From: an uncultured bacterium
GTDB lineage: Bacteria; Zixibacteria; MSB-5A5; CAIYYT01
Assembly: GCA_963726455.1 (NCBI GenBank)
Contig: CAVSCK010000004.1
Coordinates: 384,001 to 448,000 of the forward strand
Direction of reading: 5' to 3'
DNA: 64,000 nt
Positions 1 through 64,000 of the stretch are shown piece after piece. A program made the position numbers and the translations under genes. Position 1 is the first letter of the stretch, and each line of letters begins with the position of its first letter. The notes under the pieces were generated by a model. It was not told the origin of the DNA. It did not search any database and saw only the letters and a list, made by a program, of their open reading frames with translations.

Positions 1-83
1 GCGATCATGATTGCGATGATGAGTAATACGGCAGCCAAGGGGTTTACTTCGGCGGTGCTTTCTCGCGATCGACGCCGTGACAC
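1..83 (-). CDS. 5' fragment of a membrane or secreted protein running off the window
   Basis: GTG at 83 preceded by GGAG; reads VSRRRSRESTAEVNPLAAVLLIIAIMI (basic N-terminus, then hydrophobic stretch). Confidence 0.45.
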   Translation of the reverse strand, partial: MSRRRSRESTAEVNPLAAVLLIIAIMI

Positions 84-159
84 ATTACTCCGCTATGCCG
101 ACGTGGGTCGTGCTCCACGTGCCATTGATTCTTCATCTGGTAAGGCCAAGACGACGTCG

Positions 160-2077
160 CTACTTACACAAAGCGCAGGGCTCGGCTCCTCCTGAAAAAA
201 TGTACTGAATCAGATAAACGACATCGGAGATATCAATGCTCGAATCACAGTTTGCGTCGCCATACTGTATCGGATTGGGCGCTGGCCCGTTGTTGAAAAT
301 GTGTGCGAGAAGATATACCGCATCCGAGATATCCACGAAGTTATCGCCGCTGGCATCTCCGCATGGCCGGGCAACCGGCCTGTTGGTGACTTTAACGGAA
401 ATGCTAATTGTATCGGTGAGCGATGGCTCACCGGCGTCGGTGATAGCAACAGTAAAGTAGAAGGTTGACTTGTAGGTAGGCGTACCGCGAGAGCGTGCCC
501 GCCGGACCGTCAGTGAACACCAACCCATACGGAACGTCACCGCCGACAAAGCCCCAGGTATAGGGCGTAACGCCGCCGGCGGCCTCGAACTGGTAGAAGT
601 ACGGTTCGTTAATGTATGCATCCGGCACCTGGTAGCTTACGATATGCAGAAGACCGTCGCAGTGATCGCCGACACCGTCCAAATCTTCATCCGGTTGCAG
701 AGGATTGTAAACGTAGGGGCAATTGTCGCATGCATCACCGAGACCGTCGGTGTCGCTGTTGACCTGTGTTGGATTATACTTGAGGAGGCAGTTATCGACA
801 CTGTTGGGTACGCCATCCAGGTCAAAGTCTGTATTGTTGGCAATCGTGGCGGTCCAGGCGAAGGTGGCCTGCACCATTCGCCTCATGTAGTCAAAGTTCA
901 TGTGGGTCGTACTGTCTCCAAGCTCATGCCAGTAGGGACTGAAATTGTACTCCGCGAGAAAGAGGGCGTCATAACCTTTTAGGTAGAATGGGTAATGATC
1001 TGATCCGGAGCTGATGTCGCCGTAGACGCCCCAGATCCCGACCAGCGGATACGCAATGTCGATCCAGCTTTGAGTATAGTGGGAAATGTAGCCGTGGTGG
1101 AGTAAGGCGTAGGCATCGTTATCGTAGTTGGCGATCATATCCAGGTTAAACATGCAAGCGATCTGCTCTCCGCGGGCAACAGCGTCATCGGCGTAGTGGG
1201 CAGAACCCAGTAGACCCCACTCTTCGGCGTCGAAAGCGACAAATACTATGGTCATTGCAAAAGAAGAATCCTTAAGTGCTCGCGCCAACTCCATTACAGC
1301 AGCGGTGCCGGAACCGTTATCATTGGCGGCCGGACTGTCGACCCCGTCGTAGTGTGCACCGAGAATCAGATGAACATCGGGGTACTGCGTACCGACCTTG
1401 ATGGCGACAACGTTGTAGCAGGGAACATTACCACCCAACTGAGGCGGGTTGAACCAATCGTAGTAAACGGAATCATAGCCGTAGGAACGGAACTTGGCAG
1501 CGATGTAGTCGCGGGCGTCGTAAATGTCGGGCCATCCGGAAATTCGTCGATAGAATGCCTGCAATCGCGATGTGTATGCATAGAGAGAGTCCTGGCTAAT
1601 CTGGTCAATCTGAGTGCGCAGTCGGGCAATGTCGGGAGTGGGCAATTGCCCCGCCGGGGTCGGAGTAAACCGCACCGGAATTGATTTTTCAGGCATGGGC
1701 GCCAACCCGAGAGGCCGGTTTGCTTCCTCCAATTGCTCAGGTCTAACTCGAAAGACTCGAATCTGATCTTCCTGAAAGACAGTTTCGTAGTTGGCGGCAT
1801 CGGAGCGATTAGGCCAGGTGTCGAGCGCCAAGGTCTTGCGCGTGACGTCTTTGGCCACGAGGGCGACATCCAGACCGCTGGAAAGTAGTCGCGCAGACGA
1901 TAATCCGTCAGCGATCACAAGATAGCCGTCCTGAAACCGAACGACGGCCTCGGCGCCGGTTGCGTTCAATTTGTTTGCATCGGCGGCAGAACGTACCGAT
2001 ACACGATACAGATCGGCTCCAAGGATGCTGCCTGAAAACAGCAGCACTAAAATGGCAGCTATAAAGATTCTTTTCAT
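160..2077 (-). CDS. Secreted M28 family Zn-aminopeptidase with TSP3 repeats, Ig-like domain and C-terminal dockerin (frameshift near 487)
   Basis: Signal peptide; GAHYDG, ANDNGSG, DAEEWGL, NLDMI, SDHYPF motifs; DxDxDGVGDxCD repeats. Removing one base near 487 joins ORF 428-2077 to ORF 160-621 (GPAGTLS-GTPTYKS), which ends in CGDASGD...GDANCD...PCALCK. Confidence 0.85.
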
Positions 2078-2431
2078 GGCCTGTACTCCCTTCGAAGACT
2101 CGGAATCACGGCTCTCTGGGGTGAGTAATTGCCGAGAGACGCAATTCGGTGCGATGCACGATGTATTGTTAACTCAGTATACTCGTTTCTCTACGAAAAC
2201 GGTAGCGCTTTGTTCTGGAATAGTAGAGCTGGTTGTAGGCCATCGCGAGATCATATGGGCTGCCGCATCAGAATTTGCTTCATCGTTGACCGGAAAAGTA
2301 TTCCGGAATTTCGACGTACCGGAGGCGGGGACTGCGTCACGTGGTTCTCTAAGTCAAAGTCACGCAAAGGAAACGGATAGTATTCAATAGGGCGCAAAAT
2401 CCGGCACGGTCTTTGAATTGTCTATCGGTGG

Positions 2432-5400
2432 ATGAGAGCGCGTTTGTTCCCGATGACAGGAGCATTTTGCCTCTTGCTGTCTTTGGCGGCTACAGGCACA
2501 AATGTCAGCGATTTCAAAGTCAACGACGATTTCGGCCTGACCTATCAGGGTTATAGCAACATTGCTACCGACCTTAACGGCAATTTTGTCGTTTGCTGGT
2601 ATGATAAACGCAGCGGCAACAACGACATCTTTCTGCAGTTGTTCGATCGCAACGGCGTACGGCAAGGGACCAATCGACGAGTGAACGACGACACGAGTTC
2701 ACAGGAACAACTCAAGCCGTCAATGATGAAAGATCAGTCGGGCAAATTCACAGTTGTCTGGCAGGATTACCGGGCGAACGGTTATCCATTCAATGGCGAC
2801 ATTTACGGGCAACGCTATCTGGCGGATGGGTCAGTTCAGGCGGCCAATTTCAAGGTCAATGATGATTTCGGCACCGAGACTCAGGCCTGGCAGGATATTG
2901 ACTGCGACGATTTCGGAAACTTCGTGGTAGTCTGGGAAGATAACCGCAACGGCAATTACGATATATATGCCCAACGCTACCACAAGTCGGGCACCAAGCT
3001 GGGGACGAATATCCGGGTCAATGATGATGCCGGCGCTGCCTACCAGCATAACCCCCGCGTCACCGTTGATGGCACCGGCGATTTCGTAATTGCCTGGTAT
3101 GATAACCGCAGTGGTCGCGACGACATTATGGCGCAGCGCTACAACTCCTCAGGTGTCGCGCAAGGCACGAATGTTCTCGTCAATGACAATATCAATAATG
3201 AAAAGCATGTTATGCCGGATGTCGCCAGCGACTACAACGGCAATTTCACGGTCGTCTGGATTGACTATCGCAACGGCAGCTATCCCAACAATCCCGATAT
3301 CTATGGCCGTATGTTCTGGGCGGACGGCAGCAGCCGTGGCGGCAATTTCAAGATTAACAGCGACGGTGGGCAGTCCTCGCAGATGGAACCGGCGATCGGG
3401 ATGGATTATTTCGGGAATTACATAATCGCCTGGCGTGATGAACGCGAGGGCAATAACGATATCTACGCTCAATACTATGACAACACGGGACGTACAGTCG
3501 GCCTCAATTATCGCGTGAATACCGACGTCGGCACGGCTACGCAGTCATTTCCCAATGTCACAATGGATGGCATCAACATCTACTACACCTGGACGGATGA
3601 TCGCAACGGCAGCTTCGACGTATACGCAAAGATCAGCGAGTATGGTTCGCCGAGCATGGTCATCACGCCGCTGAGTTTCCAATTTACCGGCGATCTTGGG
3701 GGAGCCAATCCGGCGTCACAAAGTCTGTTGATCAGCAACATCGGTTACGGCATTCTCAACTGGCGCGTAACGAGCAATCAGAGTTGGTTACAGGCCATGC
3801 CCGCCACAGGTACGGCGCCGAGCACTGTTACGATCTCGGTCAATACTGCAGGTATGGCGTATGGAAATTACACCGGCCGTATCACGGTCGCCGATGTTTC
3901 CGGAAAAGATTCCTCACGCAGCTCGATCGTGGAGCTTGATATTACCGCCCCGGTGCTGCAACTCCTGCCGCAGAGTATGAATGTTGAAGCGCATGTAGGG
4001 GTGCCGCCGCCGGACGATAAGTTCTTTCAGATTGTTAACAGTGGTACAGGCACACTCAATTGGACGCTTTCCGGCATGCCGAATTGGCTGAAGTTCAGCA
4101 GTACTTCGGGAACGGCACCATCAGCTATTGACATTATGCTGCTGCCGGACTCGCTTCCGGGACCGGGACAATACAATGCCATTATCTCTGTGTCATCGCC
4201 ACAGGCAGTCAATTCGCCGCAAACATTTACTTTGAATCTAAGTTATCTCGCCGATACTCCGATCATCACGAACGATCCCGATACGGTGTACCTCACCTAT
4301 GCAGTGAATGCCACATCTATTCCATCGCAGGAAATCGTCATTTACAATACCGGGATTGGGACATTGAATTGGCAAATTTCCGCCGATGTGACCTGGGTCG
4401 TATTTGATGTTGACGCCGGCGTCGGCGACGGGGTGGTCAAAATTAACACTACACCGGCGTCCCTGGCGGTAGGGGATCATTACACACCGCTGACAATAAC
4501 AGATCCTGCCGCCTGTAACTCGCCTCACTATGCAGTGCTGCATGCCCATGTCACTGACGTAGCGCCCACGATTCAGGTTTCTCCAGATAGTCTGCATTTC
4601 GTCTGTTATGCAAGCGGACCGCAGGATTCATCGCGAACCGTGACTGTCGCTAACACAGGTGGAGGAACGATGGATTGGTCGGTGATGGAGAATGCCGTAT
4701 GGCTGTCATTCAATCCGACCTCCGGTTTAGGGAGCGGACAGACTAGCGCCACGGTCACGACCGGAGGATTACCGACAGGCAATTACAGCACATGGGCATA
4801 TTTCAATGCTCCCGGTAGCAGCAATCTGAAAGATTCAGTATTCGTGAAATTGGAGATTAAGGCCTGGGTGCCGCAAATCTGCGGGTTGGCTGCGTCCCTG
4901 AACTATTTGTCGCGAGAAAACATTGCTTATGTGGACACGCAACGAATTACCGTGCAGACTTGCGCGGCTGCGGGAATGCATTGGTCGATGACGACCTCAC
5001 CGGGTTGGTTGAGCGCAACACCGAGTAGCGGAATGGAAACACAGTTTAGTGATATCATCCTGAATGATCCCGGCACTGTTGCCGGTACGCATACCGGTCA
5101 AGTATCGGTTTCGTCTCCGGAGGCATCCAATTCGCCGCAGACAGTTCCGGTGGTTCTCAACGTGCTGCCGCGAGATACCATTGCGTTGACTTCTGCGAAC
5201 GTCAGGCAAGGTCAGCCATTCTCGCTTGACTTGCGGCTTCATAATTTGTTGCCCACCGATAGTCTCCATCTGCGAATAACGTTCGATGACAACTATTTTG
5301 TTTTTGACTCGATTTCCGCCAGCCAGCGCCTGAACGGTTTGATGACGTTAGTCACCGGCGGACAGCAAGCACTGGCGGCGAGTTTGACATCCGTCACGTC

Positions 5401-5896
5401 AACCGCCGGTTCTCTGCCGTTGCCGACAGGGAATGGCAATGTCGGCACAATTCATTTCCATGCTCTTGCGACAGCTTTGGAGGGTACGTATCCGATAACC
5501 TGCTCGGCCAACGTGCGCGATTCTCTGGGCATCATTCTCAGTCTGCCGGAAGTTTCAGGCCTGGTGTCGATTACCGCCATGACTCCGGTCGAACCCGATC
5601 CGGTCGCGGGACTGCCAAACGATTTTCGCCTTTACCAGAATTTCCCGAATCCATTCAATGCCGAAACCGTTATGCACTACTCGCTGGACCGGAGCGCTTT
5701 TGTGACCGTAGAAGTGTTCAACATCGTCGGCAGGTCGGTGAAATTGCTGCACACGGGGTTTCAGACGGCCGGAGGATACAGCATTTCCTGGAACGGCCGC
5801 GACACCTACAATGGCGAAGTTGGTTCAGGCATCTACTTCATCCGGCTGAGTGCAGACAATAGAACGGAATACGTCAAAGCCGTACTTCTGAAATAA
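2432..5896 (+). CDS. Large secreted protein: ~7 beta-propeller-type repeats, 5 BACON-like domains, cohesin-like domain, FlgD/T9SS-type C-terminal domain
   Basis: Repeats F.VNDD...Q..P.I..D..GNF.V.W.D.R.GN.DIY; BACON motifs (SNIGYGILNW...WL...P.TG.AP); cohesin-like ANVRQGQPFSLDLRLHN...LRITFD; C-terminus LYQNFPNPFNA...SWNGRD...SGIYFIRL...KAVLLK. Confidence 0.8.
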   Translation: MRARLFPMTGAFCLLLSLAATGTNVSDFKVNDDFGLTYQGYSNIATDLNGNFVVCWYDKRSGNNDIFLQLFDRNGVRQGTNRRVNDDTSSQEQLKPSMMKDQSGKFTVVWQDYRANGYPFNGDIYGQRYLADGSVQAANFKVNDDFGTETQAWQDIDCDDFGNFVVVWEDNRNGNYDIYAQRYHKSGTKLGTNIRVNDDAGAAYQHNPRVTVDGTGDFVIAWYDNRSGRDDIMAQRYNSSGVAQGTNVLVNDNINNEKHVMPDVASDYNGNFTVVWIDYRNGSYPNNPDIYGRMFWADGSSRGGNFKINSDGGQSSQMEPAIGMDYFGNYIIAWRDEREGNNDIYAQYYDNTGRTVGLNYRVNTDVGTATQSFPNVTMDGINIYYTWTDDRNGSFDVYAKISEYGSPSMVITPLSFQFTGDLGGANPASQSLLISNIGYGILNWRVTSNQSWLQAMPATGTAPSTVTISVNTAGMAYGNYTGRITVADVSGKDSSRSSIVELDITAPVLQLLPQSMNVEAHVGVPPPDDKFFQIVNSGTGTLNWTLSGMPNWLKFSSTSGTAPSAIDIMLLPDSLPGPGQYNAIISVSSPQAVNSPQTFTLNLSYLADTPIITNDPDTVYLTYAVNATSIPSQEIVIYNTGIGTLNWQISADVTWVVFDVDAGVGDGVVKINTTPASLAVGDHYTPLTITDPAACNSPHYAVLHAHVTDVAPTIQVSPDSLHFVCYASGPQDSSRTVTVANTGGGTMDWSVMENAVWLSFNPTSGLGSGQTSATVTTGGLPTGNYSTWAYFNAPGSSNLKDSVFVKLEIKAWVPQICGLAASLNYLSRENIAYVDTQRITVQTCAAAGMHWSMTTSPGWLSATPSSGMETQFSDIILNDPGTVAGTHTGQVSVSSPEASNSPQTVPVVLNVLPRDTIALTSANVRQGQPFSLDLRLHNLLPTDSLHLRITFDDNYFVFDSISASQRLNGLMTLVTGGQQALAASLTSVTSTAGSLPLPTGNGNVGTIHFHALATALEGTYPITCSANVRDSLGIILSLPEVSGLVSITAMTPVEPDPVAGLPNDFRLYQNFPNPFNAETVMHYSLDRSAFVTVEVFNIVGRSVKLLHTGFQTAGGYSISWNGRDTYNGEVGSGIYFIRLSADNRTEYVKAVLLK

Positions 5897-6009
5897 TCAA
5901 TGAGCAGATTCGGGTATTCCCGCCAATCACTTCCCAAGGTCAAATAATCGCTTTTCCGTAACAATTCAGCATTTTACATACTGCGAACATCCGCGTATAT
6001 TCAGGCAGA

Positions 6010-8247
6010 ATGTATCAGCCCCTCAAGCTCGTTCTCGCGACTATACTGCTTATATCCATGTGCGCTAGTCCCGGCTGGGCGGCCAGGGAATCTACGACAC
6101 TCGACGCGGGCAATCTGTATTTCTTTGTTTCCAACAACGGCTCGTTTGCCTTTGACTCCAGTCAGTCGCGCGACGGGGTCGACGGATTATACTTCCCAAA
6201 GAACACTCTCAAATTTCTGATGGCCGGCGGTGGTATCTGGGTCGCAGGAAAGAAAAACGGTGAGTGGCGGGCCACCATCTCGGGTGACGAAAGTGAGTTT
6301 GTGTCAGGGCCGGCTTATCACCGCGTTAATGCTGCTTCACCGTTTCCATTGTACAAGATCAAGCGCGGGGAGCCATACGCGCTCAATGATGATTATCGCA
6401 ATTGGCCGGCATTTATCGGCGCGCCGGTTGATGCCCTCGGTCAGCCGCTGGTGATGGGCGCGCAATGTTTGTTCACGATGTTCAACGATACCGATTCGAG
6501 CGCTCATGGATTCAACATTTCCAACACGCTGCCACTGGGCGTGGAGGTGAAACTCTATGCATACACCTACGATAATGTGTATCAGACTTTCGACACCATG
6601 ATGACCCAGACAATATTCTTTGACTACACGATCACGAACAGATCTGACGAGCCGATTGACTCCTGCATCATCACTCTCTATGGCGATCCCGATATCGGCT
6701 ACGAAGGAGATGATCGCGTCGGGAGTGACACGGCAACTTCATCAGTGTTCTGCTATAACGACAGCGACTATGATCAGTATTACGGCAGCCATCCACCGGC
6801 AGTAGGTATCTGCATGCTCAGTCCGGCAGCCAATTCCGCAAATTTCTATTTTAACTATCGTCGGCTGGATCCGCCCTCGGTGCGGCTGGACAGTCTGTAC
6901 AAAACGATCAATATCGTAAAGGGACTGCAATTGATGGGAGAGCCGTACATCGATCCGACAACGTCTTTGCCGACACGATTTCCTTATAGTGGAGATGTTG
7001 TCAGCGGTAATGGTTGGATCGACACATTGTCGAAAGATTATCGCTTTGTGCTGAACCTTAGTCCGACGTTGTTGCCGGCAGGCGACAGCATAAAGGTTTC
7101 GGCTGCTCTGGTAGTTGCACAGGGAGTCACGCACCTTGAAAGCGTCCAGAAGCTTCTGACAGCGATGAGAGCAGTGCAAGGACAATATTCGAACAATGGA
7201 GCTGTGCCCGATTTGAGAATATCACCGCTGGATGCAGTCGCGATTCGCGGCGCGAATATTCGCGGACGTGATTGGGGCGGCAGATATCTCTCCGGCGGTC
7301 TCGATATGGCTTCACGTTATTTCGGGGACTTGACAATGCCGGACCGAACTCCGAAAGTTAGCATTGCATTCTCGGATAAGACGGTGCAACAGGCCTATCG
7401 CTATGTGATCACCGGAAGTGAGTATCGGTTCGCGGCAGATGAGAATCAGAAGATTGCAGTCACTGACACAAGAACAGGAAGTCCTCTGGAATGTGGTTTC
7501 ATCGATACTGACAACGATGGTACAATCGCCGATCATGACGGGCGGCTGGAGCCGATTATTGTTTTCACCCTGAATAGCGACGGCAGCGCACAGTCGCAAT
7601 TGACTTCGCTTGATCTTGCGCAACCGTCACCATTGAAACTCGTCGCTCTGCAATTGGACGCTTCCTTAACGGATCTTATTGGCCAGCGACTGGTCGTCGA
7701 CACGCGGCTGGTGAGCGAGCCCTTCACCTCGCTCTATCTGGGCGACTCCGGAAGCGTTGAGATCGATGTTCCCGCAGCCGACGCGTACTCTGAGCGCGTG
7801 CTGATGGTCAGGAACAACAGCCGATTTGTGCAGGACATTGACGCGGCCTCGTCTGATCCGCTGCAACTCTCGCTAATGCAATCGAATAAAGAAATTGGCA
7901 CCGGTGACAGCGCTCTGGTTTTCCTGCACTCTTATCCGCCTGACTCAGGTTCGCTGGGCGCAAGCATTAGTCTCTATTCGCGGCGACTGCGGGGCGAGCG
8001 AATGGAATTTCCCATTGCGTATGCGCCGCTGCACGGAGTCTCGGGGGATGCCAACGAGGATGGCGCGCTGACATTGGTTGATGTGATCGATATGGTCAGA
8101 ATGTTGTTTCGGGATGCACCGGTAACTGTGCCGACGCTCTTGCTTGACGCCAACTGCGATGGAGCATTTGACCTGGTCGACCTCGTGATATATCTGAATG
8201 TGCTGTATGGTCAAGGCGAATTACCCTGTGACGGTGTCGTTCCATGA
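6010..8247 (+). CDS. Secreted protein of unknown function with C-terminal dockerin; paralog of 43280-46092
   Basis: Signal peptide; N-terminal VSNNGSFAFD...DGLYFPK...GGGIWVAGK shared with ORF 44404-46092; C-terminal GDANEDG...DANCDG.FDLVD. Confidence 0.8.
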   Translation: MYQPLKLVLATILLISMCASPGWAARESTTLDAGNLYFFVSNNGSFAFDSSQSRDGVDGLYFPKNTLKFLMAGGGIWVAGKKNGEWRATISGDESEFVSGPAYHRVNAASPFPLYKIKRGEPYALNDDYRNWPAFIGAPVDALGQPLVMGAQCLFTMFNDTDSSAHGFNISNTLPLGVEVKLYAYTYDNVYQTFDTMMTQTIFFDYTITNRSDEPIDSCIITLYGDPDIGYEGDDRVGSDTATSSVFCYNDSDYDQYYGSHPPAVGICMLSPAANSANFYFNYRRLDPPSVRLDSLYKTINIVKGLQLMGEPYIDPTTSLPTRFPYSGDVVSGNGWIDTLSKDYRFVLNLSPTLLPAGDSIKVSAALVVAQGVTHLESVQKLLTAMRAVQGQYSNNGAVPDLRISPLDAVAIRGANIRGRDWGGRYLSGGLDMASRYFGDLTMPDRTPKVSIAFSDKTVQQAYRYVITGSEYRFAADENQKIAVTDTRTGSPLECGFIDTDNDGTIADHDGRLEPIIVFTLNSDGSAQSQLTSLDLAQPSPLKLVALQLDASLTDLIGQRLVVDTRLVSEPFTSLYLGDSGSVEIDVPAADAYSERVLMVRNNSRFVQDIDAASSDPLQLSLMQSNKEIGTGDSALVFLHSYPPDSGSLGASISLYSRRLRGERMEFPIAYAPLHGVSGDANEDGALTLVDVIDMVRMLFRDAPVTVPTLLLDANCDGAFDLVDLVIYLNVLYGQGELPCDGVVP

Positions 8248-9029
8248 CAACGAGAGCGACTCTCGCAATCCTGGCCTTCGTGTTCTGTCTCTTTGCGGCA
8301 CCACGGAGCATAACTGCGTCAGACTATTTCGTTGATTCCTCGAACGTCTCGCATTCGCATGTGTACCGCAATCTGGTTATCGCGAACGTTGTCTGCGGCG
8401 CCGGCGCCTATGTGTATTTTGCGGATACCTGGGGAGCGCCGAACGGGAAGTTTCATATCAAGGACGAAATCCACGACAACATGGCGTTCAATGACGAGGT
8501 CAGCCACTTCTACTTCGGGTACAAACTGACCGACGGATTCGACTGGCTGTTTCGAACGCTGAAGGTACCGCCAGGGAAGTCGCTACGGCTGGCAGCGCTG
8601 CAGTCGGCGGCGGTTTTGACACTGGTCGAGTATCCGATGGATTCATACAATCCAAGTCAGGGAATGGGCCTGACCGACCTCGCGGCCGATTATCTCGGAG
8701 TCGGATTCTCTCTTCTGAAGAGAAAGTACCCGGACAATTTCGATATGAAATTTTGCGTGAAGCAACCGCCGTGGAAATTCGCCCACAAGTTTCTTGCGAG
8801 CCAAAACCAGGAATTCGACAATTGGATCTGGTGGGCGGTCTGGAAGCCGAAGTATGTTTGGGGCGGCGTCGGCTACAGTACCAATCATGACAAGAGTGAT
8901 GTCCAGCCGGAAGTCTATGTCGGCGCTGGCACAACGTTGTATGATCTACTGCATTTTGTGAAACCGCGTCTGGCCGATGAGTTCAAGGCGCTGGACACAT
9001 ACTTCATCAGTCTGAGATTTCGGCTGTAA
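8244..9029 (+). CDS. YfiM/DUF2279-like exported or membrane protein
   Basis: Signal peptide; DEVSHFYFGY motif, E...D.Y....G....DLAAD.LG pattern; ATGA overlap with the upstream stop. Confidence 0.55.
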   Translation: MTTRATLAILAFVFCLFAAPRSITASDYFVDSSNVSHSHVYRNLVIANVVCGAGAYVYFADTWGAPNGKFHIKDEIHDNMAFNDEVSHFYFGYKLTDGFDWLFRTLKVPPGKSLRLAALQSAAVLTLVEYPMDSYNPSQGMGLTDLAADYLGVGFSLLKRKYPDNFDMKFCVKQPPWKFAHKFLASQNQEFDNWIWWAVWKPKYVWGGVGYSTNHDKSDVQPEVYVGAGTTLYDLLHFVKPRLADEFKALDTYFISLRFRL

Positions 9030-9153
9030 CGGACAAAACTGTGACCACTAAAGGGGAATTCGCAGTGAGATTTCTTTCAAATGTGATTGCCTCACTATTG
9101 TTATGAAGTAGAATTTGACGGATAATGTTCAAACCGGTCAGGCGGCCAACAGG

Positions 9154-10359
9154 ATGGAAGAAACTCAAAGTTCGCGCGTCATAATGCACGTCGATATGGA
9201 CGCATTCTTTGCATCTATCGAGCAGCGCAACAATCCGGAACTGCGCGGCAAACCGGTTATTGTCGGCGGGCATCCGGGTTCTCGTGGCGTCGTATCGACC
9301 TGCTCCTACGAGGCGCGAGAGTACGGTGTGCACTCGGCGATGCCTATTGCCCAGGCCGTACAAAAATGTAAGGATGGCGTTTTCCTGAGCGTTGATCCAT
9401 CTGCTTATGGTTACGCGGCACATCAGATCAAAGAGATTTTCCAGCGATTCTCTCCCGCCGTGCAGATGGTTTCTGTCGACGAAGCGTTCATTGATATCAC
9501 CGGATCGCAGCGGACTCATGGAACGCCCGTCGATATCGCTTTGAAGATCAAATCCGCCGTGAAGCAGGAAATCGGAATTACCTGTTCAGTGGGAATCGGC
9601 CCGAATAAGTTGATTGCCAAATTGGCGAGCGGCTTGGAGAAACCGGACGGACTGACGGTTTTGCTCTCCAAAGAAGAGATAGCGCGTCGCGTCTTCCCGC
9701 TTCCGGTCGGTAGACTGTGGGGCGTAGGGCCGGTGACGGAGAAGTATCTGATCTCCAAGGGAATTGTGACGATCGCCGACCTCGCGTGCGCCGAGCCCGA
9801 GAACTCGAAGAAGAAGTTAGGAGTCCGTGGCCAGTATCTGGCAGAACGTGCTCGCGGAGTCGACGACAATTTGGTGCTGGATGAGGAAGAACAACCCGAC
9901 GAGAAATCGATCTCGCATGAGTGCACGCTTGATCAAGACACGGTCGATCCAAGATTGGTACATTCTTTGCTCCTCAAACTCGCGGAAAAAGTCGTCTGTC
10001 GGATGCAGGATGGCGGCTGGCTGGCAAGAACCGTGGCGTTGAGATTGCGATTCGCTAACTTTGAAACAATCACCCGCCAGATTTCGTTTGATAAACCGAT
10101 GGATGATTTCAAAATGATCTTCGAGTCTGTTTGTGATCTGCTCCCAGTGCAAGATATTGTATGTAAAAGAGTTAGGTTGGTCGGTGTCCGGGCTTCCAAT
10201 TTGGTCAAAGAGGGCACGACCAATCAGGGGAATCTGTTTGAGACAGAAGGCGCCCCCAAGCGCGAACGTCTGGACCAGAGCATAAAGAGTTTGCGCAACC
10301 GGTTTGGAAACAATATCATCACCAGGGTTGGGACGATGAGGGAAGAGGGAGATTGTTAA
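9154..10359 (+). CDS. dinB: DNA polymerase IV (Y-family)
   Basis: HVDMDAFFASIE, STCSYEAR.YGV.SAMP, SVDEAFID, NKLIAKLAS..EKPDG motifs. Confidence 0.95.
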   Translation: MEETQSSRVIMHVDMDAFFASIEQRNNPELRGKPVIVGGHPGSRGVVSTCSYEAREYGVHSAMPIAQAVQKCKDGVFLSVDPSAYGYAAHQIKEIFQRFSPAVQMVSVDEAFIDITGSQRTHGTPVDIALKIKSAVKQEIGITCSVGIGPNKLIAKLASGLEKPDGLTVLLSKEEIARRVFPLPVGRLWGVGPVTEKYLISKGIVTIADLACAEPENSKKKLGVRGQYLAERARGVDDNLVLDEEEQPDEKSISHECTLDQDTVDPRLVHSLLLKLAEKVVCRMQDGGWLARTVALRLRFANFETITRQISFDKPMDDFKMIFESVCDLLPVQDIVCKRVRLVGVRASNLVKEGTTNQGNLFETEGAPKRERLDQSIKSLRNRFGNNIITRVGTMREEGDC

Positions 10360-10409
10360 TATTTTCACTTTCGGTTTGACTATTCTGTCCAGTTTATTAA
10401 ATTATAGCT

Positions 10410-11633
10410 ATGGATGTCGAGATGGAAACTGAGGTGCTTGAAAGGACGGCTAAGGTGTTCAACTGGCCTTTTTCCAAGGTCGCGACCGGCTTCGAGGCGT
10501 CGATCATACGTGAAATCCTGAAGATTTCGTCGAAACCTGGGATAGTAAATTTCGCCGGTGGATTGCCTGCACCTGAGTTGTTTCCGATCGAACAAATCCG
10601 GGAATGTGTCGACGCTGTCCTGACGAATAGCGGTCCGGCGTCCCTGCAGTATTCCCTGACACAGGGAGTTCTGCCATTGCGCGAGTATCTTGCTGAACAC
10701 GTCTCCAAGAAGGGACTTCCGGTCACCGCCGAAAATATCACGATTACGACCGGTTCCCAGCAGGGACTTGATCTCGTTGGCAGGGCGTTTCTGGATCCGG
10801 GCGACTATGTGTTAACCGAACTTCCGACCTACCTCGGCGCTTTGCAGGCATTCAATTTCTATCAAGCGGTCTATTGTCCGGTTAGGATGGATAATCACGG
10901 CATCCTGGTTGACGAGGCCGCCAAAAAGATCAAGCAGTTCCACCCCAAATTCATGTATCTCGTTCCAAATTTCCAGAATCCATCGGGAATCACGATGTCG
11001 CTCGAACGCCGACAGGCCGTTATTGATCTGGCGTTTGAGCATCACGTTCCCATTGTCGACGACAATCCATACGGCGAATTGCGGTTCTCGGGAAAGGCCA
11101 TGCCATCGCTTCGCGGTATCGGCGGCGACGCTGTGATCGGACTCGGAACGTTTTCCAAGTTGATTTCTCCGGGACTGCGCGTCGGTTGGGTCGTGGCGCC
11201 AATTGCCTGCAGCAAAGTAATCGAGCGGGTCAAGCAGGCGGTCGATTTGCATTCTGCGACCTTCCCACAGTTTGTGATATACGAATTTCTCAAGCGCGGT
11301 TATCTCGAACCACACATCGAAAAGATCAAGTCGGCCTACGCCGAACGGCTCGGCGTAATGGAAGCCGCGATGCGCGAGTATTTCCCACCAAGTATCACCT
11401 GGCCGCATCCTGACGGCGGGTTATTCCTCTGGTTGCAGTTGCCGGAAGATGTCTCGGCCTCCAAGATGCTGAATGAAGCGATTGCCGCCGGTGTGGCATT
11501 CGTTCCGGGCCGGTCATTCCATCCTGACGGCTCAGGCGACAACACCATGCGCCTCAACTTCGCGAATGCCACTCATGAGGGTATCGTGGAAGGTATCAAG
11601 CGGCTGGCGAAAGTGCTCAAGAAGTATTGTTAA
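10410..11633 (+). CDS. PLP-dependent class I aminotransferase (2-aminoadipate transaminase/LysN-like)
   Basis: FAGGLPAPELFP, TTGSQQGLDL, PNFQNPSG, DNPYGEL, GTFSKLISPGLRVGW. Confidence 0.9.
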   Translation: MDVEMETEVLERTAKVFNWPFSKVATGFEASIIREILKISSKPGIVNFAGGLPAPELFPIEQIRECVDAVLTNSGPASLQYSLTQGVLPLREYLAEHVSKKGLPVTAENITITTGSQQGLDLVGRAFLDPGDYVLTELPTYLGALQAFNFYQAVYCPVRMDNHGILVDEAAKKIKQFHPKFMYLVPNFQNPSGITMSLERRQAVIDLAFEHHVPIVDDNPYGELRFSGKAMPSLRGIGGDAVIGLGTFSKLISPGLRVGWVVAPIACSKVIERVKQAVDLHSATFPQFVIYEFLKRGYLEPHIEKIKSAYAERLGVMEAAMREYFPPSITWPHPDGGLFLWLQLPEDVSASKMLNEAIAAGVAFVPGRSFHPDGSGDNTMRLNFANATHEGIVEGIKRLAKVLKKYC

Positions 11634-11660
11634 GCCGCGCAGAATAAATCAAAGCATTTG

Positions 11661-11690
11661 AGAGCCCCGTCGATTCCGATGGGGCTTTTC
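11661..11690. terminator. Intrinsic terminator between convergent genes
   Basis: AGCCCCGTCG-ATTC-CGATGGGGCT stem followed by TTTC. Confidence 0.75.
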
Positions 11691-11701
11691 AGTTTCCAGG
11701 G

Positions 11702-12475
11702 CTATTTCGTGATGTACACCAGGGTGGTGCCGACAATGTGGCGGATGTGTGCAAACCGGGGATCGGTCAGGAACAACTCATTGAGTGCTTTCGTGACGCC
11801 CGGCCAGGCAGTGTAATCGTGCCAGAGAATGGTGCCGTGACCGTTGCGCAATAGCTGCAGCCCGATCTCGGAATCATTACGCACATATTCGTAGCTGTGT
11901 GAACCGTCAAGAAAGACGACATCGATAGTGTTGAAATAAGGGGCGAAGTCGAAACTCGCGGAGTCGCCGTAAAGCTGCGTGATCTTGCGTGATACGGGTG
12001 CGCTCTTGAATCGTGCGCCGGATTCCGGCTTGTCGACAAATACGCGATCACCGGTCGTGATATGAAGTCGCGTTGAATCGAGTTGTTCCTTGGGCAAATC
12101 GAGTGTGAAGATGCGCCCGTCGTCGCCGGTGTTGACTGCCATGTTAAGTGTCGTACGGCCGTCAAACGTGCCGATCTCAAAAATCGTTCTGGGATTTGCC
12201 TGTTTCACCAAGGCCGTGATCACCGACAATTCCTGCAAAGTGATATTGCCGTCGTTTTCGGGGAGCTCCACGACACGGATCTCGCATCCCGGTCTGACAA
12301 TTGCGGACAGCTTTACTTCCGGGATTCTGAACTCGTTGGCGCGAAATCCGAAATGACCGGCGATAGTTGAAATCAAGCCGCGCGCTCTCCCTGACACAAT
12401 CCAGCCGATAGTGAACAGGTAAATCGAAGCGATAAGCGCGTAACAATACTTGCCGATGGCTCTGACAATGTTCAT
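11702..12475 (-). CDS. Class I SAM-dependent methyltransferase (Methyltransf_24-like)
   Basis: IFEIGTFDGRTT, FTLDL, VFLDGSHSYEYVRND, ILWHDY. Confidence 0.85.
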   Translation of the reverse strand: MNIVRAIGKYCYALIASIYLFTIGWIVSGRARGLISTIAGHFGFRANEFRIPEVKLSAIVRPGCEIRVVELPENDGNITLQELSVITALVKQANPRTIFEIGTFDGRTTLNMAVNTGDDGRIFTLDLPKEQLDSTRLHITTGDRVFVDKPESGARFKSAPVSRKITQLYGDSASFDFAPYFNTIDVVFLDGSHSYEYVRNDSEIGLQLLRNGHGTILWHDYTAWPGVTKALNELFLTDPRFAHIRHIVGTTLVYITK

Positions 12476-12564
12476 AGCTGCGCCCGTTCATTCGCTGTAC
12501 AACTTCGCATGACGTGCAATATATTCACTTGCCCGCCGACTACAATCTTGTTTATTGGCCGGCG

Positions 12565-13455
12565 ATGCGGCAAATACATTTTTTCAAATACCAGGCGCTT
12601 CAAAACGATTTTCTGGTGATTGATGCCGCCCAGAATCCAGTGCTTGGTAAGAGCCGACGTCCCTCGGCTACAACCACGACAGCGTTTCTCGCAACGAGCA
12701 TCTGCGACCGACACAAAGGTATCGGCGCTGATGGAATCATTCTTCTTGAAGTCACTGTCGGCGGATTTCGAATGCGCATTTTCAACGCAGACGGTTCCGA
12801 GGCCGAAGTCTCAGGCAACGGCCTTCGAATACTGGCGCAATATCTTTACCAAAGAGAATTCGTCGGCAGCAAGTCGTTTACGATTCACTCCGAAACCGGC
12901 GCGAATCAGGTAAAGATCGTTTCGTCATCGAGTCGCCGGGTTGTGAGTCGCATTTTCCTGGGCAGGCCGCGTTTTGCCCTGAAAGAAATCCCGATGAAGG
13001 GATCGACCCGGCATTTTGTCAGCCAGTCCTTTGCCGTAAGTTCCGGAGAGCTTGTCGGCACAGCCGTGAACGTCGGCAATCCGCATATCGTGTTCTTCGT
13101 GGATAATTTCGATTTCGACTGGCAAACTTTCGGCAGGGAAGTCGAGTGTGACAAACGCTTCCCCGATCGCACTAATGTCGAATTCGCAATCATAAAGTCG
13201 CGCAAACAAGTCACCCACCGAAGTTGGGAACGCGGCGTCGGCGTGACGTCTGCCTCCGGCACTGGAGCAGCTTCGACGGTTGCGGCCGGAATCATGAACG
13301 GATTTCTCGATCACAAAGTCACGGTCCACGAGCCGGCGGGCGTTCTGCAAGTTACCGTGTCATCGTTAGAGGATGAGATTCTCCTGACCGGTCCATCGGA
13401 GTTTGTAGGTGAGGGCATCTTCATCTACGACAGCCATGAAAAAAATACTCGCTGA
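12565..13455 (+). CDS. dapF: Diaminopimelate epimerase family protein, both catalytic Cys replaced by Ser
   Basis: KYQALQNDF, GIGADG, IFNADGSEAEVSGNG, VGNPH, RFPDRTNVEF, WERGVGVTSASGTG. Confidence 0.85.
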   Translation: MRQIHFFKYQALQNDFLVIDAAQNPVLGKSRRPSATTTTAFLATSICDRHKGIGADGIILLEVTVGGFRMRIFNADGSEAEVSGNGLRILAQYLYQREFVGSKSFTIHSETGANQVKIVSSSSRRVVSRIFLGRPRFALKEIPMKGSTRHFVSQSFAVSSGELVGTAVNVGNPHIVFFVDNFDFDWQTFGREVECDKRFPDRTNVEFAIIKSRKQVTHRSWERGVGVTSASGTGAASTVAAGIMNGFLDHKVTVHEPAGVLQVTVSSLEDEILLTGPSEFVGEGIFIYDSHEKNTR

Positions 13456-14695
13456 TTACTTACTCGACGTCAAGGCCATCCAGAGAAACATCCGGCTCTT
13501 TCTGATTGGCGGCTTGCTGATGGGCATTATGAATGCCTTTCAGCAGTTGTTGCTCAACCTCTATTTCAAGGAGGTAGGACACGGTGAGGCATTTATCGGC
13601 AGCGTGCTCTCACAGGGCGCAATTGGTGGAGTCGTGGCGGCGATTCCGGCGGCTTATCTCGTTTCCAAATTCAGAATCCGGCGCGTTTTGATAATATCTA
13701 CGGTCTTGCTGGTGGGATCATTTCTCGTACTATCTACCAGCCCGCGTGAATGGCTTATTCTGCCGTCGGCGTTTGCAGTGGGATTGCTGATGGCTGTCAA
13801 GAACATTTCGTCCGGGCCGGTGATCATGCGCAATACTACTGAACGTGAACGGACTCTGGTATTCAGTCTCAATTTTTCAACCTGGATTGTGGCGGGAATC
13901 GTCGGGTCGATATCAGGCGGCTGGTTACACGATGTCTTTCTCGACATGACGGGTGACCGCTCCAAAGCTTATCAATACGCATTGGTCATTGCCGCCTTCA
14001 TCGGATTGCTGGCGGTTATTCCGTTCGCGATGATCAAGGCAAAGCGCCCCGATCCTCGGGACGTTGCACGCTCGTTTTCATGGCAATCGCTCAAGGCCAA
14101 GAAGGGCTTGTTTTTGAAACTGACGCTGCCTTTTGCCGTGTTGGGCGCCGGAGCGGGTTTGATTATTCCGTTTTTGAATCTGTATTTCAAACTTAAGTTC
14201 AATCTCGATACCGCGCGCATCGGGCTGTATTTCTCTGCACTTCAGTTCACAATGCTGGGCGCCGTGTTGATAGTACCGATTCTCAAGAAACGCATGGGTT
14301 ATATCCGCACTGTCGTGATCACTGAACTGGCATCGATTCCATTTATGGTCACTCTCTGCTTCACCAACAATCTCACAGCGGCTTTCTGGGCGTTCCTGTT
14401 TCGTGGCGCCATTATGAATATGAGCAGCCCGGTGACAACGACGTTTATGATGGAGTCAGTCAGTGCCGAAGATCATGGTCTGATCAATTCGCTGTCGTCA
14501 ATTGCCTGGGCGGGCGCGTGGGCAGTTTCCGCTCAAATCGGCGGCGCAATGATTCAGAAAGACGGATTTGTGGGCGTATTCCTGATTGCGATCGGATTAT
14601 ATCTCGTCTCGGCGGGTCTGTATTACTTCTTCTTCTCGAAAAGCGAAGTCCGCGAGGGTGAACGCATTATCATCGACACCGGCGGCTTGCGCTGA
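13436..14695 (+). CDS. MFS transporter
   Basis: About 12 hydrophobic helices in two halves; overlaps the dapF end. Confidence 0.85.
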   Translation: MKKILADYLLDVKAIQRNIRLFLIGGLLMGIMNAFQQLLLNLYFKEVGHGEAFIGSVLSQGAIGGVVAAIPAAYLVSKFRIRRVLIISTVLLVGSFLVLSTSPREWLILPSAFAVGLLMAVKNISSGPVIMRNTTERERTLVFSLNFSTWIVAGIVGSISGGWLHDVFLDMTGDRSKAYQYALVIAAFIGLLAVIPFAMIKAKRPDPRDVARSFSWQSLKAKKGLFLKLTLPFAVLGAGAGLIIPFLNLYFKLKFNLDTARIGLYFSALQFTMLGAVLIVPILKKRMGYIRTVVITELASIPFMVTLCFTNNLTAAFWAFLFRGAIMNMSSPVTTTFMMESVSAEDHGLINSLSSIAWAGAWAVSAQIGGAMIQKDGFVGVFLIAIGLYLVSAGLYYFFFSKSEVREGERIIIDTGGLR

Positions 14696-14782
14696 TTTAG
14701 TTTGTCTTGCCGGAGAATTTCAATATAATATCAAGCTTTGGGCCAATGCCGTAAGGGCTAACCGCTATTCCGAGAGAAGGAA

Positions 14783-16498
14783 ATGAGCACTGCAGAGACC
14801 AAGCGGGCTGTTGCCGAACTGATTGCCGCCGAAGTGGGGATGGACGCCGATGAACTTGCCAATTGGTTTGAACGGCCAAAACAAGCAGATCATGGCGACC
14901 TGTCGTTTCCCTGTTTCCGTCTGGCGAAATCGTTGAAGAAGGCGCCGCCACAAATAGCCGCCGATCTCAAATCGAAATTGTTCTCAGCAGTTCTTCCGGT
15001 AGGTGTCACGAAAGTTGATGCCATTGCCGGCTACCTGAATTTCACTTTCGATACGGGCTCAGTGATTGCTGATCTGCTCAAGCGTGTGCTTGTCGATGGC
15101 TCACAGTTTGGTTCGTCCGATATCGGCAAGGGACAGACGGTCGTTCTTGAATATTCTTCCGTTAATATTGCCAAGCCGTTTGGCATCGGCCACCTGCGTT
15201 CGACGATTATTGGTGCCGCGCTGAACCGGATGTACCGCAAGTTGGGCTATCGCACGATCAGCATCAACCATCTCGGCGATTGGGGAACGCAATTCGGCAA
15301 TCTGATTGCCGCCTACAAACTGTGGGGCAGCGAGTACAAATTCACAGCGAATCCGATCAGAGATCTTTACGAGCTTTATGTGCGCTTTCATGACAAAGCC
15401 AAAGACGATCAGACGTTTGAACAATCGGGGCGCGACGAGTTTCGCAGACTCGAGCAGGGTGATGCGCAGAATCTGGCTTTGTGGCAGCGCTTCATTGATT
15501 ACAGCATGCAGGATTTCAACCGCGTCTATCGGTTATTGAATGTCGAATTCGATCACCTCACCGGAGAATCATTCTATCGCGACAAGATGGCGGCAGTGCT
15601 CCGCGAGCTTGAGGACAAACATCTCTTGACGCAGAGCGAGGGCGCCACGATTGTTGACTTGAGCAGGTTCGATCTGACTCCCTGCCTGATCAAGAAATCC
15701 GATGATTCCTCGCTGTACGCGACTCGCGACCTGACTGCGCTCTTGTACCGCAAACAAACTTACCATTTCGACAGGATTCTATACGTTGTCGGTACAGCGC
15801 AGAAACTTCATTTTCGCCAATTCTTCAAAGTGGCGGAACTAATGGGCTACGACTGGGTGCATGAGCATGCAGTGCACGTCGACTTTGGCTGGGTGAAGTT
15901 CGCCGGCGAGATGATGTCAACCCGTGCGGGCAAAGTCATCTTCTTCGATGAAGTGCAAGACCGGGCTCAGGCGTTGGCGCGGGAGATTATCACGCGCGAG
16001 AATCCCGACGTCGCAAACGTCGGCTGGACGTCAGAGAAAGTGGCGGTGGCGGCGATTGTGTTCACGCAGTTGCGGGTAAGGCGCAACAAAGACGTCAATT
16101 TCATCTGGGAAGAGGCGCTGTCATTCAAAGGTGAGACCGGGCCTTACTTGCAGTACACACATGCGCGATTGACCTCATTGATGCAGAAGTATGGAAAGCC
16201 GTTGCCCGACCTGGACGCAAACTTCGGTCTGTTGGCGGACGAGGAAAAGGAAATCATCAAGCGATTCGAGTTGTATGGCCAAAAGGTTGCCAAGGCGGCG
16301 GAAGAATACGAAACCTCGATCCTGGCCGATTACTTGATAGAACTGGCCTCGACCTTCAACAGCTACTGGCAGCGTATTCGAATCATCACGGATGACGTGG
16401 AGTTAACTCGCGCCCGCATGCAGATGGCATTCGCAACCCGGACGATCATCTCCGATGGTTTGCGGCTTTTGGGAATTGAACCGTTAGAGAGAATGTGA
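14783..16498 (+). CDS. argS: Arginine-tRNA ligase
   Basis: HGDLSFPCF, EYSSVNIAKPFGIGHLRSTIIG, NHLGDWGTQFG, MSTRAG, GETGPYLQYTHAR, C-terminal ERM. Confidence 0.97.
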   Translation: MSTAETKRAVAELIAAEVGMDADELANWFERPKQADHGDLSFPCFRLAKSLKKAPPQIAADLKSKLFSAVLPVGVTKVDAIAGYLNFTFDTGSVIADLLKRVLVDGSQFGSSDIGKGQTVVLEYSSVNIAKPFGIGHLRSTIIGAALNRMYRKLGYRTISINHLGDWGTQFGNLIAAYKLWGSEYKFTANPIRDLYELYVRFHDKAKDDQTFEQSGRDEFRRLEQGDAQNLALWQRFIDYSMQDFNRVYRLLNVEFDHLTGESFYRDKMAAVLRELEDKHLLTQSEGATIVDLSRFDLTPCLIKKSDDSSLYATRDLTALLYRKQTYHFDRILYVVGTAQKLHFRQFFKVAELMGYDWVHEHAVHVDFGWVKFAGEMMSTRAGKVIFFDEVQDRAQALAREIITRENPDVANVGWTSEKVAVAAIVFTQLRVRRNKDVNFIWEEALSFKGETGPYLQYTHARLTSLMQKYGKPLPDLDANFGLLADEEKEIIKRFELYGQKVAKAAEEYETSILADYLIELASTFNSYWQRIRIITDDVELTRARMQMAFATRTIISDGLRLLGIEPLERM

Positions 16499-16499
16499 T

Positions 16500-17837
16500 A
16501 TGTTGCTTATACGTCCCAAGGAATATGAACTGGTCATTCAGCCGCGCACCGATTATCTGTCGGCGCTGACGGCATTATCGTTTGCCTCGCGCAAAAATAG
16601 TCCCACAACCATCTCCCCGATTGAACGCAGTGATTTGATTCTGCAGTTCGAGGATTTCCTGGCGAGCGGGGGTATCTCCTGCGACTGGGCGGAAACGTCC
16701 GTCGCTGTCGATCCGTCGCACAAGAAGCCGTTCGAGTTCGGGCAGCGGTTTCGTGATTATGAATCTTTCAAGCTCGCTCTGGCTCTGGCGGCAACCGCGG
16801 AAGGCAGCGCAATTTCGCTCATTGACGATCTCGACGAGACCGTGCAGATGACGGTTCTGGCGCTGCGCCGAATGGGCGCTGACCTCGAATTCGTAGGCGG
16901 CAAGAAATCGCGCATGATCGTTACGCAGCCCGTCAATCGGGAAATCAAATACCATCTCCAACGCGAGAGCGCGAAGATCGTGCCTCTACTGGTTTTGGCG
17001 ATGGCGACAATCGGCAAGAGTTGTGAATTGTACGATCTCTTTGACGATAGCCGCTGCGATGACATCTTCCGGCATTTCGTGGCCGGTTTTGAGCGAAAGA
17101 ATACGGGTGACGCGGAGCCGGAGGACGAACTCGAGCGTCGCCTGCGAAAGCTGTCACCACAGGTAAGCGAATATCGGTCGCAAGTGAATATCACCGGCGG
17201 AATAAGGGACGAGGAATCGTCATTGGAATTGCGCCCCGACACCGAATTTGCCGCCTATCTGGTCGCCGGCATGAACAATTTCAGCCATGGCAAAATTATC
17301 CTGCTGGGATGCAATAGTGCAGACATTACCGACACCCCGCTTGGACAACTCCGTCGAATGGGAGTAGAGTTTACTTCATACAGTGGCGAGAACGGGAAAG
17401 GTTTCATGGTGAAGAAGTTCAGCGTCAAGGGACGCCGTGTGGCGCACGAGCAGCTACATGATTACCCCGATGCCGTCGGTGCGCTGGCATTGGCTGCCAG
17501 CTTAGGCGAAGGAACCTCGGTTATCAGATCATCGCCGTACAACACGGTGCGGGAAGAAGCCCGCCGCCGCCGGCTGTGTGAGATTCTCAAGTCATTTGGC
17601 GCCAAGATCGCCGAAATCGACGACGGTCTCGTAATCGAAGGGCGCAAGGAATTGTCCGCCGACGCTGTTCAAACCGGCGCTGATCCTGTCTGTGCACTGC
17701 TAGCAGTTTCCGCAGCGCTGGGAGTCGTGAGCCGCGTCGAAATCGATGACAACTATGCCGGCACGTACCGCTGGGGCGATTCATTTGACCAACTTGTGCA
17801 GTCCGTCTCCGCGTCCGTCACGGAGCCGGCCGGCTAA
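16500..17837 (+). CDS. EPSP synthase (AroA/MurA fold)-like protein with degenerate active-site motifs
   Basis: TVLALRRMGA, LRRMGVEF, and PDAVGALALAASLGEGTSVIR...EILKSFGAKIAEIDDGLVIEG match the AroA scaffold; catalytic motifs absent. Confidence 0.65.
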   Translation: MLLIRPKEYELVIQPRTDYLSALTALSFASRKNSPTTISPIERSDLILQFEDFLASGGISCDWAETSVAVDPSHKKPFEFGQRFRDYESFKLALALAATAEGSAISLIDDLDETVQMTVLALRRMGADLEFVGGKKSRMIVTQPVNREIKYHLQRESAKIVPLLVLAMATIGKSCELYDLFDDSRCDDIFRHFVAGFERKNTGDAEPEDELERRLRKLSPQVSEYRSQVNITGGIRDEESSLELRPDTEFAAYLVAGMNNFSHGKIILLGCNSADITDTPLGQLRRMGVEFTSYSGENGKGFMVKKFSVKGRRVAHEQLHDYPDAVGALALAASLGEGTSVIRSSPYNTVREEARRRRLCEILKSFGAKIAEIDDGLVIEGRKELSADAVQTGADPVCALLAVSAALGVVSRVEIDDNYAGTYRWGDSFDQLVQSVSASVTEPAG

Positions 17838-17858
17838 TTCATGTAGCACGTTATCTTC

Positions 17859-19217
17859 ATGGCAACGGAATTAATCAACATCACGGAAGGCCCGATCATG
17901 GGGCAGATTGTGCGGCTCGCCTGGCCGGCGGTCAGCGCCATGTTCTTGCGGACCGCGTTAACCATCACGAACGCCATCTGGGTCGGCAGATTGGGCGCCT
18001 CCGAAATGGCGGCGGTGATAAGCTCCATGTTTGTCGTCTGGCTGCTATTCAGCATGATCGACATTGTCGGCACCGGCACCGTTGCCGTGATCTCACGATT
18101 TTACGGAGCGCGGCAGATCGACAAGGTCTCGCACACAGCGCGGCAGGCCGTATTTCTCGCCGCCGCCGGATCGGTTGTCATGACCCTCGTCGGTGTTTTC
18201 GGCGCCGATTTCATGTTCAGCATTATGCAGACCGCCCCGGAAGTTGTGCGGCTTGGCAAGTCGTACCTGCAAATCTTTTTTGCTTTTTCGGCAGTACTGT
18301 TGATGAACGAACTCTTCAGCGCCATGTTTCGCGCTTCCGGGGACACGCGAACGCCGCTGGTTATAAGTCTGGTTTCAACTGTGCTGAATATCATTTTCGA
18401 CCCGCTCCTGATCTTCGGTATCGGTCCATTTCCGCAGATGGGCGTGGCCGGAGCAGCCGTCGGCGCTGCGATATCGATGGTCGTTGGATTCATACTATAC
18501 ATAATCATGATTCGTCGCGGCAAACTGACATTCAAGTTCAACTGGCACGGCGAATATCATATTGATTTCAAGATGATCGGCCAGATTGTCAAGATCGGCT
18601 TGCCGCTGGCTACGGCAGGCATCGTGTTTTCGGTGGTGTACCTGTTTATGAATCGAATCACGGCGGGCTTCGGGACCGAGGCGATCGCTGCACTTGGAAT
18701 CGGCAATCGCTGCGAGTCACTCTCGTATCTGGTATGCTTCGGCTTTTCCATCGCTGTCGCAGCGCTGGTGGGACAAAACCTGGGCGCGAAAAAGCCGGAG
18801 CGTGCGTCGACGACAGTCTGGTATACGGTGGGAATAACCTGCGGGATCACGCTGGTCATCTCGATGGGATTCCTGCTATTTCCAAACCTGATCTCGTCCA
18901 TCTTTATCAGCGATCCGAAAGTCAAATCCATAGCGGCTGATTACCTGATAATATTGGCTCTATCACAATCGTTCATGGCGATCGAAATTGTGATGGAGGG
19001 AGCTTTTTCGGGAGCGGGCGACACCATGCCGCCGATGATCGTGTCCATCATCGGATCCTTTGCGCGGGTGCCGCTGGCGTGGTTTATCTGTTATCCGCTC
19101 GGCGTCGGCGTTGATGGTGTTTGGTGGTCGATCACGCTGACGTCAATAGTCAAGGGCACGATATTGGTGTTCTTGTTCCGCCGAAACCGCTGGCAGCTAA
19201 AACAGGTATATGCCTGA
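17859..19217 (+). CDS. MATE family efflux transporter
   Basis: ITEGPI...LAWP, FRASGDTRTPL, NIIFDPLLIFG.GPFPQMGVAGAA, VGQNLGA. Confidence 0.93.
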   Translation: MATELINITEGPIMGQIVRLAWPAVSAMFLRTALTITNAIWVGRLGASEMAAVISSMFVVWLLFSMIDIVGTGTVAVISRFYGARQIDKVSHTARQAVFLAAAGSVVMTLVGVFGADFMFSIMQTAPEVVRLGKSYLQIFFAFSAVLLMNELFSAMFRASGDTRTPLVISLVSTVLNIIFDPLLIFGIGPFPQMGVAGAAVGAAISMVVGFILYIIMIRRGKLTFKFNWHGEYHIDFKMIGQIVKIGLPLATAGIVFSVVYLFMNRITAGFGTEAIAALGIGNRCESLSYLVCFGFSIAVAALVGQNLGAKKPERASTTVWYTVGITCGITLVISMGFLLFPNLISSIFISDPKVKSIAADYLIILALSQSFMAIEIVMEGAFSGAGDTMPPMIVSIIGSFARVPLAWFICYPLGVGVDGVWWSITLTSIVKGTILVFLFRRNRWQLKQVYA

Positions 19218-19259
19218 CCACGTATCGCTTGCGGAAGCGCTTTCTGTTCGAGGTTCCAC

Positions 19260-20204
19260 GTGAAACGCAAGGTCGGCCTTGTAACCCATCCTGACTGTAC
19301 ACTTCACAATTGGCCCACGCATGTCGAAAACGCGCAACGCACCAACGCGATTCTGCGACTTCTCGAATCAACGGGACTAACTGAGAAACTCTGCATGGCA
19401 TCGGCGCGGGAAGCCACTATCGACGAATTGCTTCTAAATCACAGCAAGGATTATGTCGATCAAATTGCCGGTTTGCACGAGCACGGAATAGTCATGCTTG
19501 ACGGCGACACTTATGCTAACGAGCATTCCTTTCACGCTGCGCGGTTGTCTTACGGCGGTGCGCTGTTGGCTGTGGAGAAAGTGTTTTCCGGCGAATGGCA
19601 GCGTGGCTTCTGCGTGATCCGTCCTCCCGGCCATCACGCCATGCATAATCACGCAATGGGATTCTGCATCTTTAACAATATCGCAGGCGCGGCGCGTTTT
19701 GCGTTGAAGTCTGGTAACGTGGCCCGGGTAGCTATTGCCGATTTTGACGTCCACCACGGCAACGGCACACAGTTCTCATTCTATAACAACAGCGCTGTGC
19801 ACTTCACCAGTATGCATCAATATCCGTTCTACCCCGGCACCGGCGCGTCCTACGAAACAGGCAGCGGAGCAGGCGAAGGATTCACACTTAACTTGCCGCT
19901 AACTGCCGGTACCACTGGTGCAGAGGCGACTGCGTTATTCGAACCGGCGTTTCGCGAGGCCATGGAGGCGTTTCGTCCGGAACTCATACTGGTATCCGCC
20001 GGCTTTGACGCGCACTGCGACGATCCACTGGCCTCACTGCGTTTCGAAGACGAAGATTATCGTACCGTGACGAGTATAATTTGCGATATTGCTGACCGCT
20101 ACGCAGGAGGCAAAGTTGTCTCCGTGTTGGAAGGCGGTTATGATTTGGATGCTCTCGCCCGATCGGCGGCAGAGCATGTGAAAGGATTACTGGGCGATGA
20201 CTAG
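19260..20204 (+). CDS. Histone deacetylase family Zn-dependent amidohydrolase
   Basis: RPPGHHA, GFCIFNN, DFDVHHGNGTQ, SAGFDAH, LEGGY. Confidence 0.93.
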   Translation: MKRKVGLVTHPDCTLHNWPTHVENAQRTNAILRLLESTGLTEKLCMASAREATIDELLLNHSKDYVDQIAGLHEHGIVMLDGDTYANEHSFHAARLSYGGALLAVEKVFSGEWQRGFCVIRPPGHHAMHNHAMGFCIFNNIAGAARFALKSGNVARVAIADFDVHHGNGTQFSFYNNSAVHFTSMHQYPFYPGTGASYETGSGAGEGFTLNLPLTAGTTGAEATALFEPAFREAMEAFRPELILVSAGFDAHCDDPLASLRFEDEDYRTVTSIICDIADRYAGGKVVSVLEGGYDLDALARSAAEHVKGLLGDD

Positions 20205-20970
20205 CAAATATTGTCGCGTTATGTTTGAGGGCAAAGCGGTCTGGGGACAACTAAGTGGGGATCAGATTCAGGTGATCGATGGCGATCTCTTTGGGGAGCA
20301 TCGCATCACGGATCGCAAGATTCAACTTGCCGGCGCCAGACTCTTGCCGCCGGTTACACCGACCAAGATCGTTTGCGTCGGGCTTAATTATGTCGATCAT
20401 GTCAAGGAAAGCCAGTCTTCGAATGTTGTGCCTGCCGAGCCGGTATTGTTCATGAAGCCATTAACCGCGTTGATCGGGCCTGATGACGAGATTACATATC
20501 CACCATCCAGCCAGCGTGTCGACTACGAGGGCGAGATCGGCGTGGTTATCAAGACGCGCAGCAAGGGGCTGTCACCGGAGGAAATTCAAAAAAACATCTT
20601 TGGCGTAACCTGCGTGAATGATGTCACTGCCCGCGACTTGCAGAAGAAAGACCTGCAGTGGACGCGCGGCAAGGGATTCGATACTTTCTGCCCGGCGGGA
20701 CCATATCTCGTGACCGGATTGGACTACACAAACCTGAATGTATCATCACGCTTAAACGGCGAGACGCGCCAGTCCTCCAACAGCCGCCACATGATTTTCT
20801 CGATACCGCAATTGATCAGCTTCATCAATAATATCATGACCCTGCAACCCGGCGACTTGATCGTCACCGGCACACCGGAGGGAATCGGCCCCATGCAAGA
20901 CGGCGACGTAGCGGAAGTCGAGGTTGAAGGCGTTGGTATTCTGCGTAACAAGGTTGAGCGCCATGGATAA
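20197..20970 (+). CDS. Fumarylacetoacetate hydrolase family protein
   Basis: KIVCVGLNY, DYEGEIG, NDVTARDLQ, KGFDTFCP, TGTPEG. Confidence 0.93.
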   Translation: MTSKYCRVMFEGKAVWGQLSGDQIQVIDGDLFGEHRITDRKIQLAGARLLPPVTPTKIVCVGLNYVDHVKESQSSNVVPAEPVLFMKPLTALIGPDDEITYPPSSQRVDYEGEIGVVIKTRSKGLSPEEIQKNIFGVTCVNDVTARDLQKKDLQWTRGKGFDTFCPAGPYLVTGLDYTNLNVSSRLNGETRQSSNSRHMIFSIPQLISFINNIMTLQPGDLIVTGTPEGIGPMQDGDVAEVEVEGVGILRNKVERHG

Positions 20971-22135
20971 GAAAGACGATACCAAAGCGGTTCACTCGGG
21001 CGAGATTGGCCGCAAGTATGATGGATCGGTCGCCATGCCGATCTTTACCAGCAGCACTTTTGCCTTCGAGTCGAGCGCCGATCTGGAAGCATACAACCGC
21101 GATCCGTCCGGAAAATACCTCTACACGCGTTACGGCAACCCTACGATCGTTGCGGTCGAACAGAAGGTTGCCGATCTCGAGCGGGCGGAAATGTCGGTGT
21201 TGTTTTCGTCAGGCATGGCTGCGATCACTTCAAGCGTACTTTCGCTGCTCAGATCCGGCGACAGAGTAGTTGCCACCCCATCGCTCTATGGCGGCACGCG
21301 AAAGTTCTTCCGTGACATCCTGCCGCGATACGGTATCGAAGTTGCCTTTGCAGCAACCGGCGCCATTGATGATGCGCGTCGGATTATTGATGATCGCACG
21401 CGACTGCTTTATATCGAATCGCCGGCGAATCCTCATGTCGAAATACTCGATGTGGCGGCCTTTGCCAAGCTTGCAAAGGAACACCGGATTCTCTCTGCAA
21501 TCGATGCCACGTTTGCCACGCCATATCTGATGAAGCCGTGCGAAATGGGCATTGACGTGGTCATCCATAGTTGCACCAAGTATATCGGCGGCCATGCCGA
21601 TCTGATCGGTGGTGTGGTGAGTGGCAAAGCGGATGTGATGAAGAAGGTCGAAGAGTATCGCCGGGTGCTGGGAGGAATTGCCGATCCCGAGTGTGCCTAT
21701 CGTATCGGCAGGGGACTGAAGACTCTGGCCGTCAGAATGGAGCGGCACTGCACCAACGCCCTGGCAGTAGCAAAGGCGTTGCGGAAATCTCCCAAGGTTG
21801 AGGACGTCCTGTATCCCGGCTTGGCGGAATCACCCTGGCACAAACTTGCAAAGTCGCAAATGCGCGACTTTGGCGGGATGGTTTGTGTAACTCTGAAGGG
21901 CGGGTTGTCGGCTGCGAAGCGCTTCGTGGATAGTCTGAAGCTGGTGGTTAATGCCGCGAGCTTGGGCGGCGTCGAGTCGCTGGCTTCGATTCCGGTGCTG
22001 ACCTCGCACGTCAACATGTCGGCTGAGGAACTGCGCATTTCGCGTGTAAGCGAAGGTATGGTGCGACTCTCAATCGGCATCGAGTCAGCGGATGACCTCG
22101 TCGCTGATGTGGCGCAGGCGTTGGAGCGAGTCTAG
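20963..22135 (+). CDS. PLP-dependent trans-sulfuration enzyme (cystathionine gamma-synthase/lyase or methionine gamma-lyase family)
   Basis: YTRYGNPT, FSSGMAAI, ESPANP, HSCTKYIGGH, SLGGVESL, RLSIGIE. Confidence 0.9.
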   Translation: MDKKDDTKAVHSGEIGRKYDGSVAMPIFTSSTFAFESSADLEAYNRDPSGKYLYTRYGNPTIVAVEQKVADLERAEMSVLFSSGMAAITSSVLSLLRSGDRVVATPSLYGGTRKFFRDILPRYGIEVAFAATGAIDDARRIIDDRTRLLYIESPANPHVEILDVAAFAKLAKEHRILSAIDATFATPYLMKPCEMGIDVVIHSCTKYIGGHADLIGGVVSGKADVMKKVEEYRRVLGGIADPECAYRIGRGLKTLAVRMERHCTNALAVAKALRKSPKVEDVLYPGLAESPWHKLAKSQMRDFGGMVCVTLKGGLSAAKRFVDSLKLVVNAASLGGVESLASIPVLTSHVNMSAEELRISRVSEGMVRLSIGIESADDLVADVAQALERV

Positions 22136-22298
22136 GCGCTGATTTCTTCCTGGCTGATTTATTTATTTGCCTCGCAGGCACTCGTCTTAGGTTCAACAAA
22201 CTGGGCAATCTAACGTCGTCTTACTGATGCTATTGGGACGGCGCCGACATTCCAGTTTGTGGTTGATTCTCCACAAGCGCTCGGTATCTTCAGGCGGA

Positions 22299-25200
22299 AT
22301 GAAATCGCTGAATCGTTTCGCAGTTCTGATCGGTGTTGTGCTGCTGTTGGCTTTGGCACGGCCACTGTGTGCTCAAATCCGGTTGGAGCATGCCGATTCC
22401 TCAACAGCCCTTCAGGTGCCCGGCGGCGCCGTGTACGAGTTCTTCGGAAGTGTGCACTTCATCCGTGATTCCAGCCAATTGTTTTCTGACTATGCTGCCC
22501 GTTACGAGCCGCAAAATATCGTTCGCTTAATCGGTAACGTTCGCATCAAGGAACCGCAGCGTGAGCTGGCAGCCGATTCGGTCTGGTACTATCAATCCAC
22601 TGATCTAATGCGCGCCTGGGGCAGAGTTGCCATCGAGGATCATCTGCGCCACGTCAAAGCGGAAGGCGGCGCGGCAGACTACGACGGCAAGGAAGAATAC
22701 TTGCTCTTGATGAAGAACCCACGTTTGACGGTGGATTTTGACATCCCACATTCATCGACCTTCGTCAAAGGCGACACGATCAAGTACCATGCTCGCGATG
22801 ACATGGTGGAAGCAATCGATTCCGCAACGATCGTGCAGGGGACGTTGATAGCCAGCGCGCAACAGGCGACGATCTATCTCGACCGGGAAGAAATGTGCCT
22901 GACTGGAAAAGTTCATGCTACTCAACACCAGAACGAATTGTCCGGCGACGCCATGACGGTGTATTCGAAATCCAAGAAACTCGAACGAATCAATGTCGTT
23001 GGAAACGGCGAATCAATCTTTCGGCAGCGCGCTGCCGCGGCAGACACGCTTGTTTACAATGAAAGTCGACTGACCGCCAACAAAATCGACTTCTTCTTTG
23101 CGAACGATCTTCTTGACCTGATCAAAGCGCAGGGGAACAGCTATACCTACTACCTGCCTGCGAAAGAGGACACCATTTCCAAAGGGAGCAATGTTGCCTC
23201 CGGAGACTCGACGACTTTGAAATTCCTGGGTGGCGAACTGAGCGAGGTCTTTGTGGTGACATCGGCAGAGGGCACTTATTGGTCTCCGGCAGGCCGGGAT
23301 TCGCTGGGCAATCCAACGCGCATGGACACTGTGACTTACAGTGCCAACCGCATCAACTACAAGATTGCACACAAGCAGATCTTCATGAAGGAAACCGCGC
23401 GGGTCAAGCAGGCCACGATGAATCTGGATGCTCATGAAATCCAGTATGACCTCACCGGCCACAATGTGTACGCCTATGGCTTCTACGACACGGCGCAATC
23501 GGCCTTTGTGCCTTTGACTCTCAAGGACAAAGCCGAGGAAATGACAGGCGAGCGACTGGTCTACAATCTGGACACCAAGCGTGGCAAGATCAAAGAAAGC
23601 CATACCACTTTGGAGCAAGCATACTACTCCGGAGGCGTCTTGCGCAAGGAAGTGGAGGGTCAGGTGTTGGTGCGGAACGGAAGCTACACTACTTGTGACC
23701 TGGCCGAACCGCACTTTCATTTTGCGTCGAAAGACATGAAGTTGATCACGAATGACAAAGTCTTCGCCAGACCGGTTATCCTGTATGTGGAATCGATGCC
23801 CGTCTTTGCTCTGCCATACTTTGTGTTTTCGACAAAGAAGGGAAGGCAATCGGGATTCCTGCCGTTCCAATTCGGCAACTTCGAGCGGGGCCAGCGATTC
23901 GTCAATAATCTCGGGTATTACTGGGCGATCAGCGATTACTGGGACGTCAAGGGCTCGGTGGACGTCCATGAGGGCACGGGGCTTACCTTCAACGGCGCGG
24001 CTCGATATGCCATTCGAAATAACCTCAACGGTTATGTGAGCGGTTCATTCGCGCGCGAGACAAGATTCCTGAACGTTCAGAGAACGACCGCGAACAGATA
24101 CCGATTTAGTTTCAGCCACAGCCAGCAGATTGACCCTACGCTTTCTCTCAGCGGCAGCGGCGAATTTCTTTCGGATAAGTCCTATTATACCGACTATTCC
24201 ACGAATCTCGACCAGCGGTTGAATCGCAATATCCACTCGCAAATAAACATCAACAAGCGCTGGGAAGGTGCGTCGCTGACTGTCGCCGTTGATCAGACCA
24301 AGGCCTTGGACCTCGACACTCACGCCGAGAAATTGCCGGTTGTCAGATTCTCGCTCTCGCAGAAACCGTTGTTCCATCAACCCAAGAAAGCAACTGACAA
24401 ACGCTGGTATCATGATATGTACTATGGGTACAACTCCGGATTTCTAAATAGCTCGGCGAAGGGCTTGAGCGGGCAATTGGCAACGTTCAAGAAGTACTCT
24501 GTACTCAACCAGCAATTCGATTTGCGGGCACCGATTAAGTTCTTTAATGCCGTCACGGTTTCGCCGGCGATGTCGTTGTTCGACAATTGGTACTACCTGC
24601 CGCCATCCGACCAGGCGGATAGCGCCCATTTGGCCACCAGGGTCGTCAGAAATCGCGACACTTGGACATCGTCAGTGACCCTGTCAACTGTTCTCTATGG
24701 CTCGGTCGCGCCGCACATGTTCTCGATTGTCGGTTTGCGGCACGTGATGTCGCCGTCGGTGTCAATCGGCTACCAGCCGAAGATTACGCACAATCAGGAT
24801 TATGCGGGCTTTACCGGGTTCGGCGGCAGCGGTTTTGAAAGCAAGAACCTGAATTTCGGCCTACAGAATCAGTTTCAGATGAAGTACTTGAAAGGCGGCA
24901 AAGAACAGAAGCTCGACCTGTTCAGGTATTCGTTGTCAGGAAACTATGATTTCGTCCGCAAGCAACGTCGTTGGTCAACTATCAACTCCGCATTGAGCGC
25001 CTATAACGTTAAGAACATGACTCTGGATGTTTCGTTTGTGCATGATCTGTATGCCTCCAACGGCAAGCTGCGATGGTGGAATCCGACTCTGACTTCGATC
25101 AGCATTTCCACCGGCTACCGCGGCTCATTCAAGATTCCGATCGGCATGTCCCAGACAAGCGTCCTGGCTCCGTCAGCCCCCGTATCCCCGATGGCCGCCA

Positions 25201-25559
25201 CACCCGGGCCAGACCTTAATCGAGTCACATTTGGAATATCTGAGCGCTACACGGAAACTCGCGGTGTCTATGGCAGCGTACAGCACTGGATCAGTTTTGA
25301 CTTGGGGTTTTCGCCCTCGAAGAACTGGCGCGTCAAGTATCGGCAGAACTACAACATTCGCGCCCGCGGCTCCAGCGAGAAGACGGTCGAGATCTATCGG
25401 GACCTTCATTGCTGGGAGGGGACATTCACCTGGATTCCGGAGGGCTCGCTACAGGGGTATTACTTCCGCATAAACGTTAAGTTAATGCCTGACTTGAAGT
25501 TCGAGAAATCGGAATCAGGCATACGCGATGCCTTGCTGGGGCTCAATCCTTACCAATAG
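22299..25559 (+). CDS. lptD: LPS-assembly protein LptD with extended N-terminal OstA/LptA-like repeats
   Basis: Signal peptide; GSYTTCD..EPHFHF, RQSGFLP, LGYYWAISDYWD, C-terminal RDLHCWE..F.W.P....GYYFRINVK. Confidence 0.85.
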   Translation: MKSLNRFAVLIGVVLLLALARPLCAQIRLEHADSSTALQVPGGAVYEFFGSVHFIRDSSQLFSDYAARYEPQNIVRLIGNVRIKEPQRELAADSVWYYQSTDLMRAWGRVAIEDHLRHVKAEGGAADYDGKEEYLLLMKNPRLTVDFDIPHSSTFVKGDTIKYHARDDMVEAIDSATIVQGTLIASAQQATIYLDREEMCLTGKVHATQHQNELSGDAMTVYSKSKKLERINVVGNGESIFRQRAAAADTLVYNESRLTANKIDFFFANDLLDLIKAQGNSYTYYLPAKEDTISKGSNVASGDSTTLKFLGGELSEVFVVTSAEGTYWSPAGRDSLGNPTRMDTVTYSANRINYKIAHKQIFMKETARVKQATMNLDAHEIQYDLTGHNVYAYGFYDTAQSAFVPLTLKDKAEEMTGERLVYNLDTKRGKIKESHTTLEQAYYSGGVLRKEVEGQVLVRNGSYTTCDLAEPHFHFASKDMKLITNDKVFARPVILYVESMPVFALPYFVFSTKKGRQSGFLPFQFGNFERGQRFVNNLGYYWAISDYWDVKGSVDVHEGTGLTFNGAARYAIRNNLNGYVSGSFARETRFLNVQRTTANRYRFSFSHSQQIDPTLSLSGSGEFLSDKSYYTDYSTNLDQRLNRNIHSQININKRWEGASLTVAVDQTKALDLDTHAEKLPVVRFSLSQKPLFHQPKKATDKRWYHDMYYGYNSGFLNSSAKGLSGQLATFKKYSVLNQQFDLRAPIKFFNAVTVSPAMSLFDNWYYLPPSDQADSAHLATRVVRNRDTWTSSVTLSTVLYGSVAPHMFSIVGLRHVMSPSVSIGYQPKITHNQDYAGFTGFGGSGFESKNLNFGLQNQFQMKYLKGGKEQKLDLFRYSLSGNYDFVRKQRRWSTINSALSAYNVKNMTLDVSFVHDLYASNGKLRWWNPTLTSISISTGYRGSFKIPIGMSQTSVLAPSAPVSPMAATPGPDLNRVTFGISERYTETRGVYGSVQHWISFDLGFSPSKNWRVKYRQNYNIRARGSSEKTVEIYRDLHCWEGTFTWIPEGSLQGYYFRINVKLMPDLKFEKSESGIRDALLGLNPYQ

Positions 25560-25682
25560 ACTGAACCGGAACGGCTTAGCCAAGATGAGTGCCGTGCTCC
25601 ATATGGTTGAAGAATATTCTTCACTGCAAGCGCGTAAACACCATCGACCTACGCCAGAGCCAATAATCATGCGGATTTGTTG

Positions 25683-25711
25683 TTGACGAAGGGGGAATCC
25701 GTCCCTACATT
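25683..25711 (+). promoter_or_regulatory. sigma70-type promoter for ftsK (probably leaderless)
   Basis: TTGACG-17 nt-TACATT, with the ATG 6 nt downstream. Confidence 0.55.
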
Positions 25712-25717
25712 CAGAGT

Positions 25718-28081
25718 ATGGGTGTAGCGGCATTTCTAAAAGCCGGGCATCGTCAGGAGCTCACCGGGTTTCTGCTTATTGTCCTGGCAATCGTGATTTT
25801 GATCTCACTGGCAACCTACGACAAACGTGATGTGTCGCTGTTCTACGAGGAGGCGACAGTGCTGCGGCCAGTCCCAGGCGACACCGTGGCAGCCTTTCAA
25901 CCGACGGAAGGCGGCGTAAAATCGCTGTCATTCTCAGACATACTGCACATGCGGGCAGAGAACTCTGGAGGGATAGTCGGGGCAGTGATTTCCCATCTAT
26001 TGCTCTGGAGCATTGGTTTCAGCTCCTATGTCCTTGTGCTGGTGCTACTTGTGGTTGGTTGGAAACTGCTTTTCAAATACGAGAATTCTCATCTTCGAAA
26101 CGCTCTGCTCAGGGTTTACGCCTTTGTGTTCCTGCTCGGAATTTTGATATTCCTGTTCCAGCTCGACGATCCTGAGATTGGCTCTGCCCTGACTCACAGC
26201 TTGTCAGGTAAGGCGGGCTTCATTCTGTCAGGGCTGACGCGGACCCTGTTTAACGTCACTGTAGGGTTCGCTATCCTGGGCGCCGCACTGATAGTCATCT
26301 TCTTTACGATAGTTCCGTTCCGTCCCAAGCAGGCGCGCGCCACGATAGATCGCATAATTGCGTTTTTCAGTCGCTCATCGGTAGGCGCCGGCGCATTTAT
26401 GCGTTCGCAGTACAAGGCCTGGCGGGAGAGTCTGAAGACGATTTTCGACAAAGACAAGGGAGCAACCGAGGAAGACCCTGACACCGAAGAAATGGAGCCG
26501 CCTGTCCAGCCGGTAGCCGAAACGGTCGTGCATTCTGAGCCGCCGAAGAAGATCGAGCAGTTGCCGCTTGACCTTGACGAAGTGGTTGAAGGCCCGCACA
26601 AGCTCGAATTCAAGTCAGCCACCAGACAACCGAAACGCATACGCGAACCGTTCGGCCAGCCACCGTTGACACTTTTGCACGAGCCAGTACGCGAAGACCC
26701 CGGCACAAGCGACGCGGAACTTGACGAGATCGCCAAGGCCTTGCGCGATACGCTTAACACGTTTGGCATCGAAATCATCGCCAATAGCATTGAGAAATAT
26801 CCCGGACCGGTTATTACGCGATTTGAGTTCAAGCCCGCCCCGGGCGTCAAAATAAATCAGATCGTGAACCTGGCCGACGATCTGGCATTGGCGCTCAAAG
26901 CGTCGCGAATCAGAATCATTGCGCCGGTGCCGGGCAAGTCGGCCGTCGGTGTGGAGATTCCAAATCGCAAGCCGCAGAAAGTATTTATCAAGGAAATTCT
27001 CACATCCGAGGCATATCAGCGCGGGCGCTACAAACTGCCGCTGGCGTTGGGCAAGAACACCGCCGGCAAGCCGTTCGTCGTGGATTTGGCGCGCATGCCG
27101 CATCTGCTGATTGCGGGCGCGACTGGCTCAGGCAAATCGGTTTGTCTGAACGTGATCATTACGAGTCTGATCTATCGCCATTCGCCGAAGGATCTGCGGT
27201 TTATTTTCATCGATCCCAAGATTCTCGAATTGTCCGTCTATGGCGATATCCCGTATCTGGCACGGCCGGTGGTCACGAAAGCCAAGATGGCGGAATCAGT
27301 TCTTGCAGGCGCCGTCAACGAGATGGAAGATCGCTATCGTCGACTGGCAACCCAGTCAGTGCGGTCACTCGACGATTACAATGCCAAAGTGCCGCCGGAA
27401 GACAAGCTTCCGTACCTGTTGATTGTCGTTGATGAATTGGCTGATATGATGATGTCGAACTCGTCGGCCAAGATCGAACTATTGATCACTCGTCTCGCGC
27501 AAATGGCACGCGCGGTCGGGATTCATTTAATTCTGGCGACGCAGCGCCCATCGGTTGATGTCATCACTGGATTGATCAAGGCGAATTTCTCATCGCGCAT
27601 TGCATTCCAGGTGGCTTCGAAAGTTGACAGCCGCACGATCCTTGACGGTAATGGCGCCGAGAAACTGCTCGGCATGGGCGACATGCTCCTGCTGCTGGCC
27701 GGCGAGCCGGAGCCGATTCGCATTCATGGCGCCTGGATTTCGTCGGACGAAACCGAACGATTGGTGGCTTATCTCAAGGACAATGCCGCCGCAGCAGCGC
27801 CGATTCAAACGTTTACCGAGGAAAATGAAAAGCTCATTGTCGAACGCAATACCCATGATGTTCTGCTTCCTGAAGCAACCGAGCTTGTAATCAAGCACAA
27901 ACAGGGATCGGTATCCCTGTTGCAGCGCCGCCTGGGAATCGGTTACCAGCGCGCGGCACGCTTGATGGACCAGCTCGAAGCCACCGGCATCGTCGGACCC
28001 TACGACGGCAGCAAAGCGCGCGAAGTCCTCGTTGATAAGTCATACTTGGAAAAAATAAAGAAAGACAAACCTACCTTCTGA
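25718..28081 (+). CDS. ftsK: DNA translocase FtsK
   Basis: N-terminal TM helices; PHLLIAGATGSGKS, IVVDELAD, ILATQRPSVDVITG; gamma domain SLLQRRLGIGYQRAAR. Confidence 0.97.
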   Translation: MGVAAFLKAGHRQELTGFLLIVLAIVILISLATYDKRDVSLFYEEATVLRPVPGDTVAAFQPTEGGVKSLSFSDILHMRAENSGGIVGAVISHLLLWSIGFSSYVLVLVLLVVGWKLLFKYENSHLRNALLRVYAFVFLLGILIFLFQLDDPEIGSALTHSLSGKAGFILSGLTRTLFNVTVGFAILGAALIVIFFTIVPFRPKQARATIDRIIAFFSRSSVGAGAFMRSQYKAWRESLKTIFDKDKGATEEDPDTEEMEPPVQPVAETVVHSEPPKKIEQLPLDLDEVVEGPHKLEFKSATRQPKRIREPFGQPPLTLLHEPVREDPGTSDAELDEIAKALRDTLNTFGIEIIANSIEKYPGPVITRFEFKPAPGVKINQIVNLADDLALALKASRIRIIAPVPGKSAVGVEIPNRKPQKVFIKEILTSEAYQRGRYKLPLALGKNTAGKPFVVDLARMPHLLIAGATGSGKSVCLNVIITSLIYRHSPKDLRFIFIDPKILELSVYGDIPYLARPVVTKAKMAESVLAGAVNEMEDRYRRLATQSVRSLDDYNAKVPPEDKLPYLLIVVDELADMMMSNSSAKIELLITRLAQMARAVGIHLILATQRPSVDVITGLIKANFSSRIAFQVASKVDSRTILDGNGAEKLLGMGDMLLLLAGEPEPIRIHGAWISSDETERLVAYLKDNAAAAAPIQTFTEENEKLIVERNTHDVLLPEATELVIKHKQGSVSLLQRRLGIGYQRAARLMDQLEATGIVGPYDGSKAREVLVDKSYLEKIKKDKPTF

Positions 28082-28099
28082 AGGTTGGTATAATTGCCT

Positions 28100-28726
28100 A
28101 TGATCATGCGTGTTCTCATAATCGTCCTCATTTTGTGTCTGCCGCTTTTTGCCGCCGGCACCACGGATATCATTGATAAGTCCGAGGCGCTGTATTCCCA
28201 GGGCGGCGCGTTCTCGGCGAAATTCTCGCAGAACGTGTCGACCGGCGATTTCTTCGACGATGAAAAAGCGACCGGTTCACTGATAATGAATTATCCGAGA
28301 CAATTCCGAATCGAGACGCAGGAACAAACCCTGGTTTCGAACGGTGACACCCTGTGGTCATATTCGGTCGAGAATCGGCAGGTCACGGTTGAATTAGTGA
28401 CTAAGTCTGAGGAGACCATCACGCCTTCCGATTACCTGTTCAACTTCAAAAAGAATTTCGATGTCAGTTACGACTCGACCGAAATCATTGATAAAGCCAA
28501 AGTTCACCGCTTTTCGCTGCGCGCCAAGTCTGCCGATCAATTCGTGCGCACCATGCAGGTGTACATAGATGCAAACACCTACCTTGTTCGGCGAGTAACA
28601 TATAGGGACCTGAACGACAACAAAATCACCCTCGACTTCTCTGACTGGAAACTGGGCATCAAGGTCGCGCCGGACAAGTTTCGTTTTAAGGCTCCACGGG
28701 GTGTAGAAGAGGTCAGGATTCCCTGA
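28100..28726 (+). CDS. lolA: Outer-membrane lipoprotein carrier LolA
   Basis: Signal peptide; FSAKFSQ, LVSNGDTLWSY, F.FKAPRGVE; follows ftsK. Confidence 0.8.
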   Translation: MIMRVLIIVLILCLPLFAAGTTDIIDKSEALYSQGGAFSAKFSQNVSTGDFFDDEKATGSLIMNYPRQFRIETQEQTLVSNGDTLWSYSVENRQVTVELVTKSEETITPSDYLFNFKKNFDVSYDSTEIIDKAKVHRFSLRAKSADQFVRTMQVYIDANTYLVRRVTYRDLNDNKITLDFSDWKLGIKVAPDKFRFKAPRGVEEVRIP

Positions 28727-30081
28727 GCGCGAAAAAGACTGTTTACTTCAAAGGCCTCGGCTGTCCCAAGAACGAGGTCGACGGCGATGTCATTCTTGGC
28801 TACCTGGTCCGTAGAGGCCTCAAAATCGTTGACGATCCGAAGAAGGCAGATTTCCTGATCGTCAACACCTGCGGGTTTATTCAAGCGGCGAAGGAAGAAT
28901 CAATCGAGGAGATTCTAAAGTTGGTCGATGTGAAGAACGGCAACGGTCGCCAGAGGCGGCTTCTTGTCACCGGCTGTCTGGTACAACGCTATGCCGGCGA
29001 TTTGCTGCAACAGATTCCGGAAATCGACGGAATGCTGGGCATTGACCAGTACGACAAGATCGATTCTCTCATTGATTCCGACGCTGCCTATATCACTCGC
29101 CCGCCCAGCAGTTACAAAGATCAGCACTCGATTCAGCTTCTGCGGCAACGCCCGTACGCGTATCTCAAGATTGCCGATGGTTGCGACAATCGCTGCAGTT
29201 ACTGCGCGATTCCACTGATTCGTGGCAACTATCGTTCGCGAACTTTGCGGGCCATCGAGTCAGATGTTGACCGCCTGCTTCAGCACGGTGTATGCGAGTT
29301 GAATCTGATTGCGCAGGATGTCGCTCGCTATGGATTCGATATCGGAAAGAATCCATTGGACTTGCTGCAAATGCTGGAGCGCAAATCGGAGAAGTTCTGG
29401 GTACGTCCATTCTATTTGCATCCGTCGCATTTGACCGACGACATTTTAGATTTCTTTGCTGGCTCAAAGAAATTCTGTAATTATCTGGAGATTCCCTTGC
29501 AGCACGTTAACTCACGGCTGCTAAAGAGGATGAACCGGCATTACGATCGCCCAAAGATTCAGAAACTCCTGGATCGAATTCGGGAGAAACTTTGCGGCGT
29601 TACGTTGCGTACCACATTCATTGTTGGTTTTCCCGGCGAAACCTCCCAGGACTTTGATGAGCTCTGCTCATTCGTAGAGGAGGAAAGAATCAGCCGCGGT
29701 GGCGTATTTGGTTTTAGCCGGGAGGAGGGTACCACCGCATACAAGTTTGACAGTCGTCAAGCGCGGCGCACCATCGCTGCGCGCCAGGAAGAATTGACCC
29801 GCCTGATCAATGAGAACGCAGATGAGTTTAACGCGTCTCTGATCGGTCGCGAGCTGGAGATGATCGTCGAACGTATCGACGCCCGGAGCAAAACAGCAAC
29901 CGGCAGATTATTCTGCGACGCTCCGGAGATTGACTTCACCATTCACACCCCCGTCCGCGCCAATATCGGTTTGGGCTTCTGTAAAGTGCGTGTTACGGAT
30001 TCTTCCCCTGAGGGATTCGTGGGTGATATTGTTGACGCGGGCTCAGAAGGGAGTAACTATGGCCATAGGAAGCCATCTTAA
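28723..30081 (+). CDS. rimO: Ribosomal protein S12 methylthiotransferase RimO (probable CTG start)
   Basis: LGCPKNEVD and VNTCGFI lie in frame upstream of the called ORF; VTGCLVQRY; radical-SAM CDNRCSYC; RTTFIVGFPGET; DAPEID. Confidence 0.9.
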   Translation: MSAKKTVYFKGLGCPKNEVDGDVILGYLVRRGLKIVDDPKKADFLIVNTCGFIQAAKEESIEEILKLVDVKNGNGRQRRLLVTGCLVQRYAGDLLQQIPEIDGMLGIDQYDKIDSLIDSDAAYITRPPSSYKDQHSIQLLRQRPYAYLKIADGCDNRCSYCAIPLIRGNYRSRTLRAIESDVDRLLQHGVCELNLIAQDVARYGFDIGKNPLDLLQMLERKSEKFWVRPFYLHPSHLTDDILDFFAGSKKFCNYLEIPLQHVNSRLLKRMNRHYDRPKIQKLLDRIREKLCGVTLRTTFIVGFPGETSQDFDELCSFVEEERISRGGVFGFSREEGTTAYKFDSRQARRTIAARQEELTRLINENADEFNASLIGRELEMIVERIDARSKTATGRLFCDAPEIDFTIHTPVRANIGLGFCKVRVTDSSPEGFVGDIVDAGSEGSNYGHRKPS

Positions 30082-30841
30082 GTTGCGATCGCGACGCCTG
30101 GCGTTGCGTTTCTTTGCAATTTGTTTGACTCAATCCGTCGTGATGACGTACTTCGTCCTTGATTATACCGACGGTCAAAAACCGCAGCCCTTCGCGCCGG
30201 TTGAAATGAAAGGCGCTGCCGGACAATTCACCATCAATAAAGCTTTGGACCAGCTCTGGACGGGCAATGAGAACCCGGAGGAATTCAAGCTGGCAAGCTT
30301 CACCTGCCATTGTCGGCCGCATACTACCGCTTCGGAGGCGGAACTGGCGGCGCAGAAACGACAGTCGCAAATTGAGCGCATGATTGACGACTTCGAGGTC
30401 GGGTTTACGGCTGATGAGATTACCCAGATAACGCAGGTAATTGACAGCGAAAGTCGTCGTTACAAGTTTGATCCCCGGCTGCTAATGGCAGTGATTCTGA
30501 CTGAAAGTTCCATGCGCATTCAGGCGGTTTCCTGCCAGGGAGCACATGGCCTCATGCAAATCAAGCCCGAAGTAGCCGAGGACTTGGCCCTGCAGCAGGG
30601 AACCGAATGGCGCGGCCAGACGTCACTATTCGATCCGATACTGAACATTAAGCTAGGCAGTTACTACTTGTTTGAATTAATTATCAAGTATGGGGACATC
30701 CACAAAGCCCTGGTCGCCTATAACATGGGCGAGACGGCGATGCGAAATTGCCTGCTGGCAGATCGGCAGTTGCCTTCGGAATATGTGGAAAAGGTAATGT
30801 CACGTTATCAGGAATTGGTGGTGAAATATCCTGATGCTTAG
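30059..30841 (+). CDS. Lytic transglycosylase (SLT domain), membrane-anchored
   Basis: LLMAVILTESS, GAHGLMQI, NIKLGSYYL, ALVAYNMG. Confidence 0.88.
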   Translation: MAIGSHLKLRSRRLALRFFAICLTQSVVMTYFVLDYTDGQKPQPFAPVEMKGAAGQFTINKALDQLWTGNENPEEFKLASFTCHCRPHTTASEAELAAQKRQSQIERMIDDFEVGFTADEITQITQVIDSESRRYKFDPRLLMAVILTESSMRIQAVSCQGAHGLMQIKPEVAEDLALQQGTEWRGQTSLFDPILNIKLGSYYLFELIIKYGDIHKALVAYNMGETAMRNCLLADRQLPSEYVEKVMSRYQELVVKYPDA

Positions 30842-31439
30842 AGCGGCCGCCCTGATGCTGCTGCTTTCTCTCCTGACGGCGCAGTCATCGGGAGTTGCCG
30901 CCATTTCCAACGATCAGTTTTGTGAAAAGGGAGTGGAGAAGCTGGCGGACAGTCTGGCGTCAGCTTTGTCCCTCCCGGCCGACTCTGCGGCTCTTCTGCT
31001 GCCAATCGAGGGGCGTTTTGGGCCTGTTCTTATGGACGGTCTGGTTGCCGGCCTTAAACGCCAGGGTGTCTCAGTCTACCTTGCAAATTCGGAAAATACT
31101 GTAAACAGACCGGTTGTAAAAACAACCGCCGATGATTATCATCTGTCCTATGAAGGCGTACACCGGGGGCTGTTTTCCAGAGGCAGCGTAGCACGAGTGT
31201 TCTCAATTAGCGCATATAGTCAGGTGATGGGCCAGGATGGAAAGATGTGGCGTAGTGCGAGGATTTCCAGTTTGATGTTCAGCGATACGCTCAGCTATGC
31301 CGACGCTCGAACAGCCCGCGGCAAAGATAGTTTTATGTCGCCGGCAATGCCGCCCACGGTGTATAAACGATTGGTGGAGCCGGGCTTGATTCTTGGCATA
31401 ACTGGCGCATTGGTCTATCTTTTCTTTGCATCGCGTTGA
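30834..31439 (+). CDS. Hypothetical exported protein with C-terminal TM helix
   Basis: Signal peptide; ends LVEPGLILGITGALVYLFFASR; overlaps the upstream gene. Confidence 0.7.
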   Translation: MLRAAALMLLLSLLTAQSSGVAAISNDQFCEKGVEKLADSLASALSLPADSAALLLPIEGRFGPVLMDGLVAGLKRQGVSVYLANSENTVNRPVVKTTADDYHLSYEGVHRGLFSRGSVARVFSISAYSQVMGQDGKMWRSARISSLMFSDTLSYADARTARGKDSFMSPAMPPTVYKRLVEPGLILGITGALVYLFFASR

Positions 31440-31458
31440 GTGAGTTGGAGAGGCATTA

Positions 31459-32280
31459 ATGAGATTGCAGCGACTTGAATCCGGCGTTGTAGCGCTGGCT
31501 CTGATGTTCTTACTGGCAGGATGTGCGGCTCAAAACGCTACGGTGGCTCCGGACGCGCGATCGCAATACGATTTTGCGATGACGGCTTACAATCGTCACC
31601 ACTATAGTCAAGCCATTCTCGATTTCCAGAAGGTGCTGTACAACTACCCCGGTTTGAGTTATGTCGACAGCGCTCAGTACTGGTATGCAATGTCTTATTA
31701 CGGTAACGAGGACTACCATCTGGCCATCCCCGAGTTCCGGCGGCTCATTACGAATTTCCCCAACTCGGCGCTACTCGATGGCGCGGCGTTTATGATCGGG
31801 AAGTGTTACTATGACGCGGCGCCGAAGAACGTTGGACTCGATCAGACTGACACGGAAAACGCCATCCGCGAGTTGACGGCTTTCCTGGAGGATTACCAGT
31901 CGTCGGGTCGCCGTCAGGAAGGGGAATTGCTCCTTTCGGAAGCAATCGAAAAAATGACGGAAAAAGAATTTCAGGCAGGCCGCCAGTATTATCGCATGAG
32001 CAATCTGATATCATCGCGCATCTATCTGGAAGATGTCATTAAGGAACATCCGGAAGCCAAGTGCATTCCGGAGGCGCTCTACATGCTGGCAAGGGTCGAC
32101 GAGAAAGAAAAGAAATACGGCGATGCTCGCGATAAGCTCGGAAATCTGATAGCGAACTTCCCTAAATCCGAGTATGCGGGCAAGGCCGCCAAACTCAAAA
32201 CCAAGATGGAAGCCAAAATGGCCGCCAGCAGTGCGACCGGCCGGGATTCTATCAAGGTGACGCAACGGAAAAGTGAGTGA
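31459..32280 (+). CDS. bamD: Outer-membrane protein assembly factor BamD
   Basis: Lipobox LAGC; TPR repeats; DQTDTENAI..L..FLEDY. Confidence 0.85.
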   Translation: MRLQRLESGVVALALMFLLAGCAAQNATVAPDARSQYDFAMTAYNRHHYSQAILDFQKVLYNYPGLSYVDSAQYWYAMSYYGNEDYHLAIPEFRRLITNFPNSALLDGAAFMIGKCYYDAAPKNVGLDQTDTENAIRELTAFLEDYQSSGRRQEGELLLSEAIEKMTEKEFQAGRQYYRMSNLISSRIYLEDVIKEHPEAKCIPEALYMLARVDEKEKKYGDARDKLGNLIANFPKSEYAGKAAKLKTKMEAKMAASSATGRDSIKVTQRKSE

Positions 32281-32854
32281 GCGTCTCGGCGTACTGGGCG
32301 GGGCGTTCGACCCGATTCATCTCGGACATCTAATTCTCGCCTCGGAAGCGAAACGGCAACTCGATTTGCATCGTGTACTGTTTGTTCCGACTTACGAATC
32401 AGCACACCAGAACAAACCAATCGGAACATCGTTTGCGCATCGATGCGCGATGGTGAAGATCGGTATTTGCGATCACAACGATTTTGTCCTGTCAGACATC
32501 GAAAGCAAACATGAGGGCAAATCGTACACTGTCAAGACGATTGAATTGCTTCGGAACGTATATCATGAAGCCGAATTCTTCTTTATCATGGGCGCCGACA
32601 GTCTGGAACAACTCGGCACCTGGCATGAGCCAGATAAGCTGATGACGCTGGCAAAATTAGTCGTAGCTCAACGGCCGGGACATGAGGCGGCAAGTGCAGG
32701 TCTCAAGCCGGGCATAATCTCAATAGATATGCCCCTGGTCGGCATTTCTGCGTCAGATATTCGACTGCGTGTCCGCAAAGGAATGCCGATTCGGTTTCTG
32801 GTGCCCGGCGCCGTAGAAGAATATATTAGGCGTGAAGGATTGTATCGGGATTGA
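32273..32854 (+). CDS. nadD: Nicotinate-nucleotide adenylyltransferase
   Basis: GGAFDPIHLGH, SYTVKTI, FIMGADS, ISASDIR. Confidence 0.95.
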   Translation: MSERLGVLGGAFDPIHLGHLILASEAKRQLDLHRVLFVPTYESAHQNKPIGTSFAHRCAMVKIGICDHNDFVLSDIESKHEGKSYTVKTIELLRNVYHEAEFFFIMGADSLEQLGTWHEPDKLMTLAKLVVAQRPGHEAASAGLKPGIISIDMPLVGISASDIRLRVRKGMPIRFLVPGAVEEYIRREGLYRD

Positions 32855-32856
32855 AT

Positions 32857-35562
32857 ATGGCGAATGAGCGGCTTTTCTTGATTGACGGCAGTGCCCTGGC
32901 ATACAGGTCGTACTACGCCTTTGCCCAGAATCCGCTGCGCACGAAACGTGGGGAGCATACGTCCGTGGTGTACGGTTTCGCGACGACTATCCTGCGAATT
33001 CTCGCCAAGGAAAAGCCATCACACATTGCGGTTGCGCTAGATAGCAAGGAGCCAAGCTTTCGACGGGACATGTATGTCGATTACAAGGCGAATCGTCCCA
33101 CCATGCCGGAAGAAATGCAGGAGCAACTTCCTCGGTTGGACGAATTGCTGAAAGTGATGGAAGTTCCCACGTTGCGCCAACCCGGTTATGAAGCCGATGA
33201 CTTGATTGCCACGGCGACCGTCAAAGCAGTGAAGATGGGATGGGAAGTTGTTATCGTAACCGGCGACAAGGATATGTTTCAATTGGTCAATGACAAAGTC
33301 AAGGTCTGGAATCTCAAGAAAGTCTCTGAGGCGGGAGAATGGATCGACCGTGAAGCCGTTAAGGCCAAGATGGGAGTCTATCCGGAACAAATCGTGGACC
33401 TACAGGGATTGACCGGCGACAGTACCGACAACGTGCCGGGGGTGACGGGAGTCGGCCCTAAGACGGCCGTGCAACTCTTGGAAGAGTTCGGATCGTTTGA
33501 CAAGGTGTTCGCCAACGTCGACAAAGTGAAACGCGATAAACTGCGCCAGATGCTGACTGATCACAAAGATCAAGCGTACCTGTCGCGGCAATTGGTGACG
33601 TTGGAAACCAATGCGAAATACCCGATGGATTTCGACAAGATGCGCACGCCGGCTCTTAATTCGGCTGAACTCAAGAAACTGTTTCTGGAGTTGGATTTTG
33701 TGTCGCTTTCCAAATCGCTCGGGCAATCCACAGAGGAATCGACGGAGCAGTCGACGCAGGCAAAACAGAATTATCAGACGATAGATTCGCGTGAGTTGCT
33801 GGAGAAGGTCGTCACGAGGATCAAGGAAAAGAAGCTGTTTGCATTCGATACGGAGACAACGGGGTTGGATCCGCTGGCCTGTGGGTTGGTCGGCATCTCG
33901 CTGGCGATTGGAGAGGGCGAAGCATATTACATCCCGCTCGGGCATGTTGGCTTGGAGAGCACGAATCTCGACGCCAAGCTGTGCCTTGAATTGCTCAATC
34001 CGGTGATGGCGGACAGCGGCATCAAGAAGATCGCCCAGAATTTCAAGTTTGATTACCACATGTTGTCGCGGAATGGCTATACCATTTCGTCGTTCGATTA
34101 CGATCCGATGCTGTCGTCATACGTGATCGATCCGGCCGGCCAGCATGGACTCGATTCACTGGCGATGAAACACTTCAATTATACCATGCAGCCGATAACC
34201 GACTTGATCGGCACCGGGAAGAAGCAGAAATCGTTTGCGGATGTACCGGTGGACAAGGCGACGTTCTATTCTGCGGAGGACGCTGACTTCACGTTTCGAC
34301 TGGCCCTCAAGCTCGAACCTCTGGTCAAAGAGATCGGAGCGGAGAAGCTGCTGCACGAGATCGAATTGCCGCTGTGCCGCGTGCTGGCGGATATGGAAGC
34401 CGCGGGCGTCAAGATCGACGTGCCGTTCCTGCAGAGGATGTCGAAGGAGTTCACCAGCGAACTTGAGAAAATTGTGTTCGATATTTACACGCTGGCGGGT
34501 AAGGAGTTCAATATCAACTCCACGTCGCAGTTGGCGGAAATACTGTTTAATCAGCTTAAGCTCAAGCCGATGTACAAGACCACCAAGAAGACCGGCTTTT
34601 CGACCGACGTCACGGTCTTGATGGAACTTGCCAAGCAGCACGATCTTCCGAAGCGCATTCTGGACTATCGCAAACTGCAGAAGCTGAAATCCACCTACGT
34701 CGATGCGCTGCCGAAGTTGGTGAACCCGCGCACAGGCCGAGTCCACACGTCGTACAACCAGGCGGTGGCTGCGACCGGACGGTTGTCGTCGACTGATCCA
34801 AATTTGCAGAACATCCCGATTCGCACAGAGGAAGGCAGCCAGATTCGCAAAGCGTTTGTTCCGGCAGACAAACAGCACAAGATTCTAACGGCGGACTATT
34901 CGCAAATCGAACTGCGTATTCTGGCGCATTTCGCTGATGAAAAACCACTGATTGAATCCTTCCACAACGGCGAGGACATTCATCGGCGGACTGCCTCGGA
35001 AGTGTTCGGTGTCGAAATTTCCGCCGTCACTCCCACCATGCGGCGCGTTGCCAAGACCGCCAACTTTGCGGTCATTTATGGTGTCACCGCTTACGGGCTT
35101 TCACAGCAGTCAGACATGACAGTGCCCGAAGCGAAGGAGTTTATTGACATCTACTTCAAGCGTTACCCCAAGATTCGCAGCTTCATTGACGACACGATCG
35201 CCGAGGCGCGCCGACAGGGTTATGTCACGACGCTATTTGAGCGCCGCCGGTATCTGCCGGAAATAAACTCCAAGAACACCGGGCTGCGTCAATTCGCCGA
35301 GCGGACTGCGGTCAACACGGTGATTCAAGGCACCGCGGCGGATATGATCAAAATTGCCATGATCGAGATCGATAAGCAGTTGCGGGGAATGACCTCGAAG
35401 ATGATATTGCAGGTACATGATGAACTGGTATTTGACACGCACGAATCCGAAGTCGAGAAGGTGAAGAAGATCGTTCGCGATAAGATGGAAGGATGCGTTA
35501 AGCTCACGGTCCCGATAACGGTCGAGATGGGCGTCGGCGACAACTGGCTGGAAAGCAAGTAA
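32857..35562 (+). CDS. polA: DNA polymerase I
   Basis: LIDGSALAYR, EADD, FDTETTG (3'-5' exonuclease), GRLSSTDPNLQNIP, DYSQIELR, LQVHDEL. Confidence 0.98.
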   Translation: MANERLFLIDGSALAYRSYYAFAQNPLRTKRGEHTSVVYGFATTILRILAKEKPSHIAVALDSKEPSFRRDMYVDYKANRPTMPEEMQEQLPRLDELLKVMEVPTLRQPGYEADDLIATATVKAVKMGWEVVIVTGDKDMFQLVNDKVKVWNLKKVSEAGEWIDREAVKAKMGVYPEQIVDLQGLTGDSTDNVPGVTGVGPKTAVQLLEEFGSFDKVFANVDKVKRDKLRQMLTDHKDQAYLSRQLVTLETNAKYPMDFDKMRTPALNSAELKKLFLELDFVSLSKSLGQSTEESTEQSTQAKQNYQTIDSRELLEKVVTRIKEKKLFAFDTETTGLDPLACGLVGISLAIGEGEAYYIPLGHVGLESTNLDAKLCLELLNPVMADSGIKKIAQNFKFDYHMLSRNGYTISSFDYDPMLSSYVIDPAGQHGLDSLAMKHFNYTMQPITDLIGTGKKQKSFADVPVDKATFYSAEDADFTFRLALKLEPLVKEIGAEKLLHEIELPLCRVLADMEAAGVKIDVPFLQRMSKEFTSELEKIVFDIYTLAGKEFNINSTSQLAEILFNQLKLKPMYKTTKKTGFSTDVTVLMELAKQHDLPKRILDYRKLQKLKSTYVDALPKLVNPRTGRVHTSYNQAVAATGRLSSTDPNLQNIPIRTEEGSQIRKAFVPADKQHKILTADYSQIELRILAHFADEKPLIESFHNGEDIHRRTASEVFGVEISAVTPTMRRVAKTANFAVIYGVTAYGLSQQSDMTVPEAKEFIDIYFKRYPKIRSFIDDTIAEARRQGYVTTLFERRRYLPEINSKNTGLRQFAERTAVNTVIQGTAADMIKIAMIEIDKQLRGMTSKMILQVHDELVFDTHESEVEKVKKIVRDKMEGCVKLTVPITVEMGVGDNWLESK

Positions 35563-35571
35563 GCGACTGCT

Positions 35572-36819
35572 ATGTCACGTAAAGGTAAACGGCGCCAGGA
35601 AGAGAAGGCGAAGCGTCCGGTCCGGCCAAAACCGACGTTCGGACGCTATTACCGGCACTATCGCGAAACCTTCAACAAGATATTCCTCTGGGCGGGAATC
35701 ATTGCCGGGGCAGTCGCCATCGTCGCGGTTGTTGTACTTCTACTTCAGCATCATAGCGTTTCGCTGACCAAAGGCGACTATCTCAAAGACGCCCGCAAAA
35801 ACATGGCGCTCGGTTATTTCGACCGCGCCGTCGTTAGCTATCATCAGGCGGAAAACGCCGATCCAACTGACACCAAGATTCGGGACGAAATCACTATGGC
35901 AAGATCTCGGGCGGATTTGTCGCAGGGCGGCCCGTTGTCGCGCGCTCAGGGAGCGACCGCGCAGGTTCTGGTAGGGGACTCGACGCTCGCTGTAGCACAT
36001 GCAGGTTTGGCACAGCTATATGCCGTACAAGGAAACTATAATCAGGCGGTTGCGCAGGCATATACGGCCCTCAGGTTTGGCCAACTGGAAGGCGATACCG
36101 CCGCACTGCTGGCGGCATCCCTCGTGTTGACATCCTACTATCGGCAAGAAGACATGTATGATTCAGCCGTTACGTATGGCAAGCAGGCGGTCGATCTCGC
36201 GAATGTCGTGAACGATCCTGCCAACATCCTCATGGCAGAAGTGGGTGCGGGACATGCGTTGTTGCGGCAGGGGAAGCTGGAGCAGGGGAAGCTCTTCTTT
36301 GAGGACATTGTCGCCCGCGCCGGTGCGAGCAACAGTTACTTCGAGGGCGCCGGCAAGGTTGGCTTGGCCGATTATTACCAGCGTTCCGGCAACCAGGACT
36401 CCGCCAAGTTTTATGCAATGTCGGTTGAGAGTGCCCTATCCGGAGCCGGACCTAGTGAGGTCAGCGCCTATGCAATGCAGATTCATGGACGTAGTCTCCG
36501 AGACAGCGGCGCGGCAGGCGAAGCCGTATCCAAGTTCACTGATGCCCTTGGTCTGTGGCAGAAAGTGCGAAATCAAGCGAGTCTCGTAGACAACCTGAAC
36601 GACTTGGCGCGGGCCTATTACGATCTGAAGGATTACTTTAATGCGCGCAAGTATTTCACTGTGGCAGCGAAACTTGCGACAAAGTATGGTTTTCGCCAGA
36701 AAGACCTTTACAGCGCCGATATGAATCTGCGTTTCTTGAGATCGCTGAAGCAGGACGAGTATCTCAAGGCGGGCGATGAAGGCACCAGTCTCGTTGCGCA
36801 GTACTCAGTTTGGCTGTAG
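35572..36819 (+). CDS. Membrane-anchored TPR protein
   Basis: Basic N-terminus, one TM helix, TPR-like helical repeats. Confidence 0.75.
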   Translation: MSRKGKRRQEEKAKRPVRPKPTFGRYYRHYRETFNKIFLWAGIIAGAVAIVAVVVLLLQHHSVSLTKGDYLKDARKNMALGYFDRAVVSYHQAENADPTDTKIRDEITMARSRADLSQGGPLSRAQGATAQVLVGDSTLAVAHAGLAQLYAVQGNYNQAVAQAYTALRFGQLEGDTAALLAASLVLTSYYRQEDMYDSAVTYGKQAVDLANVVNDPANILMAEVGAGHALLRQGKLEQGKLFFEDIVARAGASNSYFEGAGKVGLADYYQRSGNQDSAKFYAMSVESALSGAGPSEVSAYAMQIHGRSLRDSGAAGEAVSKFTDALGLWQKVRNQASLVDNLNDLARAYYDLKDYFNARKYFTVAAKLATKYGFRQKDLYSADMNLRFLRSLKQDEYLKAGDEGTSLVAQYSVWL

Positions 36820-36829
36820 CTTCTCCGAG

Positions 36830-37462
36830 ATGATCACCGTCGGAATCACCGGTCAGATTGGCTGCGGCAAGAGCGTCGTTGCGAAAGAGTTTCGTCGACT
36901 CGGCGCCGTTGTTCTCTCCGGCGATCAGCTTGGCAAAGACGCAGTCAACAAACACCCTCAAGTTCTGAGGTCACTCGTCAAAGCATTCGGAAACGATATT
37001 CTCAACCGGACCGGCCAACTTGACCGAAAACGTCTGGGACGACTGGCATTCGCTGATCCGACCAGGACGCGGCTGCTTGACAAGATTGTGCATCCCTGGC
37101 TGCTGAAAGAACTTCGCTCGGACATCAGGAAGGTGCAATCGCGCGGACTTGCTAAGATGGTAATCGTCGACGCGGCATTGATTTTCGATTGGCGCCTCGA
37201 ACGCGAGTTGGACTACGTCATAGTAGTCGAGAGCACTCTCGCAAATCAGCTTGCACGGGTCGTGACACGCGGCCTGACGGAAAGGGAAATCCGCGACCGT
37301 ATTCATCGACAAATCCCCAAATACAAACAACGCCGCAAGGCCGACTTCGTGATCCCCAACAATGGCTCCAAAGACGAATTGATTGCTCGTGCATCGCGTC
37401 TTTACCGGAAACTGGAGCGATTGACGAACGCGCTAACAAGCCAGACAGCCGAGTCAAAGTAA
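36830..37462 (+). CDS. coaE: Dephospho-CoA kinase
   Basis: GITGQIGCGKS, LDRKRLGRLAF, IVHP, DAALIFD, ADFVIPNNGS. Confidence 0.93.
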   Translation: MITVGITGQIGCGKSVVAKEFRRLGAVVLSGDQLGKDAVNKHPQVLRSLVKAFGNDILNRTGQLDRKRLGRLAFADPTRTRLLDKIVHPWLLKELRSDIRKVQSRGLAKMVIVDAALIFDWRLERELDYVIVVESTLANQLARVVTRGLTEREIRDRIHRQIPKYKQRRKADFVIPNNGSKDELIARASRLYRKLERLTNALTSQTAESK

Positions 37463-37499
37463 CGGTCGCAGTTCTGCGTCCGTACCCGTATTTATCCAC

Positions 37500-37537
37500 C
37501 TAACACAAAACTAACGTTTGTGCAATTCGCGGCTAAC
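37500..37537 (+). promoter_or_regulatory. Putative Pho box (11-bp direct repeats)
   Basis: CTAAC at 37500, 37511 and 37533, GCAAT at 37522 (11-bp period), upstream of porin-pstS. Confidence 0.65.
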
Positions 37538-37603
37538 GCCTGAAATCGTTCTATATGGCGAGATGAACGGAGAAGTAAGTGCATTCAACTGCGGAGAAGA
37601 TTA

Positions 37604-38884
37604 ATGAGGACAAAATTGCTGACCGTCATGTTCGCAACCATGATCGTATGCTTCCAATCTGTGAACGCCCAAACGCAGGTCGACAGTTTGAGAGACAGTC
37701 TCCAGACGTTACGCGACAAACTAGAGGGCGTTGACGCAAATCTGGCTACATTGAATTCCGATGTAGGCATTTTGAAGAATCTCAAGGTGAGCGGATACAT
37801 TCAGGCACGGTATGAATACATCGACAGCACCGCCGGCGGCACGGCGCCCAACTCAAATAGCAACATTTACATCCGGCGCGGCCGGGCCAAGTTCACATTT
37901 CAGCCGGGCTCGTCCAGCAAGTATGTGATCTACTTCGACGCCTCCAAGAACTCGGTGTCGTTGAAAGAAGCATTCGTCGAGCTCTACAAGAAGATCGGCA
38001 GACAGAACTTCACGCTGACCGTCGGGCAACAGAATTATCCCTTCGGCTACGAGATCGAATACTCATCCTCCAAACGTGATTTCCCCGAACGCAGTCTAGC
38101 CGAAAACACGTTGTTTAACGGCGAACGCGATCGCGGTATCAACCTGATTTGGGCGTTGCCAAAATATCTTCAATTCAACCTGGGAGCGTTCCAGGGTTAC
38201 GGCATCAACGACGGCACGTTCACCTGGTTTGACCCGACCAAACAGAAAGATATCATCGGCCGCGTGAAGGCGAAGCTTGGCTGGCTAGATCTCGGCGCCT
38301 CGGGATATTGGGGCAAGAGAACACTCCCCGGCTCTGCAGCCGTGGCCGGATCCACGACTTGGTACGACGCCAACGGCGATGGTATCATGCAGCCGAGCGA
38401 AATCAAGACTACTCCTCCAAAGGCAGCCGTGGCTCCTGCCGAGTATAACAAGCTGCGCTACGGCCTCGACGCGCAGGCGTACTTCGACATTCTGCCGATC
38501 GGCAGCAGCGCCGTACGTACTGAGTTCTACTATGCCGAGGATTATAGCAAGCTGGCGAGCGACAAGAAGGGAGCAGGGAAGGGATTCTACGTCTGGCTGT
38601 CACAGAGCATCCGCAAGAAGTTCGCGGCGGCCGCTCGCTACGATTTCTGGGATCCTAACATCCACGGAGATTATGCTGCGGCAAACCCCGCACAACTGGC
38701 GCAGTTACGCGACGACGCCACCGGAACCATGTCGTTCGCGGTTCATTATTTCTGGGATTCATGGGTCAGAATTACGGCAGCTTATGACGTACCTCATTTG
38801 TTAAAGGACGGGTCACTGTTCTCCAAATCGCCGTACGATCGCCCGGACAACCGTTTCACACTGCAATTTCAATTCAGCATATAG
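37604..38884 (+). CDS. Outer-membrane porin, phosphate-selective OprO/OprP-like
   Basis: Signal peptide, short coiled coil, KVSGYIQARY, RRGRAKF, GQ...PFGYE, C-terminal LQFQFSI; upstream of pstS. Confidence 0.75.
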   Translation: MRTKLLTVMFATMIVCFQSVNAQTQVDSLRDSLQTLRDKLEGVDANLATLNSDVGILKNLKVSGYIQARYEYIDSTAGGTAPNSNSNIYIRRGRAKFTFQPGSSSKYVIYFDASKNSVSLKEAFVELYKKIGRQNFTLTVGQQNYPFGYEIEYSSSKRDFPERSLAENTLFNGERDRGINLIWALPKYLQFNLGAFQGYGINDGTFTWFDPTKQKDIIGRVKAKLGWLDLGASGYWGKRTLPGSAAVAGSTTWYDANGDGIMQPSEIKTTPPKAAVAPAEYNKLRYGLDAQAYFDILPIGSSAVRTEFYYAEDYSKLASDKKGAGKGFYVWLSQSIRKKFAAAARYDFWDPNIHGDYAAANPAQLAQLRDDATGTMSFAVHYFWDSWVRITAAYDVPHLLKDGSLFSKSPYDRPDNRFTLQFQFSI

Positions 38885-38914
38885 TCGCAAGAGGAAGAGA
38901 TAAAGGAGAGATCG

Positions 38915-39776
38915 ATGAACAAGAACAGACACATCACACTAGTAGCTGCTGTCTTAACGTCGCTAGTTGTCTTCGCTGCTGACCAACTTTGCCACGGTAA
39001 GAGCTGCCGCCAAGACGACCATCACCATCAAGGGTTCCGACACAATATTGCCGTTGGGGCAAAGATGGGCGGAAACCTTTATGAGCCAGAATCCCAATTT
39101 CGTGATTCAGGTCACGGGCGGTGGTTCCGGCGTAGGAATTGCCGCGTTGATCAACGGATCGACCGATATCTGCGAGGCCTCACGGCCAATCAAGCAGGGC
39201 GAAATTGACAAGCTGAAAGAACGCTTCAACAGCCCCGGCGTCGAAATTCCCATCGCGCGCGACGGCCTTTCGGTTTACCTGAATGAGCAGAATCCTGTCA
39301 CCGAACTGACGCTCGCGCAAGTCAAGGCGATCTATACAGGTGAGGTTACCAACTGGAAGGAAGTGGGTGGCAAGGATGCGACGATTATTCTCTACGGTCG
39401 CGAAAACAGCTCCGGCACCTATTCATTCCTGAAGGACAATGTCCTCATGGGCGAGGATTTCGCGGCGCAGACTCAGACTCTGCCCGGTACCGCGGCGATT
39501 GTTAATGCCGTCGCCAGAGACGTCAACGGTATCGGGTATGGCGGCGCCGCCTATGCCAAGGGCGTGAAAGACTGTAAAATCAAGAAGGACGATAAATTGA
39601 CCTCATATCTGCCGACAGAGGAGAATATCAGGTCAGGACAATATCCTCTTTCACGCTACCTGTTCTGGTATCTGACTTCAAAACCCAGTGGCGATATTAA
39701 GAAACTGGTCGATTACGTGCTTTCAGACGATGGCCAAAAGATTGTCAAGCTGGTCGGATATTTCCCAGTAAAGTAA
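38915..39776 (+). CDS. pstS: Phosphate ABC transporter substrate-binding protein (frameshift in the signal region near 38965-38985)
   Basis: KGSDT, GGGSGVGIAALING, ASRPIK, RENSSGTY, YPLSRYLF; the ATG, SD and signal peptide are in the adjacent frame. Confidence 0.9.
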
Positions 39777-39808
39777 CATTCCCGCTCGCCTCTATCGCTT
39801 TCCACTCC

Positions 39809-39848
39809 CGGACGGATGGTCACTCCCTGCCATCCGTCCGTTTGATTT
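39809..39848 (+). terminator. Intrinsic terminator after pstS
   Basis: CGGACGGATGG-10 nt-CCATCCGTCCG followed by TTTGATTT. Confidence 0.8.
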
Positions 39849-39857
39849 ATGCCGCAC

Positions 39858-40760
39858 TTAGTCTTTGTCGCCCTTCTTTGCGGGCTTCTCCTTCTTTTCG
39901 GAAGGGCCCTTCTTCTCCTTCGATTCCTTCGTAGCCGGTTGTTTGTCCCCCGGCTTGCCGGACTTGTCCTTGTTCGCGTTTTTCACCACCGCTTTTGATT
40001 GGAAAGCTTCCTTAATGGCCACCTCGCCATACTTGTGGATTCGACCCTTCTCAACGTCGGCGGGGACGATGCGTTCCACCTTGCTGTTTCCGCCGCCTAC
40101 GGGTTTGAATTTGATCTTGATCGGAGTAATGGTCCGCCCGGTCTGAAGCTCGATGTTCCGAAACTCGGGAAACTGGTGTGAAGCGGTCTTGAGATCGAAC
40201 TCGTTCGCATTGGCCAGACGATAGCGCCAGATGTCTTCCCGCAGGATGTCACTTACATGCACGACGTTCCAGACATGCGTGTCGTAAACCTCAAATTCCT
40301 GCGGCAGTGAATACCCTTCTGGTGGCAGGGGGGCCCAGCCGACAAATTCATCATAAGATATCCACTCGACCCGCTCCGGCTCCCATTCGTAACCGGGAAT
40401 CCAGAACCAGCCAATATCGTTTTGGTAACACCAATTTCCGTGGTGATACACGAGCCAGCCAAAGGGCTCGTACGACATCCAGGTCCAGCCGCGATCGCAC
40501 AATTCCCAATGACCGTAATAGAACGGCGCCCAACCGGCATCGTAATCCGGGTGCCAGACTTCTCCGAACGGCTCAACATCAACCCATTCACCATATTCGG
40601 ACAGGAAGTCGAAATCCGGTGACCGGTAGTCAACTTGCATGTTTGAATCTGAATAGGTGCTGCTTGCGGCGCAGCCGATGAAATTGGCTGCCAGGATCAC
40701 CAGCACAATTGGAACGGCGGCGAGCAATAGTCGCGCCGTAATAGTCTCGATTCTCGCCAT
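39858..40760 (-). CDS. Putative lipoprotein with a Trp/Gly/Pro-rich DUF6600-like domain and Lys-rich tail
   Basis: FIGC lipobox; LSEYGEW....FGEVWHP...GWAPFYYGHW...GWTWMSYEPFGW..YHHGNW...VGWAPLPP. Confidence 0.7.
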   Translation of the reverse strand: MARIETITARLLLAAVPIVLVILAANFIGCAASSTYSDSNMQVDYRSPDFDFLSEYGEWVDVEPFGEVWHPDYDAGWAPFYYGHWELCDRGWTWMSYEPFGWLVYHHGNWCYQNDIGWFWIPGYEWEPERVEWISYDEFVGWAPLPPEGYSLPQEFEVYDTHVWNVVHVSDILREDIWRYRLANANEFDLKTASHQFPEFRNIELQTGRTITPIKIKFKPVGGGNSKVERIVPADVEKGRIHKYGEVAIKEAFQSKAVVKNANKDKSGKPGDKQPATKESKEKKGPSEKKEKPAKKGDKD

Positions 40761-40953
40761 AATCTACCTCCGACTTTACTTAATTGTACCCAACCAGAGC
40801 TATGGAGTTGATAAAACCTTAGGCCACATCATTTCGTGAACCGGCGATCCGACTCACTTATATACCTACGTCACCGGCGCCGGCACCGTATAATAATAGC
40901 AGGAACCTATACATCTTTGCCTCTGTTTATACCCATAGGAGTGCTTTGCGAAT

Positions 40954-42354
40954 ATGACGATTGTTGAACGACTGGCCGCATTTGTAGCGGAGACAACGTA
41001 TGCCGACCTGCCGTCGAACGTGCGCCAGACCCTGAAAATTAGGATCCTCGACTCTCTCGGTTGTGCAATCGCTGCACTTGACGGCGAGCCGATCCGCCTG
41101 ATTCGAGCTGAAATTGACGAGTTTGGCGGTTCGCCTTTGTGCGCTCTGATTGGCGGGGGCAAGACAGCTCCTGATCGCGCCGCATTCTACAATAGCGCGT
41201 TGGTACGATACATCGACTTCAACGATTCATTTCTCGCGCCGGACGAAACCTGCCACCCCAGCGACAATCTGGGCGGAATTCTCGCTGCCACCGAATATGC
41301 CGACGGGAATGGAAGCGATCTATTGACCGCCCTCGCGATTGCTTATGCCGTTCAGTGCCGTCTCAGCGAAATTGCTCCGGTACGAGCGAAAGGATTTGAT
41401 CACACGGTGCAGGGCGCCTACGCTGCTGCCGCCGGTATTGCCAAGGCACTTCGGCTTGATGCCACGAAAACCGCAAATGCCATCGCCATCAGTGGTACAG
41501 CAAACAATGCTTTGCGTGTCACGCGCACCGGCCCGCTGTCACATTGGAAAGGCCTGGCATATCCCAACACCGTTCTTGGAGCCATGCACGCCGCCTTTCT
41601 GGCAAAGTATGGTATCACCGGTCCGCCTGAAGTATTCGAGGGCAACAAGGGTTTCATGGATTCCATCGCTGGGCGTTTCGAACATGAATGGTCGCGGGAC
41701 GATTTCGCCCTGATCTTGCGTACGATTGTCAAGAAATACAATGCCGAGATTCATTCGCAGTCAGTGCTCGAGGGAGTGCTGGAATTGAAGCAGCGTCATG
41801 CGTTCGACCCCAAGGATATCGAGACCGTTGATGTCGGAGTGTTCGACGTCGCGTTCAATATTATCGGTGGCGGGGAAGAGGGTGACAAGAAGACGGTACA
41901 CACGAAGGAGCAGGCCGATCATAGTTTGCCATACATGGTGACAGTTGCGCTGCTGGACAGCGAAGTTATGCCGCGTCAGTACTTGCCAAGTCGTATTGTT
42001 CGGTCTGACGTGCAAGATCTGCTTAGGAAGATAAACGTGCGGCCGGTACCGGAATACAGCCGGCGTTTCCCGAATGAGATGCCGTGTCGCATTACCATTC
42101 ACTTGACGGGTGGGCGCGTGTTTACGATTGAAAAGAGCGATTACGAGGGGTTTAACACCCGGCCGATAGGATGGAACACGGTCGTCGAGAAGTTTAGACG
42201 ATTGGTCGCCCCATATGCTGATGAATCACTTCAAGACCGTATCATCGCGACCGTCGCTGACATCGAGAATTATTCTGTCGCGACCCTAATGGAGTCGCTG
42301 GCTTCCATCACTCAGCGGGGGAGCATCGGACAAGCCGAAACCTCCCGCACCTAG
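40954..42354 (+). CDS. MmgE/PrpD family dehydratase
   Basis: RILDSLGC, VRYIDFND, HPSDN, LSHWKG, ADHSLPY. Confidence 0.9.
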   Translation: MTIVERLAAFVAETTYADLPSNVRQTLKIRILDSLGCAIAALDGEPIRLIRAEIDEFGGSPLCALIGGGKTAPDRAAFYNSALVRYIDFNDSFLAPDETCHPSDNLGGILAATEYADGNGSDLLTALAIAYAVQCRLSEIAPVRAKGFDHTVQGAYAAAAGIAKALRLDATKTANAIAISGTANNALRVTRTGPLSHWKGLAYPNTVLGAMHAAFLAKYGITGPPEVFEGNKGFMDSIAGRFEHEWSRDDFALILRTIVKKYNAEIHSQSVLEGVLELKQRHAFDPKDIETVDVGVFDVAFNIIGGGEEGDKKTVHTKEQADHSLPYMVTVALLDSEVMPRQYLPSRIVRSDVQDLLRKINVRPVPEYSRRFPNEMPCRITIHLTGGRVFTIEKSDYEGFNTRPIGWNTVVEKFRRLVAPYADESLQDRIIATVADIENYSVATLMESLASITQRGSIGQAETSRT

Positions 42355-42376
42355 ACTGATCAAAAGGAGACGTAAT

Positions 42377-43213
42377 ATGTCGCAGCCAAATGAAAATGAG
42401 CGCGCCTTTCCATTTCTTAAATTCAATGATCGCCCGCCCAAGCCTCGCGTACGCGGCATCACCGAGATTCGCGGCCCGTATTACACGGTCATGGGCAAGC
42501 GATACTTGCAGGACGTGTTGGAAACGATGGGCGCCTACATTGACACTCTCAAATTTGCCGGCGGGTCTTTCAGTCTAATGCCCCGAAAAGTGGTCAAGGA
42601 ATTGAACGAGCTTTGCCACGCATACGATGTCAAGGTCTCGACCGGTGGATTTATCGAGCGCATCCTCACGTACGGACAGGACGCCGTCGCGAAATACATC
42701 GAGGAATGCAAGTCACTTGGATTTGACGTCATCGAGATTTCCAGTGGCTTCATAACCATGCCCTCGGACGATTGGCTGCGGCTGATTGAGAAGGTTCAGG
42801 ACGCTGGCCTCAAGGCGAAACCGGAAGTTGGCATTCAGTTCGGTGCGGGTGGTGCGACGGCTGAGGCGGAATTAGCGGCCGAGGGCACTCGCGATGTCGG
42901 TTGGGCGATCCAGCTTGCCAAGAAATTCATTGCTGCTGGCGCCTACCAGATCATGATCGAATCTGAGGGCATCACCGAGAACGTCACGACCTGGCGCACC
43001 GATGTTGTGGCGCGGATCATCAATGAGTTGGGTTTGGAAAAGCCGATGTTTGAGGCCGCCGATCCGGAAGTGTTTGCCTGGTACATCAAGAATTATGGTC
43101 CGGAGGTGAATCTCTTTGTCGATCACAGCCAGATCGTGCAACTCGAATGCTTGCGCTCCGGCCTCTGGGGAACAAAGAATCTGTGGGGAAGAATCGTTAC
43201 CTACAAGGGTTAA
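42377..43213 (+). CDS. Phosphosulfolactate synthase (ComA)/HSA32-like protein
   Basis: KPRVRGITEIRGPYY, LKFAGGS, IEISSGF, KPEVG, IMIESEG, MFEA, GPEVNLFVD, LECLRSGLWG. Confidence 0.85.
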   Translation: MSQPNENERAFPFLKFNDRPPKPRVRGITEIRGPYYTVMGKRYLQDVLETMGAYIDTLKFAGGSFSLMPRKVVKELNELCHAYDVKVSTGGFIERILTYGQDAVAKYIEECKSLGFDVIEISSGFITMPSDDWLRLIEKVQDAGLKAKPEVGIQFGAGGATAEAELAAEGTRDVGWAIQLAKKFIAAGAYQIMIESEGITENVTTWRTDVVARIINELGLEKPMFEAADPEVFAWYIKNYGPEVNLFVDHSQIVQLECLRSGLWGTKNLWGRIVTYKG

Positions 43214-43223
43214 GAAAGATTCG

Positions 43224-43254
43224 AAAACAAACGGCGGTTCAGGGAGAACCGCCG
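43224..43254 (-). terminator. Intrinsic terminator for the minus-strand dockerin gene (possibly bidirectional)
   Basis: CGGCGGTTC-AGGGA-GAACCGCCG preceded by AAAACAAA. Confidence 0.75.
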
Positions 43255-43279
43255 CCTACCGAATCTCAATATAGTCCGG

Positions 43280-46092
43280 CTACTTACAGTCTGCTCCGGG
43301 TGCTCCGCCGTCGCTGAAGATGTAATTAATCATGTACACGGCGTCAGCGATATTTATGTCTCCATCACAGTTCGTGTCCGCTGTGCTCAGTGGCGTCGGC
43401 GCCGGGCCGTCGGCGAACATGTACACGATGAAGAACACGACGTCCGCAATATCGATCGATCCCGAGCCGTCCATGTCGCCGATGATCGGGCCGGCATGAA
43501 AGCGGAAGATGTCAGCCGCCGTGTTTGGTTTGGTAGCCCGAATGATGAATTTCTGGCCCTCTTGAAAATCAGTATTCGGGTCTGTCCCACCTCTTAACTC
43601 CGGTGTCACGACATAGAGAATGTCCATATCGTAGGCATCATTATTCGGTATTTTACTGGTATAGAATTCGTCGGGACTGGCAGAGTAGGTTGAGTTGAAT
43701 ATGAACAAATACTCGCGCGATGCGACACCAGATACTCCGGGGAACCACGTAGAATCGAACGTGAGTTGGCCATTGTTCTCTACGAATGCGGCGTTTAATT
43801 GCCGTGGGGGATTCGCAGACACATCCCAAATTGTGAACGGACAGTTGAAGTAGCCGATGTATCCATAGTTGGGGTATCCACCACGCAGATAGTCGTAGGC
43901 CCTTTGAGTATTCGTTCTTGAGAAACGAACCTCGACGTCGACATAGTCGTCAGGAGTTATATTCGACCCAAAGAAGTCCGGACCCGTGAAAAGGCCACCG
44001 TAAAACAACGTGGCACCAAAATTGCAGCCCGTCATCCACCTGGTGCCGCCTTCCCAAACCCAGTCCTTAATTCCGGGCGCAGGGCTTATCGTCCGCACCA
44101 TCATACCGTCGGATACGGGGAAGTTGAAATCGTTTTCCTGATGCGTCTGGAAGGAGAAACAGAACATTCCGCTCGTCAGATCGCGTAAGTTCCAGGATCG
44201 ATCAAAATTGAAATTGACTTCGTAATCATGTCCGGTAATCTGATTCGGGTCTAGGTATTCGATAACTACCATGCCCTCACTGTTACCTGCGACGTGCACC
44301 GCTGTGTCAGAAACCAATCCCGGATTCGCTTCGGGAGTAACCTCATAGGCGATGATAGGAGTTTCCATTCGTCTCGGTCAGGTGACCCAACAGATAGCCG
44401 AATTTAGTCGAGCAAGGGAGTGATATTCAGGTGGTCGTACGAATATGCCGTCACTGCAAAGAAGTATGGTTGGCCGTTGACGAGTGGAGCTCCGTCAATT
44501 TGGCTGGCGGCGACAGTCTTGTCAAAGCGAATGCCGGAGTTCGACCCGCTCTGCACGATCACTCGTTCATAGCCGCCGTGTTCGGGGTCGTAAACATCTT
44601 TGTATATCAGGGCCACGTCGTTGACCAGATCGTAGGTGGCAAACTTGTGCCAGGGTCCGTTAATCGTCTCCCCTTGAAAGAGATTGAATCCCTCGAATTC
44701 AAATCTGACCACGCCAAAGGGGAAATCATTAACATATCCAACCGGTTCCGATCCCCAGACAATGTCAACCGAGCCGTTGCCCGGTCTGAGATAAACAGAA
44801 GGCGAGGGCATTGTACTGTTGATGTCAGAAGAACCGTACAGCTCTCGAACGAACTCCGCGTTTTGTTTCAAAACACTAACGGAACCAATAGGGTCTTGTC
44901 CTTGTCCGACAAGTACCGCGACCACTACTTCTTGCGAATCACCCGGCATCATCGTGAATGGCCCCGCATTAAGCATCATTCTCTTGTCGGCAGGAGTTCC
45001 GTCCAGCCAACCGGTAACTGTTACCGGATCGCCCGACGCAACGAACTTTGTCGGCTGCCCGTTCATCGGATTTATTACAGTTGACCCGTCGCGATTTAGC
45101 CCCTTCATATAGTTATAGGTCGCAGTCGGATTATCAGGATCAGTGCCGTTAACATAGCGATTGAATGATGTCATGGAGAGATTGCGGTGGCCTGGATACT
45201 TTCGTCCGAAGAATGCCGCCGTATCTCCTGCGCCTCCGGGTACCATCGGACCTTGCAGGAACATGAGACCCACCGCCGGCGGCGCGATACCATAGAGATT
45301 GTCAGCTCCGGAATTGTAACAGTACCCGAGCAAGTTTGCCGAATCACAGCCGACCAAGTCGTCGCTGGCCTCGCCCAGATCAGGGTCGAACCAGAAGGAC
45401 ACAAAAGTGCTGTCAAGCAAATTGCCGCCCTTATTGAAGATCTTGAAATTCATGTAGATTACGTTGCCCAGAGCGCCGGCCCGCGCAAACGCATACGAAG
45501 ACTGCCGTATCTCGACACCAAGCGGCACCGTTGAACCTGCGGCATTGGTATGCTTTGACGGATCAGCGTCATTACAAACCGACCAAGTCATTTGATCGCC
45601 AAGAACTAAAGGATTGCCGGTCGAATCGAGTGGGGCTCCCTGGTCAACCGGCCAATTTGCCCAATCGGAATTGCTTTCTGAATTGTCGCCACGGTTGATC
45701 TCATAGACTTTGAAAGCGGGTTGGTCGGGTATGTATGTGCCGTTCTGCATTGGTCCCGGCGTGTATTCCGACGTATATTCGGCTAGCGTAACTCGGGTCT
45801 GCCCTCCGATCTTTGCACCAATCCAAATCCCAGCGCCATAAATGCAGTGAAGATTGGTTCCTCTGGGATAATAAAGACCGTCATTCCGCCCCATAGATGC
45901 GGTCTTGTCGTACGCAAAATTCCCGAAATTACTGACAAACATATCGAGCGAATTGATGTTTATCCTGTGCACCGCATCAATAATGAGAGCCCGAGGTGTC
46001 ACAGTTGGTTTTATGGGTTTTGCGGGAGCGCCCCAAACTATTTGAGCGCATAGAATTAGAGCCGTCAAGAAGACTATTCCGCAGCGGTGCAT
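43280..46092 (-). CDS. Large secreted protein of unknown function with C-terminal dockerin (split by frameshifts near 44369-44406)
   Basis: Removing two single bases joins the ORFs as ITPLLD-KFGYLLGHLTET-METPII; N-terminus paralogous to 6010-8247; ends GDMDGSGSIDIAD...ADTNCDG...GADCK. Confidence 0.75.
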
Positions 46093-46130
46093 ACTGCCTC
46101 CTAAGTAATCGAGATAATTATATCACAGAC

Positions 46131-46159
46131 AGTATAATCCAAGTTGGAAAAATTGTCAA
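46131..46159 (-). promoter_or_regulatory. Near-consensus sigma70 promoter
   Basis: TTGACA-17 nt-TATACT on the minus strand, then AGGAGG SD before the ATG at 46092. Confidence 0.8.
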
Positions 46160-46184
46160 TCGCTTTTTGCGTTAGCTACTGTCA

Positions 46185-46409
46185 CCCTGATGTCTTGAGG
46201 CTGCACTGAACCCCCCATAGAACTTTCGCAACGTATCGTTGCTCTGGTGGTAGGGGAGTATAGCACCCCAAGTGATCATTCCTTTGGTCACCACAGCTGT
46301 ATATGGGCTTGCTCCGGGTTCGCCGGAGCTGAGTCGAATCAGGGAGTTAGTAAGGACTCCCTGTCCTGTCCGGAGTTAGATCGACTTCAGAGGGGTAGCA
46401 GCATCAGGG
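46185..46409. other. Highly structured intergenic element (candidate ncRNA, 3'UTR or MITE)
   Basis: Terminal CCCTGATG/CATCAGGG inverted repeat enclosing at least five hairpins. Confidence 0.4.
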
Positions 46410-46411
46410 AT

Positions 46412-46939
46412 TCACTTGCAGCTCGCACAAGGCGCCGGACCACCACTGAAGATATACTGGATCACATACACGGCATCTGAGATATCAACTGCCAGATCGC
46501 AATTGGCGTCCCCGGCGGCCAGCGGATTCGGAGCGGGACCGCCGGCGAAAATGTATTGAATCAGATGAACAGCGTCTGAGATGTCGACCGAGCCGTCCCC
46601 ACTGGCGTCGCCGCACACATATGTCTTGAAGGCCTGCCAGTACCCCTGGCTGACGCCGTAGTTCGTCGAAGTCCCGCGACCGACTACCGTTTGGCCCGCA
46701 GTTCCTGTTAGAGCAAAATGTGTCGAGGATCCATGATTGCCGCCGGCCGATACGACCTGCCACTTGATTCGCTCTCCGGTCCGCGGAGAATTCGATGCGG
46801 GTGGTGCTGTTTGTCCAGTGCCGTTTATTTCATTTGACTTGGTTGCATCCGACGTCCTGACGTCAGAGCCAAAGGCGTTGGTTAGACCCAGCAAAGACAA
46901 GGTGGCAATCAACAGCGGGAAGTACTTTATTTTATTCAT
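46412..46939 (-). CDS. Small secreted protein with C-terminal dockerin (putative fibre adaptor)
   Basis: Signal peptide; WQVVSAGG..GSS....LTGTAGQ......S..Y.VSQGYWQ domain; CGDASGDG...GDANCD...PCASCK; abuts the fibre gene. Confidence 0.85.
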   Translation of the reverse strand: MNKIKYFPLLIATLSLLGLTNAFGSDVRTSDATKSNEINGTGQTAPPASNSPRTGERIKWQVVSAGGNHGSSTHFALTGTAGQTVVGRGTSTNYGVSQGYWQAFKTYVCGDASGDGSVDISDAVHLIQYIFAGGPAPNPLAAGDANCDLAVDISDAVYVIQYIFSGGPAPCASCK

Positions 46940-46948
46940 TAGGTCCAC

Positions 46949-48895
46949 CTACTTTCCTAGATCGTGTTTTAGCGCCGCCATCTCAGCCTGGAGAGCCATT
47001 ATCGCCGCCTTCAGCCGATCGTTTTCACATTTCACTGTCTCAACATTACCTTTCAACTGTTCCTTTTCTTTTTCCAGGGTTTGGATAGCGATCATCATTA
47101 TCCCCGCCATATCACCGGAGTTGATGGTTGTCGGCGTTCCGCTGGTGCCGACACCGTCCTGCCCAAAGGCTGCAAAGAAGTCCTGGGCAACCGGGCCGTA
47201 ATGGCGGAACCTCTGCGGGTCCTGGCCTTTGTAGTTCCAGCTAGTGAGATTCATGCTTTGAATCTTTCTGAGAACTTCATCACCGTCTACAGGCGCGAAG
47301 TTCTCCTTTTGATTTCTGTCCGAGGTGTAGGTATATGCGACTTGGCCTTCGATGACTGTGACGGATGAGTTGCCCAGACGAATCTTGTTGCTGGTATTGA
47401 CGACTGCTCCATTGCCGATAGCCGTGGCGTTAGTCAGCAGGCCGGAGGTAACATTCGCTGCGTATCCTAACGCCGTGTTACCGCTACCGGACGTATTGAG
47501 ATCAAGTGCATACATCCCAATGGCGGTGTTGCCTACACCGTCAGTGTTGCTCCCAAGCGCGCTTAGTCCGGTGGCCGTGTTACCGCTACCGCTGGTATTG
47601 CTCTGGAGCGCACTCAATCCGCTGGCAGAGTTGTAGCTGCCAGTCGTGTTGCTGTAGAGCGCTCCGCTGCCGTTAGCAGTATTTTGATTACCAGTGGTGT
47701 TGCGTAGGAGTGCATCGACCCCACTTGCAGTATTGTTGTTACCGGTGGTGTTACCGGAGAGGGCACCCCTTCCGCTGGCGGTATTCTTGTAGCCCGAAGT
47801 ATTGTTTAGGAGCGCGCTATCCCCGGTTGCGGTGTTGTAATTGCCCGTCGTGTTTCCAAAGAGAGAATTGGTCCCGTTAGCGGTATTGTAGCTGCCGGTA
47901 GTGTTGTGGAAAAGTGCAAGGTGACCACTAGCGGTATTAAATGTACCGGTTGTGTTGTTGTAAAGAGAACTGTCCCCGGTTGCAGTGTTGCGGTCGCCGG
48001 TAGTATTGTAGTAAAGTGCACCTCCTCCGGTGGCAGTGTTCGAACCTCCGGTAGTATTGGAGTACAGTGCCCAGGTGCCACTGGCAGTGTTGAAGTTGCC
48101 TTCGGTGTTGCTTTGGAGCGCTCGTGTCCCGTTGGCCGTGTTGGAAGAACCGGTCGAATTTAATCCTAGGGCTACAGACCCGGTTGCGGTGTTCCCAGAA
48201 CCGGTCGTGTTACTGGAAAGTGCGCTGCCTCCGATAGCTGTGTTCAGGTTGCCGGTAGTATTGGACCATAGTGCGGAGCTGCCATCGGCGGTGTTGCTGA
48301 TTCCGGAAGTGTTATTACTGAGCGTACCAGAACCCGTGCCCGTGTTGTAACTCCCGGTCATCGTCGTCACGTTGCCGGCATTCGTGCCGATGAAAGTATT
48401 TCCGGTGCCGAAATTGTGAATGAAAAGAAATCCACCTTTCAGGATGTTGCCCGACGTTACGCCGGATGTGTCTAGCTCGATGTTGCCTCCGATTGCGCCG
48501 CCAGTGGAACCGTCAAGTGTGCTGATCCGGAATGCATACGGAGCAGTCACAAGCCGAGTCCGGGGAACGATTTCGGGATCAGTACCAATCTTGATTCCGA
48601 GATAGGTAACGGAGCTTTCAAAGCTTGCATTCGTAATTGGCGTGATCGATCCCAGGTCAACCGTAAAGAGACCATTGGAGGTAGTCACAGACTGGGTTTC
48701 CGTCCAGATCGCAGTACCACCTGCGGCAACGTTGTATATTGAGAAGACCACCGAATAAGAACCGTCCGTAACGGGCGTTCCTCCGCTTGTCATGAGAGTC
48801 CCCTGGTAGTTTATCATCGTGGGCGGGGCCGCGAATACACTCGCTGCCAGCATCGCCAGTAGTAATGCCATGATGATAGGTGAATTAAAACGCAT
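46949..48895 (-). CDS. Secreted trimeric fibre/adhesin with 17-aa beta-roll repeats and a peptidase S74 intramolecular chaperone
   Basis: Signal peptide; APPTMINYQG N-domain; ~18 NTAxGxxALxxNTxG repeats; TSDRNQKEN...WNYK...HYGPVAQDF; C-terminal coiled coil. Confidence 0.88.
   Translation of the reverse strand: MRFNSPIIMALLLAMLAASVFAAPPTMINYQGTLMTSGGTPVTDGSYSVVFSIYNVAAGGTAIWTETQSVTTSNGLFTVDLGSITPITNASFESSVTYLGIKIGTDPEIVPRTRLVTAPYAFRISTLDGSTGGAIGGNIELDTSGVTSGNILKGGFLFIHNFGTGNTFIGTNAGNVTTMTGSYNTGTGSGTLSNNTSGISNTADGSSALWSNTTGNLNTAIGGSALSSNTTGSGNTATGSVALGLNSTGSSNTANGTRALQSNTEGNFNTASGTWALYSNTTGGSNTATGGGALYYNTTGDRNTATGDSSLYNNTTGTFNTASGHLALFHNTTGSYNTANGTNSLFGNTTGNYNTATGDSALLNNTSGYKNTASGRGALSGNTTGNNNTASGVDALLRNTTGNQNTANGSGALYSNTTGSYNSASGLSALQSNTSGSGNTATGLSALGSNTDGVGNTAIGMYALDLNTSGSGNTALGYAANVTSGLLTNATAIGNGAVVNTSNKIRLGNSSVTVIEGQVAYTYTSDRNQKENFAPVDGDEVLRKIQSMNLTSWNYKGQDPQRFRHYGPVAQDFFAAFGQDGVGTSGTPTTINSGDMAGIMMIAIQTLEKEKEQLKGNVETVKCENDRLKAAIMALQAEMAALKHDLGK
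47460..48400 (-). repeat. ~18 degenerate 51-bp coding repeats
   Basis: 17-aa period NTA(T/S/N/I)G..AL..NT(T/S)G.. in the translation. Confidence 0.85.
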
Positions 48896-49000
48896 AGTTG
48901 TCTCCTGGTGATTGGGTTCCTGGTTTCCTATTCTTAAATGGATGGTACTGTGATCGAAACGACCAGTACATGTACTTCTGAAATGCCCAGCGTTGTCCTC

Positions 49001-51694
49001 TTATTTGCAGGCGGCGCACGGTGCGGGTCCGCCGGAGAAAATGTAGCCGATGAGATACACCGCGTCTGAGATGTCGATCGACACGTCACAGTTGGCATCA
49101 CCTGCGAGAAGCGGAACCGGGGCTGGGCCTCCCGAGAAGATGTAGGCGATCAGGTGGACCGCGTCGGAAATGTCAATACTCCCGCCTCCGTCAGCGTCAC
49201 CGCAAACGTAGTCGCAGGCATCGCCGATGCCGTTGTGATTACTGTCGACTTGAGAGGGATTGGCGACAGTCGGGCAGTTGTCGCAGACATCGCCTATACC
49301 GTCCGCGTCTGTATCTGTTTGTAGAGGATTCGCTACTACAATGCAATTGTCACAGGCGTCACCTATGCCATCGCCATCAGAATCTGTCTGGATTGGATTC
49401 GCATTGATTGGGCAGTTGTCACACGCATCACCTACACCATCGCCGTCAGCGTCTTGCTGAGCAGCATTGGCAACACTCGGACAGTTATCTGATCCATCAA
49501 CCACTCCGTCGCAATCAAAATCGTTTTCACAGAAGGTCACTTTGGCCACGAAGGCGTCTTGAGCACCATTCCAACTGCCGTCAAAAGGAGTAGCGGTTGG
49601 GAAATCGGAAGACTGCGTATATCCTGTCACGTACGCGCTCCCCACCACGTCCACTGCGATGCCAGAGGCTCTCTCCTCATTGCTGCCCCCCAGGTAACTG
49701 CTATAGACCAGGATATTTCCGGCCGCACTCAGTTTCGTAACAAAGGCATCATAATTACCATTCCAGCTGCCGTCAAAAGGAGTAGCGGTAGGAAAATTGG
49801 AAGAACTAGTCTCTCCCGTCACGTAAGCGCTCCCCACCCCATCTACCGCGATTCCCTTGCCAGCGTCACCATTAATACCGCCAAGATAGCTGCTGTAGAC
49901 GAGGCTATTGCCGGCGGGACTCAGCTTTGTCACAAAAGCGTCATAATATCCATTCAAGCTGCCGGCAAAGGGATTAGCGGTCGGGAAATTGGGAGAAACG
50001 GTCTTTCCCGTAACGTACGCACTCCCCGTCCCGTCCACCGCGATGCCCGCGCCACCATCATCACCACTGCCACCCAGATAACTGCTGTAGACCAGGCTAT
50101 TGCCGCCCGGACTCACCTTCGTCACAAAAGCGTCATACACTCCCTCAATGGTACCGTCAAAAGGGGTGACGGTCGGGAAATCGGATGAAGAGGTCAATCC
50201 CGTAACGTACGCGCTCCCCGCACCATCCACCGCTATGCCCTCGCCCACTTCACTACTACTGCCGCCGAGATAACTGCTGTAGACCAGGCTGCTGCCAACC
50301 GGGCTAAATTTTGTTACGAAGGCGTCCTGGCCGCCATTGTAGCTGCCGTCAAAGGGAGTAACGGTTGGAAAATCGGATGAGAAGGTCTGTCCCGTCACGT
50401 AGGCGCTCCCCGTACCATCCACCGCGATGCCCCAGCCATCGTCAGTACTACTGCCACCGAGATAAGTACTGTAGACCAAGGCATTGCCACTCGGACTTAG
50501 TTTCATCACAAAGGCGTCATAATTACCAGTCAAACTACCGTCAAGAGGTGAAGCTGTAGGGAAATCGGATGAAAAAGTAATTCCCGTCACGTAAGCGCTT
50601 CCCGCCCCATCCACTGCGATGCCCTTGCCCTGATCACTACCGCTGCCACCGAAATAACTGCTGTAAACCAGATTATCGCCGCCCGGATTCATTTTCGTCA
50701 CGAAGACGTCGTAATTTCCATTCCAGCTGGCGTCAAAAGGAGTAACGGTAGGGAAATCGGCGGAAAAGGTGATTCCCGTAACGTATGCGTTACCAAGCCC
50801 ATCTACTGCGATGCCGTTGCCATAATCATAACTACTACCTCCGAGGTAGGTGCTGTAGGATAGCACCGGGTCGATCACCACCGGAAGCGATCGATCATAC
50901 TCAGCCCCGAGAGTGAAGCCAAAACTGTGGCTATCCGCGACTCGATACGCGCCCGAAATCGCCGTCGTCTTCGCTCCGTCCATCTGATAGACTACCGGCG
51001 CCTTCTCGGTAACAGTCCCCCAGGCCGTCTCGATCACCAGATCACCGTTTGCCGTTTACCGTCAGCGATTTGTCCCCTTCGTACTGAATTCTGATCTGCG
51101 AGTAATCAGCTCCCGGCGGTACGATGAAATCATACTCCATCTGGCGACCGTCACCGTAGTACTTCAAGTCAATCCCCGGATAAACCTCTTGGTAGGTAAC
51201 CGACGTGTAGTTGGAAACATCCGTTCGCCATTTCGATTGGTCATTACCGAGGAAGTAGTCGCACTTGTATTCAAGCAGATTATCACCGACAAGTTGCGGA
51301 TTCAGGGGTTGCACCCGACGAAGCTGGCTTTGATCATCATGGTCTCGATGCTGTCCCGTTCATGTTCAGGCAGTCGCATCTGGTCAGCCATCGCGTCAGT
51401 TCCCGTGCCTGCTGCATCCGCCTTCGGGATACGCCTCGTAAACTGATAGTAAGCGCCATTGGGTGTGAACCACATGGTTGCCCCACCGGCGTTGGCACGG
51501 AACAGCACGTGATCGTCCCACTGACCTTGATTCTGAGTAAATGCCAAGGGCATCTGGTGCATTTTCGCGACGATGTTTCCCTTGTCGTCAGCTTGATGAA
51601 TCGCACTTTTCTCAAGTGACTTTGCTGTGGTATTGGCCTGAATTGCCAGCAGGCTCAATCCCGTCATCAGCATCAGCGTTATCAACTTAGACAT
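49001..51694 (-). CDS. SBBP seven-bladed beta-propeller surface protein with TSP3 repeats and dockerin (frameshifts near 51050 and 51310)
   Basis: Three ORF pieces are colinear with the intact paralog 51721-54105 ([35 protein letters not shown]); seven YS(T/S)Y(L/F)GG repeats; DxDGDGxGDACDNC; PCAACK. Confidence 0.85.
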
Positions 51695-51720
51695 GTGATT
51701 TCTTCCTGTCGTGAGATGTT

Positions 51721-54105
51721 TCATTTGCAGCCTGCGCACGGTGCAGGCCCACCCGCAAAGATGTATGCGATGAGATACACGGCATCAGAGATATCTACTG
51801 CCAGATCGCAATTGGCGTCACCAGCTGCCTCTGGATTTGGAGCTGGACCTCCGCTAAAAATGTAAGCGATAAGGTAGACGACGTCGGAGATGTCGACGGC
51901 GGCATCGGCATTGGCGTCACCGCACACGTAGGAGGGTGGCAAAAATAGCTTGGTCACAAAGGCGTCTCCGCCACCCTGCATCGTCTGATAGGGATTCAAA
52001 GTCGGGAAGTTGGTGGATTGAGTGAAGCCCGCCACATAGGCATTACTACTGCCATCGACTGCGATGCCATATCCTCCATCGTCGCCCGTTCCGCCCAGAT
52101 AAGTACTGTAAATCAGGTTGTTGCCTGTTGCAGCGAACTTGGCTACAAAGACATCCCCGCCATAGTATCCTCCCAGATTCGTTGACTGATAGGGGATCAG
52201 AGTCGGGAAGTCGACAGACTGAGTAGAGCCGGTCACATAGGCATTGCCTTCACCATCGATAGCTATGCCAAATCCATAATCTTCTCCTCCCCCGCCGAGG
52301 TACGTGCTATAGATCAGGCCGTTGCCAGAACTGGAAAGCTTGGCCACGAAAGCATCACCGTAATAGCCGCCTCCGTGTATGCTCTGAAAAGGATTTGAGG
52401 TTGGGAAGTTTACCGACATTGTATAGCCCGTTATGTAGGCACTGCCGGCACCATCGACGACAATGTGTCCCTTGCCTGTTAGATTGTCATCACTGCTTCC
52501 TCCCAGGTAGGTACTGTAGGCCAGACTATTGCCGGCGCTAGAGAGCTTGGTTACAAATGCATCCGAGCCTCCTAGAAGCGTCGCTTGAAAAGGATTCAAA
52601 GTCGGGAAGTTGGATGATTGGGTATAGCCCGTCACATAGGCATTACCGTTGTGATCAACTGCAACGGAGTGTCCTGCGTCAAAAGATCCTCCTCCGAGGT
52701 ACGTGCTATAGATCAAACTGTTACCTGAACTAGAGAGTTTGGTCACAAACACATCCCAAACGTCAGTTGGACCCTGATAAAGCTGGTAGGGATTTTGAGT
52801 CGGGAAGTTGGAGGATGCGGTACTGCCCGTTACATAGGCATAGCCGCTCCCATCAATCGCGATGCCGTTTCCATAATCGCGTTTTTCTCCACCGAGATAG
52901 GTGCTGTAGATCAAGCTGTTGCCGGAATTGGAGAGCTTGGTTACAAAGACATTTTCATAGTAATAGTCGCCTGTCATTGGCTGAGTCTGATAGGGATTCT
53001 GAATTGGAAAGTCGGGAGAGATGGTCGAGCCCGTCACATAGGCATTGCCGCTGCCATCGACTGCGATGGCTAATCCCCAGTCGAAGTTGTTCCCGCCGAG
53101 ATAGGTGCTGTAGATCAGGCTGTTGCCGGAACTGGAGAGCTTGGTCACAAAGACATCAAAAGAACCATTGTTGCTGGCGTCATACGGATTTTGAGTCGGG
53201 AAGTTGGAGCTAGAAGTATAGCCGATTACATAGGGATTGCCGCCCGCGTCGATCGCGATATCGCTTGCATGATCGTCCCAAGGGCTACCACCGAGGTAAG
53301 TGCTGTAAGCCAATTGCACGGCGAGCGCACCCTGCACTTGCCGGCCAGAACCAACCGATCTGAGTCCAATCGTCCTATCTGACAACTGCGAGAAACCGGC
53401 AATGCCGGACAAGACACCGCCCGATGGAGACTTGATCGCTGCAGCCATGTCGCCCCATTTGGTGGTCACGACTGCATTGCCGTAAGCATCAATGGAGGTC
53501 TTAGCGGCACCTTTGAATTCAAGTTTGACCTGCGCCAGGTCCGCTCCGGGAGCGACTATGAACTCGTACGCCACCTCGCCGCTGCCATTACCGGCGTACT
53601 TTAGGTCGATGCCCGGGTAAAGGTTCTTAAGCATGATTGACTCATAGTTGGGCACGTCCGTTTGCCATCTTGATGGATCATTGCCAATGAAGTAGTTGCA
53701 TTTGTATCCCATCAACCCTTCGGCGACAATCTGGGGATTGTCCTTTGCACCGACGAATTTGGTCGTAATCACAACCTGTTCTACCGAGTCTCTTTCGGGC
53801 AAGAAACGAGGAAGCGGATCGATTGCTCCTGAGGAAGACGAATGTCCTGCCGTCACGTCCTTTTCAACATGTCGGGTGAATTGGTAGGTCACCCCTTCTT
53901 TAGTGAACCACATCGTCGCCCCGCCGGAACTGACGCGAAACAAGACATGGTCATCCCACTGGCCTTGATTCTGAGTAAATGCCAGTGGCAACTGAGAAAC
54001 TTTCTGAGCTATCATCGTCTGCCCCGTAGTTGTATGCGCTGCGTTTAGAATGCTCGGCGCAAGCACCAAAGCTGCAACAAGGACCAGGACGTTTGTTCTA
54101 AACAT
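51721..54105 (-). CDS. SBBP seven-bladed beta-propeller surface protein with dockerin
   Basis: ATG at 54105 with CAGGAG SD and signal peptide; seven YSTYLGG...IA.DG.GNAYVTG.T.S..FPT repeats; CGDANAD...PCAGCK. Confidence 0.9.
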   Translation of the reverse strand: MFRTNVLVLVAALVLAPSILNAAHTTTGQTMIAQKVSQLPLAFTQNQGQWDDHVLFRVSSGGATMWFTKEGVTYQFTRHVEKDVTAGHSSSSGAIDPLPRFLPERDSVEQVVITTKFVGAKDNPQIVAEGLMGYKCNYFIGNDPSRWQTDVPNYESIMLKNLYPGIDLKYAGNGSGEVAYEFIVAPGADLAQVKLEFKGAAKTSIDAYGNAVVTTKWGDMAAAIKSPSGGVLSGIAGFSQLSDRTIGLRSVGSGRQVQGALAVQLAYSTYLGGSPWDDHASDIAIDAGGNPYVIGYTSSSNFPTQNPYDASNNGSFDVFVTKLSSSGNSLIYSTYLGGNNFDWGLAIAVDGSGNAYVTGSTISPDFPIQNPYQTQPMTGDYYYENVFVTKLSNSGNSLIYSTYLGGEKRDYGNGIAIDGSGYAYVTGSTASSNFPTQNPYQLYQGPTDVWDVFVTKLSSSGNSLIYSTYLGGGSFDAGHSVAVDHNGNAYVTGYTQSSNFPTLNPFQATLLGGSDAFVTKLSSAGNSLAYSTYLGGSSDDNLTGKGHIVVDGAGSAYITGYTMSVNFPTSNPFQSIHGGGYYGDAFVAKLSSSGNGLIYSTYLGGGGEDYGFGIAIDGEGNAYVTGSTQSVDFPTLIPYQSTNLGGYYGGDVFVAKFAATGNNLIYSTYLGGTGDDGGYGIAVDGSSNAYVAGFTQSTNFPTLNPYQTMQGGGDAFVTKLFLPPSYVCGDANADAAVDISDVVYLIAYIFSGGPAPNPEAAGDANCDLAVDISDAVYLIAYIFAGGPAPCAGCK

Positions 54106-54223
54106 GTTGTTCTCCTGCTGAATATGGATGGGACGTTCTGTTGTGTTCTGAAATAGAGGGGATGACAAATCGTATTGAATCTGCTCGACATATTGAAGTG
54201 GAGGAGTTCGCTCTTCCGCAGTA

Positions 54224-54253
54224 AACGGCGATGGATAGGTGTCCATCGCCGTT
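54224..54253 (-). promoter_or_regulatory. 12-bp perfect hairpin in the leader of the surface-protein cluster
   Basis: AACGGCGATGGA-TAGGTG-TCCATCGCCGTT. Confidence 0.5.
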
Positions 54254-54582
54254 GTGGGCACGGATTGCAACGTTGTATGGAAAAGGAAAGGAGCTTCCGA
54301 AAGTGTATGTCAATTCTGATGTTCCACCGGCATCGAGGCCTGCAGCGCAGACAACAGATGGATAAAGCGAATCCCGATCGCGGGCGCGGTTTTCAGATGG
54401 CCATTCCGACGCCTCCAGCGGTAATGTCGGGAAATACAGAATGGCGACATTGCATACGGCAAGTATGTTGGTCGTCAAGATTCGTCCCCCTTCAGCGCGT
54501 CTGATAGTCAAATGGAATCAGGGCAGCCCTTGTTGAAGCTCTAAGGACTGCTGGCTTCCATATCTCATGGATAATATGTGTA

Positions 54583-54611
54583 TATATAATCAACCTAGTC
54601 CGGTTTGTCAA
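54583..54611 (-). promoter_or_regulatory. sigma70-type promoter for the minus-strand cluster
   Basis: TTGACA-17 nt-TATATA on the minus strand. Confidence 0.6.
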
Positions 54612-55130
54612 GCGGAAACTGTGAACTGGAATATCTGTAGCGGATGGTGCGCGGCCGTTTCGGCAACAGCAGGAAGGAGAAGCAGGGTGTTGTCTCCTTC
54701 CTGCGGCGCCTATTCGAGCAAAGCCCTCCTTATGCTCAAAATGCAGTTGCAGATTACAATGGCGTCCTAAGCTGGGCGCAGCTTCTGTTTCGCTTTCTTT
54801 CGTGATGTTTGGAGCGCATAACAAGTTCATGTTGAGTCTATAGTCCTATTAGGAGCTCATCCCATTTCAACCGGCGTCGTATCGCCAGACAATTGGCCAC
54901 GGGCGCGAATCCGACTGTTGCCACGATGAATGCTCGTGGACCTCGATCGAGGAGTTGGCACTTGCCGCCTCGAATTTCCCGTTCACGTCGTGTCGCCAAA
55001 ACAGTTGCTCCAAATACAGACAGAGCATCGAAAAGTTGTCGAAGAAGGTCCGGTTATTTTGCGAGGGGCAGATTTTGTTCGCGGTCTACGGAGATCCGGC
55101 ACGGCAGAAGGCACTTGTTGCTCTTTACCC

Positions 55131-55159
55131 TTGACAATTTATGAGGTAGGGGATTTATT
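55131..55159 (+). promoter_or_regulatory. sigma70-type promoter for the TPR-CHAT cluster
   Basis: TTGACA-17 nt-TTTATT. Confidence 0.5.
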
Positions 55160-55283
55160 GGTCTATGAAGTTAGGTTTTAGACACATGACTAATTGAGCG
55201 ACGCTAATTGCGTCGTGAGAAAGTCGTACCAAGTAACATGATTCAAAGTTTGAATCGGTAGTTGGGAGATAAAAGGAGGAAGC

Positions 55284-58200
55284 ATGAGATTGCCAAGGTT
55301 GTCTGCACTCGTTACTGCATTAGTGATACTAGTCGTTTATGTGCCGGCATCGGCTGAATCCTGGCAGGATCTATTGAGTCGTGCCGACTCGCTCTCCAAG
55401 GCTCAGAGTCAGGATTCGGCGATAGTCATAGGTAGGCTCGCCCTTGAGAAGACGCAGAGTCAATTCGGTGGCAACGACACGGCGACGGCGCGAGTGCTTT
55501 ACCGGCTCGGTACATACAACTACACGAAGAGATCCTTTGGGCAGGCCGATTCACTCTACCACCAAGCTCTAACAATAAGAGAGGAAATTCTCGGCAAGGA
55601 TCATCCCGACGTGGCTACAGCCGTGAGCGGTCTTGGTATCCTCTATATGACGCAAGGCCGCTACGCTGACGCCGGACCCCTTCTCAAGCGAGCTTTGGAC
55701 ATCAGGGAAAAAGCTCTCGGAGAGGACAATGCGGACGTGGGGCAGAGTCTTAACGACCTTGCCGTCCTATCCTGGTATCAGGGGAAGCTCGGCGATGCCG
55801 AGTTGCTTTTCCGGCGGGCTCTGGCAATCAGGGAGAAGGCACTGGGGCCGGAGCATCCGGATATCGGATCAACCCTCAACAACATTGGAATTCTCTGCTT
55901 TAACCAGGGTAGATATGCCGAGGCCGAGCCGCTCTTCAAGAGATCACGAGCGATTTGGGAAAAGGCGTTGGGACCGGAACACCCAAACGTAGCTCAGAGT
56001 TTCAACAACCTTGCCAGTCTCTATGGGGCGCAAGGCAAGTATGCCGAAGCGGAACCGCTCTTGCAGCGCTCGCTTGCAATCAGAGAAAAGACTTTGGGTC
56101 AGGGAAACCCTAAGGTAGCCGAGACCCTTAATAACCTCGGTTTGTTATGCTATTATGAAGGTGAATACGCTACGGCGGAAAAACATTTCCGTCGTGCGCT
56201 GGCGATCAACGAAAAAGCGCAGGGACCTGAACACCCTGACGTTGCTTACAGTCTCGCTAACCTTTCCATGCTTCAATGGTCACAGGGGAGATACGACGAG
56301 GCCACACTTGTCTCACAGCGAGCACTGGCAATCTGGGAAAAAGCCGTCGGACCTGATGACCCGCGCGTGGCAAATTGCCTCAATATGCTTGGCGTCCTTT
56401 TGGGCGAGCAACGCAAGTATCCGGAGGCCGAATCCTTAATGCAACGGGCTCTAGCCATAGAGGAGAAGACTCTGGGTCCGGAACACTATGAAGTTGGCAC
56501 AGGTCTTTATAACATCGCGAGTCTTCTGGCAAAGCAAGGCAAGTATGCCGAAGCCGAACCTCTTTATCAGCGATCGCTGAAAATAAGGGAGAAAGCTCTG
56601 GGACCGGGGCACCCCAATGTCGCCTACTGCCTTACAGAGATTGCGACTCTGGATTATTACCAGGGCAAGTACTCCGAAGCCGAGCCACTTTACCAACGGT
56701 CTCTGGCCATTTTGGAAAAGGCTCAGGGGCCGGCACACCCGGACGTGGCGGCGACTCTGGAATCTTTGTCTAAGCTCCATCGTGTCGAGGGGAAGATAGC
56801 GCTTTCATTCCAGGAGAGCGCAACGGCGCTGAAAACTCGCCTGAAGCATTTTCAGGACAACGCCTATGTCCTCACCGAAAAGGACGCCTTGAAGTACTCG
56901 AGAAGTATGCGCACTTCTGCGGATAACTTCCTTTCCACTTATCACGATTTCGTTAAGGCCGGACATTCTGAAGCAGCGCAAGCGGCTGAAATAGCAGTGA
57001 TGACAAAGGGGCAGGTATCGGACATGATATTTGAACGGCGAAAAGCACTGGTGACCGAGACAGACTCCACTACACTTGCTCTCGCTGATTCAGTCCGTAC
57101 AAATCAATTCCTACTTTCCAAGCTGTATGTTTCCGGGCCCGATGAGTATGACACAAGCGGGACTTACCGTCACAAACTCGACTCGCTTTCTGTCTTGAAT
57201 AAGCGCCTTGAATCCGATCTTGCTCGGGAGAGCAGCAGTTTCCAAAAATTCAAGTCAAACCGGGAGGTTACAGCCGCGGAATTGCTTTCGCTCTTGCCGG
57301 AGAAGTCGATGTTGGTTGAATACGTCAAATACAATTATCTCCAATTGAAGCCCGATAGTTCTACACCGCGTTATCTTGCGGTCGTTTTTGCGCCCAAAAG
57401 AGAGCCGGTCATTACCGATCTTGGGCAAGCGGCAGAGATTGAATCTTTGGTTCGCCGTTATCGCGAGCACATGCTGCTCGTATCAAGAGCCAATCGATTG
57501 CCCACGGTAGTCGATCTTGAAGACTATCGCCAAGTCAGTACGCAGCTCTACGACAAGATCTGGCGACCGATCGAGAATCAGACGCGCAGTAATCAAGAGG
57601 TATTTATTTCTCCGGATGACGCTCTGACTATGGTCTCATTTGCCGGACTACCTGATCCCTCTGGCAAGTATCTCACTGAGAGATTCACGATTCACTATCT
57701 GTCCGCCGGACGCGACCTCATTCGGCTCCAGGAAATGCCTGAAGCTTCTCGAGGTCTACTGGCGATGGCAGATCCTGACTTTGACGCACTTCCGGCGTCT
57801 CGCGTCTCCAGTTCGTTTGCACTGCAATCCGGCGACACGGCGGCAACGTCCTATGCCATGCGAAGCATTCGTTCCAGTTGCGGTACGCTAAGCGAATCTA
57901 CAGCAGACCCGCTACCGGGAACTCGTTCGGAAGTGCAGCGAATTGTCTCCCAGTGGGAAAAATCGAGCGAGGAACCGGTTGCCGTTTACTATGGCGCTCA
58001 AGCAAGCGAGGACAACTTCAAGTCGGGGGCTCCCGGCAGGCGAGTGATTCACCTGGCGACGCATGGGTATTTTCTTGAAGGCGCCTGTCAACCGGAAGTC
58101 TCGGGCGGGCGACTCGACGAGGAATCCGGCTTTGTCGGGGAGAATCCCCTTCTTATGTCGGGGTTGCTTTTTGCCGGTGCGAATCTTCACGGCGAAGGAG

Positions 58201-58574
58201 CAGACAGTGCTCGGATAGACGACGGAATACTCACGGCGTTCGAGGTTTCGGGCATGAATCTTCAAGCTACGCAACTGGTCGTGCTTTCGGCCTGCGAGAC
58301 CGGTCTGGGAGAAGTGAAGGCCGGTGAAGGTGTGTACGGACTGCGCCGTGCATTCCAGATGGCAGGAGCGCGCACGGTAATTAGCTCGCTATGGCCGGTG
58401 CCCGATCAGGCGACAGCCGACGTGATGAGTCAACTCTACGGGCTTTCGAACAAGCCGATTCCAGAGCGCCTCCGCGATTTGCAGTTGGCGCAGATCAAGA
58501 AACTACGGGCCGCGGGCTCTCCTGATCACCCGTTTTCCTGGGGCGCATTTATCGCCCTTGGAGATTGGCGCTAA
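55284..58574 (+). CDS. Secreted TPR-CHAT (caspase/HetF-family) cysteine protease 1
   Basis: AAGGAGG SD; signal peptide ASA|ES; ~11 42-aa TPRs (LGPEHPDVA..LNNL); IHLATHG (His, 58062) and VLSACETG (Cys, 58293); HPFSWGAF. Confidence 0.93.
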   Translation: MRLPRLSALVTALVILVVYVPASAESWQDLLSRADSLSKAQSQDSAIVIGRLALEKTQSQFGGNDTATARVLYRLGTYNYTKRSFGQADSLYHQALTIREEILGKDHPDVATAVSGLGILYMTQGRYADAGPLLKRALDIREKALGEDNADVGQSLNDLAVLSWYQGKLGDAELLFRRALAIREKALGPEHPDIGSTLNNIGILCFNQGRYAEAEPLFKRSRAIWEKALGPEHPNVAQSFNNLASLYGAQGKYAEAEPLLQRSLAIREKTLGQGNPKVAETLNNLGLLCYYEGEYATAEKHFRRALAINEKAQGPEHPDVAYSLANLSMLQWSQGRYDEATLVSQRALAIWEKAVGPDDPRVANCLNMLGVLLGEQRKYPEAESLMQRALAIEEKTLGPEHYEVGTGLYNIASLLAKQGKYAEAEPLYQRSLKIREKALGPGHPNVAYCLTEIATLDYYQGKYSEAEPLYQRSLAILEKAQGPAHPDVAATLESLSKLHRVEGKIALSFQESATALKTRLKHFQDNAYVLTEKDALKYSRSMRTSADNFLSTYHDFVKAGHSEAAQAAEIAVMTKGQVSDMIFERRKALVTETDSTTLALADSVRTNQFLLSKLYVSGPDEYDTSGTYRHKLDSLSVLNKRLESDLARESSSFQKFKSNREVTAAELLSLLPEKSMLVEYVKYNYLQLKPDSSTPRYLAVVFAPKREPVITDLGQAAEIESLVRRYREHMLLVSRANRLPTVVDLEDYRQVSTQLYDKIWRPIENQTRSNQEVFISPDDALTMVSFAGLPDPSGKYLTERFTIHYLSAGRDLIRLQEMPEASRGLLAMADPDFDALPASRVSSSFALQSGDTAATSYAMRSIRSSCGTLSESTADPLPGTRSEVQRIVSQWEKSSEEPVAVYYGAQASEDNFKSGAPGRRVIHLATHGYFLEGACQPEVSGGRLDEESGFVGENPLLMSGLLFAGANLHGEGADSARIDDGILTAFEVSGMNLQATQLVVLSACETGLGEVKAGEGVYGLRRAFQMAGARTVISSLWPVPDQATADVMSQLYGLSNKPIPERLRDLQLAQIKKLRAAGSPDHPFSWGAFIALGDWR

Positions 58575-58577
58575 CTA
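58353..58577 (+). repeat. 225-bp direct repeat, copy 1 (3' end of CHAT gene 1)
   Basis: Matches 61491-61715 with 6 mismatches, all synonymous third positions. Confidence 0.9.
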
Positions 58578-58667
58578 TTCGACATCTCTTATGTATTTAG
58601 AAGAGGATATTGGAGACTTCGCAGGCCAAGCTATGAATAGAAGTAGTTTAAATGAAAAGGAGGGAGC

Positions 58668-61600
58668 TTGAAATTGACAAGGCGGCTAGCGATTCTACTT
58701 GGAATCATGATACTGGGTCTGCAGATGCCCGTCTCGGCAGAAACATGGAAGGATCTCTTGGATCGTGCCGATTCTCTGGCGAGTGCTAGAAATCAGGATT
58801 CGGCGATTGTTATCGGTAGACTTGCCCTCGAAGAGACGAAAGCTGAATTCGGAGGCAACGATACAGCGACCGCCAGAGTGTTCAACCGGCTCGCAGTCTG
58901 CTATTTCTACAAGGGAGCTTATGACCAAGCCGATACCCTATATCACGGGGCCCTGGCAATTTGGGAGAGAGTACTAGGTCCGGATCATCCAAGTGTAGCG
59001 AACGGTCTGAGCAATATTTCACTGGTCTATTATTGCCAGGCGCGCTATTCCGAGGCCGAGCAATGCGACATGAGGGCGCTGGCGATTCGAGAGAAAGCTT
59101 TTGGTCCTGATCATCCGGACGTGGCGACAAGCTTGACTGCCCTTGCCAGCCTCTATGTTGAGCAAGCACGTTATGCAGACGCGGAGTTGTATTACAAGAG
59201 AGCCTTGGCAATTCGGGAAAAAGCTTTCGGTCCGGAAAATAAGGATGTGGCGGCAAGCTTGAATAATCTCGCCACAGCTTATTTTCGAGAGACACGGTTT
59301 GCCGAAGCTGAGCCGTTGTTCAGGAGAAGTCTGGCGATTTGCGAGAAGATTCTGAGTCCTGATCATCCGTATATACCGAAGTTGTTGAGCAACCTCGCCG
59401 GTATTTATAATGAATTGAGGCGGTATGCCGAAGCTGAGCAGGCGTTCAAGAAGGTGTTGGCGATTCAGGAAAGAGCCGTTGGTCCGGATCATCCGGATGT
59501 GGCAACTAGTTTGTTTAACCTCGCTAATGTGTATACCCGGCAGGAACGTGACGCCGACGCCATACCACTGTACAAACGAGCGCTGGAGATTCGGGAAAAG
59601 GCTCTCGGTCCGGATCACCCAGATGTGGCGACAACCTTAAGCTGTCTGGCTATGGCTGATTATTACCTGGCACGCTATTCTGACGCAGAGCCGTTACTCA
59701 AAAGGGCGCTGCAGATTCGGGAAAACACTCTCGGGCCGAATCATCCCGACGTGGCTTTGAGTCTGAATGATCTCGCCATGCTTTACACTTACCAAGGGCG
59801 TTACGCAGACGCTGAGTCACTGTATCAGAGAGCGCTGGGGATTGAGGAAAAGGCCTCTGGTCCGGATAATCGAGATGTGGCATACTTTCGTGAATCCTAC
59901 TCCACCCATTATCGCGTCACGGGACAATTGGGACCGGGAATTGCGGAGGCGGCGAAAGCATTCAATATTCGCCTGAAGAACTTCCGTGACAACGCGTATA
60001 TTCTTTCCGAAATGGATGCTCTGCCATACTCCACGGAAATAAGGAATGATTGCGGCAGCTACCTTTCGTGCCTCTTGGATAATGGAATGTCAGCACCGGA
60101 GTATCTTGGACAGGCAGGAAATATCGTTCTCGAGTCCAAGGGAATAGTCTCTGAAGGCATTATGCAGCGACAACAGGCCCTGGTGACAGAAAAGGATTCA
60201 ACCACTCTGGCGTTGGCAGAGTCATTGCGAAGCGCTCGGCTGCAAATCTCTCAACTGTACAGTGAGGGCCCTGGGGACGATACCACCGGCTTATACAGAA
60301 GTGAAGTTGATTCCCTGGCTCGAATTGCCAACGACCTTGAAGCAGAGCTATCTCGTCATAGTGCCAGTTTCCAGCGCCGTCAGGATGTGAACAACATATC
60401 GGTTGCTCGTATCGATTCCGTTCTTCCGTCTAGTACGTCACTCGTTGAGTATCTGACATGGGATTATCACCAGTTAAGGCCCGATTCCTTAATACCGCGC
60501 TATCTGGCATTGGTTATTGACAAGGGTAAGGGTCCGAAGATCATCAACCTGGGTGACGCCTCGGAGATTGAGCCACTGGTAGGTCGTTACTTGAAGCACA
60601 TGCAAGGGATTGCCTCAGGAGGCCGGCAGCCGAATGCCGCTGATATGTTGGAGTATCGGTCCCTCAGTCAGTCCATTTACGAAAAAGTCTGGAAGCCCTT
60701 GGAGAATCACCTCCGAAAGGGACAGAGAGTCTTTGTAGCACTTGACGGTTCCCTGAACTTAGTATCGATCGCTGGACTCATGGACGAGAAGGGAACCTAC
60801 GTGACGGAGAAGTATATTCTTCATCATCTTTCCTCCGGTCGTGACCTGATCCGGTTGAAGGATCAGGGCGTTGAAGGACATGGTCTACTCGCGATTGGGG
60901 ATCCGGACTTTGACGCGTCCATTGACGCTAGGATGAACAAGACGAGCGAACCTCTGCTGGCAGCGGCACTTACAAGCGATACGGAATATCAAACCCGCAA
61001 CGTGCGGTCAGGGTGCGGTTCATTGTCAGACTTGAAGGTTGAGAGTTTGCCGTTTACTCGCAATGAGGTTCAGGAGGTAGGTCTTCTATGGCAGGGCAAA
61101 GGGAAAGATTCGGTTCAACTCTTTGTGGGCGCCCAGGCAACAGAAGATGCTTTCAAGACGCAAGCTCCGGGTAAGCGGGTGATTCATCTGGCGACTCACG
61201 GCTATTATCTGACCGGTCAGTGTGCTTCTCCGCTAGAGGCAAGACGCGGCTTAGGTTCCGACCAGGAATTTGTGGGTGAGAATCCATTGCTGCAATCCGG
61301 GCTTTTACTGGCGGGTTCGAATCTGCACGGGGCTGGCTGCGATAGTGCTCACTGTGAGGATGGTATTTTGTCCGCCTCCGAGGTTGCGGGTATGGATTTG
61401 AGCGGAACTGACCTGGTAGTGCTTTCAGCCTGTGAGACGGGTTTGGGAGAGGTGAAGTCAGGGGAGGGAGTTTATGGTTTGAGACGAGCCTTCCAGATGG
61501 CAGGAGCGCGCACGGTAATCAGCTCGCTATGGCCGGTGCCTGATCAAGCAACGGCCGACGTGATGAGTCAACTCTACGGGCTTTCGAACAAGCCGATTCC

Positions 61601-61712
61601 AGAGCGCCTCCGCGATTTGCAGTTGGCGCAGATCAAGAAACTACGGGCCGCGGGCTCTCCTGATCACCCGTTTTCCTGGGGCGCATTTATCGCTCTTGGA
61701 GATTGGCGCTAA
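58668..61712 (+). CDS. Secreted TPR-CHAT (caspase/HetF-family) cysteine protease 2
   Basis: TTG start with AAGGAGG SD; signal peptide VSA|ET; ~9 TPRs; IHLATHG (61197) and VLSACETG (61431). Confidence 0.93.
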   Translation: MKLTRRLAILLGIMILGLQMPVSAETWKDLLDRADSLASARNQDSAIVIGRLALEETKAEFGGNDTATARVFNRLAVCYFYKGAYDQADTLYHGALAIWERVLGPDHPSVANGLSNISLVYYCQARYSEAEQCDMRALAIREKAFGPDHPDVATSLTALASLYVEQARYADAELYYKRALAIREKAFGPENKDVAASLNNLATAYFRETRFAEAEPLFRRSLAICEKILSPDHPYIPKLLSNLAGIYNELRRYAEAEQAFKKVLAIQERAVGPDHPDVATSLFNLANVYTRQERDADAIPLYKRALEIREKALGPDHPDVATTLSCLAMADYYLARYSDAEPLLKRALQIRENTLGPNHPDVALSLNDLAMLYTYQGRYADAESLYQRALGIEEKASGPDNRDVAYFRESYSTHYRVTGQLGPGIAEAAKAFNIRLKNFRDNAYILSEMDALPYSTEIRNDCGSYLSCLLDNGMSAPEYLGQAGNIVLESKGIVSEGIMQRQQALVTEKDSTTLALAESLRSARLQISQLYSEGPGDDTTGLYRSEVDSLARIANDLEAELSRHSASFQRRQDVNNISVARIDSVLPSSTSLVEYLTWDYHQLRPDSLIPRYLALVIDKGKGPKIINLGDASEIEPLVGRYLKHMQGIASGGRQPNAADMLEYRSLSQSIYEKVWKPLENHLRKGQRVFVALDGSLNLVSIAGLMDEKGTYVTEKYILHHLSSGRDLIRLKDQGVEGHGLLAIGDPDFDASIDARMNKTSEPLLAAALTSDTEYQTRNVRSGCGSLSDLKVESLPFTRNEVQEVGLLWQGKGKDSVQLFVGAQATEDAFKTQAPGKRVIHLATHGYYLTGQCASPLEARRGLGSDQEFVGENPLLQSGLLLAGSNLHGAGCDSAHCEDGILSASEVAGMDLSGTDLVVLSACETGLGEVKSGEGVYGLRRAFQMAGARTVISSLWPVPDQATADVMSQLYGLSNKPIPERLRDLQLAQIKKLRAAGSPDHPFSWGAFIALGDWR

Positions 61713-61715
61713 CTA
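61491..61715 (+). repeat. 225-bp direct repeat, copy 2 (3' end of CHAT gene 2)
   Basis: Near-identical to 58353-58577. Confidence 0.9.
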
Positions 61716-61761
61716 AACGCCCTTTCGCTTGTACTTGGTTGAGGGGCAGATGGAGGAATCG

Positions 61762-62736
61762 ATGAAAAGTAGATACTACTCGAAGAACAATCGTACGAGT
61801 CGGAGCATCGCTTTGGTAGCATTGATGATCTTTGTTTCACTGGGGTCAGCAATTGCCCTGGGTGCAAACGAAGCCGCGGTCGCAAAGATAGTTGATTGCC
61901 AGATGCCGGTTTCGATCCACGGCCCGAAGTCATCTTCCGCAGTTATCGGCGCAGAACTTCACGGCAATGATACGGTCATGGTAGCTCAAAATGGTTCTGC
62001 CACGCTAGTGTTTGTTGACGGTGTGCTGCAGAAGTTCGTCGGCCCCAGTGTGATCATCATGTCATCAAAAGATAAGTCGGAACAGGGACTGCTGGGGAAG
62101 TTGGCAACTGGACTCGCGGAATTGTTCTTCCCAAGTGGCAGTGAAACCGAACGCGCGCGCCTTGCGGTCCGGGGTATAAATACTTCGGAAAAGCCGTCGC
62201 TGACGGTTCCGCTCCTCATGTTTCCGCCTTCGGGGGGCTTTCTGATGACTGCTCCCGATCATCTGGAGTGGCTGCCCATAGACAATGCGACTTTGTATAC
62301 GGTTTCTCTCTATGATCAGAATCGTCTCATATTCACGACACGAACGCACGATGCGATACTATCTCTTCCGGGAGACTCCCTTCCGTTAGAGGCCGGCCAG
62401 TCTTATTATTGGACTGTTCAGACAGACATCGGAAACGGTTCTTTGCGATCCGAGCAGTCAGCATTCGGAATGATCGACACTTTGAGTCACGCTACTGTGA
62501 TGAATGCTCTCAAAGAGATCAATAGTTCCGCTTTTGATTCACGATTGGCAACGGTGTTGCGGATCAACCTGTATCAAAGTCATGGCCTATTGGTCGATGA
62601 GAATCGGGAAGCCGACGATTTGCTCAGGCAGTATCCTCATGATTACACGGGATTGTTGGTGAAGGCGCAACTCTGCGAGGCGATGAACATGTATCGCGAT
62701 GCCGCATCCTATTATAGACAAGCGCTCGCGCGTTGA
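61762..62736 (+). CDS. Secreted protein: FecR-like beta domain, Ig/DUF928-like domain and C-terminal TPR-like helices
   Basis: GGAGG SD, signal peptide; GAELHGNDTVMVAQNGSATLVFVDG; AVRG; LEWLP....LYTVSLYD...LPLEAGQSYYWTV. Confidence 0.65.
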   Translation: MKSRYYSKNNRTSRSIALVALMIFVSLGSAIALGANEAAVAKIVDCQMPVSIHGPKSSSAVIGAELHGNDTVMVAQNGSATLVFVDGVLQKFVGPSVIIMSSKDKSEQGLLGKLATGLAELFFPSGSETERARLAVRGINTSEKPSLTVPLLMFPPSGGFLMTAPDHLEWLPIDNATLYTVSLYDQNRLIFTTRTHDAILSLPGDSLPLEAGQSYYWTVQTDIGNGSLRSEQSAFGMIDTLSHATVMNALKEINSSAFDSRLATVLRINLYQSHGLLVDENREADDLLRQYPHDYTGLLVKAQLCEAMNMYRDAASYYRQALAR

Positions 62737-62742
62737 CGCCCG

Positions 62743-64000
62743 GTGACGAATCTGGCACACTTATATCGAAGACTATCCCGGTCGTTCCGTGCTGTCTTCG
62801 CGGTCATCGTGGGACTGCTTGTCCTGTCGCTGACAGCGCATTTTGGCTGGTTCGACCACCTGGAACAAAGACTATACGACATTGGCCTCAATCTTAAAAA
62901 CGCTCCGGTCTCCGGGTCCCAATGCGTGATCATTGCCATAGACAATGCCACTCTCGATAAGTGGTCGGGCCCTCGATTTCCCATCTCGTTGCACCTTGGT
63001 GAACTGACCCGCCTGGTGAAAGCACTCGATTCGGCCGGCGCGAGGGTAATCTGCATTGACCTCCTCTTCGATCGTCTAGAGGCCGCCAAACGCGAAGACA
63101 TCAGTTGCTTCGCCGACGCCTGCAAGAAGGCAGGCAACGTACTGCTGGCTTCTGCAGTTGAAGACACCAGCGACATTCTGGGCGATCGTTACAACTCGTC
63201 GCAACTAAACCTGCCGTGGCCGACTTTGAATGAAGCAGTCGCCGGAGTCGGGCTCGCAGATGTTCCCATTGATTTTGACGGAATGATTCGGCGTGTGGAG
63301 AAAACGGCACGTTTTCAGGGCGCGCTCCTGCCTTCACTTTCTGCGCAGGCAGTGGCACTATACAATCAGGACAATCTCGAAATTGCCTCTCAAGACAACA
63401 CGTACCTAATTGACTATTCCTGGCTCTCCAGGATAAAGACAATCTCAGCCCAGGATGTCATTGATGTGAGTGGTGTCGCCGAATTTGCGCGCGGCAAAAT
63501 CGCAGTGATCGGAGTGACTGACGACGGTGCCAATGATAGTTATCACGTTCCCATAAACTCAGCAAGTGGCAAACCACTTATATTACCGGGTGTAGTGGTT
63601 CACGCTGCCGCAGTGCAAAGTCTGCTTTCTGACAGGAAGATAAAACTCTCGTCTGCTCTAGTTAATCTGCCGCTCTTTGTTTTGGTAGCCGTCCCATTCG
63701 TATTCCTTTCCCAGGCGCGAAGGACGTGGATTACAGTTGCCTGCTACATGGCCGCTGCGCCATTACTCATAGTAGTTTCCGTTTTGGCTGTTCCCTTAAT
63801 GTATCTCATGCTACCCGTCATCAAGTCGCTTTTCAGTCTGGCGGTGGTTATTGGAGTTCAGATGGTTCTTGGGATTACACTCTTGCGTAGAGAAACGATA
63901 TCTCAACTTGCCGTGATCACGGAATTCAGTGAGGATATGCAATCGGCCAAAGTCATTCAACAGCATTTGCAGCCCCGAAATGTGCCTGTGCATCCAGGTC
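62743..64000 (+). CDS. CHASE2-domain membrane sensor with the start of a SpoIIE/PP2C (RsbU-like) phosphatase; truncated by the window end
   Basis: Absent from the ORF track (no stop in window). From GTG 62743: TM, LEQRLYD, VIIAIDNATL, AGARVICIDLLFD, DFDGMIRR, PGVVVHA, ~3 TM helices, then EDMQSAKVIQQHLQP. Confidence 0.85.
   Translation, partial: MTNLAHLYRRLSRSFRAVFAVIVGLLVLSLTAHFGWFDHLEQRLYDIGLNLKNAPVSGSQCVIIAIDNATLDKWSGPRFPISLHLGELTRLVKALDSAGARVICIDLLFDRLEAAKREDISCFADACKKAGNVLLASAVEDTSDILGDRYNSSQLNLPWPTLNEAVAGVGLADVPIDFDGMIRRVEKTARFQGALLPSLSAQAVALYNQDNLEIASQDNTYLIDYSWLSRIKTISAQDVIDVSGVAEFARGKIAVIGVTDDGANDSYHVPINSASGKPLILPGVVVHAAAVQSLLSDRKIKLSSALVNLPLFVLVAVPFVFLSQARRTWITVACYMAAAPLLIVVSVLAVPLMYLMLPVIKSLFSLAVVIGVQMVLGITLLRRETISQLAVITEFSEDMQSAKVIQQHLQPRNVPVHPG

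Follow-up and report, generated by a model that had tools for sequence, protein, structure and literature searches.

How could a caspase-like protease located outside the cytoplasm be connected to a phosphatase inside it? The question is raised by four intact ORFs, all on the + strand, found by ORF analysis in the 64,000-nt stretch of DNA analysed here (the window). They encode, in order, two TPR-CHAT proteins (CHAT1 and CHAT2), a small protein (the partner) and a CHASE2 receptor, and the gaps between them measure 93, 49 and 6 nt, so that the co-oriented, closely spaced arrangement given in the initial annotation is correct. The locus may encode a protease-gated envelope sensor, whose core would be an MtxA-like protein and a CHASE2-SpoIIE receptor: an arginine-directed periplasmic protease would cut the partner at R137, and CHASE2 would read the state of the partner. 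This reading is held at a probability of about 0.5.

CHAT1 (55284..58574, +, 1096 aa) and CHAT2 (58668..61712, +, 1014 aa; TTG start, AAGGAGG upstream) are about 50% identical. Both consist of TPR_10/TPR_12 arrays and a CHAT domain (Pfam E 1.9e-64 and 4.6e-63; CHAT domain scores of 218 and 214 bits, the Pfam cut-off being 24), and both carry the intact His/Cys dyads attributed to them earlier (H927/C1004 in CHAT1, H844/C922 in CHAT2). H844/G845 and C922 are invariant in 33/33 CHAT sequences. By domains and dyad both proteins are TPR-CHAT (clan CD) proteases, with predicted proteolytic activity. Separase, Csx29 and DdvA are the top Foldseek matches of the CHAT2 model (mean pLDDT 83.1). A single N-terminal hydrophobic stretch, closing in an A-x-A-like motif, was detected in each protein by hydropathy. 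No second 19-residue hydrophobic window exceeds 1.5, as expected of proteins described as devoid of a membrane anchor, and a DdvA-type anti-sigma domain is absent from either CHAT by Pfam and hydropathy, only the short N-terminal hydrophobic segment being present. We infer that both CHATs are exported and that their signals are cleaved.

A conserved arginine is found in a loop, predicted to be disordered, located ahead of the catalytic core (R863 of CHAT1, codon 57870..57872, +, SIR/SSC; R780 of CHAT2, codon 61005..61007, +, NVR/SGC). This arginine is kept in 36 of 38 CHATs. Around the loop both members of a Cys pair are present in 29 of the 38, neither in 8, and one sequence is discordant, in a set whose kin are not independent. 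The pair of CHAT2, C783 and C852, is probably a disulfide. The co-variation fits a disulfide formed in an oxidising compartment, and supports export. The 3' tails of the two genes (58353..58574 and 61491..61712, both +) are identical at 216 of 222 nt with zero amino-acid changes, and are probably the two copies of a gene-conversion tract.

The partner (61762..62736, +) has 324 aa when read from the ATG at 61762, within an ORF opening at 61729. Its N-terminal hydrophobic segment may be either a cleaved signal or a retained anchor, and export of the protein is predicted. In the structure model (pLDDT 88.4) an N-terminal beta domain is followed by a flexible linker, an Ig/Fn3-like domain and a TPR pair. 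The best structural match is MtxA (PDB 4Z29; Foldseek E 1.2e-6, TM 0.60 by target), at 12% sequence identity; the VIA comparison with 4Z29 (Z 11.6, rmsd 3.9, 161 aligned residues) is tied with those of generic TPR entries. By its modelled fold the partner is an MtxA-like exported protein and not FecR. The label FecR/DUF928-like, initially given to it, has to be abandoned. FecR (PF04773) gave no match for the partner and a weak one in 2 of 75 relatives (lowest E 0.0016); DUF928 (PF06051) scored 14.6 bits (cut-off 26; E 0.029), and matched 9 of the 75 relatives at E<=0.01. No MtxA Pfam models are among the 25 families shown, of 32 in all, for the 75 partner-family members, and MtxA_C is annotated on 21% of the members of one Atlas cluster matched at 0.96. 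The partner has no sequence match in the PDB, and its N-terminal beta domain has no Atlas match at >=0.9. Used as a single query against 60 relatives, the partner found no full-length match and one weak partial match. A longer fused form was not found at E<=1e-15, which is weak evidence, and no relatives were confirmed in viral contigs by DNA-pattern scan. The range of the partner outside the phylum of the source genome is given by protein matches, 286 of them in one search, taken without gene context.

The receptor gene (62743..64000, +) extends 650 nt beyond the window and encodes 635 aa (full gene, G000:C4:446743-448650). It comprises CHASE2 (E 6.8e-37), a transmembrane segment and SpoIIE (PF07228), the PP2C domain that had been anticipated from its first motif and that is completed by the downstream sequence (E 6.7e-42). 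The metal-binding aspartates (D434, D453, D573, D625 region) are invariant in 13/13 orthologues. The SpoIIE/RsbU PP2C is complete with its catalytic residues, and phosphatase activity is predicted. In both respects the receptor resembles the RsbU/SpoIIE partner-switching phosphatases. It differs from their systems in that no STAS or anti-sigma kinase gene, as the initial annotation had envisaged, was found in the DNA flanking the locus. Elsewhere in the genome 8 SpoIIE-domain and 4 STAS-like ORFs were retrieved by single-sequence search. No direct ligand of CHASE2 is given in the literature searched.

No Rfam matches were found in the window, and promoter and terminator scans gave no excess over shuffled sequences. 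CRISPR-Cas or defence genes are missing among the annotated flanking ORFs, where PADLOC reported one generic TPR model. Large exported proteins cluster around the locus, as around loci of family f15; they vary from one locus to the other and are mostly encoded on the opposite strand. A dockerin-like tail is present on 96 ORFs of the genome. The convergent PrsW/anti-sigma/ECF genes found downstream were considered as members of the module and rejected: their anti-sigma lacks an arginine column, a paralogue of it is found in another PrsW cluster, and it belongs to a type whose 28 loci, viewed with flanks of 1.5 kb, showed no CHAT.

Conservation of the gene order was surveyed in 285 genomes of the phylum, which yielded 16 full-length partner loci from 15 other genomes. 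In 16/16 loci the gene next after the partner encodes a CHASE2 protein, and further families of the phylum show the arrangement too. The output domains of these CHASE2 proteins are SpoIIE (14), histidine kinase (1) and one truncated by a contig end. A CHAT gene lies directly upstream of the partner in 9 of the 14 loci with visible upstream DNA, and none was seen nearby in 4 of the 14. Eight of the nine CHAT-adjacent loci come from one family, and independent cases are therefore few. A close CHAT (E<=1e-120) was counted by eye in 14 of 15 partner genomes, the remaining one, G238, being 74% complete. The order originally described is thus conserved as to partner and CHASE2, and only in part as to the CHATs: partner and CHASE2 form a fixed core, to which CHAT is a variable addition.

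The same survey speaks for the strongest competing explanation, which has a smaller though real share of probability. Partner and CHASE2-SpoIIE would form a self-sufficient pair, comparable to MtxA and its CHASE2 cyclase, the CHATs would be passengers derived from ECF/anti-sigma modules or serving them, and R137 would have a binding or structural role, e.g. docking to CHASE2. Besides the invariance of the core pair, the CHAT clade is found in 109 of the 285 genomes and the partner in 16. Among 20 further close CHAT loci, about 12 by a count made by eye lie next to ECF/anti-sigma pairs; the cascade is not as exclusive as first proposed, even if its partner/CHASE2 core is fixed. The order in genome G089 (ECF, anti-sigma-like, CHAT, CHAT, partner, CHASE2) resembles two fused modules. 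In a quick tree, CHATs adjoining partners are not monophyletic (5 changes), and CHAT2 branches together with a CHAT linked to an anti-sigma (support 99). A receptor scan of genome contigs further identified CHASE2-SpoIIE fusions at 4 of 80 loci, the rest being mostly plain SpoIIE; no CHAT was found near these fusions of other phyla (4/4 loci), which counts against a protease-gated receptor. Against passenger CHATs, the source genome has no match to the anti-sigma family in question, yet both of its CHAT genes are undamaged and closely spaced with the partner gene.

A second argument against them, and one for cleavage, comes from the arginines. R137 of the partner (codon 62170..62172, +; ARLAVR/G) is invariant in 26/26 close homologues; among 75 wider homologues, whose mean identity is 21%, 73 have Arg at this position. 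Residues 132-135 have pLDDT <50, which places R137 within a predicted flexible linker, as a candidate P1 residue. Two families of membrane anti-sigma or anti-sigma-like proteins flanking genes of this CHAT clade feature a near-invariant Arg right behind the membrane helix. Among members left out of profile building it is present in 41/41 sequences of one family and 17/18 of the other, where a Lys is found once; the residue that follows is mostly S, G, A or T. A CHAT gene lies <=1.3 kb from 30 of the 41 and 12 of the 18 anti-sigma genes. One anti-sigma gene with the conserved Arg and a CHAT gene as neighbour lies at G000:C2:29443-30300. In a control family of PrsW-linked anti-sigmas (27 sequences, 23% identity) no Arg column exceeds 52%. 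The arginine at a flexible site, common to both CHAT-linked families and absent in the control, speaks against passenger CHATs, and R137 is a likely cut site of the small protein, as judged from these alignments. Three facts weigh against cleavage after arginine. In f15 partners the residue following R137 is M, R, Q, K, H, V, T or E, a variability that counts against a cut site. At three anti-sigma loci, scanned over 5 kb on both sides, no CHAT is present and the Arg is kept, which is similarly unfavourable. In separase D2151 anchors the P1 Arg, the Csx29 equivalent being K670 (PMC9729208, available text). The corresponding position, placed through K670, 8 residues past the beta-5 Trp, is by sequence alignment only Ala in 29 of 38 CHATs, those of this locus included, and never Asp/Glu; the lack of this anchor counts against an Arg-directed protease. 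Other acids are invariant in the CHATs (D747, E800 and D959), any of which might be an alternative anchor.

A predicted complex brings CHAT1 and the partner together. CHAT1(470-1096) and partner(36-324) scored 0.44, as compared with 0.00 for the highest of 3 controls; >=75% of contacts are shared between runs, and the partner has pLDDT >=78. The mark attained is reached by 116 of 157 solved pairs and by 2 of 215 mismatched pairs, and 18 solved pairs and both mismatched pairs stand at the mark with scores <=0.60. The model weakly supports binding of CHAT1 to the partner, in agreement with the link between the two initially assumed, and is a further point against passenger CHATs. The same result would be compatible with stable binding, as would be expected if the partner were a bait-loop inhibitor or pseudosubstrate, similar to securin or PCi. 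R137 would then sit in the CHAT active site and keep the protease off, its displacement would be signalled to CHASE2, and cutting would be slow or incidental. An invariant P1-like Arg followed by a variable residue suits a binding loop, and caspase-fold proteases have dedicated inhibitors, such as PCi (bioRxiv 2023.06.23.546230, available text) and securin. Nevertheless, the arginine of the membrane anti-sigmas is more simply explained as a site-1 cut, in line with the proposal made for DdvA in the available text on that protein, and the link of the partner with CHASE2 is closer than its link with CHAT. Inhibition is on the whole unlikely.

Most improbable is a reverse or outward flow following LapD/LapG-like logic, in which receptor and partner would control a protease having secreted or surface substrates, or the protease would cut CHASE2: the exported proteins clustered here and at f15 loci and the dockerin-like tails would suit it, but the cytoplasmic enzyme with intact catalytic residues speaks for inward signalling, the exported proteins differ by locus and lie mostly on the opposite strand, and the only near-invariant Arg residues in the periplasmic region of the receptor are inside the CHASE2 fold (R183).

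The favoured reading, cleavage at R137 read by CHASE2, can be compared with known systems, as described in the available texts. MtxA of magnetotactic bacteria (MGR_0208) is likewise an exported protein of about 320 aa, formed by a beta domain, a protease-labile linker, an Ig-like domain and TPRs, and its gene lies directly upstream of a CHASE2 receptor; the output is there an adenylate cyclase, here SpoIIE (PMC4439547). Protease can reach the MtxA linker in vitro, where trypsin leaves a fragment that starts from L142; this is the corresponding linker, not matched to R137 residue by residue (PMC4439547). Deletion of mtxA gave no phenotype under standard conditions, and neither a mechanism nor, in the main text, the term CHAT is found in that source (PMC4439547). 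The claim that the best characterised TPR-CHATs are intracellular holds for Csx29 (Craspase) and separase, not for the TPR-CHAT of DdvA/DdvS from Myxococcus xanthus (PDB 8ROT/8RW5), which is periplasmic and has a His-Cys dyad as here (PMC11506125). In DdvA a membrane anti-sigma and its protease are joined in one protein, whereas the CHATs described here are free-standing; the protein that they are presumed to cut is exported on its own, and a phosphatase provides the output. For DdvA, signal-dependent cutting of a flexible linker was proposed, self-cleavage not being demonstrated in that source (PMC11506125). Csx29 and separase share with the CHATs a TPR or helical arm joined to the CHAT fold, and are allosterically activated; separase cuts after Arg (PMC9729208, PMC4626109). 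They differ from the CHATs in that these are predicted to be exported and have no CRISPR or defence link. The CHASE2 receptors CyaD1/CyaD2/CyaK of Sinorhizobium meliloti similarly receive a protein signal via an envelope protein, NsrA; the relay is an outer-membrane beta-barrel, the output is cAMP, and the available text mentions neither a protease nor an MtxA-like protein (PMC13001267).

In the proposed mechanism, the resting CHATs would probably be restrained by their own Arg loop (R863/R780), or require its cleavage. An extracytoplasmic signal would bind the TPR arm and activate the protease, and this would cut the partner after R137, so that the beta domain at the N-terminus would come apart from the half with the Ig and TPR domains. 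CHASE2 would sense the cut or the uncut partner, and the activity of the cytoplasmic PP2C would be altered; the probable target is a STAS partner-switch protein encoded elsewhere. A broader view is put forward tentatively. Exported TPR-CHATs might be a plug-in 'site-1' device of diderms, with the Arg bait loop hosted by an anti-sigma or by an MtxA-like protein. The anti-sigma bait would lead to ECF output, the MtxA-like bait to phosphatase, kinase or cyclase output through CHASE2, and the cut product of the MtxA-like protein would be the protein ligand of CHASE2. Twin CHATs, with TPR arms that have diverged and catalytic tails that have been homogenised, could feed two signals to one receptor.

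No published description of the module was found in main texts, and supplementary tables, such as those with PMC7826278 or PMC8195603, may list such neighbourhoods. The host is uncultured, and the mechanistic reading rests on conservation throughout. It names single mutable residues: R137 of the partner, C1004/C922 of the CHATs, and R863/R780 of their loops. The locus ties together CHASE2 sensing, MtxA, for which the literature searched gives a structure and no function, and the periplasmic TPR-CHATs, whose one characterised member there, DdvA, has no demonstrated cut. If both the cut and its read-out by CHASE2 are confirmed, the locus would encode a caspase-like cascade outside the cytoplasm, one that produces the ligand of its own receptor.

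Positions 55284-64000 of the window, which lies at 384001-448000 of contig C4 (G000:C4:384001-448000) in a genome of 3.64 Mb and 5 contigs, are occupied by four co-oriented ORFs separated by gaps of 93, 49 and 6 nt. The first two, CHAT1 (55284..58574, plus strand, 1096 aa) and CHAT2 (58668..61712, plus strand, 1014 aa), are about 50% identical and feature a TPR array and a CHAT domain scoring far over the Pfam cut-off; the His/Cys dyads described as intact in the initial annotation are present in both. Best structural matches of the CHAT2 AlphaFold model (pLDDT 83.1), identified with Foldseek, are separase, Csx29 and DdvA. A single N-terminal hydrophobic segment is found in both proteins, as in the full-length relatives inspected. 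Two cysteines, one just after an arginine in a loop (R863 in CHAT1, R780 in CHAT2) and one just after the catalytic histidine, occur together in 29 of 38 CHAT sequences, are both missing in 8, and are discordant in one. Such co-variation fits a disulfide, which argues for export of the proteases. Four further CHAT genes, of six in total, are found in the genome: one is exported and convergent with an ECF/anti-sigma pair (C2:28834-33430), one is an isolated exported paralogue that shares 61% identity with CHAT2 (C3:517869-520913), one is apparently cytoplasmic and located behind an ECF pair (C1:91938-95892), and the last is exported and distant (C4:1884143-1887361).

The fourth gene (62743 onward, plus strand) extends past the window to encode a receptor of 635 aa, made of CHASE2, further membrane segments and a SpoIIE domain. 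The PP2C output foreseen for it is thus borne out: the domain is complete, and its catalytic aspartates are invariant in 13 of 13 orthologues. The third product (61762..62736, plus strand, 324 aa), hereafter the partner, had been labelled FecR/DUF928-like, but no Pfam or NCBIfam match over cut-off was found. In its model (pLDDT 88.4), residues 41-113 form a beta domain, joined through a linker of low confidence to an Ig-like domain and TPR helices. The top Foldseek match is MtxA (4Z29, E 1.2e-6); alignment by VIA gives Z 11.6 over 161 residues, a score that generic TPR rows tie. According to PMC4439547, MtxA is exported, is cut by trypsin in its linker and is followed by a gene for a CHASE2 adenylate cyclase; mtxA deletion is there described as having no phenotype under standard conditions. 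MtxA-like is a better label for the partner than FecR or DUF928.

A partner profile built from 75 homologues was searched in 285 genomes of the phylum. Full-length partners are found in 16, source genome included; 35 others, with partial-domain matches only, were left out of the count. A CHASE2 gene directly follows the partner in all 16 loci of the 15 other genomes, with SpoIIE output in 14, a contig end in one and a histidine kinase in one. The latter (L058:7819-10690, genome G102) shows that the output domain is swappable. G102 also hosts a second, half-readable partner, which follows a CHAT gene and lacks CHASE2. TPR-CHAT genes are directly upstream of the partner in 9 of the 14 loci with visible upstream DNA, 8 of the 9 belonging to one family; CHAT lies about 6 kb away in one locus and was not seen in 4. 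The proposed gene order is therefore conserved for partner and CHASE2, which form the core, and only in part for CHAT, which often joins them as a third gene.

CHASE2 is not dependent on this module, because it was found in 274 of the 285 genomes, mostly in single copy, which suggests a core signalling unit; because the second of the two CHASE2 genes of the source genome has neither CHAT nor partner adjoining; and because CHAT is absent from 4 of 4 CHASE2-SpoIIE loci of Omnitrophota and Planctomycetia. The second copy is a CHASE2-Ser/Thr kinase, in a row with genes for an FHA protein and a metallophosphoesterase (C4:1413619-1417624). In one Omnitrophota locus (L214:7122-10884), which has no CHAT, the CHASE2-SpoIIE gene is preceded by one for an exported FecR-like protein and one for a probable beta-barrel; the surrounding region is of the Mla transporter type and also holds STAS and anti-sigma-kinase-like genes.

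The CHAT clade is found in 109 of the 285 genomes. About 12 of 20 other CHAT loci, the best-scoring ones fetched, flank an ECF sigma gene together with a gene for a membrane anti-sigma(-like) protein from one of two families. Family 2 carries zf-HC2; for family 1, which matches nothing in Pfam or NCBIfam, the label anti-sigma-like comes from gene position and membrane helix. These families, identified in 24 (family 1) and 80 (family 2) of 285 genomes, are tightly linked to exported TPR-CHAT genes (L059-L139). Genome G089 unites all elements in the order ECF, anti-sigma-like, CHAT, CHAT, partner, CHASE2-SpoIIE. In the corresponding interval of about 1 kb upstream of CHAT1 (window 54270-55284), no ORF makes a convincing gene; no remnant of the pair was detected there by tblastn, and the G089-type anti-sigma family has no match in the source genome.

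An RsiW-like anti-sigma, a PrsW protease and an ECF sigma are encoded just past the window (C4:448651-450986). A related second cluster of RsiW-like anti-sigma and PrsW (C4:463376-469936) includes a 477-aa short-tandem-repeat protein and a protein of 990 aa that probably resides in the outer membrane. At 46412-54270 (minus strand), genes for secreted proteins ending in dockerin-like tails are clustered; the tail motif matches 96 ORFs genome-wide, a trait by which the lineage is probably Zixibacteria. Two exported-protein genes on the minus strand, DUF7948/SBBP (49001-51739) and another (43280-46092) having an apparently continuous paralogue at C4:802365-805043, are apparently frameshift-split, being either pseudogenes or products of assembly indels.

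In a quick tree the catalytic half of CHAT1 clusters with the G089 copy next to the partner (support 92), and that of CHAT2 with the G089 copy next to the anti-sigma-like gene (88) and with a G207 copy and the lone C3 paralogue (99), pointing to two old lineages. The last 222 nt of the two genes differ at 6 sites with no amino-acid change, and blocks further upstream are 47-68% identical at the DNA level. Tails of the G089 pair are likewise closer to each other (83-87% identical over 120 nt) than either is to the source-genome copies (66-67% in protein). Gene conversion between neighbours would explain the matching tails; an assembly artefact is less likely, because the differences are silent, and selection is possible, not needed.

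An arginine of the partner linker, R137, is conserved in 26 of 26 close homologues and in 73 of 75 wider ones (one Lys, one Pro; mean identity 21%), despite sitting where the partner model is least ordered. A Thr/Val-Arg-small motif is similarly found soon after the membrane helix in both anti-sigma families. Among members outside the profile-building set (41 of 103 family-2 and 19 of 26 family-1 matches, one family-1 fragment being dropped), the arginine is kept in 41/41 and 17/18, the exception being Lys. CHAT genes lie within 1.3 kb of the anti-sigma gene in 30/41 family-2 and 12/18 family-1 cases, and most loci without one are at contig ends; three loci with 5 kb visible on both sides have no CHAT and keep the arginine. 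In a single control family, PrsW-linked anti-sigmas (27 sequences of similar divergence), the top Arg column reaches 52% or less. CHATs themselves carry the loop arginine in 36 of 38 sequences, judged by eye, in a disordered loop (760-786). The simplest common cause would be an Arg-directed protease. This putative specificity is weakened because the position of the P1-anchoring Asp of separase, placed by alignment through its counterpart Csx29 K670 (PMC9729208), is Ala in 29 of 38 CHATs and never acidic, and because the residue after R137 varies in partners of family f15. D747, E800 and D959, invariant in CHATs, are candidate anchors only; gingipain and MALT1 have acidic anchors at comparable elements (PMC4626109).

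Modelling of CHAT1(470-1096) with partner(36-324) gave a complex score of 0.44, versus 0.00 for the best of three controls; runs agree in at least 75% of contacts, with partner pLDDT of at least 78. In benchmarking, 116 of 157 solved complexes attained the mark, as did 2 of 215 mismatched pairs; among these, just 18 of the solved complexes, but both of the mismatches, scored 0.60 or less. The association of CHAT with partner envisaged initially thus gains weak support at the level of the overall complex score.

In the reading we prefer, with a probability of roughly one half, a signal reaching the TPR arm would switch the protease on, the partner would be cut after R137, CHASE2 would read the product, and the PP2C domain would act on a partner switch encoded elsewhere. 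The genome has 8 ORFs with SpoIIE domains and 4 STAS-like ones, none of the STAS-like or other SpoIIE ORFs adjoining the locus. CHAT may alternatively be a passenger and the arginine a binding residue, an account that we consider less likely. Less likely still, the partner would be a bait-loop inhibitor. Outward control by cutting of surface proteins is the most improbable.

No description of CHAT alongside both CHASE2 and a protein of the MtxA/DUF928 type was found in the main texts searched, few subscription papers among them. The sole paper found to contain CHAT, CHASE2 and protease is a cyanobacterial metacaspase survey (PMC2853523); neither CHAT nor caspase occurs in the main text of PMC7826278. 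Other sources describe DdvA, a periplasmic TPR-CHAT protein serving as comparison system (PMC11506125), SAVED-CHAT/PCaspase (bioRxiv 2023.06.23.546230), EACC2-caspase-CHASE2 fusions with ECF sigma (PMC8195603), and CHASE2 cyclases answering a plant protein via NsrA (PMC13001267). The four-gene module is real, intact and apparently unpublished. It would represent a novel form of envelope signalling under the control of a protease, one that can be tested at the level of single residues.
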